Below are positions 1 through 64,000 of a stretch of DNA of 64,000 nt, piece after piece (the first letter of the stretch is position 1; the number at the start of each line of letters is the position of its first letter). The stretch spans positions 1,184-65,183 of the forward strand of contig CAYZCV010000003.1 in the NCBI GenBank assembly GCA_964476965.1, in the 5' to 3' direction. The notes beneath the pieces are model-generated. The model ran no database searches and was not told the DNA's origin. It was given only the letters and a program-made list of their open reading frames with translations. Both the position numbers and the translations under genes were made by a program. This DNA is from an uncultured Opitutus sp. (GTDB taxonomy: Bacteria > Verrucomicrobiota > Verrucomicrobiia > Opitutales > Opitutaceae).

Positions 1-792
1 GCCCAACTCGACGACCTGCGAGTGGGCGTCACCAGCGAGGGCCAGATGGAAGCGCTTTCCCGCGTGGCCGCCGCGACCGGTCGGAAGTTGAATGTCATGC
101 TCGCGGTCGACACCGGCCTGAATCGAGAGGGCGTCCGCTCCGACGAGGCCGCGGGCAAGCTCGCCGCCCGGCTCGCCCAGAGCAGCCACCTCACCCTGCG
201 CGGACTGTACTGTCACGAGGGTCACTTCTACAGCGTCGACCCCGCCACCTTCGCCGCCCAGGCCGAGGCGATGGTCAGTCGGCTCGACCGGGTGCGAAAC
301 GCCATCGATCCCCAGCTGGCGATCTGGCCGGGCTGCAGTGTGACCGCCCGCATCATTGCCGAGCACAGCGCCGGCCGCGTCCAGGCGGTGCGCCCCGGCG
401 CCTACATGTTTGGTGACCTCTCCCTCGCCCGGACCACGGGCGTGATGTCGCCCGCCGATGTCGCGGTCGAGATCCTCGCCACCGTCATCGACCGGCCCGA
501 GCCGGGGCTTGCGCTGATCGATGCCGGCTCGAAGACGTTTTCGTCGGACCGCACGCCGCTCAACCTCTTTGGCGCGGCGGCCGACGGACGGGACATCAAT
601 GTCGTGCGGGTCAACGAGGAGCATGGCTACCTCCGCGGCTCCGAGGTGGACAGCCTCCGGATCGGCGACCGCATCCGCCTCGTGCCCGCCCACGTGTGCA
701 CGGTGATCAATCTCACCGACTCGGTGGTCGTGACCGATGGCGTCCAGGCCGTCGACACCTGGCCGGTCGACGCCCGCGGTCGGACGCAGTAG
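1..792 (+). CDS. PLP-dependent D-serine dehydratase-like / D-threonine aldolase-like enzyme (alanine-racemase fold), C-terminal part; 5' end lies upstream of the window
   Basis: Frame 1 is open from base 1 to the TAG at 790-792; the track ORF 22..792 starts at an internal GTG. C-terminal motifs GAYMFGD, EEHGYL and RLVPAHVCTVINL match my recollection of the DSD1 / D-threonine aldolase family. Not searched. Confidence 0.55.
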   Translation, partial: AQLDDLRVGVTSEGQMEALSRVAAATGRKLNVMLAVDTGLNREGVRSDEAAGKLAARLAQSSHLTLRGLYCHEGHFYSVDPATFAAQAEAMVSRLDRVRNAIDPQLAIWPGCSVTARIIAEHSAGRVQAVRPGAYMFGDLSLARTTGVMSPADVAVEILATVIDRPEPGLALIDAGSKTFSSDRTPLNLFGAAADGRDINVVRVNEEHGYLRGSEVDSLRIGDRIRLVPAHVCTVINLTDSVVVTDGVQAVDTWPVDARGRTQ

Positions 793-931
793 TCCGCCCT
801 CGCACCATGGCCCCCGACTCAAGCCATCCGCGCCAAGCCTGGCCTGCGGAGGGCCGCCTTGGCACCGATCGCCCCTCAAGGAATCCGGCGCCCGCCTCAC
901 CGACGCTGTTCCGCCAGAGATTCTCCCGCCC

Positions 932-2170
932 ATGACCCTCACCTCCGATTCCCCCTCCCGTCGGGCCTGGCTCATGGTGGCCCTGCTCTGGTTCGTCGCG
1001 TTCCTGAACTACCTGGACCGCATGATCCTGATCACCATGCGCAGCTCGATCAAGGAATCGATTCCAATGACCGATGCGCAGTTCGGCCTGCTCACGACCA
1101 TTTTTCTGGTCACCTACGGCCTGCTCAGCCCGCTCGGCGGTTTCGTCGCCGACAAGATGAATCGCAGCAAGATCATCATCTTTTCCCTCTTCGCCTGGTC
1201 GGCGACGACCTGGCTCACCGCGCACGCCGACACCTTTGGCGAACTGCTCTTCTACCGCGCGCTGATGGGCATCAGCGAAGCCTGCTATTTTCCGGCCGCG
1301 GCGGCGCTGCTCATGAACTATCATCGCAACGAGACCCGCTCGCTTGCGAATGGGATCCACCTCAGCGGCGTGATGGTTGGCTCCGGCCTCGGCGGACTCG
1401 GGGGCTGGATTGCGGAGCGGCATGACTGGACCTTCGTCTTCGAGCTTTTCGGGGCGCTCGGCGTGGCCTACGCGGGATTGCTCCTGCTGGTGCTGCGCGA
1501 CCGGCCGGCCGACGCGGTGGAACCCGGCGCGCCGAAGGTGGAGGCCCCGCGCGTGAAGCTCGGCGAGGCCATGATCAGCCTCTTCAGCCGGCCGGCATTC
1601 CTGCTGGCCCTCGCCTTCTGGGGCCTGCTCGGAGTCGCCAGCTGGTCCTTCTCGGGCTGGCTGCCGAGTTTCCTGCAGGAGGAATTCGGGATGAGCCAGG
1701 GCCGCGCCGGCCTCACCGCCCTCGGCTACATCTACTCCGCCAGTCTCATTGGCATGGTGCTCGGCGGCTTCTGGGCCGACCGCTGGAGTCAGTCCAATCC
1801 GCGGGGCCGTATTTACGTCGGCGTCATTGGCGTGCTGGTGGCGGCACCGGGCGTGCTCCTCGTCGGCAACTCCGGCATCCTCATGCTGGTGCTGCTGGGC
1901 ATGATCCTTTACGGCCTGACCCGGCCCTTCCCGGATGCCAGCATGGTTCCCTTGGTTTGCCAGATCGTCGACCCGCGCTACCTCGCGACCGCGGTCGGCG
2001 TGCTCAACATGTTCGCCGTCCTGATCGGCGGCCTGACCATCTACATCGGCGGCGTCCTGCGCGACGCGCAGGTCAACATCTCGCTCGTGTTCAATTTCGG
2101 CGCCTTTGGCCTCGTGGTCTGCGGCGCGCTGCTCTGGCTCGTCCGCCCCAAAAAGTCTCCCTCTGCGTAA
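932..2170 (+). CDS. MFS transporter (organic-anion / sugar-acid permease type)
   Basis: Track ORF 737..2170 trimmed to ATG 932 (MTLTSDSPSRRAWLMVALLWFVAFLNYLDR). The 65 upstream codons are Pro/Arg-rich and look non-coding. About 12 hydrophobic segments; LNYLDR and GGFVADK motifs are typical of MFS_1 permeases. Confidence 0.8.
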   Translation: MTLTSDSPSRRAWLMVALLWFVAFLNYLDRMILITMRSSIKESIPMTDAQFGLLTTIFLVTYGLLSPLGGFVADKMNRSKIIIFSLFAWSATTWLTAHADTFGELLFYRALMGISEACYFPAAAALLMNYHRNETRSLANGIHLSGVMVGSGLGGLGGWIAERHDWTFVFELFGALGVAYAGLLLLVLRDRPADAVEPGAPKVEAPRVKLGEAMISLFSRPAFLLALAFWGLLGVASWSFSGWLPSFLQEEFGMSQGRAGLTALGYIYSASLIGMVLGGFWADRWSQSNPRGRIYVGVIGVLVAAPGVLLVGNSGILMLVLLGMILYGLTRPFPDASMVPLVCQIVDPRYLATAVGVLNMFAVLIGGLTIYIGGVLRDAQVNISLVFNFGAFGLVVCGALLWLVRPKKSPSA

Positions 2171-2174
2171 CCCC

Positions 2175-4511
2175 ATGAACTACGTCACCACCCTCAAGCC
2201 CCGCGACCTCCAGCTGGCCGCCGAGGGCCTCGCCGGCTTCCTGCCCGACGAGATCTACGACATCCACGTCCATCCCTACAACGAGCAGCACTTCGCTCCG
2301 GGCGACTGGGCCTTCCTCAAGGGACACCCGATCCTCGGCTGCCGCGAGCACCGCGAGGCCCTGCGGCGCTACATGCCGGCCAAGACGATTCATGGCCTTT
2401 ACTTCGGCATGCCGAAGAAAACGGCCAACCGTCCCGCGATGAATGCCTGGGTCTCCTCCGAGGTGAAGGCCCATGGCACCGCCCTGAGCCGCGCCCTCAT
2501 GGTCGTGTCACCCGCGGACGACCCGGCAACCGTCGCCGCGGCGCTGCGCAGCGGGGAATTCTGCGGGATCAAGGTGTACCACTGCTACGCCAACCGGCCG
2601 GACACGATGAACGCCAGCATCGAGGAGTACGTGCCCGAGTGGATGTGGGAAATCCTCCACGAGGTGCGAGGCGTGCTCCTGCTGCACATCGTGCGCGACG
2701 GCGCGATTGAGGACGCCGGCAACCAGGCGGCCCTCCGACGCCTCTGCCGGGCGTACCCGAACATGCGGCTGATCCTCGCGCATGTCTCGCGCAGCTTCAG
2801 CTACCGCAATGCGCGCCGCGCCCTGCACACGCTGGCCGATCTCGACAATGTCGTGGTCGATACTTCCGCCATCTGCGAGGCCGAGGCTTTCCGCGCCGCC
2901 CTCAAGGTGCTCGGTCCGCGTCGCGTGCTCTGGGGCTCCGACTTCGCGGTGAGCGAGATCTATGGCCGCTGCGTGACCACCGGCAGCCTCTTCTTCTGGC
3001 TGCACCCGGAACTGATCCGGCCCGACTACCTTGCCCCGACCAGCCACGACATGACGCTCGTGGGCATCGAATCTCTCCTCAGCCTGCGCGAGGCTTGCGA
3101 CGACACCGGCCTGACCTCCGGCGACATCCAAGATCTGTTTCACGGCAATGCCCTCCGCCTGCTCGCCCCGCATTTGCCGGCCACCGCGGCGCCAGTCGAA
3201 ACGGCCGGACCCGATCTGTGGCAGCGCGCGCGCACCGTGATCTCCGGCGGCACCGGCCTTCTCTCCAAGCGGGCCGAGATGTTCGACGCCCAGTCGTGGC
3301 CCGCTTATTTCTCCCGCTGCTCCGGCTGCGAGGTGTGGGACCTCTCCGATCGGCGCTACGTTGACTTTGCCGGCGGCGTCGGCGCGATTCTGCTCGGCTA
3401 CGCCGACGCGGACGTCACCTCCGCCGTGCAGCGCCGGCTCACGCTCGGCACCTACTGTTCCCTCGTCAATCCACAGGAGGTCGCCTTGGCCGAACAGCTG
3501 CTCGCGCTCCATCCGTGGGCCGGCAAGGTTCGGTACGCGCGCGGCGGCGGTGATGCCATGGCCATGGGCGTGCGCATTGCCCGCGCCGCCACCGGCCGCT
3601 CTGGCGTGGCATTCTGCGGCTACCACGGCTGGCATGACTGGTACCTTGCGGCCAATCTCGGCGAGAGCGACGCGCTGAACGGACACCTCCTGCCCGGCCT
3701 CGAGCCCAAGGGCGTGCCCCGCGAGCTCAAGGGCACGTCGGTGCCATTCCGCTACAACGACCTTGAGTCGCTGGACGCCGCGCTCGCCAAGCTCGGCGGC
3801 AATCTCGCCGCGGTCGTGATGGAGCCCATGCGCTCCCAGCTGCCCAAGGACGACTTTCTGGCCAAGGTCGCCGCGCGCTGCCGGGCGGCGGGCGGCGTGT
3901 TCGTGGTCGACGAGGTCACCAGCGGCCTGCGCTACGGCTTCCCCGGTGCGATGAGCCGGCTGGGCATCGAGCCCGATCTCGCGGTCTACGCGAAGGCCAT
4001 GAGCAATGGTTTTCCCTTCGGCGCCGTGGTGGGCCGCGACGCCATCATGAAGGAGGCGGACGGCAGCTTCATTTCCTCCAGCTACTGGACCGATGGCGTC
4101 GGCCCCGCCGCCGCGCTCGCGGTGCTGGACAAGATGCGGCGCCTCGGGGTGCACGAGCAGGTGTGGCAGCGCGGCGGCGCGCTGCAGGCCTCGCTGCGCG
4201 CCCTCGCCGCCAGCCACCCCGCCTGCAAGCTCGTTGTCGGCGGCATGCCGGCCACGCCGACCATGACCTTCGACCTCGGACCGGACGCGCCGCTCGCCCA
4301 GGCGCTCTATGTCCGCAAGATGCGCGCGCGGGGCTTCCTCGTCGCAACTTACTACTACGTCATGTTGGCCCACGACGAGGGCCGCATCCGGCAGATGCTC
4401 GACGCCGCCCACACCAGCATGGGCGAGATCGCCGCCATCATCCAATCCGGCCGCCTGGCCGAGGAATCCGGCGTCGCCCGCGGTCTCCGCGGATTTGCCC
4501 GGCTGGCCTGA
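2175..4511 (+). CDS. Fusion protein: N-terminal metal-dependent TIM-barrel amidohydrolase (amidohydrolase_2-like) + C-terminal class-III (glutamate-1-semialdehyde-aminomutase-like) PLP aminotransferase
   Basis: Track ORF 2106..4511 trimmed to ATG 2175 (MNYVTTLKPRDL), 4 nt after the upstream stop. N-terminal half: HVHPY, GIKVYH, LLLHIV, ILAHVS, WGSDF. Linker PATAAPVETAGPD at about nt 3175-3210. C-terminal half: GVGAILLGY, DEVTSGLRYG, YAKAMSNGFPFGAVVG (PLP-lysine context). Confidence 0.75.
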   Translation: MNYVTTLKPRDLQLAAEGLAGFLPDEIYDIHVHPYNEQHFAPGDWAFLKGHPILGCREHREALRRYMPAKTIHGLYFGMPKKTANRPAMNAWVSSEVKAHGTALSRALMVVSPADDPATVAAALRSGEFCGIKVYHCYANRPDTMNASIEEYVPEWMWEILHEVRGVLLLHIVRDGAIEDAGNQAALRRLCRAYPNMRLILAHVSRSFSYRNARRALHTLADLDNVVVDTSAICEAEAFRAALKVLGPRRVLWGSDFAVSEIYGRCVTTGSLFFWLHPELIRPDYLAPTSHDMTLVGIESLLSLREACDDTGLTSGDIQDLFHGNALRLLAPHLPATAAPVETAGPDLWQRARTVISGGTGLLSKRAEMFDAQSWPAYFSRCSGCEVWDLSDRRYVDFAGGVGAILLGYADADVTSAVQRRLTLGTYCSLVNPQEVALAEQLLALHPWAGKVRYARGGGDAMAMGVRIARAATGRSGVAFCGYHGWHDWYLAANLGESDALNGHLLPGLEPKGVPRELKGTSVPFRYNDLESLDAALAKLGGNLAAVVMEPMRSQLPKDDFLAKVAARCRAAGGVFVVDEVTSGLRYGFPGAMSRLGIEPDLAVYAKAMSNGFPFGAVVGRDAIMKEADGSFISSSYWTDGVGPAAALAVLDKMRRLGVHEQVWQRGGALQASLRALAASHPACKLVVGGMPATPTMTFDLGPDAPLAQALYVRKMRARGFLVATYYYVMLAHDEGRIRQMLDAAHTSMGEIAAIIQSGRLAEESGVARGLRGFARLA

Positions 4512-4530
4512 GCCAACCTCACCCCGAGCC

Positions 4531-5523
4531 ATGAACCCAATTCGCGCCAAATCCTTCGTCACCTCGAGCCGCCGGCGTCTCCAAGCCGTGCCCGACTGGC
4601 CACGGCTACCGGCCTCCATTGTCTTTGATCGCGTGGTCGGCGTCGGCCTCGATTCGCAGCAGCGCATCTACGTCGCCCATCGGGGTGACCATCCCCTGCT
4701 CTGCCTCAATCCCGACGGCACGCTGCATCACGAGATCGGCGCGGAGGTCCTGACCAAGACGACCGCCTACGACCTGCGCGGGCCGGTGCCGATCCCGATC
4801 GCGACCCGCTACTGGCTGCATGGGCTTCATGTGGATCCCTGGGACAATCTCTGGATCACCGACGTGGGCCGTCACCTCGTGATGAAGTTCAATCCCGCCG
4901 GGGAACTCGTGCTCACCCTCGGGATGGACGGCGTCTCCGGCTGCGACGACAAGCTCTTCGGCCAGCCGACCCACGTCTGCGTGGTTCCGACCGGCGAGGT
5001 GTTCATCACCGATGGCTACGGCAACTCGCGGATCGTGAAGCTCGACGCCAGCGGGCGATTCCTCGCTTCCTGGGGTGCGCGCGGCACCGAACCGGGAAAC
5101 TTTCACACACCCCATGTCATCACCCGAGGTGCGGACGGACTGCTCTACATGACCGATCGCGAGAACGACCGGATTCAGGTCTTCAATGAGAGCGGTGCGC
5201 TCCAAGCCGAGTGGCCCGGCCTGCATTCGGTCGACGGCCTCTACGCGGCGCCCGATGGCTCGATCTACGGTTCGGCCGGCATCGACAACGCGGTCATCCG
5301 TTTCTCACCCCGCGGCCGCATTGAGGACGTCTGGGCGGATCCCGGCCAGTTCACCTACCCGCACGGCATCGCCGTCGACGCCAGTGGTGCGGTCTACACC
5401 GCCGAGTCCGGGGATGTCTGGTCCCGCACCGGAGACCTTGCCGGCTCCCACGCCACCCTGCTGCCCCGCGCCGGGGCCGAGGGCAGCGCGCTGCGGAAGT
5501 CCGTGGTGGTCGCGGGGCCCTGA
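4531..5523 (+). CDS. NHL-repeat six-bladed beta-propeller, homologue of peptidyl-alpha-hydroxyglycine alpha-amidating lyase (PAL)
   Basis: Track ORF 4309..5523 trimmed to ATG 4531; the upstream part overlaps the previous gene. Eye alignment to the animal PAL core along the whole length: VAHRGDH, WITDVGRHLVMKF, FGQPTHVCV, ITDGYGNSRIVK, FHTPHVI, MTDRENDRIQVF, YPHGIAVD. Confidence 0.7.
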   Translation: MNPIRAKSFVTSSRRRLQAVPDWPRLPASIVFDRVVGVGLDSQQRIYVAHRGDHPLLCLNPDGTLHHEIGAEVLTKTTAYDLRGPVPIPIATRYWLHGLHVDPWDNLWITDVGRHLVMKFNPAGELVLTLGMDGVSGCDDKLFGQPTHVCVVPTGEVFITDGYGNSRIVKLDASGRFLASWGARGTEPGNFHTPHVITRGADGLLYMTDRENDRIQVFNESGALQAEWPGLHSVDGLYAAPDGSIYGSAGIDNAVIRFSPRGRIEDVWADPGQFTYPHGIAVDASGAVYTAESGDVWSRTGDLAGSHATLLPRAGAEGSALRKSVVVAGP

Positions 5524-5528
5524 AAACG

Positions 5529-7382
5529 ATGTCCGCCCCCGCGCGCAGCAATGGCTCCTCCGCCGGCCTCAGCCGCCGGGCCTTCCTCGGCGGCAGCGCC
5601 CTGACGGCCGCCGCGGCCGGACTGGCCGGAACGTCCCGTACGCGCGCCGCCACGGCCACCGTGGGCGAGCCGGGGACGGTCGCCCCGCGACCACTGGCCC
5701 GGCACCGCAATCTCTTCAACGGCGATTGCAATTTCCTCTTCTACAATCCGGAGCTCTGGCAGCCGGAGGGCGGGCCCTACCGCGCCACGGCGATTCATCG
5801 CTTCGTGACGCTGCTCGCGCGCAGCGGCGTCGATACGTTGCTGGTCAATCCCAACACGCAGGTCGCGTGGTACCCGTCGGCGAAGCTTGAGTCCGTCCTG
5901 CGCGGCTACCGGCGCGGCGACCGCGACTACGCCCGGCGAATCGCCGCGGGCAACGCGGGCCTGTCACCCGCGCAGGCCGAGACCTTCATTAACCAGCTGA
6001 TCGGCCTGCTGGACCTTTACCTGGACCTGTCCGAGGCCGGGGTGGACTGGCTCGCCGAATGCGCGGTCGCCTGCCGCCAGCAGGGCATCAGCCCTTGGCT
6101 GAGCTACCGCATGAATGCGACCCACTTCTCGGGCGCGCCGGACAGTCCCGTCAATGGTGTCGTCTTCCGCGATCCCGCCAACCGGCTCTCCGGACGCGTG
6201 CCCGGACCCGGCAACGCCACGCATGCCGGCTGGGTGGGCCTCAACTACGGCCAGCGCGCCGTCCGCGATCACATGCTCGCGCTGATTCGCGAGGGGATCG
6301 AGACGTATGACTACGAAGGCCTCGAGCTCGACTGGCTGCGCCATCCCGTGTGCCTCGAGGCGGGCGCCAGCGCCGGCGCGACCGAGGAAATGACCGAGTG
6401 GTTCGCCGGGATCCGCGCCCTCGCGTCCGCCCGCCGGCCCGGCTACCCCGTCGGCCTGCGGATCCCGTCGAATCTCCCCTACCTCCGCAGCATCGGCATC
6501 GATGTGAAGGCCCTGGTGCGACGCGGCCTCATCGATTTCGTCACGGTGAGCAATTTCTGGCAGACCTCATGGGAAATGCCCCACGACGAGCTCCGGCGCG
6601 AACTCGGCCCGGAGGTCACGATCTACGGCGGGATGGAGGACGCGCCCAACTGGCTCGAGGCCTACGCTCCCGCGCTCACGGTGCGGCCTGAGGGTCCGGA
6701 GATCCAGCTCGCCGGTGACAATGCGCTGAAGACGAGCACGGCCCCCGCGCGCGATCCGGCCATCCGCGGCACGCGCTACCTGACGGCCAGCGCCGAGTTC
6801 ATGCGGGCCAACGCCGCAGGCAAGCTGGTGCTCGGCGCGGATGGATTGGAGCAGTTCAATTTCTTTGTCACCGACCAGGTGCGCGTGCCCGGGCAGCGCG
6901 GCGACTACGCGGCCCTCCGCCAGCTGACCGACCTCGCGTTTCTCCGCGGGAAGGAAAAGCACTACGCCCTCAACACGACCTCGGTGCAGCCGACCAAGCT
7001 GTGGGATGTCCCGGAGCAGTTGCCCGTCAGGATCGCGCCCCGGCACCGTCGCGCGCTCCGGCTGCCGATGTGCGCGGAACCAGCGGACGCCCCGCTGCGC
7101 CTCGTGATCCAGGTCGTGCTCCCCGCGTCGGCCGCGCAACCCGCCCTCGGGGTCAGCCTCAACGGAGCCTGGCCCGGCTTCGCGGCGACGCGGACGCAGC
7201 AACTGCTCTTTCCCTGCGGCCCGTATCGAGATCACGTGGCGGAGCACGCCGCGTGGAATTTCTCCGGCAATCCGCAGGCGATCCGCGAGGGTTGGAATGA
7301 GATCGTCCTCTACAATGAATCAGCGGAGGAGCTGAATGTCATTGCGGTCGAGGTGGGCCTGATCGATCAAGCCCGTCCGTGA
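5529..7382 (+). CDS. Tat-exported protein, putative glycoside-hydrolase-like (beta/alpha)8-barrel; family not recognised
   Basis: Twin-arginine signal (LSRRAFLGGSALTAAAAGLAG...TRAATA). Motifs GLELDWLRHP, GLRIPSN and DFVTVSNFW and an alternating beta/alpha pattern suggest a TIM barrel. Starts 5 nt after the upstream gene. Confidence 0.4.
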   Translation: MSAPARSNGSSAGLSRRAFLGGSALTAAAAGLAGTSRTRAATATVGEPGTVAPRPLARHRNLFNGDCNFLFYNPELWQPEGGPYRATAIHRFVTLLARSGVDTLLVNPNTQVAWYPSAKLESVLRGYRRGDRDYARRIAAGNAGLSPAQAETFINQLIGLLDLYLDLSEAGVDWLAECAVACRQQGISPWLSYRMNATHFSGAPDSPVNGVVFRDPANRLSGRVPGPGNATHAGWVGLNYGQRAVRDHMLALIREGIETYDYEGLELDWLRHPVCLEAGASAGATEEMTEWFAGIRALASARRPGYPVGLRIPSNLPYLRSIGIDVKALVRRGLIDFVTVSNFWQTSWEMPHDELRRELGPEVTIYGGMEDAPNWLEAYAPALTVRPEGPEIQLAGDNALKTSTAPARDPAIRGTRYLTASAEFMRANAAGKLVLGADGLEQFNFFVTDQVRVPGQRGDYAALRQLTDLAFLRGKEKHYALNTTSVQPTKLWDVPEQLPVRIAPRHRRALRLPMCAEPADAPLRLVIQVVLPASAAQPALGVSLNGAWPGFAATRTQQLLFPCGPYRDHVAEHAAWNFSGNPQAIREGWNEIVLYNESAEELNVIAVEVGLIDQARP

Positions 7383-7398
7383 TTTTCCCTTCGCTGTC

Positions 7399-8580
7399 AT
7401 GACCTCCACGCTCATCACCCACGCCCGGATCGTCTTCCCCGGCGAGCGCATTGCGTCCGGCGAACTGTTGCTGCAGGACGGCCGCATCGCGGCGATCAAT
7501 CCGGCGCCGGCGGCGATTCCGGCCGGCTGCGTGCGTTTCGATGCGGGCAACCGGCTGCTCACGCCGGGTCTGATCGACCTCCACACCCATGGTATCGGCC
7601 ACAGCCTGTACGAGGCCGGACCCGAGTCGCTCGTCAATGGGCTCGCCTTCGCCCCACGCTTCGGGACGACCGGCATCCTGCCCACGCTCTACCGGGTGAT
7701 GAACCGCGCCTCGTTGCCCCTGCTGGCCGAGCTGTCGCGGGCCCTCGATGGCATCCGCACGGTTTCCGTGCCGGGCTGGCACCTTGAAGGACCCTTCCTG
7801 CGCTTGCCCGGAGCCGGGGCCGACACCATTCCGGGGGATCTGGGGTTGCTGGAGGACATCCTCGCGGCAACGGGTGGACGGACCCGCGCCATGTCGATCA
7901 GCCCGGACACGCCCGGAATCCTGCCCGTGATCGAGCGCCTGCGGGAGCGCGGGATCGTGCCCTTCATCACGCACACGCGCGCCTCGGTTGTGGAGACGGA
8001 GCGGGCCCTCGACGCCGGGGCGCACCACGCCACGCACTTCTACGATGTGTTTCCCCTGCCGGACATCTCCGAGCCCGGGGTGCGACCCTGCGGTGCGGTC
8101 GAGGTGCTGCTGGCCGATCCGCGCGGGACCGTCGACTTCATCGCGGACGGCGTGCACGTCGAGCCCGTGGCGATCCGCGCCGCGCTGGCCGCCAAGGGCT
8201 TTGGGGGCGTGGTGCTGATCACCGACTCGAACATCGGCGCCGGTCTGCCCGACGGGATCTACCCGACGACCTTTGGTTTTCCGGTCAAGGTCTCGGCCAC
8301 CAACGCCGCCCGGATCCACGATCCCGGTCACAAAAACCACGGATCCCTCGCCGGGTCCGCGCTGACCATGAATGTCGGCATCGCCAATCTGCACCGCTGG
8401 CTGAAGCTGCCCTCCGAGCAGATCTGGGCCATGGGCACCGCCAACCCGGCGCGGGTGATGGGCCTGGTCAACAAGGGCGTGATCCGCGTGGGCGCGGACG
8501 CCGACGTGGTGGTCTGGAACGAGGACCTCACGTCGCTCGGCACCTGGGTCGCGGGCGAATCCGTCCATCGCGCCGCCTGA
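7399..8580 (+). CDS. N-acetylglucosamine-6-phosphate deacetylase-like amidohydrolase (NagA family)
   Basis: GLIDLHTHG (metal-binding HxH), HLEGPFL, MSISPD, ITHTRAS and HATHFYDV parallel the NagA motifs I remember (HLEGP, TLAPE, GHTNA, THLYNAM). Confidence 0.65.
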   Translation: MTSTLITHARIVFPGERIASGELLLQDGRIAAINPAPAAIPAGCVRFDAGNRLLTPGLIDLHTHGIGHSLYEAGPESLVNGLAFAPRFGTTGILPTLYRVMNRASLPLLAELSRALDGIRTVSVPGWHLEGPFLRLPGAGADTIPGDLGLLEDILAATGGRTRAMSISPDTPGILPVIERLRERGIVPFITHTRASVVETERALDAGAHHATHFYDVFPLPDISEPGVRPCGAVEVLLADPRGTVDFIADGVHVEPVAIRAALAAKGFGGVVLITDSNIGAGLPDGIYPTTFGFPVKVSATNAARIHDPGHKNHGSLAGSALTMNVGIANLHRWLKLPSEQIWAMGTANPARVMGLVNKGVIRVGADADVVVWNEDLTSLGTWVAGESVHRAA

Positions 8581-8588
8581 TTGTCCTC

Positions 8589-9977
8589 ATGCTCCTGCCG
8601 ACCAAGACGCGATCGCCTGATCTCTACCCGTACCGGCACGGGTTGTACTTCTCGTTCTTCAACGCGCTCAACTGGCAGGTCGCGATCGGGATCCCGACCG
8701 TGCTCTTCATGCAGGAGCTGGGGGCCGATTCATTCCAGGTCGGGCTCGTGTTCTCGTGGACTTTTCTGCTCACGCCCGCGCAGGTGCTGGCCACGGCCTT
8801 CCTGCCCTACCTCGGCTTCAAGCGCCTCACGCTCGCCGGCTGGAGCGCGCGCGGCTGGTGCCTGGTTGTACCCCTCGGACTGGCCCTGCTGGCCCCGACC
8901 GAGACCCAGCCGTGGATGATCTATGCCGTGGCCGTGGCGATGTTCATCTACAGCCTTGCGCGGGCCACCGGGGCCTCGGCCCTCACCACGTGGCTCTTCC
9001 AGCTGATTCCCTCGAAGATCCAGGGGCAGTACTGGTCGAACGACCAGATCCTCTCCGGCACCGCCGTGATGGGTTCGCTGGCGGTCTATTCGCTGCTCTT
9101 CGCGCTCATCCCGATCTACTGGGCCTTCGTCGTGCAATACTCGGTCGCGATCATCGGTGCGTGGATGGCCTTCCACTATCTGAACAAGCTGCCGGACGTG
9201 GAGAAGCCCAAGATGCTCAGCTTGGAAAAGATCGTCTCGGAGACACCCCGCCTGATCGTCGAGCCCAGCCTCTTTCGCACCTACCTGTGGCTCTCGGTCG
9301 CCCTCTTCTTCACCATCACGCCGATTGCCCCGTTCACCGCGTACTACCTGAAGGCGACGAGTGAAATGACGACCGCGGGCATCATGCTGCTGACCATGCT
9401 CACGTACGTCGGCCTGATCGTGGCCAACGGGTTCATGCGTTCGCACATGGATTCCCACGGGACCAAGCCCTTTTTCAAGCTGTCCTACCTCCTCTTCGCG
9501 CTGATCGCCGCCGGCTGGCTCTTCTTCCTCAATACGGACGGTCGCTGGCTGTTCATGCTGCCCCTGCTCTACTTCCTGCAGGGAGCCGCCTCGGGGTGCT
9601 GGACCTCGGCCAATCTCAACTACCTCGCCAAGATCCTGCCCGAGAAGGACCGCGCCCTGCCGGTGTCGATCCACGGCGCCGTGATCACCTTCCTCGGCGG
9701 CTGCTCACCCGTGCTCTGGGGCCTCTTCCTTAAAGGCACCAGCGGCACGGCGGCGGTGAATGTGCCCGTGCTCCAGATTTTCTTCGGCCTACTGCTCGCG
9801 ACCACGATTGCGCTCTTCTACTTTGTCCGTCGGCTGCCGGAAAAGACCGGACCGGTGGACGCGCTCCTGCAGGGCGGCTGGTTGCTGCGCCCCTTCCGCG
9901 GGGTGGGCAATCTCATCAGCTTCGTCGAGCGCACGCCGCCCAAGCCGGAGAACGCACCTTCGGCCAAGTCGGATTAA
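8589..9977 (+). CDS. MFS-type permease (multi-pass membrane protein)
   Basis: 462 aa with 12 or more hydrophobic segments. Starts 8 nt after the NagA-like gene; last gene of the plus-strand operon. Confidence 0.6.
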   Translation: MLLPTKTRSPDLYPYRHGLYFSFFNALNWQVAIGIPTVLFMQELGADSFQVGLVFSWTFLLTPAQVLATAFLPYLGFKRLTLAGWSARGWCLVVPLGLALLAPTETQPWMIYAVAVAMFIYSLARATGASALTTWLFQLIPSKIQGQYWSNDQILSGTAVMGSLAVYSLLFALIPIYWAFVVQYSVAIIGAWMAFHYLNKLPDVEKPKMLSLEKIVSETPRLIVEPSLFRTYLWLSVALFFTITPIAPFTAYYLKATSEMTTAGIMLLTMLTYVGLIVANGFMRSHMDSHGTKPFFKLSYLLFALIAAGWLFFLNTDGRWLFMLPLLYFLQGAASGCWTSANLNYLAKILPEKDRALPVSIHGAVITFLGGCSPVLWGLFLKGTSGTAAVNVPVLQIFFGLLLATTIALFYFVRRLPEKTGPVDALLQGGWLLRPFRGVGNLISFVERTPPKPENAPSAKSD

Positions 9978-10000
9978 GGCGGGCCGGATGGCGCCGCGGC

Positions 10001-11011
10001 TCAGGCGCCCGCCAGCTGGGCCGGCGTGAGTTCGTTCAGGAGCGGGCGGCCATCGGCGAAGCGGTGCAGGTTCTGCGCGAAGATGTCCCACAGACGCTCC
10101 TTGAAGCGCGGACTCAGGCTGGAGCCCGAGATGTGCGGGGTGAAGATCACATTGGGGAAGCGCCAGAGCGGATGCTCCGGCGGCATCGGGTAATGGTAGT
10201 GCGTGTCGAGCGCCGCGCCCGCGATCCAGCCCTCGCGCAGGGCCCGCAGCAGCGCCGCCTCCTGGATGATGGGCCCGCGCGCAGGGTTGAGCACGAAGGC
10301 GTGGCGCGGGAGCGCCTGCAGTTCGCGCTCCCCGACCATGCCCTCGGTGGCCTTGGTCAGGGGAAGCGCGAACACCAGGAAGTCCAGGCCGCTCAGAAAC
10401 GCCCGCTCCTCGCCCGCTCGAAACACCCGGTCTGGCAGCACGCCTTTCGGATCGCCCGTGCCGGGAACCGTGTAGACCTCCTCGCGGGCATCCACGCCCT
10501 TGCGCGTGAGCACATGCACGCGCAGGCCCATCTGCCGGGCCAGCCGTGCGGTTTCCCGGCCGATCCCGCCGTAACCCCACAGGCCGATCGTCGCACCGCG
10601 GATCTCCCGCTGGAAGACGGCGCCCCGATCCCACACCTGCGCGTCCTGGTTGCGCACCATCTGACGCAGGTCGCGCGCGAGATTCACCATCATCGCGATC
10701 ACCCATTCGGCAATCGGCACATCAAAGCAGCCGCGGGCATTCGTCGCGCGGATCCCGCGCTCCGGGAGATTCAGTCCGAACAGCTGCGTGTAGCCCGTCG
10801 ACGCGATCTGGACCCAGCGGACCGCCTTCATCTCCGCAAAATTGGTCGGCGGGAAGGTGCAGAACAGCGCCTCCACCTCCGCCAGATGCGCGCTGGCCAG
10901 CGGCCGGACGGTCTCACCCGGCGGCTGGATGCACTCGATCTCGAACCGGCCGCTGTCCTGTAGCACGGTGAGCGCCACCGGTTCGACCGCCGCGTCAACG
11001 AGGACTTTCAT
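10001..11011 (-). CDS. D-isomer-specific 2-hydroxyacid dehydrogenase, NAD(P)-binding
   Basis: GLWGYGGIGRETARLARQMGLRV Rossmann motif, RGPIIQEAALLRAL...GAALDT and TPHISG are hallmarks of the D-2-hydroxyacid dehydrogenase family. Confidence 0.85.
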   Translation of the reverse strand: MKVLVDAAVEPVALTVLQDSGRFEIECIQPPGETVRPLASAHLAEVEALFCTFPPTNFAEMKAVRWVQIASTGYTQLFGLNLPERGIRATNARGCFDVPIAEWVIAMMVNLARDLRQMVRNQDAQVWDRGAVFQREIRGATIGLWGYGGIGRETARLARQMGLRVHVLTRKGVDAREEVYTVPGTGDPKGVLPDRVFRAGEERAFLSGLDFLVFALPLTKATEGMVGERELQALPRHAFVLNPARGPIIQEAALLRALREGWIAGAALDTHYHYPMPPEHPLWRFPNVIFTPHISGSSLSPRFKERLWDIFAQNLHRFADGRPLLNELTPAQLAGA

Positions 11012-11016
11012 GGGGC

Positions 11017-12231
11017 TCAGTCTGTGAGAATCTTGCCCGGGACACTATTGAATTCGCCCGAGCCCGGCTTGAACGGATAGCGGCGCTTGATCTCGTCAGT
11101 CAGCACCACGCCGAAACCCGGCCGGTCCGGCGGGAACACGTAGCCGTCCTTCATGACCAGCCCACCGTCAATCACCTCCGAGTGCAGCCCCGCATAATCG
11201 GGCGCGATCTCAAGGATGCAGGTGTTGGCACAGGCAAAGCCCGCGTGCACATTCTGCATGAGCGATCCGCCGGCACCCCAGGCATGGGTGGCGATCTTGC
11301 GGCCGCGCTCCTCCATCATCTTCGCGACCGCCATGAACTCGCCGATGCCGCCGGTGAACGACGCATCAGGCTGCCCGATGTCGAACGAATCCTGCGCAGC
11401 GAAGACACGCCACTCATACGTTGCGGTGAGGCACTCGCCACCCGCGATGGGCACGTTGGTCGCCTTGCAGAGCTCGGCATAGCCCCAGGGATCCGTGTAA
11501 TGCAGGGGCTCTTCGAAGAAAAAGAGATCAAAAGGCTCGACCGCCTTGGCGGCGGCAATGGCGATCTCGACCGTCCAGGTCTTGCCCGGACTGTTGCCCA
11601 TGTGACCGTCGAGCATGAGCCACGCATCCTTGCCCGCGTGCGCCCGCATGAAGGCGACCTTGTCCGCCTCGAAGTCAGCCACCTCGGCCACGCCCATCGG
11701 GGTGTACCAACCCTTCTCGGGCGTCCGGCTCCCGGTGGCGACCTTGATGCCGCGGAAGCCGAGCGAGAAATAGTGGTCAATCTTCTGCGCGAGCCGCTCC
11801 TTCGGATAATTGCTGGGACCGCCCGTCGCGTACGCCGGCAGACGCGCATGCTTGGACCCGCCCAGCAGCGCATGGACCGGGAGGCCAAGCAGCTTGCCCT
11901 TCAGATCCCATAGCGCCGCCTCGATCCCATTCAGCACGGACGTCCCCAGACCCACTCGGCACCAGAAATTACCGCACCGGTACATGCGCTGCCAGAGTTC
12001 GGGGATGTCGTCGACCGTCTGCCCGATCAGGATCGGACGAAAGAAATCCACGATCGAGGGCACCACCTCGGGGCAGAAGTAACCCGCATAGGTCTCCCCA
12101 ATTCCAATCAGCGGCCCATCCGTGATGATCTCGATGAAGGCGGCGCTGCGCAGCTTCCGCGCCTCACGGAGGAAGGGGTCATTGGTGCACGGTCCGGTCA
12201 GGAGCGTGGTGCGGACGTCGATGATTTTCAT
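11017..12231 (-). CDS. Enolase-superfamily enzyme (mandelate racemase / muconate lactonizing family; acid-sugar dehydratase or cycloisomerase)
   Basis: IKVATG, LMLDGHMGN, FFFEEP, IAGGE and QPDASFTGGI carry the metal-ligand D/E/E spacing typical of MR-subgroup acid-sugar dehydratases. Confidence 0.85.
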   Translation of the reverse strand: MKIIDVRTTLLTGPCTNDPFLREARKLRSAAFIEIITDGPLIGIGETYAGYFCPEVVPSIVDFFRPILIGQTVDDIPELWQRMYRCGNFWCRVGLGTSVLNGIEAALWDLKGKLLGLPVHALLGGSKHARLPAYATGGPSNYPKERLAQKIDHYFSLGFRGIKVATGSRTPEKGWYTPMGVAEVADFEADKVAFMRAHAGKDAWLMLDGHMGNSPGKTWTVEIAIAAAKAVEPFDLFFFEEPLHYTDPWGYAELCKATNVPIAGGECLTATYEWRVFAAQDSFDIGQPDASFTGGIGEFMAVAKMMEERGRKIATHAWGAGGSLMQNVHAGFACANTCILEIAPDYAGLHSEVIDGGLVMKDGYVFPPDRPGFGVVLTDEIKRRYPFKPGSGEFNSVPGKILTD

Positions 12232-12256
12232 GAATTCGGTTACGGGGTGAAGCGCC

Positions 12257-13009
12257 TCAGTAAACGGCGCGTCCGCCGCTGAGATCGAAGGTGAAGCCGG
12301 TGGTGAAGCTCGTCTCGCGGGACACGATGAACGCCACCATGGCGGCCACCTCGTCGAGGGTCCCGCAGCGCTGCATGGGAATCTTGTCCGTATTCGCCTT
12401 CACCTGCGCCTCCGGCATGGCGTCGACCAGGGGCGTGCGAATCACGGCGGGCGCGAGCGCGTTGATGGTCACGCCGGTGCCGGCGTATTCCTTGCCCTGA
12501 GACTTGGTGAGCCCGATCACCGCGGCCTTGGAACTCGAGTACGCGACCATGCCGGCGTTGCCGTCCTTACCCGCGATCGAGGCCAGGTTGAGGATGCGGC
12601 CATAGCCGCGCGCCAGCATCACCGGGAGAACCGCCTTCGAGAGGATGAAGACGCCCAGCAGGTTCAGGCGCAGCACGCGCTCGAAATCCTCGAGCGGGAC
12701 TTCATGCGACTTGAGATTGGTGCGTCCGGTGATGCCCGCGCTGTTGACGAGGATCTCGATCCCACCCCAGGCCGCCACGATCTCGGCGATCGCTGCGGAT
12801 ACGTCCGCCTCGCGCGTCACATCCACCGCCACACGCCGGTGCGGGGCCGGAAACTCGGACGCGAGCGCGGCGAGCCCCGAGGCATCGAGGTCGAGGATCG
12901 CGACGGTTGCGCCCTCGCTCTTCAGGCGGCGGGCGACCGCCAGGCCGATGCCCGAGCAGCCGCCGGTGATGAGGGCTCGCTGATCCGCGAAACGGGGCGT
13001 TGTTGTCAC
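12257..13009 (-). CDS. Short-chain dehydrogenase/reductase (SDR)
   Basis: ALITGGCSGIGLA (TGxxxGxG), NSAG and YSSSKAA (YxxxK). Confidence 0.9.
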   Translation of the reverse strand: MTTTPRFADQRALITGGCSGIGLAVARRLKSEGATVAILDLDASGLAALASEFPAPHRRVAVDVTREADVSAAIAEIVAAWGGIEILVNSAGITGRTNLKSHEVPLEDFERVLRLNLLGVFILSKAVLPVMLARGYGRILNLASIAGKDGNAGMVAYSSSKAAVIGLTKSQGKEYAGTGVTINALAPAVIRTPLVDAMPEAQVKANTDKIPMQRCGTLDEVAAMVAFIVSRETSFTTGFTFDLSGGRAVY

Positions 13010-13017
13010 GGCGCGAA

Positions 13018-13923
13018 TCAGCGTTGACGCCAGCCGGCCGGGACCGCGGCCTTGAAGCGCTCGAAATCCTCCTCCGAGGCGGACTCGTAGGGGGGCAGCA
13101 GGCGCAGGGGAAAGGTCGGGTCCGACATGCGGAAGAGCATCTTGTCATAGGCTCCGTCGATGTGGAACTTGCCGCCGGCGGCCTTGAGCCCGGCCACCAT
13201 CGCCTTGAAATCCTCGACATCCGCGGCCCGCTGCTCGTCGGTCCCCGCCACGAAAGCCTTGGCCCGGCCGGGGTGAACCGAGGCGAGTGAGATGAGCAAA
13301 CCGAGGTCGTGGGTCTTGCGGGCCATCGCGTAGCCCATTTCGGTGATGTAGAAGCGCAGCCGTGGCTGCAGGCTCATCAGGTCGGCGATCACCGCGGGAT
13401 CGGTGGTGCTGTTCTTCACCGCGATGAAGTTCGGGTGCGCGGCGGCGAGCCGGCGATATTCGACGGACGTCAGCAGGCGCTTGGTCCGCATCAGGTTGTA
13501 ATGGTGAAATTGGCAGTCGGGGAAGCGGCCGCAGGTCTCGGCGAAGAAGCGGTCGACTTCCGCGTCATTCAGTGCACCCCACGACGGCAGGGACAGCTGA
13601 AACAACCGAAAACCCCGTGCGCGGCTGCGCTCGATGCGCTCAATGATCGTCGGCAGGGACAGGGAGATCAGGCCGATCATGGGCGTGGCCTGGGCCTCGC
13701 GCGCACTCTCCCAAAAAGCGCGGGTAATCTGGTCGTACTGGGACTCCGTCACGGCATAGCCCTCGCCGGCGGTGCCGAAGACGTAGATGTGGCGCGTCAG
13801 CTCGCGCGCGATGGTGTGCACCTGGCGGCGAAACACGTCTTCCTGGAATTCAAAGCGCTCGTTCCAGGGAACGACGGCGGTGGCGAGAATGGTGGGCAGG
13901 GCGGAATCAGGCGGGGTCTTCAT
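13018..13923 (-). CDS. Dihydrodipicolinate synthase / N-acetylneuraminate lyase family class-I pyruvate aldolase
   Basis: VFGTAGEGYAVT (GxxGE motif) and FIAVKNST (Schiff-base lysine context). 301 aa. Confidence 0.7.
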   Translation of the reverse strand: MKTPPDSALPTILATAVVPWNERFEFQEDVFRRQVHTIARELTRHIYVFGTAGEGYAVTESQYDQITRAFWESAREAQATPMIGLISLSLPTIIERIERSRARGFRLFQLSLPSWGALNDAEVDRFFAETCGRFPDCQFHHYNLMRTKRLLTSVEYRRLAAAHPNFIAVKNSTTDPAVIADLMSLQPRLRFYITEMGYAMARKTHDLGLLISLASVHPGRAKAFVAGTDEQRAADVEDFKAMVAGLKAAGGKFHIDGAYDKMLFRMSDPTFPLRLLPPYESASEEDFERFKAAVPAGWRQR

Positions 13924-13928
13924 GGCGG

Positions 13929-14663
13929 TCAGGGTTGGAGCTGGGCGGTGATGCGGGACGCCACTTGGGCGGACAGCGCAGCGGAGCCCTCGGGAGTGAA
14001 ATGGACATTGGCCGGCAGCTGCCAGACGGGATGAGTCCGAGCCAGGGCCCAGAGGTCGTCGACCTCGACGCCGGCCTCGCGCATGACGCTGCGCGCCGCG
14101 TCGTTATAGAGGACTTCCTCGCCCTCCACGCGCCCCACGGTACCGGCCGGCACGGGCGTCGTGGTGGCAAAAATGAGGCGGGCCCCGGTGGTCTGGAGCT
14201 GCGTCACGATCTGCCGGAGGTGGTTCGCATACTCGGCCGGCGTGGCCAGCGGGCGATCCCCGGACTTCGGAATCAGATAATTGCCCTGCGCGTCCATGTA
14301 CTTGAGGTCATGCAGGCCGAAATTGAAGTAGATGACGGACCAGGGCCGCTCGCCGAGCCACGTCGGCAGGCGCGCCAGCCCGTACACGGTGGGACCGCAA
14401 TTCTCGGGCGGGCGCTGGACATTGGCGCGTCCGGCGAGCCGCGCCCGAACCTCCCGCGTGTAGGCGATGGAAATCGAGTCTCCGATCAGGAGCACGCGGG
14501 GCAGCCCCGGAACCTCCGCCACCGGCTCCAGCGCCGGGGCCAGCGCTGGAGACAGGGGGTGATGCAGCCCGAGCTTGACGAGGTCGATCTCCGCGCGGGC
14601 CGGAGAGCCGAAGATGGTTCCCAGCACTCCCAGAAGGACCAGCGTGGAACGGCGGGCGGACAT
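13929..14663 (-). CDS. Secreted SGNH/GDSL hydrolase (carbohydrate or sialate O-acetylesterase-like)
   Basis: Signal peptide MSARRSTLVLLGVLGTIFGSPARA. LLIGDSISIAY (GDS block I), FNFGLHD (block III-like) and a C-terminal HFTPEG (DxxH-type block V variant). Confidence 0.7.
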   Translation of the reverse strand: MSARRSTLVLLGVLGTIFGSPARAEIDLVKLGLHHPLSPALAPALEPVAEVPGLPRVLLIGDSISIAYTREVRARLAGRANVQRPPENCGPTVYGLARLPTWLGERPWSVIYFNFGLHDLKYMDAQGNYLIPKSGDRPLATPAEYANHLRQIVTQLQTTGARLIFATTTPVPAGTVGRVEGEEVLYNDAARSVMREAGVEVDDLWALARTHPVWQLPANVHFTPEGSAALSAQVASRITAQLQP

Positions 14664-14676
14664 GAACGAAGTGAAA

Positions 14677-15132
14677 CTAGACCTTCACCTTCACCACCAC
14701 CTTGAGCACCTCAGCGGGGGCACCCCACGCGCAGGACGGAATGTGGGCATCCTCCGGATAGAAAATCGCATACTGGCCCTCGCGCACCTGCACGGGAACG
14801 CCCTCGGGGATCAGCGCAAACAGGGCGGCATCCTTGGACTCGTCGAAGGGCATGGTGACCACCTTCATGAGCGGCAGCGGCGCCCAGTACATGACCTCGC
14901 GTCCGCTCAGCATGAACTGGATGTCGATGTACTTTTTGTGCGCCTCGTACTGGCGCTCCTCGACGGGCTTGGTGGCGTGACGTTGCACGAACGCATAGAC
15001 CTCCTCGCCGTCGATTTCGTAGCGTCCAGGGGCCTTCTGGTCGGTGACGGTGCGAAGGAAGGCGAAGGCCTTGTGGAAACGGGGGGACAAGGCGCTGTAA
15101 CGCGCAGCTTGGTCAAGGGTATCGAGGATCAT
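14677..15132 (-). CDS. YhcH/YjgK/YiaL (DUF386) family protein
   Basis: Track ORF 14677..15243 trimmed to ATG 15132 (MILDTLDQAARY). HKKYIDIQFMLSGRE and the FYPEDAH cupin-like motifs are characteristic. The E. coli member is encoded in the nan regulon. Confidence 0.7.
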   Translation of the reverse strand: MILDTLDQAARYSALSPRFHKAFAFLRTVTDQKAPGRYEIDGEEVYAFVQRHATKPVEERQYEAHKKYIDIQFMLSGREVMYWAPLPLMKVVTMPFDESKDAALFALIPEGVPVQVREGQYAIFYPEDAHIPSCAWGAPAEVLKVVVKVKV

Positions 15133-15321
15133 GAGAAAAGGGTAACGGGCAAAGACACTTCTCGGCGCGGCGGGGCGCAGCGAGAGCGGGTCAGCAGGGC
15201 AAAGCGTCCACGTGCAAGACGGAGGCCGCAGGGACGCGCCCATTGGACCGGGCTTTGGTCCAGGCCGGGGTCAGGCCTGACGACGAAGGAAAAGAGCGAG
15301 GGTTTGGGCGGCGTTGCGCCA

Positions 15322-15361
15322 CCCGTTTCGAAAACGGTTGCGGCGCCCAAGGCGCCGCAAC
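15322..15361 (-). terminator. Second and third hairpins in tandem behind the terminator
   Basis: A perfect 11-bp GC-rich stem, GTTGCGGCGCC-CAA-GGCGCCGCAAC (15337-15361), sits next to CCGTTT-CGA-AAACGG (15322-15336). On the minus strand the latter supplies a TTTT run. Confidence 0.45.
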
Positions 15362-15369
15362 GCGGCCAT

Positions 15370-15408
15370 AAAAAAGCTTCACTCCCGAATCAGATCCGGA
15401 AGTGAAGC
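15370..15408 (-). terminator. Rho-independent terminator downstream of the TonB-dependent receptor gene
   Basis: On the minus strand: GCTTCACT - 17-nt loop - AGTGAAGC followed by TTTTTT (plus-strand AAAAAA at 15370-15375). The stem arms are 15376-15383 and 15401-15408. It starts about 20 nt after the stop codon. Confidence 0.7.
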
Positions 15409-15428
15409 GAAAGACCGAGTCAGGTTCC

Positions 15429-17639
15429 TTAGAACTTGTAGGTCGCGGCGAACGTGAACGTGCGCGGCGGGCTCGGGTCAACGAAGAGCGGGGTCTGCGC
15501 ACCCATCGCGAACGCCTTGTCGAGGACGTTCTCGATGTTTACGCGGACGGTCCAGTTCTTGTTCACCACATAGCCGACGAACATGTTCATGTTCCAGACC
15601 GACTCGAGGACGATCGGGGCCGGGGTCACACCGGTCGGATAGATGTAGGAAGCGCCCTGGGTGGAGAAGTAGTTGCCACCGGTCTTGCTGGCGCCGCCGC
15701 CGATGCTGACACCCTTGAGGGCGCCCTCGTTGAACTCATAGCGGGTGAAGAAGCTGTAGAGGCTGTCGTAGGTGTTGTTCACCTTGGCACCCGTCTGGTC
15801 CTCAACCGTACCGCGATAGGCCGTGGCAATGATCTGCCACTCCGGGATCGGGGCCCAGGAGATGTTGCCGTCCCAGCCCTTCTGGTACTGTACGCCGGCG
15901 GCCGCGAAGAACGGCTGCTGGGTGATCGGGCTGAGGCCGCCCTGGAGCACGGCGACATTGGTCAGCTCGATGTCGAAGTACGACAGCGTGGTGGACAGAC
16001 GACCGCCGAAGAGGGAAGTCTTGAGACCGAACTCCTGGCCCTTGCCGACCTGAGCGGGAAGCAGGATGCCGTTCACGTCACGGGTGTTGCTGTTGCCCTG
16101 GGGCGCGAAGGTCGTGGAGTCGAGGACGTAGAGGGCCACATCCTTGATCGGGTTGAAGACCACACCGTAACGGTGGAGGTTTTCATCGAACTGCACGATG
16201 CGCGTGCCGCCCGCCGTGTTGCGGGTCAGGATGTTCGGGACGTCGTTGATCTGCAGCGAGGCGGCGCTCCAACCAGCCACGAGGATCAGGCGGTCAGGAA
16301 TGACCGTCGCCTGGTGCTGGTAGTAGTAGGTCGCGCGGCGATTGTTCGTCCACGTGCCGAAGGAGCCGACCGGAACATAGGAGTCGTAGGTCGGGACGAC
16401 CACGGAATCCATGTTCGGGTTCGAGATCGAGAAGGCCTGCGCACCGGTGCCGCCGCCGAAGGTCGTGCTGCGGGGGAAGGAACCGCGGACATACTCGTCG
16501 GTCAGCGTGAAGCCGGCCGCGCTCTGGTTCTCAACGGAGCCGATCTTGTAGGTGCCGATGATGTCCTGATTCAGCACCCAGTTTTCCTGGCGCTGGTAGT
16601 TGCGACGGGCGAAGAGCGTGAACTCGTTCTTCACCAGATCGAGGCCCTGCGGAAGCAGGTTCGTGCCCTTGCGAACGTACTTCAGGTGCGAGAGGGAGGT
16701 CTTGGACTCCCAGTTGTCAGCAAAACGGAAGAGCAACGCGGCGCGCTGGCGCAGCTGGTTGTGGTTTTCCATGATGCCCTTCGGGTAATAGCCCTCGTCA
16801 CGGCCGGCGCCGGTGTAGAGCTTGCCGTTCGGGAGGACGAAGTTCTGGCCGCCAGCGATCGAGTCGATGTCCACATAGTCAAGCGCGACACGGACGGTCG
16901 CATTCTTGAAGTCGAACTGCATGGTCGGATGGAGCGCCACGCGGTCATCCTTCATGTTCTTGAGGAAGGTGTCGCCGCCCTGGAAGGCCGCGACCGCACG
17001 GTAGGAAACCTTGGTGTCACCGAGATTGCCCAGCGGGCCGGTCGAATCGACCTCCGCGCGATAAAGGCCCTCACTGGTGATCGAGGCGTTGACGATCTGC
17101 TGATCGAACGGGAGGGGCTTCTTCGTCGATTTGAGGACGATGCCGCCGACACCCGCATTCGCGTAGAGCACGCCGGCGGGGCCGCGGATGACCTCGTAGG
17201 AGTCAATGTTGACGTTGTCGCTGTACGGCACGTTCTCGATCGAATCGTCGAGATACGGGTTCAACGTACGCGCGCCGCGGAGGCGGACGGACTCACCGCG
17301 GTAGAACTGGCTGGCACCGCCGATGGCCAGGACGTCCGAAGTGCGGACGGCGCCGATGTCCTTCACCAAGTCGCTCGTGATAACGAGAATCGACTGGGGA
17401 ATCTTGATCAGCTCCTGGTTCGTCTTGAAACCGGAGGCGGCGTTGTTGGCAACGTAACCACGGTCCTGGGTCGACTGAACTTCGAATTTCGACATCTGCA
17501 CGACGTTCTCCGAGGCGTTGGCGCTCGGAGTGGCGGCGGGCGAGGTCTGGGCGGAAGAGAACACGGACGTGGCAAGCGAAGCCACGCACGCGGTGAGGGT
17601 CTTGGTGACGAGCGAAGTGCGCGATTTACTGGGTGTCAT
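15429..17639 (-). CDS. TonB-dependent outer-membrane receptor
   Basis: Track ORF 15429..17699. I prefer ATG 17639 (MTPSKSRTSLVTKTLTACVASLATSVFSSAQT signal peptide) because the conserved 15-bp site at 17681-17695 would otherwise fall inside the CDS. Plug-domain motifs (IPQSILVITSDLVKDIG, IEVIRGPAGVLY-like) and the terminal beta-strand FTFAATYKF are present. Confidence 0.9.
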   Translation of the reverse strand: MTPSKSRTSLVTKTLTACVASLATSVFSSAQTSPAATPSANASENVVQMSKFEVQSTQDRGYVANNAASGFKTNQELIKIPQSILVITSDLVKDIGAVRTSDVLAIGGASQFYRGESVRLRGARTLNPYLDDSIENVPYSDNVNIDSYEVIRGPAGVLYANAGVGGIVLKSTKKPLPFDQQIVNASITSEGLYRAEVDSTGPLGNLGDTKVSYRAVAAFQGGDTFLKNMKDDRVALHPTMQFDFKNATVRVALDYVDIDSIAGGQNFVLPNGKLYTGAGRDEGYYPKGIMENHNQLRQRAALLFRFADNWESKTSLSHLKYVRKGTNLLPQGLDLVKNEFTLFARRNYQRQENWVLNQDIIGTYKIGSVENQSAAGFTLTDEYVRGSFPRSTTFGGGTGAQAFSISNPNMDSVVVPTYDSYVPVGSFGTWTNNRRATYYYQHQATVIPDRLILVAGWSAASLQINDVPNILTRNTAGGTRIVQFDENLHRYGVVFNPIKDVALYVLDSTTFAPQGNSNTRDVNGILLPAQVGKGQEFGLKTSLFGGRLSTTLSYFDIELTNVAVLQGGLSPITQQPFFAAAGVQYQKGWDGNISWAPIPEWQIIATAYRGTVEDQTGAKVNNTYDSLYSFFTRYEFNEGALKGVSIGGGASKTGGNYFSTQGASYIYPTGVTPAPIVLESVWNMNMFVGYVVNKNWTVRVNIENVLDKAFAMGAQTPLFVDPSPPRTFTFAATYKF

Positions 17640-17680
17640 TTGGTTGGCAGGGCTAAGAAAGAGGACCGCTAAGCGGACCA

Positions 17681-17695
17681 CTATTGTATACACTG
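17681..17695 (-). promoter_or_regulatory. Candidate operator of the FadR-type GntR regulator, copy 1 (reads CAGTGTATACAATAG on the minus strand)
   Basis: 15/15 identical to the plus-strand sequence at 18675-18689. Palindromic core TGTATACA. Lies 42-56 bp upstream of the preferred TonB-dependent receptor start. Confidence 0.55.
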
Positions 17696-17923
17696 TCACG
17701 ACACCGTGACGTTAAGTCAAGCCCTCTGCATACGGTTCTCCGCAGGGAATCTTGCCTGCCCGCGACGTTGCGAACGGCCTACCCCGCCCGCGAGATACAC
17801 CGGTTCAAGACCGTGTTCCCTGATTTGAATCCGTCCGACAGGAGGCAGGGCCGAAAGCGACCGGCCGGACCGGTTTTGCCGGAGACCTTCGTCGGGCCCG
17901 CGTCGCGGGACTCGCCCCCCCGA

Positions 17924-18658
17924 TCAAAGGATAATCGGCTCCGCAAGCATATTGAACGCATCCATTTGCGCTTTGCTGCGACTGCCGAGATCGTGTTCGA
18001 TCAGCTCGTGGAGGTGGTACTCCATCGCCCGCTTGGCGCCGAAGGAGTCTGAGGCCGCGATGGCATGATAAATGTCGGCGTGCTTGGCCTGGACCATTTT
18101 GCGACGCGCATCGTAAACCGCCTTGTTCGAGGCCGGCTTTTCGCCGACGTTCGGCCCGGCCAGGACGCGCTCAAGGAGGTGCAGGCGAACAATCTCTTTT
18201 TTCATGAGATGGTTCTTCGCCGCCTCCATGATGGCCAAGTGAAACCGGGCGTCCTCCCGCGCGAGTTCCTGCAACATCGGGTGCTCCTGCTCCGACATGC
18301 GGATCCGCTCCACCAGGTCACCCATGGTCTCCAGCGCCTGCCGGATCTCGCGGAGGTCCGCGTCCGTGCGATTGCGCGCCGCCAGGCCGGCCGCATGACT
18401 TTCCAGCGCCAGCCGGAGATCACACATCTCACGGAACTCCTTTAAATCGATAGATTTAACTGTCGCACCCAGGTGGGGCTTGATCTCCACCAGTCCATCC
18501 GCCTCCAATTTGCGCAGGGCATCCCGGATCGGCGTGCGACTGACCTTGATCTCCTCCGCCAGGTAGCCGGTCATCAGCGCAAAGCCCGGGGGAAACTGGC
18601 CGTTCAGCACCCGTTTGCGGATATAGTCATAGGCAACATCTGTGTTGACACTTTTCAT
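17924..18658 (-). CDS. GntR-family transcriptional regulator, FadR subfamily (FCD effector domain); NanR-like
   Basis: N-terminal winged HTH (YLAEEIKVSRTPIRDALRKLEADGLV) plus an all-helical C-terminal FCD-type domain. Divergent from the 18784 operon. Confidence 0.9.
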   Translation of the reverse strand: MKSVNTDVAYDYIRKRVLNGQFPPGFALMTGYLAEEIKVSRTPIRDALRKLEADGLVEIKPHLGATVKSIDLKEFREMCDLRLALESHAAGLAARNRTDADLREIRQALETMGDLVERIRMSEQEHPMLQELAREDARFHLAIMEAAKNHLMKKEIVRLHLLERVLAGPNVGEKPASNKAVYDARRKMVQAKHADIYHAIAASDSFGAKRAMEYHLHELIEHDLGSRSKAQMDAFNMLAEPIIL

Positions 18659-18674
18659 CTCCGGATCGACCTCT

Positions 18675-18689
18675 CAGTGTATACAATAG
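18675..18689 (+). promoter_or_regulatory. Candidate operator of the FadR-type GntR regulator, copy 2 (CAGTGTATACAATAG)
   Basis: Lies in the 125-bp divergent region between the GntR gene (start 18658) and the eight-gene operon (start 18784). It has the same orientation relative to the downstream catabolic gene as copy 1. Confidence 0.55.
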
Positions 18690-18783
18690 AATTTGCCCCA
18701 CACGCAATCCTCCGTTCAGATATTCTGACCGGATGTGCAGGCCAGATCGAAACCCCGGCAGGTTTTCCTAACCCCAAATCCAC

Positions 18784-19797
18784 GTGCATTCACTTCTCGT
18801 TATCGGCTGCGGAAGCATAGGCGAGCGTCATTTGCGTTGCTTCCAGGCGACCGGCCGGGCCCGGCCCACCGCCTGCGACGCCTCCCCTGCCCTGCTCGAG
18901 ACCATTGCGAGGACCTACCAGGTTCCGACGACGACCGACTGGCAGCAGGCGCTGGCCACCGGCTCATTTGACGCGGCGGTCATCTGCACCCCCGCCCACC
19001 TCCACGTGCCGATGGCGACGCAGATCCTGAAGCAGGGCATTCCGGTCCTGATCGAGAAGCCGCTCTCGCAATCGCTCGCCGGCATTCAGGAACTCATCCA
19101 GACCCGCGATGCGTCCCGCCGGGTCGCGGTGGTCGCCTACGTGCTCCACGTGTTCCCCATCCTCAGCCAGGTGCGCGATTTCCTCCGCAGCGGTGCGCTC
19201 GGGCCGGTGCTGCACGCCACCAGCGTCAGCGGCCAGAATTTTCCGAGTCTCCGGCCGGCGCACGCCGCGCACTACTCGAAGACGTACTACCGCGACCGCA
19301 AGATGGGCGGCGGCGCGATTCAGGATGCCCTCACCCACACGGCCAACTGGATGGAGAGCGTGCTCGGGCCGACCGACAGCTTGATCTGCGACTGCGCGCA
19401 TCTCGCTGTTCCCGACGTCACGGTCGAGGACACCGTCCACATCAGCGCGCGCAACGGCGGCGCACTCGTGAACTACTCCCTCAACCAGTTCCAGGCGCCC
19501 AACGAGTCAACCCTCCAGTTCAACACCGCGCAGGGCAGCGTGCGCATCGACCTGCACCTGCGGCGCTGGGGCTGGTTCCGTCTCGGCGACAAGGACTGGA
19601 CCTGGAACGAGGTCCCCGCCGTCGAGCGCGACACCCACTTCACCGAACAGGCCAATCGCTTCCTCGACCTGATCGAGGGGAAGCCAGCTCAACTCTGCTC
19701 TCTCGAGGCCGCGCTGCAGACGCTCCGCTTCAATCTCGCCGCCCTGGAGTCCGCCGAGTCCGGCTCCCGCGTGGCCTGCGCCACGGTCAAGGGCTAG
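18784..19797 (+). CDS. Gfo/Idh/MocA-family NAD(P)-dependent oxidoreductase
   Basis: GTG start. LLVIGCGSIGERH Rossmann motif, AVICTPAHLH and LIEKPL (EKP motif). Confidence 0.85.
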   Translation: MHSLLVIGCGSIGERHLRCFQATGRARPTACDASPALLETIARTYQVPTTTDWQQALATGSFDAAVICTPAHLHVPMATQILKQGIPVLIEKPLSQSLAGIQELIQTRDASRRVAVVAYVLHVFPILSQVRDFLRSGALGPVLHATSVSGQNFPSLRPAHAAHYSKTYYRDRKMGGGAIQDALTHTANWMESVLGPTDSLICDCAHLAVPDVTVEDTVHISARNGGALVNYSLNQFQAPNESTLQFNTAQGSVRIDLHLRRWGWFRLGDKDWTWNEVPAVERDTHFTEQANRFLDLIEGKPAQLCSLEAALQTLRFNLAALESAESGSRVACATVKG

Positions 19798-19823
19798 CTC
19801 CTCTCCTCCGCTCCCCCGTCGCC

Positions 19824-21116
19824 ATGAAACGAGCCCACACCCGCCCGCCTTCCGCGCGCACCTCCCAGGCGCCCGCTCGTCCCGTCCGCAAGTCCCGCCC
19901 GGCCGCCGCCGCCCGTCCCGCCATCGACATCGATGCGAACCGGCGCCTGCTGAACAATTATCGCTTCGTCGAACACGAGGGCCTGCGCCTGCTCGCCGGC
20001 TGGCTGCCCCGCGCCGCGACCTTCGAGCTCAAGTGCGAGATGGGCCGCACGCTCTGGGAATACTCCCAGCACGTGAACGCCCTCTACCTGCGCCTGCGCG
20101 AAATCCAGTCGCCCGCCTTCCAGCTGCCGTCAGATCCCGCCCTCGTCCAGGTCATGCGCGAGCTCGTCCACGCGCCCGATGAATTCGGATTCCTGCTCGC
20201 CCTCTTCCGCGAGATCAACCCGAGCCTGATCCGCGCCCTCGAGTCACACGAGAAGGCCACCTTCCCCAACAGCGACCAGCCGAGCGTGCACGTGATCAGC
20301 CACGCCCTCCTCGACCTGCGCGGCCAGATGGCCCGCGTCGAGCCCCTGCTTCGCGCCGCCGAGCGCGCCGGCAAGGTCACCCCGGCCGCCCGCCAGTGGC
20401 AGCGCTACATCGCCCGCCTGCTCGCCGCCGCCGGCGGCGTCAGCGGGCGCGAGAAGCGCGCCGCCGCCCCGGTGGCCGCGCCCGCCGTCCGGACGGAATT
20501 CAAAATGCCGCGCGAGGCCGCCCGCGACGAGCGCTTCACCAATCTGCTCGCCGACCAGGTCGCCATGCCCAATGAGGAACTCTACGATGCGCACACCGTC
20601 GAGGAGTTCGAGCGCTACTCCACCGAGATGCTCGCGGCGGAGACGGTCGCCTTCATCCTCTACAGCGTCGAGGGCATGCCCTGGGAGTTCCAGTACGACA
20701 GCGCCCGCCATCTCTACGACGAGGTCCGGCACTGCCTGATGGGCTACGAGTGGATGCGCGCCCACGGCATGAATCCCTTCAAGTCGCCGCAGTATGTCCA
20801 CATCTACAAGTGGCGGAGTCAGTTTCCGCCCGTCATGCAGTACTGCATGCTCACCATGGGCAATGAGGAGCACGCCTTTCCCTACCGCCACCGCCGCGTC
20901 GAGGCCCACCAGCAGGCCGGTGACAAGCTGAGCGAGCAGTTCGTGCGCTACGACATCGCCGACGAGACCCAGCATGTGCGCTTTGGCCGCCGCTGGCTGC
21001 CCGAGCTGCTCAAGCATGTCGGGGAAAAGCGCTCGCTCGCCGACTACAGCACCGCCGTGCTCAAGGTCTGGGCGGATGAGTACCGCACCGGCAAGCTCAC
21101 CCTCAACGTCGAGTAA
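19824..21116 (+). CDS. Ferritin-like (di-iron carboxylate type) protein of unknown function
   Basis: The C-terminal half carries an E...ExxH...E...ExxH pattern: EMLAAE, DEVRH, NEEH, DETQH (about nt 20625-20975). The protein looks largely helical. The N-terminus is basic and Pro/Ala-rich. No family assigned with certainty (DUF455-like from memory). Confidence 0.45.
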   Translation: MKRAHTRPPSARTSQAPARPVRKSRPAAAARPAIDIDANRRLLNNYRFVEHEGLRLLAGWLPRAATFELKCEMGRTLWEYSQHVNALYLRLREIQSPAFQLPSDPALVQVMRELVHAPDEFGFLLALFREINPSLIRALESHEKATFPNSDQPSVHVISHALLDLRGQMARVEPLLRAAERAGKVTPAARQWQRYIARLLAAAGGVSGREKRAAAPVAAPAVRTEFKMPREAARDERFTNLLADQVAMPNEELYDAHTVEEFERYSTEMLAAETVAFILYSVEGMPWEFQYDSARHLYDEVRHCLMGYEWMRAHGMNPFKSPQYVHIYKWRSQFPPVMQYCMLTMGNEEHAFPYRHRRVEAHQQAGDKLSEQFVRYDIADETQHVRFGRRWLPELLKHVGEKRSLADYSTAVLKVWADEYRTGKLTLNVE

Positions 21117-21129
21117 GCCCCGCCCACCC

Positions 21130-22089
21130 ATGAGCCTGGTCAAGCATCCCCACGCCATCCGCCTCGCGATGCTCGGCTGCACGCCGGGCAACGGCCATCC
21201 CTACTCGTGGAGCGCCATGTTCAATGGCTACAACCGCGAGGCGATGACCAAGGAGTGTCCCTTCGCCGGCATCCCCGTCTACCTCAACAAGCAGCCGACC
21301 GAGGGCTTCACCATCCCCGGCGCCCAGGTCACGCATATCTGCTGCACCGGTGAGGGCGGCTTCACCGCGGAACATGTCGCGAAGTGCTCCCTCATCCCGC
21401 ACGTGGTCAAGGAGCCCACGGATGTGATCGGACACGTGGACGCCGTCATCATCGCGACCGACATCGGCGGCGAACACGTGGAGCGCGCCCGCCCGTTCAT
21501 CGAGGCCGGTCTGCCCGTCTTCATCGACAAGCCGCTCACCGACAACGCGCCGGATCTGCGGACGTTCATCGCCTGGGCCGACGCCGGCCGGCCGCTCATG
21601 TCCTCCAGCAGCATGCGCTACGCGAAGGAATACCTGCCCTACCGCATCTCCACCCGCGAGCTCGGCGCCCTCCGCTACGTCAGCATCACGACCCCGAAGA
21701 GCTGGGAGACCTACGGCATCCACGCTCTGGAGGGCATGTACCCGATCCTCGGTCCGGGCTTCCTCAGCGCCCGCAACACCGGCTCGCCCTCCCGCAATGT
21801 CGTCCACCTCAAGCACCAGAACGGGGCCGATGTCATCGTCGTGGCCAACGCCGACATGTACGGCGGCTTCGGCTGCCTGCAGCTGATCGGCACCGCCGGC
21901 CACGTCAACCTGACCACCGGCGACACGTTCTTTTCCTTCAAGTCGCAACTCGAGGCCTTCATTAGCTATCTGCGCACCGGCACGCGTCCGTTCCCGTTCT
22001 CCGAGACCGTCGAACTGATGCGCCTGCTCATCGCCAGCCTCCGCAGCCGCGACGAGGGTGGCCGCGAGGTCCCTCTCACTGAAATCTAA
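21130..22089 (+). CDS. Divergent Gfo/Idh/MocA-like oxidoreductase
   Basis: Track ORF 20974..22089 trimmed to ATG 21130 (MSLVKHPHAIRLAMLG). Has DAVIIATDIGGEH...AGLPVFIDKPL (EKP-like DKP). The glycine-rich loop is atypical (LGCTPGNGHPYSW). Confidence 0.55.
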   Translation: MSLVKHPHAIRLAMLGCTPGNGHPYSWSAMFNGYNREAMTKECPFAGIPVYLNKQPTEGFTIPGAQVTHICCTGEGGFTAEHVAKCSLIPHVVKEPTDVIGHVDAVIIATDIGGEHVERARPFIEAGLPVFIDKPLTDNAPDLRTFIAWADAGRPLMSSSSMRYAKEYLPYRISTRELGALRYVSITTPKSWETYGIHALEGMYPILGPGFLSARNTGSPSRNVVHLKHQNGADVIVVANADMYGGFGCLQLIGTAGHVNLTTGDTFFSFKSQLEAFISYLRTGTRPFPFSETVELMRLLIASLRSRDEGGREVPLTEI

Positions 22090-22106
22090 GCACCCACCCC
22101 ACCCCT

Positions 22107-22928
22107 ATGAACCTCCGCCCCAGCCGCGTGCTCAAGCTCCTGCGCGAAAAGCAGCTCCCGACCGTCCTCAAGATCAACCTGTCGGACCCGCGGGTCACCG
22201 AGATCGCCGGCCTCAGCGGCGTCGACGCCGTCTGGCTCTGCATGGAGCACGTGCCCAATGACTGGGTCGGCATCGAGAACCAGGTCCGCGCGGCACGGGT
22301 CCACAACATCGACAGCTTCGTCCGCGTCGGCCGCGGCAGCTACAGCGACTACATCCGCCCGTTTGAGGCTGACGCCACCGGCATCATCGTGCCCCACGTC
22401 GCCAGCGCGGCCGAGGCCCGGCAGATCGTCGAGTGGGTCCGCTTCCATCCGATCGGCAAGCGCGCCCTCGACGGCGGCAACATCGACGGGCAGTTCTGCC
22501 TCGTCCCGATGGACGAGTATATCCGCCACTCCAATACCGAGCGGGTCGTCATTCTCCAGATCGAGTCCCCCGAGGCGCTCGAGAATGTCGAGGCGATCGC
22601 GGCCGTTCCGGGCTTCGACGGCATTCTCTTCGGCCCGGGCGACTTCAGCCACCGCATCGGCAAGGCCGGCCAGATCGACGCCCCCGAGGTCGTCGCGGCC
22701 CGCAAGCGTGTCGCCGTCGCGGCCCGCCAGCACGGCAAGTTCCTCATGACCGCCGGCCTGATCGCCCCGCTCGAGGAGCTCGTCGCCGAGGGCTATCACG
22801 TGATCGGTATCGGCGCCGACGTGGTCGCCATCACCAGCTACGCCAAGCAGCGCCTCGATCTGGTCCGCGGCCTGATCGACAAGCTCCCGCCGACGCTCAA
22901 GCCGGCCCTGCGCTCGCCCTACGCCTGA
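22107..22928 (+). CDS. HpcH/HpaI-family class-II (metal-dependent) pyruvate aldolase
   Basis: DAVWLCMEH, VRVG, GIIVPHV, ILQIES and LFGPGDFS are typical of HpaI / 2-keto-3-deoxy-acid aldolases. Confidence 0.85.
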   Translation: MNLRPSRVLKLLREKQLPTVLKINLSDPRVTEIAGLSGVDAVWLCMEHVPNDWVGIENQVRAARVHNIDSFVRVGRGSYSDYIRPFEADATGIIVPHVASAAEARQIVEWVRFHPIGKRALDGGNIDGQFCLVPMDEYIRHSNTERVVILQIESPEALENVEAIAAVPGFDGILFGPGDFSHRIGKAGQIDAPEVVAARKRVAVAARQHGKFLMTAGLIAPLEELVAEGYHVIGIGADVVAITSYAKQRLDLVRGLIDKLPPTLKPALRSPYA

Positions 22929-22975
22929 GTCGCCCCGCGTTCCGGCGCCCGTCCCGCCCCCGCCCTCCGCCGCCC

Positions 22976-23734
22976 ATGCGCCTCGCCTCGCTCGTCACGG
23001 TCGTCACGGGCGGAGCCTCCGGCTTTGGCGAGGGCATCGCCGAAACCTTCGCCGCCGAGGGCGCACGCGTGGTCGTGGCCGATCTCAACGCGGACGCAGG
23101 GGAGGCCCTCGCCGCGCGGCTGCGGGCGGCTGGACACGCGGCCCGGTTCTGCCGCACGGATGTCACCCGGACCGACGACATGGCCCGGCTCGTCGCCGAC
23201 TGCCTCGCGCACTTCGGCCGCCTGGACGTGATGGTCAACAACGCCGGCATCAGCCACGCCAACCAGCCCATGCTCAACGTGGGCGAGGCCGAGTTCGACC
23301 GGATCTTTCAGGTCAACGTCAAGAGCCTCTACCTGGCCGCCGTCCACTGCGTGCCCGTTTTTCGCCGCCAGGGCGGCGGCAGCTTCATCAATATCGGCTC
23401 CACCGCCGCCGTCCGCCCGCGCCCGGGCCTTACCTGGTACAATGGCTCCAAGGGCGCAGTCCTGCTGCTGACCAAATCCATGGCGGTCGAACTCGCGCCC
23501 GACCGGATCCGCGTCAACGCGATCAATCCCGCCCTCGCCGAGACTCCGCTGCTGGCGACGTTCATGGGCGGGAATGATACGCCCGAGCTGCGCGCGAAGT
23601 TCCTCGCGTCCATTCCGCTCGGCCGCCTTGGCCAGGCCCGCGACGTCGCGCACGCCGCCGTCTTTCTCGCCGATCCCGCCTCCGACTTCATCACGGGCGC
23701 CTGCCTCGAGGTCGACGGCGGCCGCTGCATCTGA
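22976..23734 (+). CDS. Short-chain dehydrogenase/reductase (SDR)
   Basis: Track ORF 22433..23734 trimmed to ATG 22976 (MRLASLVTVVTGGASGFGEG). NNAG, YNGSKGA (YxxxK), C-terminal GACLEVDGG. Confidence 0.9.
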   Translation: MRLASLVTVVTGGASGFGEGIAETFAAEGARVVVADLNADAGEALAARLRAAGHAARFCRTDVTRTDDMARLVADCLAHFGRLDVMVNNAGISHANQPMLNVGEAEFDRIFQVNVKSLYLAAVHCVPVFRRQGGGSFINIGSTAAVRPRPGLTWYNGSKGAVLLLTKSMAVELAPDRIRVNAINPALAETPLLATFMGGNDTPELRAKFLASIPLGRLGQARDVAHAAVFLADPASDFITGACLEVDGGRCI

Positions 23735-23754
23735 ATCCTTTCCTCCTCCCTCCC

Positions 23755-24543
23755 ATGGCTGAAACCACCACCATCTCCCTCCACGACAAAGTCATCATCC
23801 AATTCGGCGGCACCGGCCTGCTCGGTCGCGCGCTCGTGAAGTCCCTCTCGTCGGCCGGCGCCAACCTCATCGTCGCCTCCCGCAACCGCGCCGCCCTCGA
23901 ATCCCTCGCCGCCTCAGAGCTCGCGGCCGGACGCACCGTCCGGATCGAGGAAACCGACATCGGCTCCGAGGAGTCGCTCCTCGCCCTCCGCGACCGCGTG
24001 CTCAAGGCCCACGGCCGCGTCGACGGCATCGTCTTCAACGCCGTGGCCCGCCCGATGCGGTCGATGGATGACGACCTCTCCATCTGGCGCGCCTCGATGG
24101 AGGTCAACGCGACCGGCTTCTTCGCCACCTGCCGCGTGTTTGGTGACGCCATGGCCAAGCAGGCCGAGGGCGGCAGCATCGTGAACATCGGCTCGATCTA
24201 CGGCATGGTCGGCAGCAATCCCTCGCTCTACGAGGGCACGAACATGACCACCGCCCCCGACTACTTCTTCCACAAGGGCGGCATGGTCAACCTCACCCGC
24301 TACCTCGCCTCCCACTACGGTCCGCAGCGCGTCCGCGTCAATGTCGTCTCCCCCGGTGGCATCTACAATCCGGAGAAGCCCCAGGCCCCCGAGTTCATCG
24401 CCCGCTACAACAAGATCACCATGCTAGGCCGCATGTGCGACGCCCGCGAGGTCGGCGGCGCAGTCATCTTCCTGCTCAGCGACGCCTCCACCTACGTCAC
24501 GGGCGCCAACCTTCCGGTCGACGGCGGCCACACCGCCAAATGA
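23755..24543 (+). CDS. Short-chain dehydrogenase/reductase (SDR), paralogue of 42497..43291
   Basis: Glycine-rich loop (IQFGGTGLLGRA), YFFHK (YxxxK), NLPVDGG. The long block PDYFFHKGGMVNLTRYLASHYGP..VRVN..SPGG is shared with the SDR at 42497..43291. Confidence 0.85.
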   Translation: MAETTTISLHDKVIIQFGGTGLLGRALVKSLSSAGANLIVASRNRAALESLAASELAAGRTVRIEETDIGSEESLLALRDRVLKAHGRVDGIVFNAVARPMRSMDDDLSIWRASMEVNATGFFATCRVFGDAMAKQAEGGSIVNIGSIYGMVGSNPSLYEGTNMTTAPDYFFHKGGMVNLTRYLASHYGPQRVRVNVVSPGGIYNPEKPQAPEFIARYNKITMLGRMCDAREVGGAVIFLLSDASTYVTGANLPVDGGHTAK

Positions 24544-25319
24544 GCCGCTGGCACTCCCTCGAAGGCAAGACGGTCTGGGTCACCGGCGGCGCCGGTTACC
24601 TCGGTTCCGCCATCACGATCGAACTCGATCAGGTCGCGGCCAAGATTCTCTGCTTCGACCTGCCGGGCCGCGCCGAGGCCCTCGTCCGTGACCACGGGCT
24701 CAAGCGGACTATTCCGCTCACGGTCGACATCAACCGCGCTGACACGCTTCCCGGCGAGCTCGACCGCCTCCTCGCCGAGCACGGAGTCCCTGACGGCGTG
24801 GTCCACCTCGTCACCGCCTCCTCCGGCGGCAAACGTCTTGAGGTCCTCTCGCCTGAGGAGTTTCAACGGACCTTCGATCTTGCGCTCACCCCCACCTTCA
24901 TCCTCTGCCGCACCCTGGCCGAGCGGATGAAGCCCCGGGGCAGCGGCAGCATCGTGCTCTTCGCCAGCATGTACGGCGTGGTCGCGCCCGACGCGCGCAT
25001 CTACCACGATCCCATGGCGCCCAACCCGATCGACTACGGCGCAGCCAAGGCCGCCACGATCCAGCTCACGCGCTACTTCGCCATGCACTACGGTCCGGCC
25101 AACATCCGGTTCAACTGCGTGACCCCCGGCCCGTTCCCGAATCCGACCGTGCAGAAGAACCACCCCGCCTTCATTGCCGACCTGAACAAGAAGACCGTCC
25201 TCGGTCGCGTCGGCCAGAATCCGGAGATCGTGGGCCCGACCCTGTTCCTGCTGACCGACAGCGCGTCCTTCGTCACCGGGCACAGCCTCGTGGTCGACGG
25301 CGGCTGGACCATCTGGTGA
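24540..25319 (+). CDS. Short-chain dehydrogenase/reductase (SDR)
   Basis: Track ORF 24435..25319 trimmed to ATG 24540, which overlaps the previous stop (ATGA). VWVTGGAGYLGSA, YGAAKAA (YxxxK), SLVVDGG. Confidence 0.85.
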   Translation: MSRWHSLEGKTVWVTGGAGYLGSAITIELDQVAAKILCFDLPGRAEALVRDHGLKRTIPLTVDINRADTLPGELDRLLAEHGVPDGVVHLVTASSGGKRLEVLSPEEFQRTFDLALTPTFILCRTLAERMKPRGSGSIVLFASMYGVVAPDARIYHDPMAPNPIDYGAAKAATIQLTRYFAMHYGPANIRFNCVTPGPFPNPTVQKNHPAFIADLNKKTVLGRVGQNPEIVGPTLFLLTDSASFVTGHSLVVDGGWTIW

Positions 25320-25347
25320 ACACCCGCGGCGGCCTGCACCCCGACCA

Positions 25348-26046
25348 TTGCCCATGATCCCTTCCGCCCCGCCGTCCGCCGCGCCATGGGTCGCCCTCCC
25401 CTGTGCGCCAAATGCGGACCGCCCGGCGCCGCAGGAGGCAGGCGGGGTCGACGAAACCTGGCGCCCACTCGGCCAGGCCTGGCGGCGCGCCGGGCTCGAG
25501 CCGGGCTTCAATCCCGGCTGGGCCCGCCTGCGCTGGCAGCCCTCCGCCCTCGAGGTCGAAACGATCTTTCTCGGGCGCAATCCGCGCAACCGGGCCCGTA
25601 AGCTCAACGAGCGCACCTGGGAGTTGGGCGATATCGCCGAGGTCTTCGTGCTGGCGCCGGACGGCCGGACTTATGTGGAGATCCACGTCACGCCGGAGAA
25701 CCAGCGGCTCCAGCTCCGCTGGCCGCGCGACGGCCTCGCCCGCTTCCGGGCCGGTACCGCGACGTTGGAGGACTTTCTCGTGAGCGATCCCACGTGGATC
25801 GCGAGCACGACCCACCTCGGATCTGATTTCTGGTCGGCCCATGCGACGATTCCCTTCACCGCGCTGGGCCTCGATCCCGCCGCGCCGTCTGCGCCCGGAC
25901 CGCGCGTCGCGATCTGCCGCTACGACTGCACCCGCGGCGGCGAGCCCCTGCTTTCGTCCACCGCCCCGCTGCAGGAACCGAACTACCATCGGGTCGACGA
26001 CTGGCCGCCCCTGTCGCTGACCGGCACGCCCACGCCCGCAGCCTGA
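25348..26046 (+). CDS. Hypothetical protein, CBM9/DOMON-like carbohydrate-binding fold (tentative), no signal peptide
   Basis: The pattern LRWQPSALEVETIFLG, WELGDIAEVFV, YVEIHVTPEN and RVAICRYD resembles family-9 carbohydrate-binding-module-like proteins as I recall them. Last gene of the operon. Confidence 0.35.
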   Translation: MPMIPSAPPSAAPWVALPCAPNADRPAPQEAGGVDETWRPLGQAWRRAGLEPGFNPGWARLRWQPSALEVETIFLGRNPRNRARKLNERTWELGDIAEVFVLAPDGRTYVEIHVTPENQRLQLRWPRDGLARFRAGTATLEDFLVSDPTWIASTTHLGSDFWSAHATIPFTALGLDPAAPSAPGPRVAICRYDCTRGGEPLLSSTAPLQEPNYHRVDDWPPLSLTGTPTPAA

Positions 26047-26048
26047 CC

Positions 26049-26945
26049 TCAGCCCAGCGGCGCCCGCACGCAGTCGGCGTAGCGCAGCTTCATTCCATCC
26101 TCGCCGCTCAGGGCCAGGACATCGCCACCGAGCCGAACCAGGCGCAGATCCGCGACGGGTTTGGGCAGGCGCCCGACAACCGTGACAACGCCCGTCGCAA
26201 GGTCACAGGCCAGGATCTCGTCGGCAAAGGCATCGGCATAACCGCCAAACCAGAGCACGCGGCCCTCATGGGCCAGTCCGCCCATCGCCCGACAGGGCCG
26301 CGGCAGCGTGCCGATCCGCGACCATCGGTCGTCGCGGGCATCATAGCAGAGAATCTCGTCGAGGTTCCGTACCCCCGCGCCGTCCGGCACACAGCCGCCG
26401 GCCACCACGAGGCAATCGCCCACCGCGGTGACGGCGCTCACGAAGCGCGCGGGTCCCGGCAGAGGCGCGCGCTCTTCCCACGCACCTGTGCCTGAGCAAC
26501 TCCACAGCGTCCGCGTCGCGGAGGCATAGTCGGTGCCCTGCCCCGCGAGCCCGCCGACGACATACACCGTTTCCCGGATCACGCCGGCACCCACCGTCCG
26601 GCGCGCCTCCGGCAGCGCCGGCCACGGACGCCACGCGCCGCCACGGGTGGCCCACACCTCGCGACTGCCCTCGGTCTCCCCGCCCCCGCCGAGCACCACG
26701 AATTCCCCGCCGCAGACCACGCCCACCGCATCCCCCGCCAGCCGGGGCACCGGCGGCAGGCTGCTCCAGCGCCCGGTGGCCGGATCGAAGCGGTCGGCCG
26801 TGTCGACCCAATGCTTGCGCCCTTCCGCCCAGTAGGTGCCTCCGGCCACCAGGACCTCCGACCCCAGCGCGGCGATCGCACAGCCCGCGCGCGGGAGCGG
26901 CATGACTCCGGCGGACTTCCACGCAGCGAGAGGGAGCAGCATCAT
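26049..26945 (-). CDS. Kelch-repeat beta-propeller protein (NanM-like N-acetylneuraminate mutarotase candidate)
   Basis: Track ORF 26049..27014 trimmed to ATG 26945 (MMLLPLAAWKS). Repeated GG...W...P units (VLVAGGTYW, FVVLGGGG, VYVVGGLAG, LVVAGGC, VLWFGGY). Confidence 0.65.
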   Translation of the reverse strand: MMLLPLAAWKSAGVMPLPRAGCAIAALGSEVLVAGGTYWAEGRKHWVDTADRFDPATGRWSSLPPVPRLAGDAVGVVCGGEFVVLGGGGETEGSREVWATRGGAWRPWPALPEARRTVGAGVIRETVYVVGGLAGQGTDYASATRTLWSCSGTGAWEERAPLPGPARFVSAVTAVGDCLVVAGGCVPDGAGVRNLDEILCYDARDDRWSRIGTLPRPCRAMGGLAHEGRVLWFGGYADAFADEILACDLATGVVTVVGRLPKPVADLRLVRLGGDVLALSGEDGMKLRYADCVRAPLG

Positions 26946-26961
26946 GGGGAAATTTCTTCGT

Positions 26962-28044
26962 TCAGGGTATCCGGTCCCACAGCACGCGGTGATCGAGATC
27001 GGAGATCTTGGCACAACCGAGCAGGGACATGGCCATGAGCAATTCCTTGCGCAGGATTCGGATCACATGCTCGACGCCCGCCGCGCCGCCGATTGCCAGC
27101 CCGTAGACATACGGCCGCCCGATCTGCACCGCCGCCGCCCCCAACGCCAGTGCCTTGACGATATCAGTCCCCCGGCGCACGCCGCCATCCACAATCACGG
27201 GCACCCGGCCGGCCACCGCCGCGACGACCTCCGGGAGGACCTCGATCGTCGCCGGCAGCGTATCCAGGCAGCGCCCGCCATGATTCGACACCATGATCCC
27301 CTCGGCGCCGGAGCCGACCCCCAGCAGGGCGTCCTCGCCGCACATCACGCCCTTCAGCAGCAGGGGCACGCGGCAGATCGAGCGCAGCCACTCCACGTCT
27401 TTCCACGTCAGATTGGCCGGGATCACGGCGTCCAGGGTCTGGATTGACGAGGGTTCCCGGCTCCCGGCCAGATGCGGATAGGTGACTCCCGGCGGCAGCG
27501 CCATCGGCAGGCGCTGCTGGCGGTAGCGCGCGCCGTCCAGCGGACTGTCGACCGTCACGCAGATGGCCTCCGCGCCCGCCGCCTGCACGCGCTCCACCAG
27601 ATCCCGCGTCACGCCGCGGTCCTTCACCACATACAGCTGGTACCAGATTGGCGCCTTCGCGACCTTCATCACGTCCTCGATGCTCGTGTGCGTCCCCGAG
27701 CTGAGTCCAAAGGTCACGCCCATCGCCCCAGCCGCCTCTGCGGTCGCGAGTTCGCCCCGCGGATGGGTGAAGCAATGGCCCGCGGTCGGCGCCAGCAGCA
27801 GCGGGAGCGGCATGCGCCGACCGAGCAACGTGGTCGAGCAGTCGAGCGTCGAAAGATCCCGCAGCACGCGCTGGCGCAGCCGATAGTCGGAAAACCGCTC
27901 GCGGTTCCAACGCACGGTGATCTCGTCCGCCGCCCCGCCGGAAACGTAATTATAGACGACCCGCGGCATCGCCGCCCGAGCCGCGTCCTCGACGTCGTCG
28001 AGGTTGAGCAGCGATTCGAGATTCAACCCGGAGTCGGCACTCAT
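26962..28044 (-). CDS. FMN-dependent alpha-hydroxy-acid oxidase/dehydrogenase (L-lactate / glycolate oxidase family)
   Basis: The motifs VSNHGGRCLD, WYQLYV and VDGGVRRGTDIVKALALGA are diagnostic of the glycolate oxidase / LldD family. Confidence 0.9.
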   Translation of the reverse strand: MSADSGLNLESLLNLDDVEDAARAAMPRVVYNYVSGGAADEITVRWNRERFSDYRLRQRVLRDLSTLDCSTTLLGRRMPLPLLLAPTAGHCFTHPRGELATAEAAGAMGVTFGLSSGTHTSIEDVMKVAKAPIWYQLYVVKDRGVTRDLVERVQAAGAEAICVTVDSPLDGARYRQQRLPMALPPGVTYPHLAGSREPSSIQTLDAVIPANLTWKDVEWLRSICRVPLLLKGVMCGEDALLGVGSGAEGIMVSNHGGRCLDTLPATIEVLPEVVAAVAGRVPVIVDGGVRRGTDIVKALALGAAAVQIGRPYVYGLAIGGAAGVEHVIRILRKELLMAMSLLGCAKISDLDHRVLWDRIP

Positions 28045-28056
28045 GGGAGCGATTCC

Positions 28057-29103
28057 TCAGGGCTGCAGCGAGATCCAGCGCCGCTCGGCCGACGACTGCA
28101 GCATGGAGCGAAAAGCCGCAACCGACGCGCGGCCGGCCTCGGCGGTGCCGATCTCGCTTGGCTTGCCCTCGATCGCCGCGATGAAGGCGGCCATCTGGTC
28201 GCAATAGGCCTGCATGCGCACATCCGCGAAGGCCGTGTCCGCACCCTCATGCTTGACCGGGGGCTGCTGCGAGACCACCCGCCAGCCGTTCTCATCCGAG
28301 AGCCGGAGCTCGCTGTAGGCGTCCAGGTCAAGCAGCGCCTTCGAACCCGTGATCCGGAAGCGGAAATCCTCGCCGGGAAACGACGGCGCGGGCAACGCGC
28401 GGCTCGAAAAGAGCGAGCCAATCGCGCCGTTGGAAAACTCGAGCAGCGACATGGTCGTGTCCTCGACCTTGATCCCGGGCAGGAAGGTTCGGGACAGTGA
28501 CGAGACGGACGTCACGTCGGCACGCATGAACCAGCGGAGCAGATCGATCGCGTGGGGCGAGCTGTTGAGGAGGTGGCCGAGGCTGCGCGGATCATTCCAC
28601 CAGGACCAGTCGCCGCCAAATCCACCGGCCTTGATCGCGCCGGCGTACATCGGCATGGAGACCTGCACGGCGAGGATGTCACCAATCGCCCCGCTGCGAA
28701 TCAGCTCGCAGGCCTTGCGGTTGTTGACGCGGAAGCGCTGCTGGTAACCGACCCCGAGCTGGAGCTTTCGCTCCGCAGCGGCCGCCATCATGCGGTCGCA
28801 GTCCTCCACCGAGGTCGCGAGCGGCTTCTCGACCAACACATGCTTTCCCTGGGCCAGCGCCGCCAGCGCCTCCTCGACATGGAGGTGATGCGGGGTTGTC
28901 AGCACCACGGCATCAATGTCGGGCCGGGCGAACAGCGACTCCTTGGTCGGTTCGAGCGCCACCTGATACCGCGCGGCCAGCGCCGGCGCACGGGAACCGC
29001 CCGCGATCGCCTTGAGTTCCGCATTCGGCAGGCGGCGCGCCGCCTCGGCGTGCGTGCGGCCCATGAAACCGGATCCAATGATTCCAAATCGAATGACTTT
29101 CAT
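28057..29103 (-). CDS. Gfo/Idh/MocA-family oxidoreductase
   Basis: Track ORF 28057..29466 trimmed to ATG 29103 (MKVIRFGIIGSGFMGRTHAEA). VVLTTPHHLH and LVEKPL. Confidence 0.85.
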   Translation of the reverse strand: MKVIRFGIIGSGFMGRTHAEAARRLPNAELKAIAGGSRAPALAARYQVALEPTKESLFARPDIDAVVLTTPHHLHVEEALAALAQGKHVLVEKPLATSVEDCDRMMAAAAERKLQLGVGYQQRFRVNNRKACELIRSGAIGDILAVQVSMPMYAGAIKAGGFGGDWSWWNDPRSLGHLLNSSPHAIDLLRWFMRADVTSVSSLSRTFLPGIKVEDTTMSLLEFSNGAIGSLFSSRALPAPSFPGEDFRFRITGSKALLDLDAYSELRLSDENGWRVVSQQPPVKHEGADTAFADVRMQAYCDQMAAFIAAIEGKPSEIGTAEAGRASVAAFRSMLQSSAERRWISLQP

Positions 29104-29209
29104 CGCGTGAGTGCTGGAGGAGTGACCCGGTCCGGACGTGGGGGTGGGCCGCGGAAGAGGGAGGGAGGGTTGAGGGAGGAGAGAAAGACGCGCGACAGCA
29201 CGGGATCCA

Positions 29210-31123
29210 TCAGGCACCCCAGCGCTGGAATGCCTCGATCGCCTCGTAATTCGCCAAACCGAGATGGTCGTAGAGCTCGGCCAGGCGCCGGTTCTGCCGT
29301 TCGGCCTGCTGCCAGAGCTCATTCGTGCCGTGCGCCAGCGCCGCGGCCTGGCCGCGCTGCGACTTGTGGTGGTGCATCGCACTGATCTTCTCGGAAAGCT
29401 CGTGCGGGCTGAGCGGCACCGCCATGTCCACCTCGGCCGGCTCCCACGGACGATCGGTCCCTGCAAAGAGCCAGATGCGGCAATCCTTCAGCCAGGCCGC
29501 CGCGTGGGCTGACGCCAGCGCCTGCCGCAGCAGGCCAAAGCAGACGGCCGACAACGAGCTGGGGTCCGCGGCCTGACCTGTGACAAAGATCTGGTGCGGT
29601 TGCACCTCGTCGAGCAGCGCCGACACCGCCTGCACATCAGCCGGACCGAGGCGGAACTGGCGGTACTTGCCCTTCTCATAGAACGGCAGATCGAGGAAAC
29701 GCAGGCGCTCGGCCGGCAGCCCGAGCACGCGCAGCGCCGACCGCGCCTCACCCCGCCGCAGCAGGCCCTTGAGCCGGCGCACCTCGTCGGAATCCACCGC
29801 GAATGCGCCCCGTGACAGCAGCTGCTCGCGCACGCTGCGCGCAAAATCCGCCTTGCCCGCGCTCAGACCCTTGCCGTCCTGTGCCAGCTCGAGCATGAGG
29901 TCCGCGGCCATCTCTGCATCCTCGTCCGGCACCGCCAGATTGCCCGAGGTCAGGTACGCGACCGTGACGGCGTGACCCTGCTTGACCAGACGCCGCAGCG
30001 TCCCGCCCATGCCCAAGGTGTCATCACAGGGCTCCGGACTCAGCACCAACACGCGCTTCGGGAAGGGCGTGGCCCGCTCCGGGCGATGCGAGTCATCCGC
30101 GGTCGGCTTTCCTCCGGGCCAACCGGTGATGGTGTGCTGGACCTGATTGAAGATCCGGATGTTCACCTCGTAGGCCGGTCCCTGCTCGGTCAGCAGGTCA
30201 GCCATGCCATTCTCGCCGTACTCCTCGTCAACCAGCTTGAGGATCGGCTTCTGCAGGTGCAGTGAAAGCCACACCACCGCGCGGCGAGCGATCGCCGGCG
30301 TCCAAGTGACGGGGCCGACCAGCCAGGGCAAGCGGGACCGCGTGAGTTCGCTCGCCGCGGCGCTGTCGAGGTGGAAGGCGACGTCGTCATGCCCCTGCAG
30401 GAGGCTCGCGGGCAGTGTGTCCGACGGTGCGGCCTCGACCGCCTGGGCCACCACGCCCGCCTTGGCCGCGCCCCACGCGAGCAGGCGCACCCGGCGTGCG
30501 TCGCGGATCGTGCCCACGCCCATCGTGATCGCGTAGCGCGGGACATTCATCTCGCCGCGGAAATCGCGGGCGGCATCTCGGCGGGTCAGGGAGTCGAGCG
30601 TCACGAGACGCGTGCGGGACTCGCGACCCGAGCCGGGCTCATTGAAGCCAATGTGACCAGTCCGGCCGATGCCCAGCACCTGGAGGTCAATGCCGCCCAG
30701 CGCCTTGATCTTCGCCTCGTAGGCCGCACAGGCCGCAAAGATCTCCCCGCGGGCGAGCGTGCCGTCCGGCAGATTGATCGCATCCGCCGGCAGATCGATG
30801 TGCTGGAAGAGCTGGTCGTGCATGAACCGCCAGTAGCTTTCCGGGTGTTCGCGCGACAGGCCCTGGTACTCGTCGAGATTGAAGGTGACAACGTTGCGGA
30901 ACGACAGCCCCTCCTCGCGGTGCAGGCGGATCAGCTGCTGGTAGAGCCGGACCGGGGTCGAGCCCGTGGCCAGCCCGAGCACGGTCTTGCGCCCCGCGGC
31001 CTCGTTGGTGCGGATGAGCCCGCGGATCTCCTCCGCGATCAGCCGGCAGGCTTCGTCGGCCGAGCCGTGGATGAAGGACTTGATGCGCTCGCGCTGCTCG
31101 AACTCGGTGGGATCGTGGGTCAT
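29210..31123 (-). CDS. nagB: Long-form glucosamine-6-phosphate deaminase: NagB domain fused to a C-terminal LmbE-like (PIG-L) domain
   Basis: Track ORF 29210..31486 trimmed to ATG 31123 (MTHDPTEFEQRERIK). GLATGSTP and GIGRTGHIGFNEPGS are NagB motifs. The C-terminal half has LVLSPEPCDDTLGMGGTL and AMHHHKSQ, which are LmbE-type motifs. The stop of the upstream epimerase gene overlaps this start. Confidence 0.85.
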   Translation of the reverse strand: MTHDPTEFEQRERIKSFIHGSADEACRLIAEEIRGLIRTNEAAGRKTVLGLATGSTPVRLYQQLIRLHREEGLSFRNVVTFNLDEYQGLSREHPESYWRFMHDQLFQHIDLPADAINLPDGTLARGEIFAACAAYEAKIKALGGIDLQVLGIGRTGHIGFNEPGSGRESRTRLVTLDSLTRRDAARDFRGEMNVPRYAITMGVGTIRDARRVRLLAWGAAKAGVVAQAVEAAPSDTLPASLLQGHDDVAFHLDSAAASELTRSRLPWLVGPVTWTPAIARRAVVWLSLHLQKPILKLVDEEYGENGMADLLTEQGPAYEVNIRIFNQVQHTITGWPGGKPTADDSHRPERATPFPKRVLVLSPEPCDDTLGMGGTLRRLVKQGHAVTVAYLTSGNLAVPDEDAEMAADLMLELAQDGKGLSAGKADFARSVREQLLSRGAFAVDSDEVRRLKGLLRRGEARSALRVLGLPAERLRFLDLPFYEKGKYRQFRLGPADVQAVSALLDEVQPHQIFVTGQAADPSSLSAVCFGLLRQALASAHAAAWLKDCRIWLFAGTDRPWEPAEVDMAVPLSPHELSEKISAMHHHKSQRGQAAALAHGTNELWQQAERQNRRLAELYDHLGLANYEAIEAFQRWGA

Positions 31124-32322
31124 GGCAGCTTGAGCAGTTCGCGCACGAGGTTGCCGCAGTACCACTGCATGCGGGGCAGATGGAACGGCCCCTTCCAGAG
31201 ATTGCCCTTGAGCTGAGTGGAAATGCGTCCGTCGCGGTGGGCGTAACCAAACCACTCGCCATGCTCCGGATCCGCAAAGACCCGCCGGGACCAGGCATAC
31301 ACCTCGCCATGCCAGCGCGCATAGCGCGCATCTCCGGTCAGCTGGTAGGCCAGCAGGGTCGCGATCTCCGCCTCGTTGTGCGGCCACCAGAACTTCATCT
31401 CCGCCCAGTACTCCTGCACCGGTTTGCCGTGCACGTCCACGAAGTAGAGCAGACCACCAAACTCCGGATCCCACCCACGCCGCCACATGCCGTCGAGGAT
31501 CGCCAGACCGAGCGTCTGCATCGCGGCATCCCCGCGAAGCTTGGCCTCATGCAGGATGAACCACGCACACTCAATCGCATGGCCCGGATTGAGCGTGCGC
31601 CCGTCGAAGTGATCGGAAATCTCGCCCTCGGGCGTGACCGCCTCCATCAGCACGCCGAGGTCCGGCTTGTAAAAGTCGCGGCGGACTTCCTCGATCGAGC
31701 GGTCGATCCAGGCCGTGCAGGTCGCCTCGCCGACCGTCACGTCGCCCAGCAGCTTGCGGATCTCCTGCGCGGTGACGATGGCGATCATCAGCGGCGCGAC
31801 GCCCTTCATCGGGCGGGTTTCCGGGTCGGTCTTGGGTGGCATCACCCCTGGCGTGAAGCTGTGGCGCAGGTAGGTCGCGAAGTAGCCGAGCGCCTCGTCC
31901 CTCGCCCGCGCGTCCCCAGTCGCCTTGGCATAGGCCGCACTGCCGATCGCGGCGAAGCATTCACTGTAGACGTAGCGGCGCATGCGCAGCGGCCGGCCTT
32001 CCCGGGTGACGGTGAAGTAGAGTTTGCCCCCGGGCCCGCGGCAGTGGTCGCGGATGAAATCGAGGCAGCTGCGGGCCTGCTCGAGCCACTCCGGCCGCCG
32101 GCCGCGGGTGAGGTAGGCGGTGGAGAACGTCCACGCCGCCCGTCCCTGAAGCCAGACCGCCTTGTCCGTGTCGATGATCGCCCCATCGCGAGCCAGGCCC
32201 GTGATCAGCCCACCGTGCTCGCGGTCCGCCCCGTGGCGCAGCCAGAACGGAAGCGTCCGTTCCAAGAGTCCGTCGTCGTAATCCCTGAGCAGGGAAGTGA
32301 GCTGCGGAACGGAGAGGCTCAT
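31120..32322 (-). CDS. N-acylglucosamine 2-epimerase (AGE / renin-binding-protein family)
   Basis: Track ORF 31120..32505 trimmed to ATG 32322 (MSLSVPQLTSLL). TLPFWLRHGADREHGGLITGLARDGAIIDTDKAVWLQGRAAW and WWPHNEA are typical of the AGE (alpha/alpha)6 barrel. Confidence 0.85.
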   Translation of the reverse strand: MSLSVPQLTSLLRDYDDGLLERTLPFWLRHGADREHGGLITGLARDGAIIDTDKAVWLQGRAAWTFSTAYLTRGRRPEWLEQARSCLDFIRDHCRGPGGKLYFTVTREGRPLRMRRYVYSECFAAIGSAAYAKATGDARARDEALGYFATYLRHSFTPGVMPPKTDPETRPMKGVAPLMIAIVTAQEIRKLLGDVTVGEATCTAWIDRSIEEVRRDFYKPDLGVLMEAVTPEGEISDHFDGRTLNPGHAIECAWFILHEAKLRGDAAMQTLGLAILDGMWRRGWDPEFGGLLYFVDVHGKPVQEYWAEMKFWWPHNEAEIATLLAYQLTGDARYARWHGEVYAWSRRVFADPEHGEWFGYAHRDGRISTQLKGNLWKGPFHLPRMQWYCGNLVRELLKLP

Positions 32323-32395
32323 GACGGAAGCAGTGAACCGAGGGGAACCGAACGGCGCAAGTTCCACCGGCAGCGCGCGACGCCGCCCGGACCGG

Positions 32396-33337
32396 TTACT
32401 TTTTGACGACAGCCCATTGGAAGAATCCGATGCGATCCAGTTCGACGCGGATCTTCTCGCGCTGTTCCGCGGTGCAGGTGCGGGTCGGCAGGCGGCTGTA
32501 GCCACAGTCGAGGCCGATCAGCGCCATGGTTGCCTTCAGCCCGCCGCGCCCGCCGATGCCCACGATGATTCGGACCATCTCGGCCGACAGCGACTGCAGG
32601 CGCCGAGCCTGCTCGAGGTCGCCGCGCTCGAAGGCCGCCATGATCGAGCGGTAGAGCGGTGCCGCAAAATTATAGGTCGAGCCCACCGCGCCGCGCACGC
32701 CAAAGGCGAGCCCGCCCAGCAGCATCTCGTCCACCCCGAAGAGAATCTCGTGCCGGCCGCCGCCGTACTCGATGCAGGCCAGCATCTCGTGCAGATTCGG
32801 GTCAGAGAACTTGATGCCCCGCAGCGTGGGCAGCTTCTGCTCCCCGAGCCGGAGGAACTCCACCATGTTGAAGGCCACCCCCGAGAGGATCGGGATGTGA
32901 TAGTAGTAGAACGGCAGGGCGGGAGCGCCCGCCGTGATCACGCCGAGGCAGGCGATCAGGTTGTCGAGCCCATCCGGCTTGAAGTAGCCGGGCGGCGTCG
33001 CCGAGATCGCCGCGGCCCCACATTTCTGCGCGTGGGCCGCCAGCCCGCGCGCCTCCTCGATGCTGTTGTGTCCCACCTGGACCACGACCGGGACCCGCCC
33101 GGCCGCTGCCTTGATCGAGACCGCCGCCACGATCTCGCGCTCCGCCGTGGTGAGCAACGGCCCCTCACCCGTGCTGCCGCAGACGTACAGGCCCGCGGCG
33201 CCCTGGGCAATCACGCCGTCGACGACCGCCGGGATCCGCTCCACATCGAGCGAGCCGTCGGCCTTGAAGGGCGTGAAGGTGGCCGCTACGAGGCCGCTGA
33301 GCAGCCGGGGCGAGGAGGAATCAGCACGCGGGGTCAT
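32396..33337 (-). CDS. nanA: N-acetylneuraminate lyase (DHDPS/NAL family)
   Basis: LYVCGSTGEG (GxxGE) and LRGIKFSD (Schiff-base lysine context). It is the first gene of an operon with the AGE epimerase and NagB. The assignment rests on family plus context. Confidence 0.75.
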   Translation of the reverse strand: MTPRADSSSPRLLSGLVAATFTPFKADGSLDVERIPAVVDGVIAQGAAGLYVCGSTGEGPLLTTAEREIVAAVSIKAAAGRVPVVVQVGHNSIEEARGLAAHAQKCGAAAISATPPGYFKPDGLDNLIACLGVITAGAPALPFYYYHIPILSGVAFNMVEFLRLGEQKLPTLRGIKFSDPNLHEMLACIEYGGGRHEILFGVDEMLLGGLAFGVRGAVGSTYNFAAPLYRSIMAAFERGDLEQARRLQSLSAEMVRIIVGIGGRGGLKATMALIGLDCGYSRLPTRTCTAEQREKIRVELDRIGFFQWAVVKK

Positions 33338-33362
33338 GGGCCGAACCTGACTAATAAATTCC

Positions 33363-34511
33363 GTGTCTCAAGAATTTTTTAGCCGAGGCGGGAGTTTTCT
33401 TTTGCCTCCCACCCCGCCGGGCGCATTCGATCGGCGGGTGAGCACCGGCTTTTCCCAGACCCCGCACATCGTGGAGCTGGCCCGGCGGCTGGAGGAGGAT
33501 ATCCGCCAGCGGGGCCTCAAGCCGGGCGACGCCTATCTCGACCTGAAGAAATCCGCCCGGATGCTCGGGGTGAGCAACTCCACGGCCAACCGGGCGCTGC
33601 AGCTGCTGACGCAGCGCGGCGCGCTCACCCGGGTCCAGCGTCTCGGCACCTTTGTCAGCGCGCCTCCCGCCGCCGCCGGTCCGCGCGCCCTGCGGCGGGT
33701 CTTCATGATCATGCACCGCGGCTATCTCCAGCAGGAGGGACGGCTGGCGGACGGTCTGCTCGTCGGCATCCAGAGCCAGCTCCCCGGCGCGGAGGTGCAG
33801 TTCAATTTTCTGCCCGCCACCGATCCCGCCCCCTTCGTGCACCAGCTGCTGGGCGAAATCCTCCGCGCCAAGGAGCCGGCCGGGATCGTCATCACCAAGG
33901 CGCCCTATGTGGTGCAGCGCCTCGTCAAGGACAGCGGCCTGCCCGCCGTCGTTCACGGTTCCCTTTACCCTTCCCTCTCCGGTCTGGCCTGGGTGGAGCA
34001 GGACAATCCAGCCATCGCCCGACTCATCGCCGGTTACATCCGGACCCACGCGTCCCGCCACATCTGCGTGCTGGCCCGCGAGACGATGTTTCCGGGCGAC
34101 AACGAAGTCCTCGCGGAACTGGGCCGGCTGCTCGGCGCCGCCGGGTTTTCCGCCGCGGACTTTTCCGTGCGTCACCTGCCCGACGATCCCCGGGCCATCG
34201 CGGCCGAGATCGATGCCCAGATCGCCCGCCATCCCGCCGATCTTTGCCTGGTGTGCCGCTCGGAGGCCAAGGCTGAGGCCGCTCATCAGCATCTCGGCAC
34301 GCTCAAGCTGCGCGGCCGCCGTCGTCCGCGGCTCATCGCGAGCGGGGTACTCCAGCACGCGCCGGGCTCCGCCCCGTACCCGTGCATCTATCCGACCCTG
34401 CCGCCCGAGGACATCGGCGCCGCCATCGGTCGTCTCCTCGCTCAGCAGGTGTCCCACCCCAAGCGGCCACCTGGCAATGTGGTCGAGCCGGTCGCGCTCT
34501 CCGAGGGCTGA
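33363..34511 (+). CDS. AraR-type regulator: GntR winged-HTH fused to a LacI/PBP1-like sugar-binding domain
   Basis: HTH block LKKSARMLGVSNSTANRALQLLTQRGALTRVQRLGTFV followed by a roughly 270-aa alpha/beta domain. The start is uncertain: ATG 33363 leaves only 25 bp to nanA, and GTG 33438 is an alternative. Confidence 0.6.
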   Translation: MSQEFFSRGGSFLLPPTPPGAFDRRVSTGFSQTPHIVELARRLEEDIRQRGLKPGDAYLDLKKSARMLGVSNSTANRALQLLTQRGALTRVQRLGTFVSAPPAAAGPRALRRVFMIMHRGYLQQEGRLADGLLVGIQSQLPGAEVQFNFLPATDPAPFVHQLLGEILRAKEPAGIVITKAPYVVQRLVKDSGLPAVVHGSLYPSLSGLAWVEQDNPAIARLIAGYIRTHASRHICVLARETMFPGDNEVLAELGRLLGAAGFSAADFSVRHLPDDPRAIAAEIDAQIARHPADLCLVCRSEAKAEAAHQHLGTLKLRGRRRPRLIASGVLQHAPGSAPYPCIYPTLPPEDIGAAIGRLLAQQVSHPKRPPGNVVEPVALSEG

Positions 34512-34581
34512 ACCCCGGCCCGCTCAGGCCCGACGAAAAGTGCCGCTCGTCCGCCGCGCGCGAATCCGTTAGCCCTTACCC

Positions 34582-35478
34582 ATGGACACCCCGGCCGCGC
34601 TCGCCTTCGGCACCGCCACCTTCGGACGGGAGGTCGATCTTCCGGTCGCGCACCAGCTGCTCGATCATGCCTTCAGCGCCGGAATCCGGGATCTCGACAC
34701 CGCCGCCCTCTATTCCGCCGGCGCCTCCGAGCGGATCATCGGCGCCTGGATCCGCGCTCACCCTGAACGACGCGCCCACGTGCGGATCGCGACCAAGATT
34801 TATCCGCCGTACACGCCCGAGGCCATCGCGGCCGCGGTCGGAACCGCATTGCAGAATCTGGCGGTCGATCACCTCGACCTGCTTTACCTCCACAAATGGG
34901 ACGCCGCCGCCACCACCGCCGACACGCTGCGCGCCCTGGATGAGCTGCGGCAGCGCGGTCTCGTCCGCGCCATCGGCCTGAGCAATGCCAGCCAAGCCCA
35001 GCTCGCTGCCGCCCTCGCGGTGCAGCAACAACAAGGACTCACCGCGTTCACTTGGCTGCAGAACAATCACAACTTCGCCGTGCGCGCGGCCGGACCCGAG
35101 CTGCGCCGCTTCTGCCGCGCGCAGGGTGTGCAGGTCATCACCTACAGCCCGCTGGGGGCCGGCTTCCTCACGGGCAAGCACACTCGCGGCGTCGAACCCG
35201 GCTCCCGCTTCGCGGTGTCGCCGGCCCATGGTGACATCTACTTCAAACCCGAGTGCTGGGCCCGTCTGGCCTTCCTCGAAGCGACCGCGCGGAAGCACGG
35301 ACTCGACCAGGCCCGGCTCGCCTTCGCCTGGGTGCTGCGCCAGCCCGGACTCGACCGCGTCCTCGTCGGCGCCCGCCGCCCCGATCAGATCGACCAGGCC
35401 CTCGCCGCCCAGCAACTCGACGCCGCGCCAGCCCTGGCCGAGTTGGATGCTTACGTGGACGCGTCGTCCGCCGACTAA
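34582..35478 (+). CDS. Aldo/keto reductase
   Basis: LDTAALYSAG (catalytic-Tyr context), DLLYLHKWD, IGLSN and YSPLGAGFLTGK. Confidence 0.85.
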   Translation: MDTPAALAFGTATFGREVDLPVAHQLLDHAFSAGIRDLDTAALYSAGASERIIGAWIRAHPERRAHVRIATKIYPPYTPEAIAAAVGTALQNLAVDHLDLLYLHKWDAAATTADTLRALDELRQRGLVRAIGLSNASQAQLAAALAVQQQQGLTAFTWLQNNHNFAVRAAGPELRRFCRAQGVQVITYSPLGAGFLTGKHTRGVEPGSRFAVSPAHGDIYFKPECWARLAFLEATARKHGLDQARLAFAWVLRQPGLDRVLVGARRPDQIDQALAAQQLDAAPALAELDAYVDASSAD

Positions 35479-35523
35479 ACCGCTTGCTTCGGCGCCGCCG
35501 GGAATGGGAATCTCCCCGCCAGC

Positions 35524-36456
35524 ATGGCCAAGATTCTCGTCACCGGCGCCGCCGGCTTCATCGGCAGTCACAGCGTGGACCGCCTGCTCGCCCAGGGCCA
35601 TGAGGTGGTGGGCGTCGACAATCTGCGAACCGGCCATCGTCACAATCTCACCGCGGCCCTCGCCGCCGATCGTTTCCGTCTGGTCGAGGCCGACATCACC
35701 GCACCCGACTTCCTCACTCCTTTCGTCAGCCGCGAGCGCCCCGACGCCATCCTCCACCTCGCCGCGCTCGTCAGCGTGCCTGAGAGCTTTGCCCAACCAG
35801 AGTTGAATCAGCGCCTCAATCTTGACGCGACCCGGCTCGTCGCCGAGGCCGCCGCGGCCTGCGAGTCGGTCACGCGCATCGCCTTCGCCTCCAGCGCCGC
35901 GGTCTACGGCACGCACCCCGACCTTCCGCTCCAGGAAAGCGCCCCCACCCGCCCGATCAGCCCGTACGGTGAAGCCAAACGCGCGTCGGAGGATGTTCTC
36001 GCCGCCTGCAGCGGCGCCACACCGCGCATCAGCACCGTCGCCCTGCGCTACTTCAACATCTACGGCCCGCGTCAGGATCCGCGCTCGCCCTACTCCGGGG
36101 TCATCTCCGTCTTTGCCGCCGCCCTCCAGGAACGCCGGTCGCCGATCATCTTCGGCGACGGCGCCCAGACCCGCGACTTCGTGGCGGTCGCGGATGTCGC
36201 CCGCGCCAATGAGCAGGCCCTCACCCGGCCGTTGACCGGTTCCCTCGTCGTCAACATCTGCACCGGCCGCGCGGTCAGTCTCAATCACCTCCTGCAGACA
36301 ATGGGCGCAGCCTTTGGCTTTGCCCCGACGCCGGAATACCGCCCCGCTCGCACCGGGGATATTCGCGATTCCCTTGGCGACCCGGCTCAGGCGCGACAGC
36401 GACTGGGATTCGAGACCGCCCACGACCTGCGGTCCGGCGTCCAAGCGCTCGTCTGA
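35524..36456 (+). CDS. NAD-dependent epimerase/dehydratase (UDP-hexose 4-epimerase-like extended SDR)
   Basis: ILVTGAAGFIGSH, YGEAK (YxxxK), RYFNIYGPRQ. Confidence 0.85.
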   Translation: MAKILVTGAAGFIGSHSVDRLLAQGHEVVGVDNLRTGHRHNLTAALAADRFRLVEADITAPDFLTPFVSRERPDAILHLAALVSVPESFAQPELNQRLNLDATRLVAEAAAACESVTRIAFASSAAVYGTHPDLPLQESAPTRPISPYGEAKRASEDVLAACSGATPRISTVALRYFNIYGPRQDPRSPYSGVISVFAAALQERRSPIIFGDGAQTRDFVAVADVARANEQALTRPLTGSLVVNICTGRAVSLNHLLQTMGAAFGFAPTPEYRPARTGDIRDSLGDPAQARQRLGFETAHDLRSGVQALV

Positions 36457-36461
36457 CCCGC

Positions 36462-36478
36462 GCGACGGCGGCCGTCGC
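36462..36478. terminator. GC-rich hairpin between convergent genes (possible bidirectional terminator)
   Basis: GCGACGGC-G-GCCGTCGC fills the 22-bp gap between the epimerase stop (36456) and the FAD-oxidoreductase stop (36479). No U-tract. Confidence 0.3.
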
Positions 36479-38401
36479 TCACGGCCCGTAGGCCCGCAGC
36501 TCAAGGATGCGCGCGTGGTCGAGGCCGTGGGTGGCCGTCACCGTGACGCGCACCGCCCGCGCCCGGACCACCTCGGGCAATGCATGCACCCGAAGGCGTT
36601 GGTAATTGTCCGAGACCGAAACAGCTTCACGCCAGACCCCGTCGACTTCACACGCGATTCCGTAGGCCCGCACCGTCTCCGGCTGGGGCCGGCCCCAGTG
36701 CATCGTCGCGGTGTATCCGTCCGCCTGCGACAGGGTCAGGATGCGATGCAGGCCGGTATCGAACACCAGCTGGAGTGTCGCCAGCTCCACCGGCGCCTCC
36801 CACCGCACCTCCAACCAGGCGGGCAGGCCGGCCGCGGGATCACTCATCCACCGGTGCAGTCCGGGTTGCGCCCGATCGGGCGGCGCACAGGTCACATGGG
36901 GCGCGCCACCGGTTGCCGTCGCGGGATCCGCGGAGAGCCGTGGGACCCCGGCCAACGGCCTGCCGTGCGTGCTGCGCGTCGGACCCCGGCCCACCGCCGC
37001 CGGCTCGGCCCCCGGTTGGGCGCTCGAGGCCGTAAACGTGGCCGCGGTCCGCACCCGGTCGGCCGGATCGGCATTCACCACGCCCAGCAGGTGGGCATCA
37101 TCCCGCAGCAGCTGCTGCTGCACGGCCTGCATCAGCCCGGGACTATCCGGAACCTGCGCCGGATCCACCCCGGCACGAAGCGCCAGCGCCGCCGCGGTTC
37201 CAACGCCCTGCCCCACCGCGGCACACGTCGCCATCACCCGAGTGGAGGCGAAGGCGATGTGGGTGGCCGAGAGATTGCGCCCCGCGAAAAGCAGGTTCGC
37301 ATGCTGGGCCGAGAGGCAGGACCGCAGCGGGATGTCGTAGAGATACGGCAGGTGGTGCTGGTCGCAAGGCGCCCGCTCCGGCGCGTCCACGCCCTCCGGC
37401 GGATGCGTGTCGATCGGCCAGCCACCGTAGGCAATGGCGTCGGCAAACGGTCGCGACTGGAAGACATCCGCTTCGGTCAGCACGTGCCGCCCGATGAAGC
37501 GGCGACTTTCCCGCTTGCCCGGCACGAAGCCGAACCAGTCGAGCGCCCAGGGCGCGACGTCGAGGCCGGACTCATTCTTGATGTGATTCCACACGCCCAG
37601 CACGATCGCGAGCAGTTCGTCGCGGATCGCCTCGTTGTCCTTGAGCGTGTTCAGACACCCGCCCCACTCGACCCACCAGTAGCCGTACTCGAGGCCGAGA
37701 TCGAAGCCGGGGCGTCCGAAGGGGCGCAGGCGAAAATCCTCCGGCTTGAACCGGCGGACCCACGGCGGCGCGACATAGGGCATGGGCCGGTCATGCTTGC
37801 GCGCCTGAAAGAGGATCGTGGAGCCCAGCGTGCGGCCGTCCGCCGTCGCGGCCCCGAGCACCTCATTGAATTCCTCCCGGGCCTCGCGTCCCTGCCGCCA
37901 CGCCGCTCCCGCTTCGGCGCCGAGGCGGCCGTCGCCGGTGGCATCCACGAAGATGCGGCCGGTGATGCGGAAGTGATCCTCCGTCGAGGCGCGAGTCGCA
38001 CGGATCGCCCCCACGCGCCCGCCCGCCACCTCCGCGCCATCGACCGTGGTGTTCAGAAGCAGGGTCAGGTTGGGTTCGCGCCGGCACTTGTCGTAGAGGA
38101 GCAGGTCCAGCATCGCGGCCGAGCGCTGCGGATTGTGGACCGCCAGATCCAGCCGGATTTCCTCGATCAGGCCGCCCTCGCGCAACTCCGTGGCCAGCAC
38201 CTCACCGCCCCGCAGGCCCGTCGCGCCGACAATGTGCATGCGGATCTCGCTCGACGCATTCCCACCCAGAACCGGGCGATCCTGCACCAGCACGACGCGG
38301 GCCCCGAGCCGGGCGGCGGCCAGCGCGCAGCACACGCCGGACATGCCGCCCCCCGCGATAATGACATCGCCGTCGAGGGATTGGGGCGTGACCGGGCTCA
38401 T
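36479..38401 (-). CDS. FAD-dependent oxidoreductase with a C-terminal discoidin (F5/8 type C)-like domain; no signal peptide
   Basis: Track ORF 36479..38560 trimmed to ATG 38401 (MSPVTPQSLDGDVIIAGGGMSGVCCALAAARLGARVVLVQ, a GxGxxG FAD fold). The last ~130 aa (WLEVRWEAPVELATLQLVFD...VRVTVTATHGLDHARILELRAYG) resemble a discoidin/jelly-roll binding module. Confidence 0.65.
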   Translation of the reverse strand: MSPVTPQSLDGDVIIAGGGMSGVCCALAAARLGARVVLVQDRPVLGGNASSEIRMHIVGATGLRGGEVLATELREGGLIEEIRLDLAVHNPQRSAAMLDLLLYDKCRREPNLTLLLNTTVDGAEVAGGRVGAIRATRASTEDHFRITGRIFVDATGDGRLGAEAGAAWRQGREAREEFNEVLGAATADGRTLGSTILFQARKHDRPMPYVAPPWVRRFKPEDFRLRPFGRPGFDLGLEYGYWWVEWGGCLNTLKDNEAIRDELLAIVLGVWNHIKNESGLDVAPWALDWFGFVPGKRESRRFIGRHVLTEADVFQSRPFADAIAYGGWPIDTHPPEGVDAPERAPCDQHHLPYLYDIPLRSCLSAQHANLLFAGRNLSATHIAFASTRVMATCAAVGQGVGTAAALALRAGVDPAQVPDSPGLMQAVQQQLLRDDAHLLGVVNADPADRVRTAATFTASSAQPGAEPAAVGRGPTRSTHGRPLAGVPRLSADPATATGGAPHVTCAPPDRAQPGLHRWMSDPAAGLPAWLEVRWEAPVELATLQLVFDTGLHRILTLSQADGYTATMHWGRPQPETVRAYGIACEVDGVWREAVSVSDNYQRLRVHALPEVVRARAVRVTVTATHGLDHARILELRAYGP

Positions 38402-38436
38402 CGAAATCAGCGGGAGCGATTCGGGTGGCCCGCGCG

Positions 38437-39201
38437 TCAGGTCGCGCGCGCTGTTGTCAGCGCCTGCTGCAACCCGCCATTCACGCCGCGGAAATCGCTG
38501 AACACATTCAGGAAACGGAAGCCCTTGGCGCGGTAGCCCTTCACCTGGTCGGGCAGGCACGGAATGCCGGCGATCTTGCCATGACGCGCGCAGGCCGCCG
38601 CGACGGCGTCGATGATGGCCACGACCTCCGGCGCGCCGACTTCGCCGAACTTGCCCAGCCCGAGCGTCAGGTCCCCCGGCCCGACAAACAAGACATCCAC
38701 GCCCGGCAGCGCGGCAATCTCGTCGATGTACGGCACCACCTCCGGCTCCTCGATCTGCACGACGAGGAAATTTTCCTGATTCGCCTCCGCAAAATAGGCC
38801 GCCGGCTTGGTCCGGCCGAAATCGGACTCCGGGTGAATCCCATCGTAGCCCCGCCGACCCAGCGGGGGGAACTTCATCATGTCCACCACCGCCCGCACCT
38901 CATCCGGGTGACGCACCCGCGGCAGCATGATGCCGCGCGCGCCGGACTCGAGCAGCGGGAGCAGGTCGGTGTAATTCGACGGCTTCACCCGCACGATCGC
39001 ATCCGCCCCGCCCAGCCGGCAGGCCTGAATCAGGCTGTACAGCGTATCCGGGGCGATGCGCCGGTGCTCCGTGCAGATCCAGATGCCATCCACCCCGCCG
39101 GAGGCCATGAGCTCGACGAGTTCAGGATCCTGATAACAGGCCTTGGCCGTCAGGGCGACCTGACCGGCCGCAAGGACACGTTTGGTCCGGGAGGGATTCA
39201 T
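38437..39201 (-). CDS. HpcH/HpaI-family class-II pyruvate aldolase (second copy)
   Basis: Track ORF 38437..39279 trimmed to ATG 39201 (MNPSRTKRVLAAGQ). DGIWICTEH, VRVK, GIMLPRV, VVQIEE, LFVGPGDL. Confidence 0.85.
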   Translation of the reverse strand: MNPSRTKRVLAAGQVALTAKACYQDPELVELMASGGVDGIWICTEHRRIAPDTLYSLIQACRLGGADAIVRVKPSNYTDLLPLLESGARGIMLPRVRHPDEVRAVVDMMKFPPLGRRGYDGIHPESDFGRTKPAAYFAEANQENFLVVQIEEPEVVPYIDEIAALPGVDVLFVGPGDLTLGLGKFGEVGAPEVVAIIDAVAAACARHGKIAGIPCLPDQVKGYRAKGFRFLNVFSDFRGVNGGLQQALTTARAT

Positions 39202-39408
39202 GGCACGAGGAAAAAAGGGGGGCAGGGCAACCGGGGACCAGGCCCCCGGTTTCGTTGATGAGAACGCGAGAACCCCCAAACGGAAAGCTCCAAAGGCGCA
39301 TTCGCCGCTCGGTGGTTCGTTCGGAGGAACTCCTCCCGCCCGACGACCAGCTTAGGAACTGCCTGAATTCTGTTGCCGAATAGAGGGGTGCGGCTTCGCT
39401 CGGCGAGC

Positions 39409-40518
39409 ATGGATCATCCGAAGCCCCCGGTCGCTCTGGCACCTGTCTGCGCGCAGTTCGCGTTCGCCGGGCGCTTCGTGCACGGGGAGCCCCACGGCAA
39501 CGGGCACATCAATGACACCTTTGTTGTCACCCATGAACACGCGGGTGAGACCCGGCGTTCGATCCTGCAGCGGATCAACACCCATGTGTTTCGCGATGTG
39601 CCCTCGCTCATGGACAATCTCCAGCGCGTGAGCGCCCACGCGGCGCGCAAGACGGCCGACGCCGGGCCAGACGCGATGCGTACGCTGACCGTCATTCCGA
39701 CCCGGGATGGACGCAGCTACTTCGTCGACGCGGCCGGCGGCCCCTGGCGCGCCTACGATTTCGTGGAGGGCGCCACCAGCCACGACCTCCTGCAGGACCC
39801 CGCCCAGGCCCGCGAGGCCGCCCGCGCATTCGGGCACTTCCAGCACCTGCTCGCCGACCTGCCGGCCCCGCGCCTGCACGAGACGATTCCCTCCTTTCAC
39901 CACACCCGCCGGCGCTTCACCGCGCTGGAGCAGGCCATCCAAAGCGATCCGCGCAGACGGGCGACGCTCGTGAGCCGCGAGATCGCCTGGGCCCGGGAGC
40001 GCGAGTCCATGGTCGATCTGCTGATCGGACTCCAGGCCGAGGGCCGACTGCCAGAGCGGATCACCCACAACGACACCAAGCTCAATAATGTCATGCTCGA
40101 CAATCGCACGGGCCGGGCCGCGTGCGTGATCGACCTCGACACCGTCATGCCCGGCCTCGCCCTCTACGACTTCGGGGACATGGTCCGTTCGGCCACCAAC
40201 TCCGCGGCGGAGGACGAGCCGGATCCGGAGCGCGTCCAGATGCGGATGCCGGTCTACACCGCCATCGTGGACGGCTACCTCGCGTCGACCCGGTCGTTCC
40301 TCAACCCGACGGAGATTGACCTGCTGCCCTTCGCCGCGCGCCTGCTGACCTTCGAGAGCTGCCTGCGTTTCCTGACCGACTACCTCAACGGCGACGTCTA
40401 CTTCAAAACCAAGCGGCCCGACCACAATCTCGATCGCTGCCGCAATCAATTCGCCCTGCTGCGCAGCATGGAGGCGCAGTCCACCGCGATGGACGACGTC
40501 CTTCGTCGCTTTCGCTAA
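39409..40518 (+). CDS. nahK: N-acetylhexosamine 1-kinase-like phosphotransferase (APH fold, NahK family)
   Basis: Track ORF trimmed to ATG 39409. Full-length eye alignment to my recollection of Bifidobacterium NahK: GNGHINDTF, ILQRINTHVF, WRAYDF, FHHTRRRF, ITHNDTKLNNVMLD, VIDLDTVMPG, LYDFGD, FLTDYLNGDVYFKTKRPDHNL. Confidence 0.75.
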   Translation: MDHPKPPVALAPVCAQFAFAGRFVHGEPHGNGHINDTFVVTHEHAGETRRSILQRINTHVFRDVPSLMDNLQRVSAHAARKTADAGPDAMRTLTVIPTRDGRSYFVDAAGGPWRAYDFVEGATSHDLLQDPAQAREAARAFGHFQHLLADLPAPRLHETIPSFHHTRRRFTALEQAIQSDPRRRATLVSREIAWARERESMVDLLIGLQAEGRLPERITHNDTKLNNVMLDNRTGRAACVIDLDTVMPGLALYDFGDMVRSATNSAAEDEPDPERVQMRMPVYTAIVDGYLASTRSFLNPTEIDLLPFAARLLTFESCLRFLTDYLNGDVYFKTKRPDHNLDRCRNQFALLRSMEAQSTAMDDVLRRFR

Positions 40519-40535
40519 GCCGATCCTCCCCGACC

Positions 40536-41489
40536 ATGATTCCCGCCCCTGCCATTCAACAGGTCGCCGTGGTCGGCGCCGGGCTGATCGGCTCGAGCTG
40601 GGCGACGCACTTTCTCGCCCGCGGTCTCGACGTCACCGTGACCGATCCGGCGCCCGGCGCGGAGCAACGCCTGCGCGACTACGTCGAGCGCGCCTGGCCG
40701 GTCGTGACCCGTCTTGGCCTCGCCCGCGACGCCTCTCCCACCCGGCTCCGTTTCATGGCCAGCGTGGCCGCCGCGGTCGAGGGCGCCCACTTCGTGCAGG
40801 AGAACGGACCGGAGCGGATCGAGCTCAAGGCGCCCCTTATTCAGGCGATCGACGCGCAGGTGCCGCCGGATGTCCTCATCGCATCGAGCACCTCGGGGCT
40901 GACCGCCAGCGCGCTGCAGGCGGGATGCCGCCACCCGGAGCGCTGCGTGATCGGCCATCCTTTCAACCCGCCGCACCTGATCCCCCTCGTCGAGATCGTG
41001 GGCGGACGCCAGACCTCGCCGGAGGCGGTGGAAGCCGCCCGGGCGTTCTATCTGCACGTCGGCAAGCGCCCGATCATCCTGCACAAGGAACTCCCCGGGC
41101 ACGCCGCCAACCGCCTGCAGGCCGCTGTCTGGCGCGAGGCCGTCCACCTCGTGAATGAGGGCGTCCTCAGCGTGAGCGACGTCGACGCGGCCGTCTCATG
41201 GGGTCCCGGCCTGCGCTGGGGCGTGATGGGCCCGCACCTGATTTTCCACCTCGGGGGCGGTCAGGGTGGAATGGAGCATTTTCTCACGCATCTGTCCGGT
41301 CCCTTCTCCCGCTGGTGGAATGACCTCGGCAAACCCGAGCTCACCCCGGAGCTGCGCGCCGCGCTGATCGCCGGCGTGCAGGCCGAGGCCGCCGGGCGTT
41401 CCATCGCCGAACTCGAGCGGCAACGCGACGATCTCCTGCTCCAGCTAGTCGCCCTCCGCACGCAGGCGGAGCCACCGCCCGCGCCTTAA
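40536..41489 (+). CDS. 3-hydroxyacyl-CoA dehydrogenase-family enzyme (L-carnitine / L-gulonate 3-dehydrogenase-like)
   Basis: VAVVGAGLIGSSWA Rossmann motif, HPFNPPHLIPLVEIVGG and GGGQGGMEHFLTHLSGPF are typical of the free-acid 3-hydroxy acid dehydrogenase branch of the family. Confidence 0.75.
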   Translation: MIPAPAIQQVAVVGAGLIGSSWATHFLARGLDVTVTDPAPGAEQRLRDYVERAWPVVTRLGLARDASPTRLRFMASVAAAVEGAHFVQENGPERIELKAPLIQAIDAQVPPDVLIASSTSGLTASALQAGCRHPERCVIGHPFNPPHLIPLVEIVGGRQTSPEAVEAARAFYLHVGKRPIILHKELPGHAANRLQAAVWREAVHLVNEGVLSVSDVDAAVSWGPGLRWGVMGPHLIFHLGGGQGGMEHFLTHLSGPFSRWWNDLGKPELTPELRAALIAGVQAEAAGRSIAELERQRDDLLLQLVALRTQAEPPPAP

Positions 41490-41513
41490 TCCCGTCGCGA
41501 CCCACGGGGCCGG

Positions 41514-42440
41514 TCAGGGTGTCTTAAGCTGATTTTCCGCCTGCGCCACGATGTCCAGGCCAACGTGGTCGCTCCACGCCGCCAGCAGCCGCCGCGTCAC
41601 CGGTCCCACCTGGCCATCGCCGACGGTGAGCCCGTTGAACCGGGTCGCCGGCATGATGCAGTACGGCGTGCTGGTGAAAAACACCTCGTCTGCCGTCGAG
41701 AGGTCATAGGGCTGCAACGCGCACTCGGAGACCGGCAGATCAAGGGAGCGGGCCAGTCCGATCACCGTGTCCCGGCTGATGCCCGCCAGGCAATTGTCCA
41801 CCGAGGGTGTCCGCAGTTTACCGTCGCTCACCACGAAAAGATTACCGCCCTTGTTCTCCGAAACATTGCCGTGGATATCGAGGATGACGACCTGCGCATC
41901 CGGATCCACCAGCCGCGCTTCCTGGTCCGCCATGGTGTAGAAGAGGCGGCTGCGGTTCTTGATGCGCGCATCCAGCGACTGGGCCGGAATCGCGCGGCTG
42001 AAGGAGGTCACCGCGTGGCAGCCTTGCGCGTAGTACCGCGCCCAGCCGCGCAGGTCCATCGGGCTGTTGAAGATCATCACCGTGGCGGGATTCCGCTGCG
42101 CCGGATTCGGACCGGGCTTGGTCAGGCCGCGCGAGATGTTGTGGACGATCCAGAAGTCATCGGCCGGTCCCAGCAGCGGGCGATTGGCCTCCAGCAGCCG
42201 GAGTGTGACCTCCCGCAGCTCCGCCGGGCTCAGGCCCGGGTCGATGCGGCAGACCTTGAGCGACTTGTAGAGTCGCGTGAGGTGGTCATCGAGACGGAAC
42301 GGCTGGTGGCGGAAGGTGCGGGTCGATTCGGTGATGCAGTCACCGAGCAGGATGGCGCTATCGAAGATCGAGATCCGCGCCGACGATTCGGGCACCAGCT
42401 CGCCCGAGAGGTAGACCACACGTTCAGCGGCAGCACTCAT
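41514..42440 (-). CDS. Class-IV aminotransferase (branched-chain / D-amino-acid aminotransferase fold)
   Basis: ENKGGNLFVVSDGKLRTPSVDNCLAGISRDTV matches the fold-type IV signature (ExGxxNlF...L.TP...L.GItR). Confidence 0.85.
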   Translation of the reverse strand: MSAAAERVVYLSGELVPESSARISIFDSAILLGDCITESTRTFRHQPFRLDDHLTRLYKSLKVCRIDPGLSPAELREVTLRLLEANRPLLGPADDFWIVHNISRGLTKPGPNPAQRNPATVMIFNSPMDLRGWARYYAQGCHAVTSFSRAIPAQSLDARIKNRSRLFYTMADQEARLVDPDAQVVILDIHGNVSENKGGNLFVVSDGKLRTPSVDNCLAGISRDTVIGLARSLDLPVSECALQPYDLSTADEVFFTSTPYCIMPATRFNGLTVGDGQVGPVTRRLLAAWSDHVGLDIVAQAENQLKTP

Positions 42441-42496
42441 CGCAGGGACGGAAAGGGCGCGCGGGAAGATGGAAGAATCAGGGACGTGTCTCCGGA

Positions 42497-43291
42497 CTAG
42501 TTGGCGGTGTAGCCGCCGTCGACCGCGAGATTGGCCCCGGTGATGTAGCGGGCACCCTCGCCCAGCATGAAGATCACGGGTGGGCCAAGATCCTCGTCAT
42601 CCGCCATCCGTCGCAGGTAGGTCTTCCGCTTGTAGCGCTCGACGAATTTTTCCGGCTGCCCGTCATAATAGCCGCCCGGCGAGAGGCAGTTCACCCGCAC
42701 GCCCTTCGGCCCGTAGTACGACGCCAGGTAGCGCGTGAAGTTCAGCATCCCGCCCTTGTGAAAGAAATAGTCCGGCGCCGCATTCATCGCCGTGTCCTCA
42801 TAGAGCGTGAAGTCCGGACCGATCATCCCTTGGATCGAGCCGATGTTGACGATGCTGCCGTGGCCCTGAGCCGCCATGACATCCCCAAAGGCCCGGCTCA
42901 TCAGGAAAAGGCCCGTCGCATTGGTCTTCATCGACGCCTCCCAGCTGGCCACGGGATCCTGCATCTTCTTCATCGGACGGCCGACCGCGTTGTTGACCAG
43001 GCCATCGACGCGACCGAAATCCTTGAGGACGGAATCGCGCAAGGCGTTCACGGAAGATTCCTGGTCCTGGTCGAGCGAACGGACATGGACATCGAAGCCC
43101 CGCTTCCGCTCGGCCTCGGCCACCTTCTGCAGGGCGTCCACATTGCGCGAGGCGAGGACGAGCGTGCTTCCCGCGGCCGCCAGCTGGGCCGCGAGGCCGT
43201 GGCCATAGAGGCCGGCGCCGCCGGTCAGGACGACCACCTTGCCGGAAAGGGAGAAGAAGCGTTGGAGAAAGGAGGGAGAATCAGGATTCAT
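42497..43291 (-). CDS. Short-chain dehydrogenase/reductase (SDR), paralogue of 23755..24543
   Basis: VVLTGGAGLYGHG, YFFHK, NLAVDGG. See the paralogy note at 23755..24543. Confidence 0.85.
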   Translation of the reverse strand: MNPDSPSFLQRFFSLSGKVVVLTGGAGLYGHGLAAQLAAAGSTLVLASRNVDALQKVAEAERKRGFDVHVRSLDQDQESSVNALRDSVLKDFGRVDGLVNNAVGRPMKKMQDPVASWEASMKTNATGLFLMSRAFGDVMAAQGHGSIVNIGSIQGMIGPDFTLYEDTAMNAAPDYFFHKGGMLNFTRYLASYYGPKGVRVNCLSPGGYYDGQPEKFVERYKRKTYLRRMADDEDLGPPVIFMLGEGARYITGANLAVDGGYTAN

Positions 43292-43318
43292 CAGGGAAAG
43301 AAATACGACAGGGTGGCC

Positions 43319-44782
43319 TCAGGCCGCGGTCCGCGCGATCTGCGCGGCGTCAGGGCGCACCACGAGGGAACCCAAGTAGGCCACCAGCAGGGTCACGGCA
43401 CAGGAGATGAGTGACACCCAGAGATTGGCGATGACCGAGTAGCCGACCGCCATGCCAGAGAAACAGCCGACGAACATCGCCACGATCAGGACGCGTCCAT
43501 TCACCGGCCGGCGTCCCACCGTGCAAATCATGCAGCCCATCATCGGCCCCAGGAAGATGCCGTAGTAGAGGTTCATGATATTGAACAGGGTCCCCAGGTG
43601 CTCGACCAGGCCGGCTCCGAGAGTTGAGACCAGGCCGATCACGGCGGAGGTCACGCGGGCATGCTTGAGCCGGGCCTTCTCATCGGAGGCGATGTGGGAG
43701 CGAAAATCGTTGAGGAGCGCCCCCGAGAGCGCGCTGATGCCACTGGTCACGCTGCTCATGGTCGCCGCGAGGATCGACGCAGCGATCAGGCCGACGAAGC
43801 CCACCGGCATGGTGGTCGCCACAAAGTGCGGAAAAACCCGGTCCGAATTCTTCGGCAGCGTGGGGTCCGGGTGCAGGCTGTACCAGGCGCCCAGCGCCAG
43901 ACCGACCACAGCCAGCATCAGGAGCACGCCGACCTGCGTGACAATCGAGGTTCCGACCGCACTTGAAGCCTCCCTCTCGTTGCCCGCCGCCAGGTAGCGC
44001 TGGAGCAGCATCGGATCCGAGGTGTAGTAGACCATCATCTGCGCGCCGCCCCCCAGCATCATGGCCATCACCGTCATCGTCTCGGTCAGGCTCAGCGACC
44101 AGTTGAAGGTGAGCAGCTTGGTGTTGCCCTCCACATAGGTCGTGACTTCGGCGAACGAGAGTGGGATTCGGAAGACAATGTACAGGATCGTCGTAATGAG
44201 CACGCCGGCGATCAGCACGAACTGCAGGGCATCGGTGATGATGACGCCGCGAATGCCGCCAATCACCGTGTACACCGTGCTCGACACGCCGATCAGGACC
44301 ACCACCGGCCAGAACCACTCGGCGCCGAGCGTTCCGCCCGTGGTCAGCAGCAGCGCCGGCACGTAGATCACCGCCGACATCCAGACGACGCGGCAGGCGA
44401 TGAACATGCCGGAAATGACGCGGCGCACCGGCAGGCCGAAGCGACGCTCGACGATGTCATACGGGCTCTGCTGGGGTTTCGCGAGGTAGCGCGGCAGGAA
44501 CCAGTAGCGCATCAGAAAGTAGAACAGCGGCCACATGAACAGGCCCGACATCGCCGTCACACCAAAGGTGAAGGCATTGCTCGGGATGGCCACGAAGGAC
44601 AGTCCGCTGAAGAGCGTCGCGCCGACGCTGAGGCCGACGATGATCGAGCCCAGCACGCCCGCGAAGCCACCCTGGGTCGTGAAGTAGTCGCTCGTGTTGT
44701 CCTGCTTTCCTCGATACAGGATTCCCACGCCAACGATCACGACAAGGTAGACGACGACAATCAGCAGATCGATGAACGACAT
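43319..44782 (-). CDS. Sodium:solute symporter (SSS family)
   Basis: 487 aa with about 13 hydrophobic segments. The N-terminus (YFTTQGGF), GGIRGVIITDALQF and the overall pattern are typical of the SSS/SglT/SiaT-type family. Confidence 0.8.
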   Translation of the reverse strand: MSFIDLLIVVVYLVVIVGVGILYRGKQDNTSDYFTTQGGFAGVLGSIIVGLSVGATLFSGLSFVAIPSNAFTFGVTAMSGLFMWPLFYFLMRYWFLPRYLAKPQQSPYDIVERRFGLPVRRVISGMFIACRVVWMSAVIYVPALLLTTGGTLGAEWFWPVVVLIGVSSTVYTVIGGIRGVIITDALQFVLIAGVLITTILYIVFRIPLSFAEVTTYVEGNTKLLTFNWSLSLTETMTVMAMMLGGGAQMMVYYTSDPMLLQRYLAAGNEREASSAVGTSIVTQVGVLLMLAVVGLALGAWYSLHPDPTLPKNSDRVFPHFVATTMPVGFVGLIAASILAATMSSVTSGISALSGALLNDFRSHIASDEKARLKHARVTSAVIGLVSTLGAGLVEHLGTLFNIMNLYYGIFLGPMMGCMICTVGRRPVNGRVLIVAMFVGCFSGMAVGYSVIANLWVSLISCAVTLLVAYLGSLVVRPDAAQIARTAA

Positions 44783-44959
44783 ACGGGAAGAGGCTGGCCC
44801 GGACGGGTGGGCACAAAGGGAGGGTGCGGGAAGGGAACGGACGCGAAAGCCCGTCGGGTTTGGCGGGTCCCGCCCGACTTGGCAATCTCGACCGGCTTTT
44901 CCCGGCGAAAGCGTTTCTGTTCGCCGTTTCGCAGGATGAAACGCCCTGCTATTTTCTGC

Positions 44960-45934
44960 CTACGGCCGGCCCAATCCCTGCATGAACGTGAAGATGCGGT
45001 CCTTGTACCCCGGCAGCACTTCATGACCGAAATCGGGGTAGATCACCATTTCGCGGCCGGAACGGATCTTGTTGTAGGCCGCAAACTGCGAGCTGGGTGG
45101 ACAGATCTTGTCCATCAGGCCGGTGAACATCAGCACGTCCGCCCGGATCCGGGGCGCGAGGTGCTGGACGTCGATGTAGCCCAGTTTCGTAAAGATCTCC
45201 TCCTCGCGCTCGTGCGTCGGATCGAAGTGCCGGAAGTACATCCGCAGCTCCTCGTACGCCTGCTCCGCCAGATCCATTTCCCAGACCCGCTGGTAGTCGC
45301 AGAGGAAGGGATAGACTGGCGCTGTCCGACGGATGCGCGGCTCGAGCGCCGCGCAGGCGAGCGACAACGCTCCGCCCTGGGAAATGCCGAAGCAGCCCAC
45401 GCGATTCGCGTCCACCTCGGCAAAGCCCATCACGACGCGAGCAAGCTGCACCGTATCGAGGAAGATCTGGCGAAACAGGAGCTTGTCCGGATCAGGATCG
45501 GCGAGCCCCCGGATGATCTGGCCCCGAATGGTTGTTCCCTTCACCCCACCCCGGTCCTCCGACCTGCCCCCCTGGCCACGGCAATCCATCGCCGCAATGG
45601 CGTACCCCTCCAGCGCCCAGTGCAGCTTCTCGGTCCAGTCACCGCTATTGCCCCAGTAGCCGTGGAACTGCAGCACCGCCGGGTGCGGCTTGGACGCTTT
45701 CTTGGGCCGGACGTACTTCGCGTAGATCCGCGCCCCGCCCACGCCGGTGAACCAGAGATCAAAGCACTCCGCATCCGCCGGGACGCACTCGGTCGAGGGC
45801 ACCAGCTCCACCTCCGGCGGCGTCGCCTCGAGCTCGCGCAGTCCCCGCGCCCAGTAGTCGTCGAAATCAATCGGGCACGGGTTGATCCCGTGATAGGCAC
45901 GAAGCTGGGCCAGTGGCAGGTCGACAAGGGGCAT
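44960..45934 (-). CDS. Acetyl-xylan esterase / cephalosporin-C deacetylase (carbohydrate esterase family 7)
   Basis: The N-terminal PLVDLPLAQLRAYHG...PIDFDDYW, GISQGG (nucleophile elbow) and C-terminal YPDFGHE are characteristic of CE7. Confidence 0.85.
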   Translation of the reverse strand: MPLVDLPLAQLRAYHGINPCPIDFDDYWARGLRELEATPPEVELVPSTECVPADAECFDLWFTGVGGARIYAKYVRPKKASKPHPAVLQFHGYWGNSGDWTEKLHWALEGYAIAAMDCRGQGGRSEDRGGVKGTTIRGQIIRGLADPDPDKLLFRQIFLDTVQLARVVMGFAEVDANRVGCFGISQGGALSLACAALEPRIRRTAPVYPFLCDYQRVWEMDLAEQAYEELRMYFRHFDPTHEREEEIFTKLGYIDVQHLAPRIRADVLMFTGLMDKICPPSSQFAAYNKIRSGREMVIYPDFGHEVLPGYKDRIFTFMQGLGRP

Positions 45935-46072
45935 GGGCGGCAGAAAGGAAACTTCCCTTCAACTGAACCGCCAACCCGCTTCGGTCAACAATCCGCAGAA
46001 AAGGTAACCCGGATGGATCGCCGGACCGTCTGGTCGGGTCGAGTGGATGATTTTACTAAGACCCAGGACATG

Positions 46073-46172
46073 AACCACGGATTACACGGATAGGATCCGC
46101 CCGTGACCCGGGCGTGCTGGGCAAATTCCGTGATCCGTGTGCATCCGTGTCCATCCGTGGTTAAAACGGATC
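46073..46172. repeat. Intergenic palindromic element built from ATCCGTG heptads at about 10-bp phasing
   Basis: Left arm AACCACGGATTACACGGAT(AGGATCC). Right arm ATCCGTGTGC ATCCGTGTCC ATCCGTGGTT, plus ACGGATC. That gives three copies in each orientation, with arms separated by about 40 nt. Confidence 0.7.
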
Positions 46173-46181
46173 GACGGTTCG

Positions 46182-46208
46182 TTTCCGCGACTTTCCGCGT
46201 TTTCCGCG
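46182..46208. repeat. Three direct TTTCCGCG repeats (spacing 10 and 9 bp) plus a degenerate fourth (46217-46223)
   Basis: GTTTCCGCGA CTTTCCGCGT TTTCCGCGGG, located immediately 3' of the stop of the 921-aa gene and next to the ATCCGTG element. Confidence 0.6.
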
Positions 46209-46226
46209 GGCACCGCTTTCCGTCGC

Positions 46227-48992
46227 CTACGCCTCCGGCAGCGTGTCACCGACCAGCGCGAGGCATTGGATTGCGGCGAGCCCCCACTGGGCCGAGGAAT
46301 TGGTCGAGACCCGCGCGGCCTCGTCCACCGGCCGCAGCACCGCCGGGCCGGCGACGCGCACGGTCGTGAACCGGCCCCGGTCCCCCATGCCCCCGTTCCC
46401 GGCAAAGAACTCCCGCCACGCCCGTTGCGCCAGCGCCGGATCCCGCTTCGCCTTAGCCGCGAACGCCGTCAGCCGCGCGTGGCCCTGCTGGAGATTCAGT
46501 CCGCCCAGGGCATTGCCCAGCCGGGCCGTCTGCTCCGCCGCCGGCGCATTGTAGAGCTCACAGTAATCCAACCACGCTTGGGTGAACGCCGGCTCGTCGA
46601 TCAGCTGCACCAGTTCGGAGCAGACCTCGATCAACCCGAACACCGCGCTGAGGTGCGAAGCGCTTGCCCGGTCGCTCGTCGACCGCCGGAATTCGCCCGT
46701 CTCCAGGTTCATGAACGAGACCTGCGTGAAGAAGCCCTTCGGCTGCTCGCCAATCGTCCGCATGCTCGTCCGCAGCCGCGCCAGCACACGGGGATCACCC
46801 GTCCGCTCCCACTCCGTCAGCCACGCCGCGGCGACCGAGCCCCAGTCCGTCCCGAAGCCCAGCCGCGCAAAGCCCTCCGGGATCGGCTCTGGTGCGCGCC
46901 CACCCTGCCGGGTCCCGATCAGCTTGCGCTCGGCGATGATCCGCACCAGCGCCGCCGCCCCGTCGTTCTGCTCGCGCATGAGATCACCCACCCGCTCGTC
47001 CGCCGTCAGATAATAGTAGTAGCGCCGGTTCGCCGCCGTGCTGATGCGCAGCTGCTTCGCGCTGCAGCCCCAGTGCAGCACGCTGTGCCGCGAGCCGAGC
47101 GGCGCAAAGCGCCCGATGTGGTGCACGTCCACCTCACCCGTGTGCCGCGTCATCGCCTCCGCAAAACGGAAGACATCCGCCCGCCCCGTCTGCAGGAAGT
47201 ACAGCCACAGCCAGATGTCGGTCGAGAGCTCGGAATTGTCCCAGGCAAAGCCCCCGATGTCGTACTTCCACTCGTGACGGTCCGCATCATAGGAGTGCAT
47301 GACGTCACCATAGTTCCAATACCCGTACCAGCGCCGCTGCTCGCGCTGGTCGACGAAGAACCGGAAATGCTGGTCCAGCCGCTCCGCCAGCTCCGCCCGC
47401 GCCGGGGTCGACCGGTCCTCGGGCGTCCATAGCCCGCCAAAGACCCCGCAACGGTGAACATGATCCCCGCGCGCCAGCAGCACCGCCGGCGTCGCCACCG
47501 CCGCCGCCAGACCCGCCAGCCGCGCGCCGTCCGGCGTGCCCGCCAGCGACCAGAGGAAGAGCTCACTTGTCCGCGCCACGCCCTCCGGCTTGTCGAAGCC
47601 GGGCTCGTAGTCCTCATAAGTGATCTCCAGCCCCTCCAACTGCTCGGCATAGGTGTCCATCCCCATGCCGTCATGATAGCCGCGCAGGTCCATCGCCCCG
47701 GCATCCGGCGCCCACATCCAGACCGTCACCTCCGCCGCCTCGGTCGTTGCGCCCCGGATGTCGAGCTGCGCCGGATAACTCTGCCAGAAATTCCGCAGAC
47801 CAAACGCCACCCCACCCGTCGGCGTGCCGACATAGCCCAGCCCGCCCGCCCGCTGGCCGCGCGCCGCGCTCAGCCACGTGTAGCCGTCCTTCGTGCGCTT
47901 GCGGATCTCGAAGCCGTCCGCGGTGCCCTGCAGCAGGGTCCAGTCGGAAAATGCCGGGATCTTGTCCAGCCGGCGGCTGACCGTCGCCGGCCAGGTATCG
48001 ATCGGCGGCGTGGCCTGACCCGAACGTTGCGCCGCCCTGACCGCCGCTCCCGGATCCCGCCGGAGTCCGGTCAGGCCGCGCACCGCCTCGGTGAACACCC
48101 CTCCCGCCTCGCCGGCGAAACGAACATGGCGGTCATGCGCCTCGCCCCGCAGCGGGACATCGAAGCGCAGGCCCAGCCCGCGCACGAAATCCCGGTACTC
48201 GTCGCCGTCATAAATGATCGTGTGCAGCACGCGCAGCGCGTCGCTGCCCGCATAGGCGTACAGGCGCACCACAAAGGGCAGCCAACGCCGGCCGTTCGCC
48301 TCGCCCGCCGCGGCATGCCGCCCCTCGAGCTTGATCACCGCGCGCACCGGTCCCGCCTGTTCGAAGCTGACCTTGTCCAGCCGCCCCGCGAACGGCTCCA
48401 CCCGCGGTGCCGACGCGTCCGTGCGATCCTCGCGGAGACACACCAACCGGCCGGCCTTCAGAATCTCCTGCCCGCCGCGACGGACATCCGCGATCAGCAC
48501 GTCGCCGCTCTTGCGCAGACGGTACTGGACCACGCCCGTGTCCACCTCGATTTCCTCGGCCGTCTCCCGCACGGTCAGCGGCTGGGCCGGCCCCACCGGA
48601 TCGCCCGCCGCGATTTCCAAATCCGCCCCGTCGGCCGCCTCCGGCGGCAGCGCAACGCCCGTCCACTTGACCGATCCATCCGGCCACGAGGCCAGTGACC
48701 AGGTCTGCGCCGGCACGGCCCGACCGCCCGACCCTCGCACGGCAAAGCGCGTTCCCGCCGCGTGCTGCCCCGTCGGCCACGGAACACCCAAGGTCACCCC
48801 GGGCGTGCCCGCCGCGGGCGCCGACCCATCCAGCCACACGAGCGGCGCCGCAGCGGGCGACAGCGGCGAACGCACCGACTCGACCTGGGACGGGGTCGCG
48901 GTGGCGGCGCCGGCCGTCCCGCGGAGGAGATTGGCCGCGGCGGCAACCAGAGCCGTACGGCCGACAAATTCACGACGCGTGAGGGAGGGCAT
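46227..48992 (-). CDS. Large Tat-exported protein of unknown function (921 aa)
   Basis: Track ORF 46227..49085 trimmed to ATG 48992 (MPSLTRREFVGRTALVAAAANLL, a twin-arginine signal). Conserved-looking core WYGYWNYGDVMHSYDADRHEWKYDIGGFAWDNSE. I cannot place it in a characterised family. Confidence 0.5.
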   Translation of the reverse strand: MPSLTRREFVGRTALVAAAANLLRGTAGAATATPSQVESVRSPLSPAAAPLVWLDGSAPAAGTPGVTLGVPWPTGQHAAGTRFAVRGSGGRAVPAQTWSLASWPDGSVKWTGVALPPEAADGADLEIAAGDPVGPAQPLTVRETAEEIEVDTGVVQYRLRKSGDVLIADVRRGGQEILKAGRLVCLREDRTDASAPRVEPFAGRLDKVSFEQAGPVRAVIKLEGRHAAAGEANGRRWLPFVVRLYAYAGSDALRVLHTIIYDGDEYRDFVRGLGLRFDVPLRGEAHDRHVRFAGEAGGVFTEAVRGLTGLRRDPGAAVRAAQRSGQATPPIDTWPATVSRRLDKIPAFSDWTLLQGTADGFEIRKRTKDGYTWLSAARGQRAGGLGYVGTPTGGVAFGLRNFWQSYPAQLDIRGATTEAAEVTVWMWAPDAGAMDLRGYHDGMGMDTYAEQLEGLEITYEDYEPGFDKPEGVARTSELFLWSLAGTPDGARLAGLAAAVATPAVLLARGDHVHRCGVFGGLWTPEDRSTPARAELAERLDQHFRFFVDQREQRRWYGYWNYGDVMHSYDADRHEWKYDIGGFAWDNSELSTDIWLWLYFLQTGRADVFRFAEAMTRHTGEVDVHHIGRFAPLGSRHSVLHWGCSAKQLRISTAANRRYYYYLTADERVGDLMREQNDGAAALVRIIAERKLIGTRQGGRAPEPIPEGFARLGFGTDWGSVAAAWLTEWERTGDPRVLARLRTSMRTIGEQPKGFFTQVSFMNLETGEFRRSTSDRASASHLSAVFGLIEVCSELVQLIDEPAFTQAWLDYCELYNAPAAEQTARLGNALGGLNLQQGHARLTAFAAKAKRDPALAQRAWREFFAGNGGMGDRGRFTTVRVAGPAVLRPVDEAARVSTNSSAQWGLAAIQCLALVGDTLPEA

Positions 48993-49130
48993 GACAGAAA
49001 GGAGGACCGGGGTGAAACGAGGCAGCAGGGCGCCGGTGGGGGATCGGCGGCGGGATACCTTCAGCCAAAGCGGCCCCCGAATCAAATGCGGCCCGGCAGA
49101 ATTCGGACGGTTTGACCCGGACTGGGCTCT

Positions 49131-49991
49131 TCAGGCCAGACCCCAGGCCCGGCGCAGCTGGCAGGCCGTCATTTGCGCAATGCCCCGCTCGTCCAGACCC
49201 GCCGCCACGACCTGAACCAGCGCGGCATTGTCCGCCGCGAGCGAGCCGTCCGGTAGCCACAGGTTGTTCTCAAAGCCCACCCGCAGGCCGCCCCCGGCTT
49301 CCGCGCCCGCCAGCACACAGGCCGCCTCGTTCGGGCCGAAGGCACAGGTCATCCACGAGGCGAACCGGGGGGCATCGGCCGCGAGAAAGGGCGCCAGATC
49401 CGCCGGCGCCGAGACCTGCCCGGGCGTGTAGCGCCCGAGCACATACAGAACCGCGAGCCGCTCCGCCGGGACCAGGCCCCGCCGCTGCAGGTCGGCCAGA
49501 CGCACCGCCTCCTCCGGCGTGTAGAGGATCACCTGCACCGCGATCCCCGCCGCATGTAACCGGCCAAGAAATTCGGCGAACTCCCGTTCGTCAGCACCGT
49601 CCGGCAGGAGTTCGCGCAAGGCCAGCGACACCGCCTCCGGCCGCACCGCCTCCACCACCGCCCGCTGCTCGGCCGGCGTGTACCGGCCCAGCGACTCACT
49701 CGTGATCTGGATCACCATCGTTTCCTTCACCTCCATCCGAACAGCCTGCAGCGCACGGGCGTAGGCCTCCGCCTCGAGCAGGTGCCGACCGGCCGCATCC
49801 CGCACGTGAAGATGGATCATCGCCGCGCCCGCGTCGCGACAGGCCGCGGCGGTCCAGGCCAGCTCCGCCGGTTCCAGCGGCAGTCGCGGGTGATCGGCCT
49901 TGGTGCGGCGCCCGCCGTTCGGCGCCACCGCTATCGGCACCGGGGCCGGGGCGGCCGCCGTAGGCCCGGATGGCGCAAGGTCTTGAAACAT
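49131..49991 (-). CDS. Beta-keto acid cleavage enzyme (BKACE / DUF849, 3-keto-5-aminohexanoate cleavage enzyme family)
   Basis: IAVAPNGGRRTKADHPRLPLEPAELA and MIHLHVRD (HxH zinc motif) indicate a TIM barrel of the Kce family. The start is ATG 49991 (MFQDLAPS), or 50033 if the longer form is used. Confidence 0.75.
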   Translation of the reverse strand: MFQDLAPSGPTAAAPAPVPIAVAPNGGRRTKADHPRLPLEPAELAWTAAACRDAGAAMIHLHVRDAAGRHLLEAEAYARALQAVRMEVKETMVIQITSESLGRYTPAEQRAVVEAVRPEAVSLALRELLPDGADEREFAEFLGRLHAAGIAVQVILYTPEEAVRLADLQRRGLVPAERLAVLYVLGRYTPGQVSAPADLAPFLAADAPRFASWMTCAFGPNEAACVLAGAEAGGGLRVGFENNLWLPDGSLAADNAALVQVVAAGLDERGIAQMTACQLRRAWGLA

Positions 49992-50015
49992 ATGAATCAC
50001 TGATTGCTCAAATAA

Positions 50016-50028
50016 AACAATTGTTGCA
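50016..50028 (+). promoter_or_regulatory. AT-rich motif AACAATTGTTGCA (contains the palindrome AACAATTGTT) in the BKACE / RpiR divergent region
   Basis: Lies 33 bp upstream of the RpiR GTG. It matches 61473-61485 at 12 of 13 positions. Confidence 0.3.
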
Positions 50029-50060
50029 AGCATGCACCCGCCGGATCACTTTTACCCGAC

Positions 50061-50969
50061 GTGACGCCGCCCGCACCCTCGATTTCCGAACGCATTATTC
50101 AGGCCCTGGACGCGATGCCCGCCCAGCTCCAGGCCGCGGCGCGCTACGTCCTCGAAAATCCGCGGGACGTGGCCCTCCTGTCGATGCGTGAACAGGCCCG
50201 CCGCGCCGGGCTGCAACCAGCCACCATGACCCGCTTCGCCAAGCGGCTGGGGCTGGAGGGTTACGACGACATCCGCGCGCTGCACGCCGATGCGATCCGC
50301 CGCCCCGATCTCGACTTCGCCGGCAAGGCGTCCGCCCAGGTCTCCACCCAGCGCGAGCGGGGTGACCGCGCGCTCGCCGCCGACATGGCCGCCACCCTCG
50401 CCCGTCAGGTGGCCCGCCTGGCCGAGCCGGAATCGCTCGACGCGCTCGCCGCCGCCGCCGCCAGCCTGCACGGTGCGCGCCGGATCTACTGCATGGGCCT
50501 GCGCTCCTGCCACGGCGTCGCCTGGCACCTGCACTATATTCTGTCCCTCTTCAGCGACCGCGTCGTGCTGCTCGACCATGTCGCCGGCATCGGCCTCGAC
50601 CCGATCCGCACCGCCACGGCCAAGGACATCCTCGTCGTCGCCAGCGTGCGCCCGTACACGCGGGCCACGATTGAAGGCGCCCAGTACGCCACCGACCGCG
50701 GCGTGCCCGTGCTCGCGTTCACCGACAGCAAGGCCTCGCCGCTTGCCCGCCTCGCGCGTCACACCCTGCTGGTCTCGACCGAGAGCCCGTCCTTCTTCCA
50801 CACCATGACGCCCGCGTTCGCGCTGGCCGAGATGCTGGCCACGCTCGCCGCCGGCCGCGGCGGCGACACCGTTGCCCAGGCGCTCAAGCACACCGAGGAC
50901 CAGCTCGCTGCCTTCCAAGTCCACTGGACCCCCAAGGCCGGACGCCGCCGCGCCGGCGAGCGGTCCTGA
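50061..50969 (+). CDS. MurR/RpiR-family transcriptional regulator (HTH_6 + SIS domain)
   Basis: GTG start. AARYVLENPRDVALLSMREQARRAGLQPATMTRFAKRLGLEGY (HTH_6) and a SIS-type phosphosugar-binding domain (IYCMGLRSCHGVA...VVASVRPYT). Confidence 0.85.
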   Translation: MTPPAPSISERIIQALDAMPAQLQAAARYVLENPRDVALLSMREQARRAGLQPATMTRFAKRLGLEGYDDIRALHADAIRRPDLDFAGKASAQVSTQRERGDRALAADMAATLARQVARLAEPESLDALAAAAASLHGARRIYCMGLRSCHGVAWHLHYILSLFSDRVVLLDHVAGIGLDPIRTATAKDILVVASVRPYTRATIEGAQYATDRGVPVLAFTDSKASPLARLARHTLLVSTESPSFFHTMTPAFALAEMLATLAAGRGGDTVAQALKHTEDQLAAFQVHWTPKAGRRRAGERS

Positions 50970-50997
50970 TGCTGCGCTTCACCCGAACTTTACCGCC

Positions 50998-52338
50998 ATG
51001 ACCCACCTCCTTCATCGCCAGATCGCCGGCACCTTGCCGGTCGCCGTCTCCGGCCGCGGGATCGAGCTCGTCGACGCCAACGGGCGCGTCTACCTCGACG
51101 CCTCGGGCGGCGCGGCTGTGTCCTGCCTTGGCCATGGCCATCCCGACGTCGTCGCCGCGATCCACGCGCAGGTTGACCGCCTGGCCTACGCCCACACGGG
51201 CTTCTTCACGACCGAGGTCGCCGAGCGTCTCGCCGATCACCTCATCGCCCGTGCGCCCGCCGGCCTTTCCCATGCCTACCTCGTGAGCGGCGGATCCGAA
51301 GCGATGGAGGCTGCCCTCAAGATGGCCCGACAGTACTTTGTCGAGAAGGGCGAGCCCGCCCGGCGCCACGTCATCGCCCGTCGGCAAAGCTACCACGGCA
51401 ACACCCTCGGCGCTCTTGCCGCTGGCGGCAATGAATGGCGCCGCACGCAGTTCAAGCCGCTGCTGATCGACACCCATCACATCGATCCGTGCTACGCCTA
51501 CCGCTACCAACAGCCCGGTGAGGACGATGCCGCCTACGCCGCCCGGGCGGCTCAGGCGCTCGAGGACAAGATCCTCGAACTCGGGCCCGGCACCGTCATG
51601 GCCTTCCTCGCGGAGACCGTCGTCGGCGCCACCGCCGGCGCGCTCACCCCGGTGGCGGACTACCTCCGCCGCATCCGCGCCATCTGCGATCGGTACGGTG
51701 TGTTGCTCATACTCGACGAGGTGATGTGCGGCATGGGCCGCACGGGCACCCTTCACGCCTGCGAGCAGGACGGCATTTCGCCCGACCTGCTGGCCATCGC
51801 CAAGGGTCTCGGCGGCGGCTACCAGCCGATTGGCGCAGTCCTGCTCAGCCGGCGCATCTTCGACGCGTTCGCGCAGGGCTCCGGCCTCTTCCAGCACGGG
51901 CACACCTACCTCGCCCACCCGATGGCCTGCGCCGCCGCCCTCGCGGTGCAGCAGGTGATCGAACGCGACCAGCTTCTCGCGAATGTTCGCCGCCAGGGAA
52001 CCTACCTCGCGGCGGCCCTGCGCCAGCGGCTCGGCGATCATCCGCAGGTCGGTGACATTCGCGGACGCGGCCTCTTCCTGGGAGTCGAGTTCGTCGCCGA
52101 CCGCGCGACCAAGGAACCGTTCGCCCCGTCCCTCAAGCTCCACGCCCGCATCAAGCGCGAGGCCATGGCCCGCGGTCTCATGGTGTACCCGATGGGCGGC
52201 ACCCTCGACGGCGTGCGCGGCGATCACCTGCTGGTCGCACCGCCCTTCATCGTCACCGAGTCCGACGTCGATGTCATCGTCGACCGCCTCGCCGCCGCCA
52301 TCGACACCGCCCTCGGCACCGTCCGCGCCGCGGCCTGA
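50998..52338 (+). CDS. Class-III (omega-type) aminotransferase
   Basis: Track ORF 50872..52338 trimmed to ATG 50998 (MTHLLHRQIAG). VSGGSEAMEAALKMARQY, LILDEVMCGMGRTG and AIAKGLGGGYQPIGAV (PLP lysine). Confidence 0.85.
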   Translation: MTHLLHRQIAGTLPVAVSGRGIELVDANGRVYLDASGGAAVSCLGHGHPDVVAAIHAQVDRLAYAHTGFFTTEVAERLADHLIARAPAGLSHAYLVSGGSEAMEAALKMARQYFVEKGEPARRHVIARRQSYHGNTLGALAAGGNEWRRTQFKPLLIDTHHIDPCYAYRYQQPGEDDAAYAARAAQALEDKILELGPGTVMAFLAETVVGATAGALTPVADYLRRIRAICDRYGVLLILDEVMCGMGRTGTLHACEQDGISPDLLAIAKGLGGGYQPIGAVLLSRRIFDAFAQGSGLFQHGHTYLAHPMACAAALAVQQVIERDQLLANVRRQGTYLAAALRQRLGDHPQVGDIRGRGLFLGVEFVADRATKEPFAPSLKLHARIKREAMARGLMVYPMGGTLDGVRGDHLLVAPPFIVTESDVDVIVDRLAAAIDTALGTVRAAA

Positions 52339-52356
52339 ACGTCCGCACTCGACCGC

Positions 52357-53550
<1,194 letters not shown>

Positions 53551-53576
53551 ACTCCCCTTTCCGCGCTTTTTCCCTT

Positions 53577-53680
53577 TAGCCACAGATGACCGGCGCCCGC
53601 AACGGACACCAGAACCCGTCCGCCCGTCAACTACCCCGCCGGTGTCGGGTGCTGCCATCTGTGGCTATCTTTCTTTTCCG
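53577..53680 (+). other. Extended imperfect stem-loop with a T-rich tail between the thiolase and CoA-transferase genes (attenuator, terminator or processing-site candidate)
   Basis: TAGCCACAGATG (53577-53588) pairs with CATCTGTGGCTA (53656-53667). An inner tier ACCGGCG (53589-53595) pairs with CGCCGGT (53637-53643). An apical CGGAC/GTCCG hairpin follows, then TCTTTCTTTTCC. Confidence 0.35.
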
Positions 53681-53691
53681 TCCCGTTCCCC

Positions 53692-55044
53692 ATGAATAAA
53701 GTCTACCCCGACGCCCCCACCGCCCTCGCCGGCCTGCTGCGCGACGACCTGACCATTGCCGCCGGCGGCTTCGGCCTCTGCGGCATCCCGGAAAATCTCA
53801 TCGCCGCCCTCGTCGCGAGCGGCGTGCGTGGGCTCACCATCGTGGGCAACAATGCGGGCGTCGACGACTTCGGCATGGGCCTGCTCCTCAAATCCCGCCA
53901 GGTCCGCAAGGTGCTTGCCTCCTACGTTGGCGAAAACAAGGAGTTCGAGCGCCAGGTCCTCGCGGGCGAACTCGCGCTCGAGCTCGTGCCCCAGGGCACG
54001 CTCGCCGAGCGCATCCGCGCCGGCGGCGCGGGCATCCCCGGCTTCTACACCCGCACCGGCTTCGGCACCGCGCTCGCCGAGGGCAAGGAGACCAAGGTCT
54101 TTGACGGACGCGAGTACGTCCTCGAGCCCGCGATCCGCGCCGATGTTGCCCTGGTCAAGGCCTGGAAGGGCGACCGCGCCGGCAATCTCGTGTACCGCCA
54201 CACCGCGCGGAATTTCAATCCGATGATCGCCACCTGCGCGAAGGTGACCATTGCCGAGGTCGAGGAACTGGTCGAAACCGGCGAACTCGATCCGGACCAG
54301 ATCCACACGCCGGGCATCCACGTCGACCGCATCCTGCAGGGCGCCAGCTACCAGAAGCGCATCGAGTTCCGCACCGTCCGCGGGGCCGCCGCGTCCAAGA
54401 AGGAATCGCCGATCCGCGATCTCATGGCGCGTCGCGCCGCGCGCGAATTGCGCGACGGCTATCACGTGAATCTCGGCATCGGCATCCCGACGCTCGTGGC
54501 CAACTTTATTCCGCCCGGCATGGATGTGACTCTGCAGTCGGAGAACGGTCTGCTCGGAATCGGTCCCTTCCCGGAGGAATCCGCCGTCGATGCCGACCTG
54601 ATCAACGCAGGCAAGCAGACCATCACCACGCTCCCCGGCTCCGCCTTCTTCTCCAGCGCCGACTCCTTCGCGATGATTCGCGGCGGGCACATCGATCTCT
54701 CCATCCTCGGTGCCCTCGAGGTGGCCGAAAACGGGGACATCGCCAACTGGATGGTCCCCGGAAAAATGGTCAAGGGTCCCGGTGGTGCGATGGACCTCGT
54801 CGCCGGCGTCCGCCGCGTGGTCGCCGTGATGGAGCACTGCGCCAAGGACGGCAGCCCCAAGCTTCTCCGCCAGTGCTCGCTCCCGGTCACCGGTCGCGGG
54901 GTGGTCAATCTCATCATCACCGATCTCGCCGTCTTCGACGTGAAACCGAGCGGCGGACTTGTCCTGACCGAACTTCATCCCGGCGTCAGCCTCGACGAGG
55001 TTCGCGCGAAGACGGGCTGCCCGTTCGAGGTCGCCCTCGGCTAG
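53692..55044 (+). CDS. 3-oxoacid CoA-transferase, fused A and B subunits
   Basis: [13 protein letters not shown] (subunit A) and [12 protein letters not shown] (catalytic Glu in the SENG motif of subunit B) lie in one 450-aa polypeptide. Confidence 0.85.
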
Positions 55045-55053
55045 ACCATCACC

Positions 55054-56679
55054 ATGCGTGCCCGTCGCTCGGCCCTCGCCCGCATCCTCGCCATCGCCGT
55101 CCTCATGCTGGTGGGTCCCGGCGCCGGGTCCGCGCGGGCCGCCGCGGGGGTCGTGTCCGCCGCCAGTCCCGAGGCTGCGGCGGCCGGACGCGAGGTCCTC
55201 GAGCGCGGAGGCAACGCCATCGACGCCGCCGTGGCGGTGGCCTTCTCGCTGGGCGTGACCGAGCCCGCCATGTCCGGCCTCGGAGCGGGCATTCAGATTC
55301 TGCTGCAAGCCCCGGGTCGCGAACCGCTGGTGATCAATGGCACCTCACTCGCCCCGGCCAACATCCCAGCAGGCGCAACCGCCCGCGACCTCATTGCCCA
55401 CCGCGCGACCACCGTGCCGTCGAGCGTCCGCACCCTCGACCACGCCTGGCGTCGCCATGGGAGCGGACGCCTGAGCTGGGCCGACCTGCTGGCCCCGGCC
55501 ATCCGGTCCGCCGAGGAGGGCTTTGTCCTCGGCCCCTTCCGGCACAAGGTCCTGCAGCGCACCGCCGCCAGTCTCCGGACGCACCCGTCGGGCGCGGCGT
55601 TGATGCTCAACCCCGATGGCTCGGTCCCCGCCGCCGGCACCCTTTGGCGCCAGCCTGTCCTGGCCCGCACGCTCCGTCGGCTCGCCACGCACGGCGCGGC
55701 GGATTTTTATCACGGCGAGATCGCCCGGGAGATCGCAGCGGACATGGCAGCTCACGGCGGCTGGATCACGGCCGAGGATCTCGCACGTCTGCCCGAGCCG
55801 CGGGAGCAGCCGGCGCTCCGCGGCACCTACCGCGGCTGGGATGTCGCCACCCTTGCCCCACCGGCCTCGGGCTGGGTCGTGCTCCAGATCCTGAACGTCC
55901 TCGAGCAATCGGCTCCGGCCGAACTGGCTCCGGGCAGCTCTACCCGCGACGAACGACTGGTCGAGGCCCTGGCCATCGGCCACGCCAGCAACCAGCGCAA
56001 CCCGATTCACGACCCCGCCGATCCCGTGGCCGAATCCGCGGGACGGATCTCCAAGCAAACCGCTGTCGAGCTGCTCACCGCCGCGCGGGCCCGCAACCCG
56101 GGTGAGACCACGCATTTTTCCGTGGTCGACCGCGAAGGCCTCGCCGTGGCCGTGACCACCAGCATCAACAACTACTACGGCGCCCAGGTCGCGAGCCCCT
56201 CGCTCGGCTTTCTCTACAACGACTACATGCATGAGTTCGTGCTCGATGACCCGGCCCATCCCTTTGCGCTTCGCGGGGGAGCGCGGCCCTTCTCCTCGAT
56301 GAGCGCCCTGATCCTTTCGCGCGGCGGCGTGCCGCACCTGGCGGTCGGCAGCCCCGGCAGCGCCCGCATCATCTCGGCGGTGAGTCAGGTCGTGCAGCTC
56401 TGGGCGGACGGCCAGGGCAACATCGCCGCCGCCGTGGCCGCCCCGCGCTGGCACCTCATCCCGCCGGACCGGCTCTACTCCGAGGGCCAGCCCGCCGGCT
56501 GGCGCGAGCGCTTTGCTCAGCGCGGCTGGCGGTTCCCCGATGTGCCCACCGATCTGGCGCTGAACGGACTCAACGCCTACTTCGGCGGCGTCCACGCAAT
56601 AGCCTGGGAAAACGACCGCTGGACCGGCGCCGCCGACCCCCGGCGTGATGGCGCCGTCGAGACAGCCGCCGGGCCCTGA
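55054..56679 (+). CDS. ggt: Gamma-glutamyltransferase (Ntn hydrolase), secreted
   Basis: Signal peptide MRARRSALARILAIAVLMLVGPGAGSARA. GGNAIDAAVA, the autoprocessing site GETTHFSVVD and the GSPGSARI motif. Confidence 0.85.
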   Translation: MRARRSALARILAIAVLMLVGPGAGSARAAAGVVSAASPEAAAAGREVLERGGNAIDAAVAVAFSLGVTEPAMSGLGAGIQILLQAPGREPLVINGTSLAPANIPAGATARDLIAHRATTVPSSVRTLDHAWRRHGSGRLSWADLLAPAIRSAEEGFVLGPFRHKVLQRTAASLRTHPSGAALMLNPDGSVPAAGTLWRQPVLARTLRRLATHGAADFYHGEIAREIAADMAAHGGWITAEDLARLPEPREQPALRGTYRGWDVATLAPPASGWVVLQILNVLEQSAPAELAPGSSTRDERLVEALAIGHASNQRNPIHDPADPVAESAGRISKQTAVELLTAARARNPGETTHFSVVDREGLAVAVTTSINNYYGAQVASPSLGFLYNDYMHEFVLDDPAHPFALRGGARPFSSMSALILSRGGVPHLAVGSPGSARIISAVSQVVQLWADGQGNIAAAVAAPRWHLIPPDRLYSEGQPAGWRERFAQRGWRFPDVPTDLALNGLNAYFGGVHAIAWENDRWTGAADPRRDGAVETAAGP

Positions 56680-56766
56680 GGAACGCCGCGGAGACGATAG
56701 GGAAACAACGGGTTGCGCTCCTCGGCGCCGGCGCTTGAATCTCGGATTCGTCCGCCTGTCTCTCCC

Positions 56767-59745
56767 ATGCCCGCCGTCGCCCCAGATCCCACCGGGATCG
56801 TTTCTGCCGCCGAACTGGCCACCCTCGCCTCCCAACTGGAAGGCGAGCTCCACCTCAGTGAGGGCATGCGCCGGCTCTATGCGACCGACGCCTCGGAATA
56901 CCAGGAACTGCCCATCGCCGTGGCCATGCCGCGGACCGAGGGTGACCTGAAGGCCCTTCTCCGCTTTGCCGGCCAGCACGGCATCGGTCTGATTCCCCGC
57001 ACCGCCGGGACCTCCCTCGCCGGGCAGGTCGTGGGCCACGGGCTCGTGGTCGATCTCGGCCGTCACCTGAACCAGGTCCTCCATTACGACGCGTCCCGCC
57101 GTCGTGTTCACGTCCAGCCGGGCGTGGTCCGCAACGAGCTCAACCGCCAGCTGCAGACCCACGGGGTCTTCTTCACGCCCGAAACCTCCACCGCCAACCG
57201 CGCGATGATCGGCGGCATGGTCGGCAACAACTCCTGCGGCGCCAACTCAATCGTCTACGGCTCCACCCGCGATCACCTGGTCTCCGCCCGCGGCTTCCTC
57301 AGCGATGGCTCCGAGGTCACCTTCGGTCCGCTCACCCCTGCGGAGTTCACGGCCAAGTGCGCCGCCCCCGACTCCCTCGAAACCCGGATCTACCGGCTCA
57401 TCCGCGACCTCCTCGGCGATCCCGCCAACCGCCAGCTGATCCGTGACCACTTCCCCAAGCCAACCGTCACTCGCCGCAACACCGGCTATGCGCTCGACCA
57501 GCTGATGGAAAACGCGGTTTTCGATCCGACCTCGGACCGCCCGTTCAATCTCTGCCGCCTCCTCGCCGGTTCCGAGGGCACCCTCTTCCTCGGCGTGGAA
57601 TTCGAGCTGAATTGCGAACCCCTGCCGCCACCCGGCGCGCTGATGTGCGCCCACTTCCCCACGGTGCAGGATTCGCTCCATGCCACGCTGGTCGCCATGC
57701 GCTACCGTCCGTCCGCCTGCGAGCTCATCGACAAGACGATCCTCGACTGCACCAAGAGCAATCTCGAGCACGCCAAGAACCGCTTCTTCGTCCAAGGCGA
57801 TCCCGGCGCCGTCCTCGTGGTCGAGATCCGCGATGCCGACCGCGCCGTGGTCGAGAAAACAATGGCATCACTCGAAGCCGACCTTCGCGCCGCCGGCCTG
57901 GGCTATGCCTTTCCCGTCCTCTGGGGCGACGAGGGCAACCGCGTCTGGGACCTGCGCAAGGCCGGCCAGGGCCTGCTCAACAATGTCCCCGGCGATGCCC
58001 AGCCGCGCGAGGTCGTGGAGGACACAGCCGTCGCGGTCGAGGATCTCCCCGCCTACATCGCCGAGTTCGACGACCTGATGCGGAACAAATACGGCATCGC
58101 CAGCGTGTACTACGCCCACGCCGGGGCCGGCGAACTGCACACCCGGCCGCTCTTCAACCTTAAGACGCCCCAGGGCCTGAAGTTCTTCCGCGGCATCGCC
58201 ACGGACGTCGCCGCCCTCGTGAAGAAGTACCGCGGCTCCCTCTCGGGCGAGCACGGCGACGGCCGCCTGCGCGGCGAGTTCATTCCCTTCATGGTCGGAC
58301 CCGAGTGCTACGCCATGATGCGCCAGGTCAAGGCGACCTTCGATCCGCAGGGCCTATTCAATCCGGGCAAGATCATCGACACGCCGCCGATGGACAGCCA
58401 CCTGCGCCACACGCCCGGCCACCCCGATCCGGAGATCAAGACGCTCTTTGACTTCACCGCCAGCGAGGGCGTCCTCCGGGCGACCGAGAAGTGCACCGGC
58501 GTCGGCGAATGCCGGAAGTCCCACCTCATGGGCGGCACCATGTGCCCGAGCTACATGGCCACGCGCAACGAGAAGGACACCACCCGCGCGCGCGCCAATA
58601 TGCTCCGCCACGTCCTGACGGAATCCCGCGCCGGAATGAACGCGTGGGACAATCAGCAGGTGAAGGACGTGATGGACCTCTGCCTCTCCTGCAAGGGCTG
58701 CAAGTCCGAGTGTCCCTCCAATGTCGACGTCGCCCGCCTGAAGGCCGAGTGGCAGCAACACTACCTCGACGTACACGGCGTGCCTTTCCGCTCCCGCCTG
58801 ATTGCCGGCTTCAGCGCATCCATGCGCCTGGCCTCACTCCTGCCCGCCGTTTACAACGGAGTCGTCACCACCCCGTGGCTGGCCAACGTGGTCAAGCGCC
58901 TCGCCGGCTTCGCCCCGCAGCGCAGCCTGCCCACCCTCCATCGCACGACGCTCGCCGCCTGGCATCGCCAACATGCGAACCCGTCCTCGCTGCGCTACCC
59001 ACACGGTCGCGTCCACCTGTTCTGCGACGAGTTCACGAACTATAACGACACCGCCATCGGCATCCAGGCGGTCGAACTCCTCAACCGGCTGGGTTACGAG
59101 GTCGTCATCCCTGCCCACGTCGACAGCGCGCGCGCCCATCTCTCCAAGGGGCTCGTCCGTGACGCGCAGGCCCTCGCCATCCGCAATGTCGAACTGCTCA
59201 AGGACGTCATCACCGACGAGGCCCCACTCATTGGCATCGAGCCCTCCGCGATCCTGGGCTTCCGCGACGAGTATCCCGACCTCATGCCCGCCGCGTTGAA
59301 GAAAGCCGCAGCCACCCTCGCCAAACGGGCGCTGCTGATCGACGAGTTCATTGCGCGCGAGGCCATGGCTGGGCGGATCACGTCGGCCGCCTTCACTCCG
59401 GCGGCTCGCACCATCGCCCTGCACGGCCACTGCCACCAGAAGGCCCTTTCCTCGATCGCCCCGACCGTCCGGATGCTCCAACTTCCGTCCGGCTACAAGG
59501 TCACTCCCATCGCCTCCGGCTGTTGCGGCATGGCCGGGTCCTTCGGCTACGAGAAGGAGCACTACGCCCTCTCGCAGCAGATCGGCGAACTCGTGCTGCT
59601 CCCCACCGTGCGTTCGGCCCCGACCGACACGCTCATCGCCGCGCCCGGCACCAGCTGCCGCCACCAGATCAAGGACGCGACCGAGCGCACCGCTCTCCAT
59701 CCGGTGGAGATTTTGCACGCCGCCCTGCTCCCGGCCGCGCGCTGA
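56767..59745 (+). CDS. FAD-binding oxidase fused to a (Fe-S)-binding/CCG domain (YdiJ-like D-2-hydroxy-acid dehydrogenase type)
   Basis: Track ORF 56713..59745 trimmed to ATG 56767. N-terminal FAD_binding_4 pattern (PRTAGTSLAGQ), a GlcD-like C-terminal part (GSLSGEHGDG), ferredoxin-like CPSYMATRNEKDTTR...CLSCKGCKSECP and C-terminal CCG motifs (HGHCHQKA, GCCGMAGSFG). Confidence 0.85.
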   Translation: MPAVAPDPTGIVSAAELATLASQLEGELHLSEGMRRLYATDASEYQELPIAVAMPRTEGDLKALLRFAGQHGIGLIPRTAGTSLAGQVVGHGLVVDLGRHLNQVLHYDASRRRVHVQPGVVRNELNRQLQTHGVFFTPETSTANRAMIGGMVGNNSCGANSIVYGSTRDHLVSARGFLSDGSEVTFGPLTPAEFTAKCAAPDSLETRIYRLIRDLLGDPANRQLIRDHFPKPTVTRRNTGYALDQLMENAVFDPTSDRPFNLCRLLAGSEGTLFLGVEFELNCEPLPPPGALMCAHFPTVQDSLHATLVAMRYRPSACELIDKTILDCTKSNLEHAKNRFFVQGDPGAVLVVEIRDADRAVVEKTMASLEADLRAAGLGYAFPVLWGDEGNRVWDLRKAGQGLLNNVPGDAQPREVVEDTAVAVEDLPAYIAEFDDLMRNKYGIASVYYAHAGAGELHTRPLFNLKTPQGLKFFRGIATDVAALVKKYRGSLSGEHGDGRLRGEFIPFMVGPECYAMMRQVKATFDPQGLFNPGKIIDTPPMDSHLRHTPGHPDPEIKTLFDFTASEGVLRATEKCTGVGECRKSHLMGGTMCPSYMATRNEKDTTRARANMLRHVLTESRAGMNAWDNQQVKDVMDLCLSCKGCKSECPSNVDVARLKAEWQQHYLDVHGVPFRSRLIAGFSASMRLASLLPAVYNGVVTTPWLANVVKRLAGFAPQRSLPTLHRTTLAAWHRQHANPSSLRYPHGRVHLFCDEFTNYNDTAIGIQAVELLNRLGYEVVIPAHVDSARAHLSKGLVRDAQALAIRNVELLKDVITDEAPLIGIEPSAILGFRDEYPDLMPAALKKAAATLAKRALLIDEFIAREAMAGRITSAAFTPAARTIALHGHCHQKALSSIAPTVRMLQLPSGYKVTPIASGCCGMAGSFGYEKEHYALSQQIGELVLLPTVRSAPTDTLIAAPGTSCRHQIKDATERTALHPVEILHAALLPAAR

Positions 59746-59777
59746 GGCCGGCGCCGCACGGGTAGCGATGTGGACGC

Positions 59778-61361
59778 TCAACGCGTCGACGCCGCCGGGT
59801 CCTGACGCAGCAGCAGCCGGCCCGGCCGGGCATCAAGGAACTTGCCCTCCGTGATCGTCGGCACGCCGTTCACAAAGAGGTGCACGATGCCCTCGGCATA
59901 GGAGTGCGGACGCTCGAACGTCGCCGTGTCCTTGATCTTCGCCAAATCAAAGACCTGCAGGTCAGCATACGCGCCCTCGCGGACAAAACCGCGGTCGCGC
60001 AGGCCATGGACCGAGGCCGTCAGGCCGGTGCCGGTGTAGATCGCGTGCTCCAGCGTGATGATCTTCCGCTTCACGACATTCCGCTCAATTTTATGGGGGA
60101 AGGCACCATACGTGCGCGGATGCGGCACACCCTCGCCAAAGACCGGTGCCCCGCCGTCGGTGTCCGTCATGTTCCACGCCTGCTTCATGAAGGCGTCGCT
60201 GTCGTATTCATTGATCGTGAAGGACACGACCGGCACCCGGCCACCGGAGTCCTTGAAAAGAAACATCACGGTGTCGGTCGGGTCCTCGTTGCGCTCCTTG
60301 GCGATGTCGAGCAGCCGGCGGCCTTCGAAGGCGGGGTTCTTCGGGTACTGGGTCAGTTGAATATGTTCCGCACCCCCGCGACGGCGCAGATTGGCCTCCA
60401 CGCCGGTGATCATTTCCGGATCATTGAGCCGGCCGAGAATGGCGGAGGGGCCGCCGTCCTGCGCCCATTGCGGAATGAGGTAGGCCATCAGCGAGGACGA
60501 TGAGGCCAGGTAGGGATGCTGGTCGGACCACACCTCGAGGCCCTCGGCGCGGGCCTTCTCGATGTTCTCGATCATCTGCTTCGACATGCCCACCGCGCGC
60601 GGGCCCATCGTCTTGATGTGGGTCACGATCGCCGTCTTGCCTGTGGCGCGCGCGACCTCGATCACCTCATCGACCGCGCCGACGGCGCCGACATTGTAGT
60701 CCGCGTCATCGCGGACATGCGCGGTGTAAAGACCATTGAACTCCGCTGCGACCTGCGCAAGAGCGATGACCTCCGACGTCTTGGAGTGATTGGCCGGCTG
60801 GTAGAAAAGTCCGTCCGACAGGCCCCACGAACCCGCCTCCATCGCCGCGCGCACCAGCCGGCGCATGGCCTCGAGCTCGTCGCGCGTCGGGTCGCGCTCG
60901 TCGTAGGCCATCGTCTCGATGCGCACGGAATTGTGGCCGATCAGCGGCACGATGTTCACGCCCGGCTGGTTCTCGACCAGCGACTTGAACTGCTTGGGCA
61001 GATCGGTCGGCCCGCCGCCGTCGTGATTGATCACGGCGGTGGTGATGCCCTGGTGCGCGAGGGCGCGGACACCCGCGCGGCTGGCGACCATGAGCGAGTC
61101 GGTCGCATGGGAGTGGGGATCGATGTAGCCCGGCGCCACGTACAGGCCGGTCGCGTCGATGGTCCGCGCGGCCGTCGCCGTCGCGGGGATGCGCCCGACC
61201 GCCACGATGCGGTCGCCCGTGATCGCGACATCGGCGTAGCGCCAGGGGGTGCCCGTGCCGTCGAGCAGGCGGCCGCCGCGGATGATCAGATCGTAGGATT
61301 GGCCCGAAAGGACCCCGAGCAGGGAGACGAAGACCAGCAGGAAGGCGGACAGACGTTTCAT
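59778..61361 (-). CDS. Secreted N-acyl-D-amino-acid deacylase (D-aminoacylase) family amidohydrolase
   Basis: Track ORF 59778..61679 trimmed to ATG 61361 (MKRLSAFLLVFVSLLGVLSGQ signal peptide). YDLIIRGGRLLDGTG and PGYIDPHSH (HxH metal site), with length and architecture typical of D-aminoacylases. Confidence 0.75.
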   Translation of the reverse strand: MKRLSAFLLVFVSLLGVLSGQSYDLIIRGGRLLDGTGTPWRYADVAITGDRIVAVGRIPATATAARTIDATGLYVAPGYIDPHSHATDSLMVASRAGVRALAHQGITTAVINHDGGGPTDLPKQFKSLVENQPGVNIVPLIGHNSVRIETMAYDERDPTRDELEAMRRLVRAAMEAGSWGLSDGLFYQPANHSKTSEVIALAQVAAEFNGLYTAHVRDDADYNVGAVGAVDEVIEVARATGKTAIVTHIKTMGPRAVGMSKQMIENIEKARAEGLEVWSDQHPYLASSSSLMAYLIPQWAQDGGPSAILGRLNDPEMITGVEANLRRRGGAEHIQLTQYPKNPAFEGRRLLDIAKERNEDPTDTVMFLFKDSGGRVPVVSFTINEYDSDAFMKQAWNMTDTDGGAPVFGEGVPHPRTYGAFPHKIERNVVKRKIITLEHAIYTGTGLTASVHGLRDRGFVREGAYADLQVFDLAKIKDTATFERPHSYAEGIVHLFVNGVPTITEGKFLDARPGRLLLRQDPAASTR

Positions 61362-61472
61362 GGGATCACGCAGGTTGAGGATTCTCCGAGGAGGGTCGGC
61401 GCACCGGCCGCAGGGGCCCGGCAACCCCGTAAGGCTGCTCAATCCAAATGGACTGTTCAACAGCATTGTTGA

Positions 61473-61485
61473 AACATTTGTTGCA
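61473..61485 (+). promoter_or_regulatory. AT-rich motif AACATTTGTTGCA in the D-aminoacylase / LysA-like divergent region
   Basis: Next to the inverted repeat TTCAACA-GCAT-TGTTGAA (61456-61473). Lies 75 bp upstream of the LysA-like ATG. Confidence 0.3.
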
Positions 61486-61559
61486 TCGGGCCCCACCCAC
61501 CCGCGCGCGCGGGCAAAACCGCTTGCGCGGAACCTCCCGCGCTGACGCAATCGCCCCGC

Positions 61560-62807
61560 ATGCCGACCCGCCGCTCCTCCCCCGCCACCGCTGCCTGGTG
61601 GTCCCGCCCGGGGCTGGGCTTTGTGCAGGGTGACCTGCAGCTGGGCGGCCAGTCGCTGGCCGGGCTCGCTCGCCGGCACGGCACCCCGCTGTACGTGTAC
61701 GATGGCGCCCGCGTACGTGACAATCTAGGACGACTTCAGGCGGCGCTCGCGGCAACCGGACTAGGGACCCGCGTCTTCTACGCGATGAAGTCGAATCGTA
61801 GCCTGCCGCTGCTGGCCTCGCTGCACCAGCACGGCGGATGCGGGGTCGACACCTGCTCCCCCGCGGAGGTCCGCCATGCCCGCGGCGCCGGGTTCGCGCC
61901 GGACCAGATTTCCTTTACCGGCACCTCCCTCAGCGATGCCGACCTGCGCGATCTGCTGCGGCACGACGGCCTCATTCTCAATCTGGACTCGCGCCACGAC
62001 ATCGCCCGCGTCGGCAAGCTTGCCCCCGGCCGCCGCGTCGGCCTGCGCATCAACCCCGGCCTGGGCATCGGCTACCGGCGTAATCGCCTCCTGCGCTACG
62101 CCGGCGGCGGCGGGACCAAATTCGGGCTGCACCGCGAGCAGTTCGCGGCCGCCCTGCGCGAGGCACGCAGGGCCGGCCTCGTTGTGGAGGGCCTGCACTT
62201 CCACACCGGCTGCGGCTTCCTTACGCCCCAGCTTCCGGTCCTCGACCAGATCTTCAAGGCCTGCGCCTGGTTCATCCGGCAGGTCCCTGGCCTGCGCTAC
62301 CTCAATCTGGGCGGCGGCCTCGGCCTCCCCCTGGTGCCGGGCGACCGACCGCTCGATCTGAACGCCTGGGCCGGACTCGTGACGCGTCACTTCGGCAAGC
62401 TCGGCGCTGAAATCTGGTGCGAGCCCGGCGACTATCTCGTGAAGGACGCCGGGGTCCTCGTCCTGGAGGTCAACACGGTCGAGACCAAGGGCCGCACGCT
62501 CTACGCCGGCGTGAACGGCGGCTTCAGCATCCATCTCGAGCCCGCGTTCTACCAGCTGCCCCTCTGCCCCGTTCCGTGCCGCGCTCCGTCGCCGCGCGCA
62601 AAGCTCCGCCCGACCACCCTCGCCGGCAACATCAACGAGGCGCTTGATCTCCTGCACCGCGACGCCGCGCTGCCGCCCCTGCGCAATGGCGACCTGCTGG
62701 CCTTCCTCAACGCGGGCGGCTACGGCGCCTCCATGGCCAGCAACCACTGCCTGCGCGGCACCTTCGCCGAGGTTTTCCTGCCGCCCCCCGCCACACCGCA
62801 GCCATGA
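61560..62807 (+). CDS. Group-IV PLP decarboxylase (diaminopimelate / ornithine decarboxylase family, LysA-like)
   Basis: TPLYVYD, VFYAMKSN (PLP lysine), LNLGGGLG, CEPGDYLV and NAGGYGASMASN. Confidence 0.75.
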   Translation: MPTRRSSPATAAWWSRPGLGFVQGDLQLGGQSLAGLARRHGTPLYVYDGARVRDNLGRLQAALAATGLGTRVFYAMKSNRSLPLLASLHQHGGCGVDTCSPAEVRHARGAGFAPDQISFTGTSLSDADLRDLLRHDGLILNLDSRHDIARVGKLAPGRRVGLRINPGLGIGYRRNRLLRYAGGGGTKFGLHREQFAAALREARRAGLVVEGLHFHTGCGFLTPQLPVLDQIFKACAWFIRQVPGLRYLNLGGGLGLPLVPGDRPLDLNAWAGLVTRHFGKLGAEIWCEPGDYLVKDAGVLVLEVNTVETKGRTLYAGVNGGFSIHLEPAFYQLPLCPVPCRAPSPRAKLRPTTLAGNINEALDLLHRDAALPPLRNGDLLAFLNAGGYGASMASNHCLRGTFAEVFLPPPATPQP

Positions 62808-63607
62808 GCGCCGATCCCACCCCGATCCTCGCCGCGCTCACCACCGAGCTGGGCTCGCCGCCCGATCTCACGCCCGGCGATCTCGCCGCACTCGCGACCG
62901 CCGCGGCCGACGCGCCGCAGCTCCGCCGCTGGCTCAAGCGACGGCTCGCGGGCGAACCGATCGCGCACATCATCGGCCGCTTCGTCTTCCACGGACGCGA
63001 GTTTCTCGTCGACAAGCGCGCCTACGTCACGGACCCCGAACTCATTCACCTCGTCGACGCGGTGCTCGCTGCGGCCCGCCGTTTCGCCGCGGCGCACGGC
63101 CGCGCGCCGCTGCTGGCCGAGATCGGCGTCGGTTGCGGCAGCCTGGCGCTCACGCTCAAGCACGCCTTTCCGGAAGCCCGTGTGGTCGGACTCGACCTCG
63201 ATCCCGATGCGCTCGCCGTCGCCGCCCGCAATGTCGAACGCCATGGTCTGGCGATCACGCTGATCGAGAGCGACCTCTTCGCCAGCTGGCCCGCCGATCT
63301 GCCGCCACCGGACTTGATTTACGGCGATCCGCCGTGGGGCGATGAGAGCATGCTCTACGCCGATGACCGGCCGGCCGGACACTACCAGGCCATGCCGCCG
63401 GTTTCCGCCTTTCCACTGGGTGGTCCCACCGGCGTGCATAGGCAGATCCTGCAGGATGTCGCCCGGCGCGGGTGGCCCTCCGAGGTCTGGCTCAATGGGG
63501 GCGTGATCGCCCGCGAGGCGCTCGTCGCGCTGGGCTCACTTGCCCCCGCGCACACCGTGCTTTCGCCCGGCCCTGGAATTTCGCTTCTGCGGTGCGGTCC
63601 GGCCTGA
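62804..63607 (+). CDS. Class-I SAM-dependent methyltransferase (HemK/PrmC-like architecture, DPPW motif IV)
   Basis: The start ATG overlaps the LysA-like stop (ATGA). LAEIGVGCGSLAL (motif I), GLDLD, IYGDPPWG (motif IV). Confidence 0.6.
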   Translation: MSADPTPILAALTTELGSPPDLTPGDLAALATAAADAPQLRRWLKRRLAGEPIAHIIGRFVFHGREFLVDKRAYVTDPELIHLVDAVLAAARRFAAAHGRAPLLAEIGVGCGSLALTLKHAFPEARVVGLDLDPDALAVAARNVERHGLAITLIESDLFASWPADLPPPDLIYGDPPWGDESMLYADDRPAGHYQAMPPVSAFPLGGPTGVHRQILQDVARRGWPSEVWLNGGVIAREALVALGSLAPAHTVLSPGPGISLLRCGPA

Positions 63608-63654
63608 ATTTGCTTTAAAGCCCCCGGCTTCATCGGGAGATTCCTGATGCCGCC

Positions 63655-64000
63655 ATGCTGCCGTCCCCTGACCTGAACTCCCTGAACAAGTCCGCGTGGG
63701 ACGCGCTCTATGCCTCCACGTCGGAATCGATCTGGGGCCGCGAACCGGTCGGTTTCCTCGCTTCCTTCCTGCCCGACCCCGCCAACCTTCCCGCCGGCGC
63801 CGTTCTGGACGCGGCGGCCGGCGAGGGCCGGAATCTTCCGCCGCTCCTCGCGCTCGGGCGTCCGGTCATCGCCTGCGATGCGTCGTCCTCGGCTCTGGCC
63901 AAGATCCCGCCCGCCCTGGCCGGCGCCATCCGCAGTGTCACCTGCGACCTCGCCAGCGTGCCCCTGCCCGACGCCTCCTGCGCCTTCATCCTCGCCAGTG
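63655..64000 (+). CDS. Class-I SAM-dependent methyltransferase, N-terminal part (runs off the window)
   Basis: Not in the ORF track because there is no stop in the window. My own translation from ATG 63655: MLPSPDLNSLNKSAWDALYASTSESIWGREP...AVLDAAAGEGRNLPPLLALGRPVIACDASSSAL (motif I VLDxxxGxGRN plus an acidic residue after beta-2). Open to base 64000. Confidence 0.5.
   Translation, partial: MLPSPDLNSLNKSAWDALYASTSESIWGREPVGFLASFLPDPANLPAGAVLDAAAGEGRNLPPLLALGRPVIACDASSSALAKIPPALAGAIRSVTCDLASVPLPDASCAFILAS

Follow-up and report, generated by a model that had tools for sequence, protein, structure and literature searches.

A 64,000-nucleotide stretch of DNA from an uncultured Opitutus sp., analysed here as a whole (the window), encodes a protein that resembles one half of an animal peptide-amidating enzyme and lies among genes for sugar catabolism. 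The question raised by this locus is what chemistry such a protein performs in a bacterium. Peptidylamidoglycolate lyase (PAL, EC 4.3.2.5) is a zinc-dependent enzyme that converts peptidyl-α-hydroxyglycine into a peptide amide and glyoxylate. As far as we know, PAL has been described solely as the second part of the peptide-amidating enzyme of animals and algae.

The PAL-like gene and its relationship to rat PAL

The gene and its product are described as follows.

4531–5523, + strand: PAL-family gene (ORF and translation); 330-residue, six-bladed NHL β-propeller protein, predicted to be cytoplasmic

The ORF begins with the ATG at 4531 and ends with the stop codon at 5521–5523, exactly as originally placed. 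A longer ORF from an in-frame start at 4309 would overlap the end of the preceding gene at 4511 and is unsupported because 36 homologues of 325–333 residues share the N-terminus MNPxRA. The protein matches the Pfam NHL model with 70 bits. Its AF2 model (pLDDT 93.8, pTM 0.92) contains residues 16–19 as a confidently modelled propeller strand, and a Foldseek search with this model yields the PAL structure 3fvz as the top full-length match (TMq 0.75, rmsd 3.6 Å).

A phmmer search against 177,635 PDB sequences aligns the protein with rat PAL (3fvz and 5wm0) in a single full-length stretch (query residues 22–299 and 3fvz residues 15–318, E 3.9e-29). The two proteins share 33.8% identity over 275 aligned columns of the catalytic core, and a profile search gives an E value of 6e-43. 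Judged by these alignments, the full-length similarity is far beyond chance. All seven motif pairs given in the original prediction are found in the phmmer alignment (PAL-like protein / rat PAL).

AHRGDH / FHRGDH
WITDVGRHLVMKF / WVTDVALHQVFKL
FGQPTHVCV / FCQPTDVAV
TDGYGNSRIVK / SDGYCNSRIVQ
FHTPHVI / FSVPHSL
TDRENDRIQVF / ADRENGRIQCF
YPHGIAVD / MPHDIVAS

By score, the TRIM-type NHL domain of Thin ranks first in the PDB sequence, profile and fold searches. PAL and TRIM-type NHL proteins are not separable by sequence or fold score because repeat scores add up, and the family assignment is based on the full-length alignment and a residue signature, with generic NHL proteins as a negative control, rather than on score rank. 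Two further families were rejected: the Virginiamycin B lyase family (PF24684) reaches 37.2 bits, below its cut-off of 50, and ScyF (NF035926) reaches 78.9 bits against a cut-off of 350.

Active-site residues

Six residues of the PAL-like protein (R51, H97, Y163, H195, R210 and H278) align with active-site positions of rat PAL (R533, H585, Y654, H690, R706 and H786). Their codons are located as follows.

4681–4683, + strand: Arg51, equivalent to rat Arg533, in the HRGDH motif; invariant in the family
4819–4821, + strand: His97, equivalent to rat His585 (alignment, family invariance)
5017–5019, + strand: Tyr163, equivalent to rat Tyr654 (alignment, family invariance)
5113–5115, + strand: His195, equivalent to rat His690 (alignment, family invariance)
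5158–5160, + strand: Arg210, equivalent to rat Arg706 (alignment, family invariance)
5362–5364, + strand: His278, equivalent to rat His786; flanked by Tyr276 and Gly279

In rat PAL, Tyr654 is the catalytic base and Arg706 binds the substrate carboxylate, with Arg533 as a further substrate-binding arginine. His585, His690 and His786 are reportedly the zinc ligands (Chufan et al. 2009). The human equivalent of rat Arg706, Arg703, is an active-site residue involved in substrate binding (PMC10303134). All six residues are kept in 119 of 120 close homologues and, in the wider bacterial family, in 118 of 120 proteins. In a MAFFT alignment, they occur together only in rat PAL, a single Terriglobia protein and the clade of the window protein, and none of the approximately 30 other prokaryotic NHL proteins in that alignment (22–33% identity) has the set. 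At the level of sequence, a three-histidine zinc site is predicted for H97, H195 and H278.

The full-length alignment and the residue signature support the PAL-like protein as a true PAL-family homologue and not a generic NHL scaffold. The proposed homology to animal PAL and the proposed retention of the His, Tyr and Arg positions are borne out, since the three histidines, the tyrosine and both arginines align, are nearly invariant and are absent from generic NHL proteins. PAL homology of the bacterial family is already present in public annotation and is not a new recognition, and the full catalytic set is kept in thousands of bacterial proteins. A full-text literature search found no published work on the function or biochemistry of any bacterial PAL-family member.

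Other features of rat PAL are replaced. In the rat enzyme, the Asp787 side chain is a ligand of the structural calcium, and Cys634, Cys655, Cys702 and Cys713 form two disulfides. In the PAL-like protein, the four cysteines are replaced by Gly, Gly, Tyr and Val, respectively, and the Asp787 position is occupied by Gly279 (Ala or Gly across the clade). Both the calcium site and the disulfides belong to the animal enzyme as a secreted protein and not to the catalytic chemistry. Near the metal site, H192, H232 and Y276 are invariant in this clade specifically, Y276 at the position of rat Met784. These residues might alter the metal site or its chemistry.

A cytoplasmic clade within the bacterial PAL family

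A hydrophobic N-terminal stretch is found in none of 113 full-length clade members, in agreement with the originally claimed lack of a signal peptide, versus 66 to 92 of 116 proteins of the wider bacterial family. The signal peptide, the four disulfide cysteines and the calcium-binding aspartate are all missing, which places the PAL-like protein, by its sequence, in the cytoplasm. A cytoplasmic location had been called unusual for the fold; it is unusual for the PAL family but not for the NHL fold.

The wider family shares the six-residue signature and the size of approximately 300 residues with the window clade, to which it is 26–50% identical (mean ∼41%). Unlike the clade, its members mostly carry Sec or Tat signal peptides, and positions 192, 232 and 276, which are invariant in the clade, are variable. 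On average, the wider family is nearer to rat PAL (37% identity, compared with 34% for the window clade). Its gene neighbourhoods are heterogeneous. Three distant members are located in unrelated neighbourhoods with no common theme, and context is therefore not transferable across the PAL family.

The operon and the surrounding island

The operon that contains the PAL-like gene is catabolic and also encodes transporters and sugar enzymes; a catabolic role had been considered plausible.

22–792, + strand: D-threonine-aldolase/D-serine-dehydratase-like PLP enzyme (DSD1-like; Pfam, synteny); 5′ end cut by the window edge
737–2170, + strand: MFS transporter (Pfam, synteny)
2175–4511, + strand: Amidohydro_2 (AH2) and class-III aminotransferase fusion gene (Pfam, nearest PDB aminotransferases)
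5529–7382, + strand: GH156 exosialidase homologue with a twin-arginine signal (phmmer to 6rzd, E 2.8e-28)
7399–8580, + strand: NagA-like N-acetyl-amino-sugar deacetylase (Amidohydro_1; TIGR00221, 166 bits, cut-off of 225 not reached)
8589–9977, + strand: second MFS transporter, end of the operon (Pfam, synteny)
10001–15243, − strand: convergent sugar-acid cluster with D-2-hydroxyacid dehydrogenase, MR/MLE sugar-acid dehydratase, SDR, DHDPS-like, GDSL esterase and YhcH/DUF386 genes

The PAL-like gene is separated from the upstream fusion gene by 19 nucleotides and from the downstream GH156-like gene by 5 nucleotides. The N-terminus of the GH156-like protein reads SRRAFLGG. For the truncated DSD1-like enzyme, PDB relatives of the full-length orthologue in locus L034 back the PLP-enzyme assignment. 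The YhcH/DUF386 protein of the convergent cluster is nearest to N-acetylneuraminate anomerase. Kelch/NANM-like, HpcH aldolase, GFO/IDH/MocA, TonB-dependent receptor, GntR regulator and NagB+PIG-L genes and a strong DHDPS match are also encoded in the window. The pair of PAL-like and fusion genes is part of a sialic-acid-type amino-sugar utilization island.

Some genes of the operon retain generic assignments. A PDB sequence search with the Amidohydro_2 domain gave no match, and a fold search with its predicted structure returned only generic decarboxylase and lactonase matches (TM ∼0.55). The core-operon SDR shows no specific closeness to any characterized sugar dehydrogenase. A β-hydroxyaspartate cycle was rejected, as the aldolase-like protein scores 138 bits against the BhcC cut-off of 690.

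Among all larger ORFs at 1–28 kb and ten of the larger ORFs beyond 28 kb, no copper monooxygenase, 2OG dioxygenase, other hydroxylase or precursor-peptide gene is present. The window likewise contains no DAO or PhyH homologue and no oxidase or hydroxylase gene able to make an α-hydroxylated carbon. The neighbourhood gives no hint of α-hydroxyglycine peptides, and no hydroxylase adjoins the PAL-like gene. Overall, the observation behind the original prediction holds, and its interpretation is supported in part.

Conservation of the gene neighbourhood

No gene accompanies the PAL-like gene more constantly than the Amidohydro_2/aminotransferase fusion gene, which is located directly upstream in 27 of 30 Opitutaceae loci; one further PAL-like locus contains a standalone AH2 gene. 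Synteny of the DSD1-like gene is conserved across related loci, and the GH156-like gene is found in approximately half of them. The convergent sugar-acid cluster adjoins the operon also in L001, L013, L032 and L034. The association extends to a second phylum. A Terriglobia genome contains an AH2 homologue (36% identity) in a PAL-like locus together with BNR sialidase-like, DHDPS, PIG-L and GFO genes. Opitutus sp. GAS368 (LT629735.1) is a sequenced isolate with the same operon.

Three sialidase loci (L069–L071) encode orthologous AH2 and aminotransferase genes and no PAL-like gene. An oxidase acting with PAL, as an analogue of the pairing of peptidylglycine α-hydroxylating monooxygenase (PHM) with PAL, was rejected as a general rule: only four related loci have an adjacent DAO-type oxidase, L033 alone has a PhyH dioxygenase, and DAO also occurs beside the aminotransferase in L069, where the PAL-like gene is absent.

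A search of a representative library was dominated by giant multi-NHL proteins. It was useful only in bringing up fusion proteins, among them a metagenome protein that joins a NANM-type propeller and a PAL-like domain (49% identity).

Proposed function and its alternatives

The PAL-like protein may be an accessory zinc lyase that cleaves the C–N bond of a small carbinolamide or carbinolamine intermediate, a reading to which we assign about an even chance. The analysis establishes the homology, the conserved residues, the fold, the missing signal peptide and the conserved gene neighbourhood, from which we infer zinc binding, lyase chemistry and the substrate class. H97, H195 and H278 would hold the zinc ion, which would bind the hydroxyl of an α-hydroxy, α-N-substituted carboxylate. 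R210 and R51 would grip the substrate carboxylate, and Y163 would take the proton from the substrate hydroxyl. Cleavage of the Cα–N bond would then release a 2-oxo acid (glyoxylate or larger) together with an amide or amine. A peptide is an improbable substrate; a small carbinolamide or carbinolamine from the breakdown of a sialic-acid-type amino sugar acid would be more likely, and the enzyme may act in concert with the Amidohydro_2/aminotransferase protein, whose gene lies immediately upstream. The PAL reaction proceeds spontaneously near or above neutral pH (PMC6529398). This spontaneity and the related loci in which the module runs without the PAL-like gene suggest an accessory accelerator of a slow step.

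More tentatively, and with a low probability, the PAL-like and Amidohydro_2/aminotransferase proteins might form an undescribed route by which amino sugar acids derived from sialic acid lose their (N-acetyl)amino group via a carbinolamide or cyclic carbinolamine. If so, PAL chemistry would have a metabolic, small-molecule role in bacteria, and this role may be the source from which animals recruited their peptide-amidating enzyme.

The anomeric C2 of sialic-acid-type sugars is also an α-hydroxy carboxylate. An enzyme acting there with an oxygen leaving group, as a ring-opening enzyme, anomerase or anhydro-sugar lyase, would use chemistry analogous to that of PAL, and the metagenome protein that combines a NANM-type mutarotase propeller and a PAL-like domain, as well as the presence of the PAL-like gene in sialic-acid-type loci of two phyla, are consistent with it. 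We nevertheless consider this unlikely, as a NANM-like protein and a YhcH-like anomerase are already among the products of the island, and the tightest linkage of the PAL-like gene is to the aminotransferase fusion, which suggests nitrogen chemistry.

A β-propeller sugar lactonase or other hydrolase that opens a lactone made by a dehydrogenase of the sugar-acid pathway is distinctly improbable. Nearby SDR dehydrogenases, the MR/MLE sugar-acid dehydratase and aldolases are typical of oxidative sugar pathways, and homologues are named 'sugar lactone lactonase YvrE' by JGI. However, the weak Pfam SGL match (PF08450; 28.6 bits, cut-off 26.3) is confined to one blade (residues 98–128, profile positions 188–218), and no stretch of it is significant by itself. 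Propeller lactonases have a Glu/Asn/Asn/Asp calcium site (PMC13578688), but the invariant set here is that of PAL (three His, Tyr and two Arg). A full-length profile match to the SMP-30/gluconolactonase/LRE-like lactonases and their acidic and amide calcium residues are both absent from the PAL-like protein. Moreover, Amidohydro_2 proteins, whose family includes sugar lactonases, are already encoded in the operon.

Ureidoglycolate is an α-hydroxyglycine carbinolamide and would present the exact PAL pharmacophore. A ureidoglycolate-lyase analogue in purine or allantoin breakdown could draw on the nearby Amidohydro_1 gene, whose product gives weak partial matches to allantoinase models, but that protein fits NagA over its full length and far better. 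The enzymes for allantoate and ureidoglycine were not found in the operon, the context is sugar-related, and the reading is very improbable. A true peptide-amidating role, in which the protein would amidate the C-termini of bacterial peptides in the manner of animal PAL, is hardly credible despite the complete catalytic set; the monooxygenase, dioxygenase and precursor-peptide genes are missing from the ORFs surveyed, the protein is predicted to be cytoplasmic and belongs to a catabolic operon, and an invariant Tyr takes the place of the pocket residue Met784. That the protein is an NHL scaffold or binding protein without catalysis is scarcely conceivable, for TRIM-type NHL domains equal PAL approximately in total score but match in repeat-wise pieces rather than over the full length, and the six PAL residues are strictly kept in both bacterial families and are not found in generic NHL proteins.

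What is new is the genomic context, namely the conserved pairing of the PAL-like gene with the AH2/aminotransferase gene and a sialic-acid-type island without hydroxylase or peptide genes in the ORFs surveyed. The window offers a tractable case: the clade is cytoplasmic, its operon partner is conserved, the nutritional context is defined and a sequenced isolate has the same operon. Identification of the substrate would provide the first function for bacterial PAL-family proteins and could uncover a new step in amino-sugar breakdown, and for peptide amidation in vitro it could provide a lyase that is soluble and free of disulfides. Should the protein be merely a lactonase or inactive, the finding would be an ordinary one.

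Comparison with known systems

Rat PAL is a six-bladed NHL propeller of equal length with approximately 34% identity over the whole catalytic core. It shares with the PAL-like protein the three histidines, the tyrosine, both arginines and their HRGDH, DGYxNSRI, DRENxRIQ and PHG surroundings. The rat enzyme is secretory and paired with PHM, whereas the PAL-like protein is predicted to be cytoplasmic, has no PHM partner and is encoded in a sugar and amino-sugar catabolic operon. The four disulfide cysteines, Asp787 and Met784 of rat PAL correspond to lost cysteines, Gly/Ala and an invariant Tyr, and two extra invariant histidines (192 and 232) are found near the metal site of the PAL-like protein.

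MdgL is a hemiaminal lyase that acts after the dioxygenase MdgH in methylguanidine demethylation; its authors name PAL as the sole comparable case, and MdgL has no sequence homology to PAL (PMC12508155). As proposed here for the PAL-like protein, MdgL serves in bacteria specifically to accelerate the breakdown of a hydroxylated C–N intermediate, but its substrate is different and it always occurs with a hydroxylase, which is absent from the window.

NanM, a Kelch propeller mutarotase, and the YhcH/NanQ anomerase are likewise accessory and speed a spontaneous rearrangement at an α-hydroxy-carboxylate carbon in sialic acid use. They differ from the PAL-like protein in fold and family, have no His3-zinc site and perform oxygen rather than nitrogen chemistry. 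Homologues of both are encoded in the same island as the PAL-like gene, for which we infer a functional parallel to these accessory enzymes.

The PAL-like protein is a member of the PAL family

The PAL-like gene (4531–5523, + strand) comprises 330 codons plus a stop. A longer in-frame start at 4309, which overlaps the upstream gene ending at 4511, lacks support because all 36 homologues of 325–333 aa open with a shared N-terminus, MNPxRA. Above-threshold Pfam matches of the protein are confined to NHL repeats, and the Vgb_lyase (Pfam) and ScyF (NCBIfam) matches lie under their cut-offs. When phmmer was run against all PDB sequences, residues 22–299 aligned in one full-length stretch with the catalytic core of rat PAL (3fvz; E 3.9e-29, 33.8% identity over 275 columns), and full-length PAM (5wm0) was also matched. 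TRIM-type NHL domains, such as those of Thin and TRIM71, reach summed scores about equal to that of PAL as several repeat-sized pieces, and therefore score alone cannot settle whether the protein is PAL-like or just NHL. The AlphaFold2 model (pLDDT 93.8, pTM 0.92) consists of six four-stranded blades. Of the Foldseek matches in the PDB, 3fvz combines the highest TM-score (0.75) and the highest identity (25%), and its rmsd of 3.6 Å is the lowest among whole-propeller matches. The PAL-like protein thus belongs to the PAL family proper and keeps the active-site signature intact, as the original prediction proposed; every motif pair that it listed is found in the phmmer alignment to rat PAL.

NCBI annotation already names three homologues (P0033, P0052 and P0086, the last from Opitutus sp. 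GAS368; 65–67% identical) as PAL family. Relatives from Terriglobales, Bryobacteraceae and Gemmataceae carry the same family name or the JGI name "peptidylamidoglycolate lyase", and alternative pipeline names for the same proteins are streptogramin lyase, YncE and sugar lactonase. With this family name already in use for the window clade, the novelty of recognizing the homology was overstated; the gene adds an uncharacterised member to a known family. A literature search turned up no experimental study of any PAL-family protein from bacteria. Every close relative found (58–95% identity) comes from an Opitutaceae or Lacunisphaera genome, and the top match (95%) from a MAG labelled Opitutus sp. 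GAS368. The wider signature-bearing family contains at least 3236 proteins at E ≤ 1e-20, with a mean identity to rat PAL of 37%, compared with 34% for the window clade.

Active-site residues are retained

Using the chain positions of 5wm0, which follow rat PAM numbering, the phmmer alignment equates R51, H97, Y163, H195, R210 and H278 of the PAL-like protein with rat Arg533, His585, Tyr654, His690, Arg706 and His786, respectively. We take the rat counterparts to provide the zinc triad, the catalytic base and carboxylate binding, roles reportedly established by Chufan et al. in 2009 and De et al. in 2006. The human equivalent of rat Arg706 is an active-site residue that takes part in substrate binding (PMC10303134). 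The six residues are invariant across 36 aligned homologues, and the RHYHRH signature occurs in 119 of 120 close homologues. As a negative control, the query and rat PAL were aligned with NHL proteins from about 30 other prokaryotic loci (22–33% identity); apart from the query clade and rat PAL, a single Terriglobia protein (locus L033) had all six residues. The three His, the Tyr and the Arg residues predicted to be kept are all present at matching positions.

Other features set the protein apart from animal PAL. Gly, Gly, Tyr and Val stand in place of the four disulfide cysteines of rat PAL, and Gly in place of the calcium ligand Asp787, a position that is Ala or Gly throughout the clade. 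Tyr (Y276) is invariant at the Met784 position in the clade, and so are two histidines beyond the PAL set, H192 and H232. The cytoplasmic Opitutaceae clade does not vary at positions 192, 232 and 276 (codons 5104–5106, 5224–5226 and 5356–5358, + strand), whereas the wider family does; rat PAL has Ser, a gap and Met there, respectively. By DSSP of the AlphaFold2 model, the three residues precede the first strands of blades 4, 5 and 6 by one or two residues, a placement that would put them on the same face as the His triad. They may alter the shape of what in PAL is the peptide-holding pocket, or may provide a fourth ligand for the metal or help build a substrate pocket.

A cytoplasmic clade within a mostly exported family

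The N-terminus of the PAL-like protein lacks a hydrophobic segment, and residues 16–19 form a propeller strand in the AlphaFold2 model. A simple hydrophobic-window test on full-length sequences scored a signal-like N-terminus in none of 113 clade members, in agreement with the predicted lack of a signal peptide. Of 116 members of the wider bacterial family, 66 were signal-like under a strict threshold and 92 under a looser one; 14 members have twin-arginine motifs, and exported examples include P0153, P0152 and the L033 protein with its Tat-type leader. The window clade is a cytoplasmic offshoot of this mostly exported family. A cytoplasmic location, described earlier as unusual for the fold, is unusual among PAL relatives but not for NHL folds generally.

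The gene lies in an amino-sugar utilisation island

The PAL-like gene is the fourth gene of a tight plus-strand operon, which is followed by a convergent cluster and a further continuation.

Genes around the PAL-like gene
22–792, +, D-threonine-aldolase/D-serine-dehydratase-like PLP enzyme, cut by the window edge
737–2170, +, MFS transporter
2175–4511, +, Amidohydro_2 (AH2) and class-III aminotransferase fusion
5529–7382, +, twin-arginine (Tat) signal protein, 617 aa, SRRAFLGG..., GH156 exosialidase homologue (6rzd, E 2.8e-28)
7399–8580, +, NagA-like deacetylase
8589–9977, +, MFS transporter
10001–15243, −, convergent cluster: D-2-hydroxyacid dehydrogenase, MR/MLE sugar-acid dehydratase, SDR, DHDPS-like, GDSL esterase, YhcH-family
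Within 15429–34511, continuation: TonB-dependent receptor, GntR/FCD regulators, three GFO/IDH/MocA oxidoreductases, HpcH/HpaI aldolase
26049–27014, −, Kelch/NANM-like propeller
26962–28044, −, FMN-dependent hydroxyacid oxidase
29210–31486, −, NagB-like and PIG-L fusion
32396–33337, −, DHDPS, strong match

The nearest relative of the YhcH-family protein is N-acetylneuraminate anomerase. Together, the operon, cluster and continuation form an island for the use of a sialic-acid-type amino sugar. The GH156 homologue, which has no Pfam or NCBIfam match, is an exported enzyme midway in an otherwise cytoplasmic operon, and its gene starts 5 nt past the PAL-like stop codon.

Further features of the window were recorded.

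Other features
19824–21116, +, 430-aa ORF with high third-position GC between two GFO/IDH/MocA genes; marginal DUF455 match (34.2 bits, cut-off 34.3)
46227–49085, −, PcRGLX-like three-domain protein (E about 1e-174)
55054–56679, +, gamma-glutamyltranspeptidase
56713–59745, +, FAD-linked oxidase fused to a 4Fe-4S domain
59778–61679, −, Amidohydro_3 protein

The neighbourhood is conserved in Opitutaceae

Upstream sequence was long enough for comparison in 30 Opitutaceae loci, and in 27 of them the AH2-aminotransferase gene precedes the PAL-like gene. A sarcosine-oxidase/glycine-oxidase-like FAD enzyme (DAO) lies between the two in three of these 27 (L012, L016 and L034) and follows the PAL-like gene in L027, so that DAO adjoins it in four Opitutaceae loci overall. 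At L026 a standalone AH2 gene is directly upstream, at L028 a PLP enzyme adjoins the PAL-like gene, and at L031 a transporter takes the upstream position. The full conserved order is IclR / AH2–SDR–PLP enzyme–MFS–AH2/aminotransferase–(DAO)–PAL-like–(GH156-like or another unknown)–(NagA-like)–MFS.

In three loci of other lineages without a PAL-like gene (L069–L071), orthologues of the AH2 (41–63%) and aminotransferase (49–65%) halves are neighbouring genes in sialidase/DHDPS/NANM/SASA loci, and in L069 a DAO gene lies beside the aminotransferase. A fold search with the AH2 half gave generic decarboxylase and lactonase matches only. The Terriglobia locus L033 surrounds its Tat-exported PAL-like gene with two BNR sialidase-like genes, an alpha/beta hydrolase, a PhyH dioxygenase, a GFO/IDH/MocA oxidoreductase, DHDPS, PIG-L and an AH2 protein 36% identical to the window AH2 domain (E about 4e-59). 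The PhyH-type 2-oxoglutarate dioxygenase (12113–12901 of L033, +) is two genes downstream of the PAL-like gene, and the two could be a hydroxylase and lyase pair analogous to PHM and PAL. The neighbourhoods of three distant family members are unrelated. Metagenome fusions join PAL-like domains to an NANM-type Kelch propeller (P0165), an alpha/beta hydrolase (P0152) and a GH62 domain or CBM9 modules (P0315 and P0370); the full catalytic signature was confirmed in P0165 and P0152. These fusions link the family to carbohydrate processing.

Proposed role and comparison with known systems

In the proposed reading, the AH2 and aminotransferase pair is a core module of an uncharacterised sialic-acid/amino-sugar-acid catabolic branch, to which Opitutaceae add the PAL-like protein as an accessory. 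PAL chemistry requires one carbon bearing a hydroxyl, a carboxylate and a nitrogen. Candidate substrates would be a cyclic carbinolamine of de-N-acetylated neuraminic acid, a carbinolamide that arises when a 2-acetamido-aldonate is oxidised, or is dehydrated and then hydrated, or a carbinolamine remaining after a PLP dehydratase or a DAO oxidase has acted. Two points weigh against this reading: no hydroxylase or oxidase gene lies beside the PAL-like gene in the window, and the matches of the AH2 domain indicate no specific reaction.

The gene context would also suit a propeller lactonase, a possible reading, but the conserved residues are those of PAL and the Pfam SGL match is a fragment covering one blade only. 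An enzyme acting at the sialic acid C2 hemiketal would be chemically analogous and would agree with the NANM–PAL-like fusion, but NANM-like and YhcH-like genes are already present in the island. True peptide amidation is unlikely for a cytoplasmic protein with no hydroxylase or precursor-peptide gene among the larger ORFs scanned (all between 1 and 28 kb and ten beyond 28 kb). An analogue of ureidoglycolate lyase and a non-catalytic scaffold have little support.

The conserved, informative context makes the substrate question approachable by experiment. The PAL reaction is spontaneous above neutral pH (PMC6529398), which fits an accessory accelerator; such a role would resemble that of mutarotases and anomerases in sialic acid use. 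In a 2025 paper on MdgL, an unrelated hemiaminal lyase, PAL is the only comparable enzyme known to the authors (PMC12508155). If the substrate were the carbinolamine left by a PLP dehydratase or DAO oxidase, the PAL-like protein would act much as OngD, a RidA protein, does in the GlcNAc1A pathway, and the Ong pathway provides a precedent for an oxidised amino sugar handled "akin to D-amino acid catabolism" (PMC9537276).

Follow-up and report, generated by a model that had tools for sequence, protein, structure and literature searches.

Probable operators flanking the gene of a predicted VanR-type GntR regulator in a putative sugar-acid catabolic locus of the Opitutaceae

The palindrome TGTATACA, found on either side of a GntR-family regulator gene in a catabolic locus of the Opitutaceae, is very probably, as read from sequence, the binding site of the repressor encoded between its two copies, through which that repressor would control its own gene, a TonB-dependent receptor gene and a sugar-acid operon. 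The window analyzed here is a 64-kb stretch of DNA (C3:1184-65183 of assembly G000), whose host was placed in the Opitutaceae (Verrucomicrobiota) via relatives named in public records. An earlier note on this DNA had proposed that a 15-bp site occurring twice in it was the operator of the adjacent GntR/FCD regulator. We now consider it highly likely that both sites are operators of this VanR-type FCD GntR protein (17924-18658), that the element recognized is TGTATACA, and that the regulation would be autoregulated repression released by an effector.

The regulator gene (17924-18658, minus strand) encodes P0001, a protein of 244 aa assigned to the GntR winged helix-turn-helix (wHTH) plus FCD, VanR-type class from Pfam (GntR and FCD), an AlphaFold2 model and Foldseek. 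Downstream on the same strand lies the gene for the TonB-dependent receptor (15429-17639; Pfam Plug and barrel domains; translated from 17639), a proposed target of copy 1 of the site, followed by a terminator-like hairpin (15376-15408) and, beyond it, by genes for YhcH, a GDSL esterase, a DHDPS-like protein, an SDR and an enolase-superfamily dehydratase. The presumed target of copy 2 is a divergent catabolic operon (18784-26046, plus strand), in which Pfam matches identified a Gfo/Idh/MocA protein, a DUF455-like protein, a Gfo-like protein, an HpcH aldolase, three SDRs and a gene of no assigned kind; its synteny with the regulator gene recurs in about 25 loci.

The 15-mer CAGTGTATACAATAG has two exact copies in the window, as the earlier note had stated for the receptor upstream region and the divergent region. 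Copy 2 (18675-18689, plus strand; core TGTATACA at 18678-18685) occupies the gap between the regulator gene on the minus strand and the Gfo1 operon on the plus strand, 17-31 nt from the regulator ATG (18658) and with its core 98 nt before the operon. Copy 1 (17681-17695, minus strand; core at 17685-17692) lies past the regulator stop codon, 42-56 nt from the receptor ATG at 17639, its core being 45 nt before that ATG. The two sites are 993 bp apart, and both are oriented alike relative to the catabolic gene downstream, which confirms the orientation described previously. The identity of the copies ends at exactly 15 bp. A reading of the pair as a duplicated segment was rejected, because the flanks differ and are unrelated; an RNA hairpin was also rejected, because the 8-nt palindrome has no loop.

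The site is rare. Matches to CAGTGTATACAATAG with up to 3 mismatches numbered two in the window, namely the two copies themselves, against an expectation of 0.12 from shuffles. A genome-wide scan, which the earlier note had suggested as a check, recovered no third exact copy in the 3.89-Mb assembly (66% G+C); the sole further match within 2 mismatches in the whole genome was CATTGTATACAATAT at C83:600-614. The core TGTATACA occurred four times in the genome compared to about 1.3-1.5 occurrences predicted by Markov models of order 1-3. Within the 64-kb window, no site with up to 1 mismatch from TGTATACA was found beyond the two; the operons of YhcH (with the gap upstream of it, 15244-15428), nanA and the sialidase are thus all free of such sites. 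Given this absence of other sites within 1 mismatch, the regulon in the window would, on sequence grounds, be limited to the regulator gene, the receptor and the divergent operon.

P0001 matched the Pfam GntR (1.5e-14) and FCD (1e-18) families. Its AlphaFold2 model (24-sequence alignment; pLDDT 83.8) consists of a wHTH followed by a six-helix effector domain (helices at residues 72-96, 99-121, 128-147, 150-167, 179-201 and 205-238). Foldseek ranked the Brucella GntR protein 7u5q and the Atu1419-DNA complex 6za3 (TM 0.68) first and placed Escherichia coli NanR (TM 0.44) and FadR (TM 0.35-0.41) lower. By its modeled six-helix domain and its VanR-type top matches, the regulator is a VanR-type FCD protein, and Atu1419 is its closest characterized relative, despite an identity of only about 22%. 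Residues S40, R41, T42 and R45 align with the Atu1419 DNA contacts S44, R45, T46 and R49, and D136, H140, H193 and H215 align with its metal ligands N137, H141, H192 and H214; both sets are invariant in 24 orthologues. As a separate observation, the C-terminal tail (17924-18010) of the regulators in the window and in the closest related locus, L017, is divergent, shorter and modeled with low confidence, and both proteins lack the ARELTxEELxY motif that all other orthologues keep.

The comparison with Atu1419 extends to the DNA. This VanR-group protein of Agrobacterium fabrum (PDB 6Z74, 6ZA3) binds ATGTATACAT, and its Arg45 reads a G (PMC7797058). The operator core is the same here, ATGTATACAT corresponding to (A/T)TGTATACA, and the two systems also share the GntR wHTH with a six-helix FCD domain, the S-R-T-P-x-R DNA contacts, equivalent metal-ligand positions and the presence of several sites per locus, at the regulator's own and neighboring catabolic promoters, where the sites in the window would likewise lie over the -10 or in the spacer. 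They differ in that Atu1419 governs hydroxycinnamate/vanillate degradation, whereas sugar-acid or sialic-like catabolism is indicated here, in a different phylum (Verrucomicrobiota), and in that the Atu1419 sites are 109-190 bp apart compared to 993 bp in the window.

Other members of the family are less similar. FadR of E. coli (TGGTNxACCA) binds in the manner general to GntR proteins, as a dimer on a GT...AC palindrome whose G is read by a conserved Arg, but differs in its seven-helix effector domain, acyl-CoA effector and longer half-site spacing as well as in its low TM score. NanR of E. coli, a FadR-type protein (PDB 6ON4, 6WFQ), is likewise a GntR/FCD repressor tied to sialic-acid genes, and its GGTATA unit matches TGTATA in 5/6 bases, the resemblance to which the earlier note had drawn attention. 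However, the E. coli NanR operator consists of three tandem direct GGTATA repeats, whereas each site in the window is a single inverted repeat. No NCBIfam equivalog cut-off was reached by the regulator, the NanR model NF003011 giving 41.5 bits versus 260. The TM was 0.44 for NanR compared to 0.68 for Atu1419. The analogy is superficial, and E. coli NanR is not a close relative. DgoR, the D-galactonate repressor of E. coli, uses the related TTGTAGTACAA inverted repeats (PMC11705089, PMC7674646). Like the protein proposed here, it belongs to the FCD proteins, represses a sugar-acid operon, has an effector pocket that contains metal, binds operators over the promoter and controls its own gene; in contrast, it belongs to the FadR group, its half-sites are one extra central base apart, and its two inverted repeats lie close together in one promoter.

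Evidence linking site and regulator came from orthologous loci, whose conservation of the site had been named as a further check. A scan of species-representative genomes yielded 31 loci with regulator relatives at 55-90% identity, nearly all from Opitutaceae metagenome-assembled genomes, with ORF starts taken from simple ORF calls. In 28 of 30 distinct loci, TGTATACA (8/8 bases matching; 7/8 in three) preceded the regulator ATG by 25-28 nt, a position that strengthens the earlier suggestion of autoregulation. One of the two exceptions, L037, has TGTATCCG (6/8) at the regulator-proximal position; the other, L025, represents the first copy of a tandem pair of regulator genes, the second of which carries the 7/8 core TGTATACG at -27. 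L020, L021 and L025 have two tandem regulator genes that share about 64-66% identity with P0001, and TGTATACA-type sites precede the copies. In the roughly 25 syntenic loci, the order SDRs-HpcH-Gfo2-(DUF455)-Gfo1 runs divergently from the regulator gene, which is followed by the receptor gene or by YhcH/DHDPS-like genes.

A second core, 37-45 nt before the receptor ATG, was present in about 10 loci (L017, L020, L022, L023, L024, L028, L029, L034, L037 and G025), and in loci without a receptor it stands before YhcH instead. This conserved core-to-ATG spacing, together with an ATGAC start context also kept in the orthologues, upholds the shorter receptor start at 17639 that had been favored in the earlier note; from there the product opens with a hydrophobic run that, judged by eye, would be a signal peptide. 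The site also fixes the start codons of both the receptor and the regulator genes. Across 267 kb of orthologous loci, we counted 54 sites with at least 7/8 core bases and GTATAC intact, nearly all in these promoter gaps. The main exceptions were six CGTATACA/AGTATACA sites at the regulator 3' end in one clade and two sites inside or beside coding sequence. In this clade (L039-L047), the distance from CGTATACA or AGTATACA to the regulator stop codon is 15 nt; the sequence there encodes the conserved tail EELVY, so that its retention may reflect coding conservation only or mark an extra site.

Alignment of the sites anchored on the core gave 2.0 bits in six of the eight columns and 1.8 and 1.4 bits in the remaining two, and about 0-0.3 bits in the three columns flanking the core on either side. 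Since the core columns are informative and the flanks carry almost no information, the conserved unit is the 8-bp palindrome, not the 15-mer. The earlier description of a 15-bp site therefore stands for its 8-bp core, whereas the identity over 15 bases is specific to this genome: in L017, whose regulator is 90% identical and whose operon-side 15-mer is the same, the receptor-side copy reads CGTTGTATACATTAG, with 12/15 bases matching. The seven extra identical bases may reflect local promoter elements (TACAAT within the 15-mer) or discrimination from the TTGTATACAA sites of a paralogue, described below. The recognition helix VSRTPxRDAL was unchanged even in homologues of 38-55% identity with the degenerate upstream sites TGTATGCA, TGCATACT and TATATATC; because the helix is identical even where sites degenerate, covariation between helix and motif was uninformative. 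Candidate auxiliary half-sites, TGCATACG (17727-17734) and TGTTGACA (18643-18650), were rejected, having 2 mismatches each, which is chance level, and the first is not kept in L017.

We asked how the sites sit relative to promoters. A consensus sigma-70 scan of 15200-18900 returned no E. coli-type promoter, and a genome-wide TTGAC(A)-Nx-TA spacer search gave no usable signal, coding sequence dominating the hits. The tRNA promoters of the genome, a small calibration, have TTGACx, a 16-18-nt spacer and a weak T[A/G]nnTT hexamer. More broadly, the Opitutaceae promoters seen here (regulator upstream regions of L018-L047; tRNA genes of G000) seem to combine a good -35 (TTGACx) with a weak -10 (T[A/G]nnTT). 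By the tRNA-promoter rule, TTGACT (17715-17720, minus strand; 22 nt upstream of the core) and TGACAG (17693-17698, minus strand; 16 nt after TTGACT) would form the receptor promoter as TTGACT-N16-TGACAG. The operator at 17685-17692 directly follows TGACAG and would cover the expected receptor transcription start. In at least 11 orthologous receptor promoters, TTGAC[AT] starts 27-29 nt upstream of the core (-28 to -23 in most), and most carry gTATG at -9 to -5 relative to the core. A second palindrome, GTCACGACACCGTGAC (GTCACG-N4-CGTGAC; 17695-17710), adjoins copy 1 between TTGACT and the operator; its stems are kept and its loop differs in L017, it is absent from more distant orthologues, and it may serve another factor.

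For the regulator promoter, the candidate -35 is TTGCGT (18702-18707, minus strand), conserved in L017, from which a 16-nt spacer would put the -10 on the first six bases of the core (TGTATA) in both the window and L017. In these two loci GGAG precedes the regulator ATG. Most orthologues instead show TTG at -10 to -8 and G(T/C)AT at +11 to +14 around the core, with an invariant A at +13, a pattern that would correspond to a -35/-10 pair whose 16-nt spacer holds the operator (TTGnnn-N16-TAT). Most of them have about 12 nt between TAT and the ATG and lack a Shine-Dalgarno sequence, so that the regulator would be translated from a leaderless or almost leaderless mRNA. No promoter could be placed for the plus-strand operon: the operator overlaps or adjoins TACAAT and TAGAAT, but neither has a good -35 ahead of it.

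These positions bear on the sign of regulation. Some GntR/FCD proteins activate, and an upstream activating position is possible at the plus-strand operon, given that its promoter was not located. That genuine operators would here serve activation rather than repression is nonetheless very unlikely: cores inside the predicted -35/-10 spacer of the orthologous regulator promoters, and directly after a -10-like hexamer at the receptor, are placements typical of steric repression. The characterized relative has a layout like the one proposed here, Atu1419 repressing its own gene and two neighbors from palindromes over the -10 box or in the spacer (PMC7797058).

Further evidence for repressor-operator pairing came from the distribution of TGTATACA in related genomes. 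In G025 (5.0 Mb), the four genomic copies all fall on a single contig, each in a promoter gap whose genes are orthologous to window genes: the Gfo1/regulator gap; the receptor operon (receptor, dehydratase, 2-hydroxyacid dehydrogenase and YhcH); the gap between nanA-AGE and a divergent aldo-keto reductase (AKR) gene; and the gap between Gfo3-FMN dehydrogenase-NanM and a divergent MFS permease gene. In G016, the regulator is encoded on a different contig and has the 7/8 site TGTATACC. Elsewhere in that genome, perfect sites persist at the Gfo1 operon, with TGTATACA 31 nt before the Gfo1 start, and at the receptor gene and an SDR gene. The sites thus stay with their targets, as a trans-acting regulator would have it. 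This retention of sites at unlinked targets, along with the fixed distance to the regulator ATG and the additional core before the receptor, supports the earlier proposal that the site is the operator of the adjacent GntR/FCD regulator.

The nan genes differ between genomes in this respect. In the window, the nanA-AGE-NagB operon has no TGTATACA and is divergent from the gene of a second regulator (33363-34511, plus strand) that has a GntR HTH and a long C-terminal domain without a Pfam match. G025 lacks the gene of this second regulator and has TGTATACA in the equivalent 81-bp gap. The comparison suggests regulatory rewiring of the nan operon. Among six genomes scanned, five held 4-8 copies of TGTATACA and G021 held 42. 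Separately, a palindrome of about 23 bp, AGTGTCACGTAWTRCGTGACACT, has about 18 copies in G000, some in pairs 80-140 bp apart; those outside the window include C2:62763, C13:43306, C23:18655, C32:27454, C37:23739, C44:13752, C56:16899 and 17037, C99:3112 and 3191, C116:11448 and C120:11046, among others. It could be a global-regulator operator or a REP-like repeat.

The two remaining TGTATACA occurrences in the host genome raise the question of which FCD protein uses the motif. One, at C83:603, lies between a paralogous FCD GntR gene (32% identical) and a gene for a D-aminoacylase-like amidohydrolase, followed by that of a BNR protein; the other, at C21:14398, is at the start of an M14 carboxypeptidase (peptidase) gene, in codons 5-7. 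Both (L048 and L049) read TTGTATACAA. They probably belong to the paralogue, in a small regulon of its own concerned with peptides or amino acids. Motifs such as TGTATACA are generic to the VanR/FCD type, and since the paralogue has its own TTGTATACAA site, the motif alone cannot assign a site to one regulator. On that basis the sites in the window might be bound mainly by another FCD regulator, such as the one on C83, or shared among paralogues, the identical core and the paralogue's own divergent gap and peptidase gene site being in keeping with this. We regard that reading as highly improbable, because the core keeps its fixed distance to the ATG of orthologues of P0001 in the 28 of 30 loci, every genomic copy in G025 is at orthologues of this locus, and the paralogue has its own site, conserved with it in G004, where the C83 arrangement recurs. 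Finally, TATACA and TACAAT resemble -10 hexamers and TTGCGT-N16-TGTATA can be drawn for the regulator promoter in the window, but it is extremely unlikely that TGTATACA serves as a core promoter element, a TATAC box resembling a -10, rather than as a protein operator, or that the 15-mer pair is a functionless duplication remnant, as all eight palindromic positions are conserved, the two site classes occupy different places (spacer versus just after a -10-like hexamer), the tRNA promoters of the genome lack TGTATACA, and the unrelated flanks leave no duplicated segment.

Taking the two sites as operators of P0001, we infer the following mechanism. A dimer of the regulator, possibly a tetramer as in Atu1419, would bind TGTATACA with one wHTH per half-site, and Arg41, like Arg45 in Atu1419, would be expected to touch the G of TGTA. 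Without effector, the protein bound at both promoters would block RNA polymerase. At 18678-18685 it would cover the regulator's core promoter, providing negative autoregulation together with control of the Gfo1 operon; at 17685-17692 it would cover the receptor transcription start and so block polymerase there. Binding of a carboxylate effector at the metal site (D136/H140/H193/H215) would free the DNA. Both the gene content and the G025 regulon point to a sialic-acid-related sugar acid or an intermediate of the pathway as the probable effector.

Extending this to the whole gene set, we tentatively propose that three gene sets make up a single co-regulated Opitutaceae pathway: the oxidative operon, which encodes two Gfo/Idh/MocA proteins, a DUF455 di-iron protein, an HpcH aldolase and SDRs; the cluster of receptor, YhcH, esterase and DHDPS-like genes; and the canonical nanA-AGE-NagB genes. 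In this proposal, which is possible though we would not yet favor it, the signal for the regulator would be a sugar acid derived from sialic acid, and the oxidative operon would add a new branch to the catabolism of nonulosonic acids. A single regulator would serve all of these promoters in G025, and the nanA operon of the window would have passed to the second regulator (33363-34511).

In itself, the system is an ordinary bacterial gene switch, a routine repressor-operator pair of a well-studied family; what is useful is the regulon link of the oxidative operon to the nan genes. The rarity of the core in GC-rich genomes means that its occurrences point directly to co-regulated promoters, making it a regulon marker. 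The sites in G025 tie an uncharacterized di-iron/oxidoreductase operon to classical sialic-acid genes and thereby offer, through the effector that would release the regulator, a route to the substrate of that operon.
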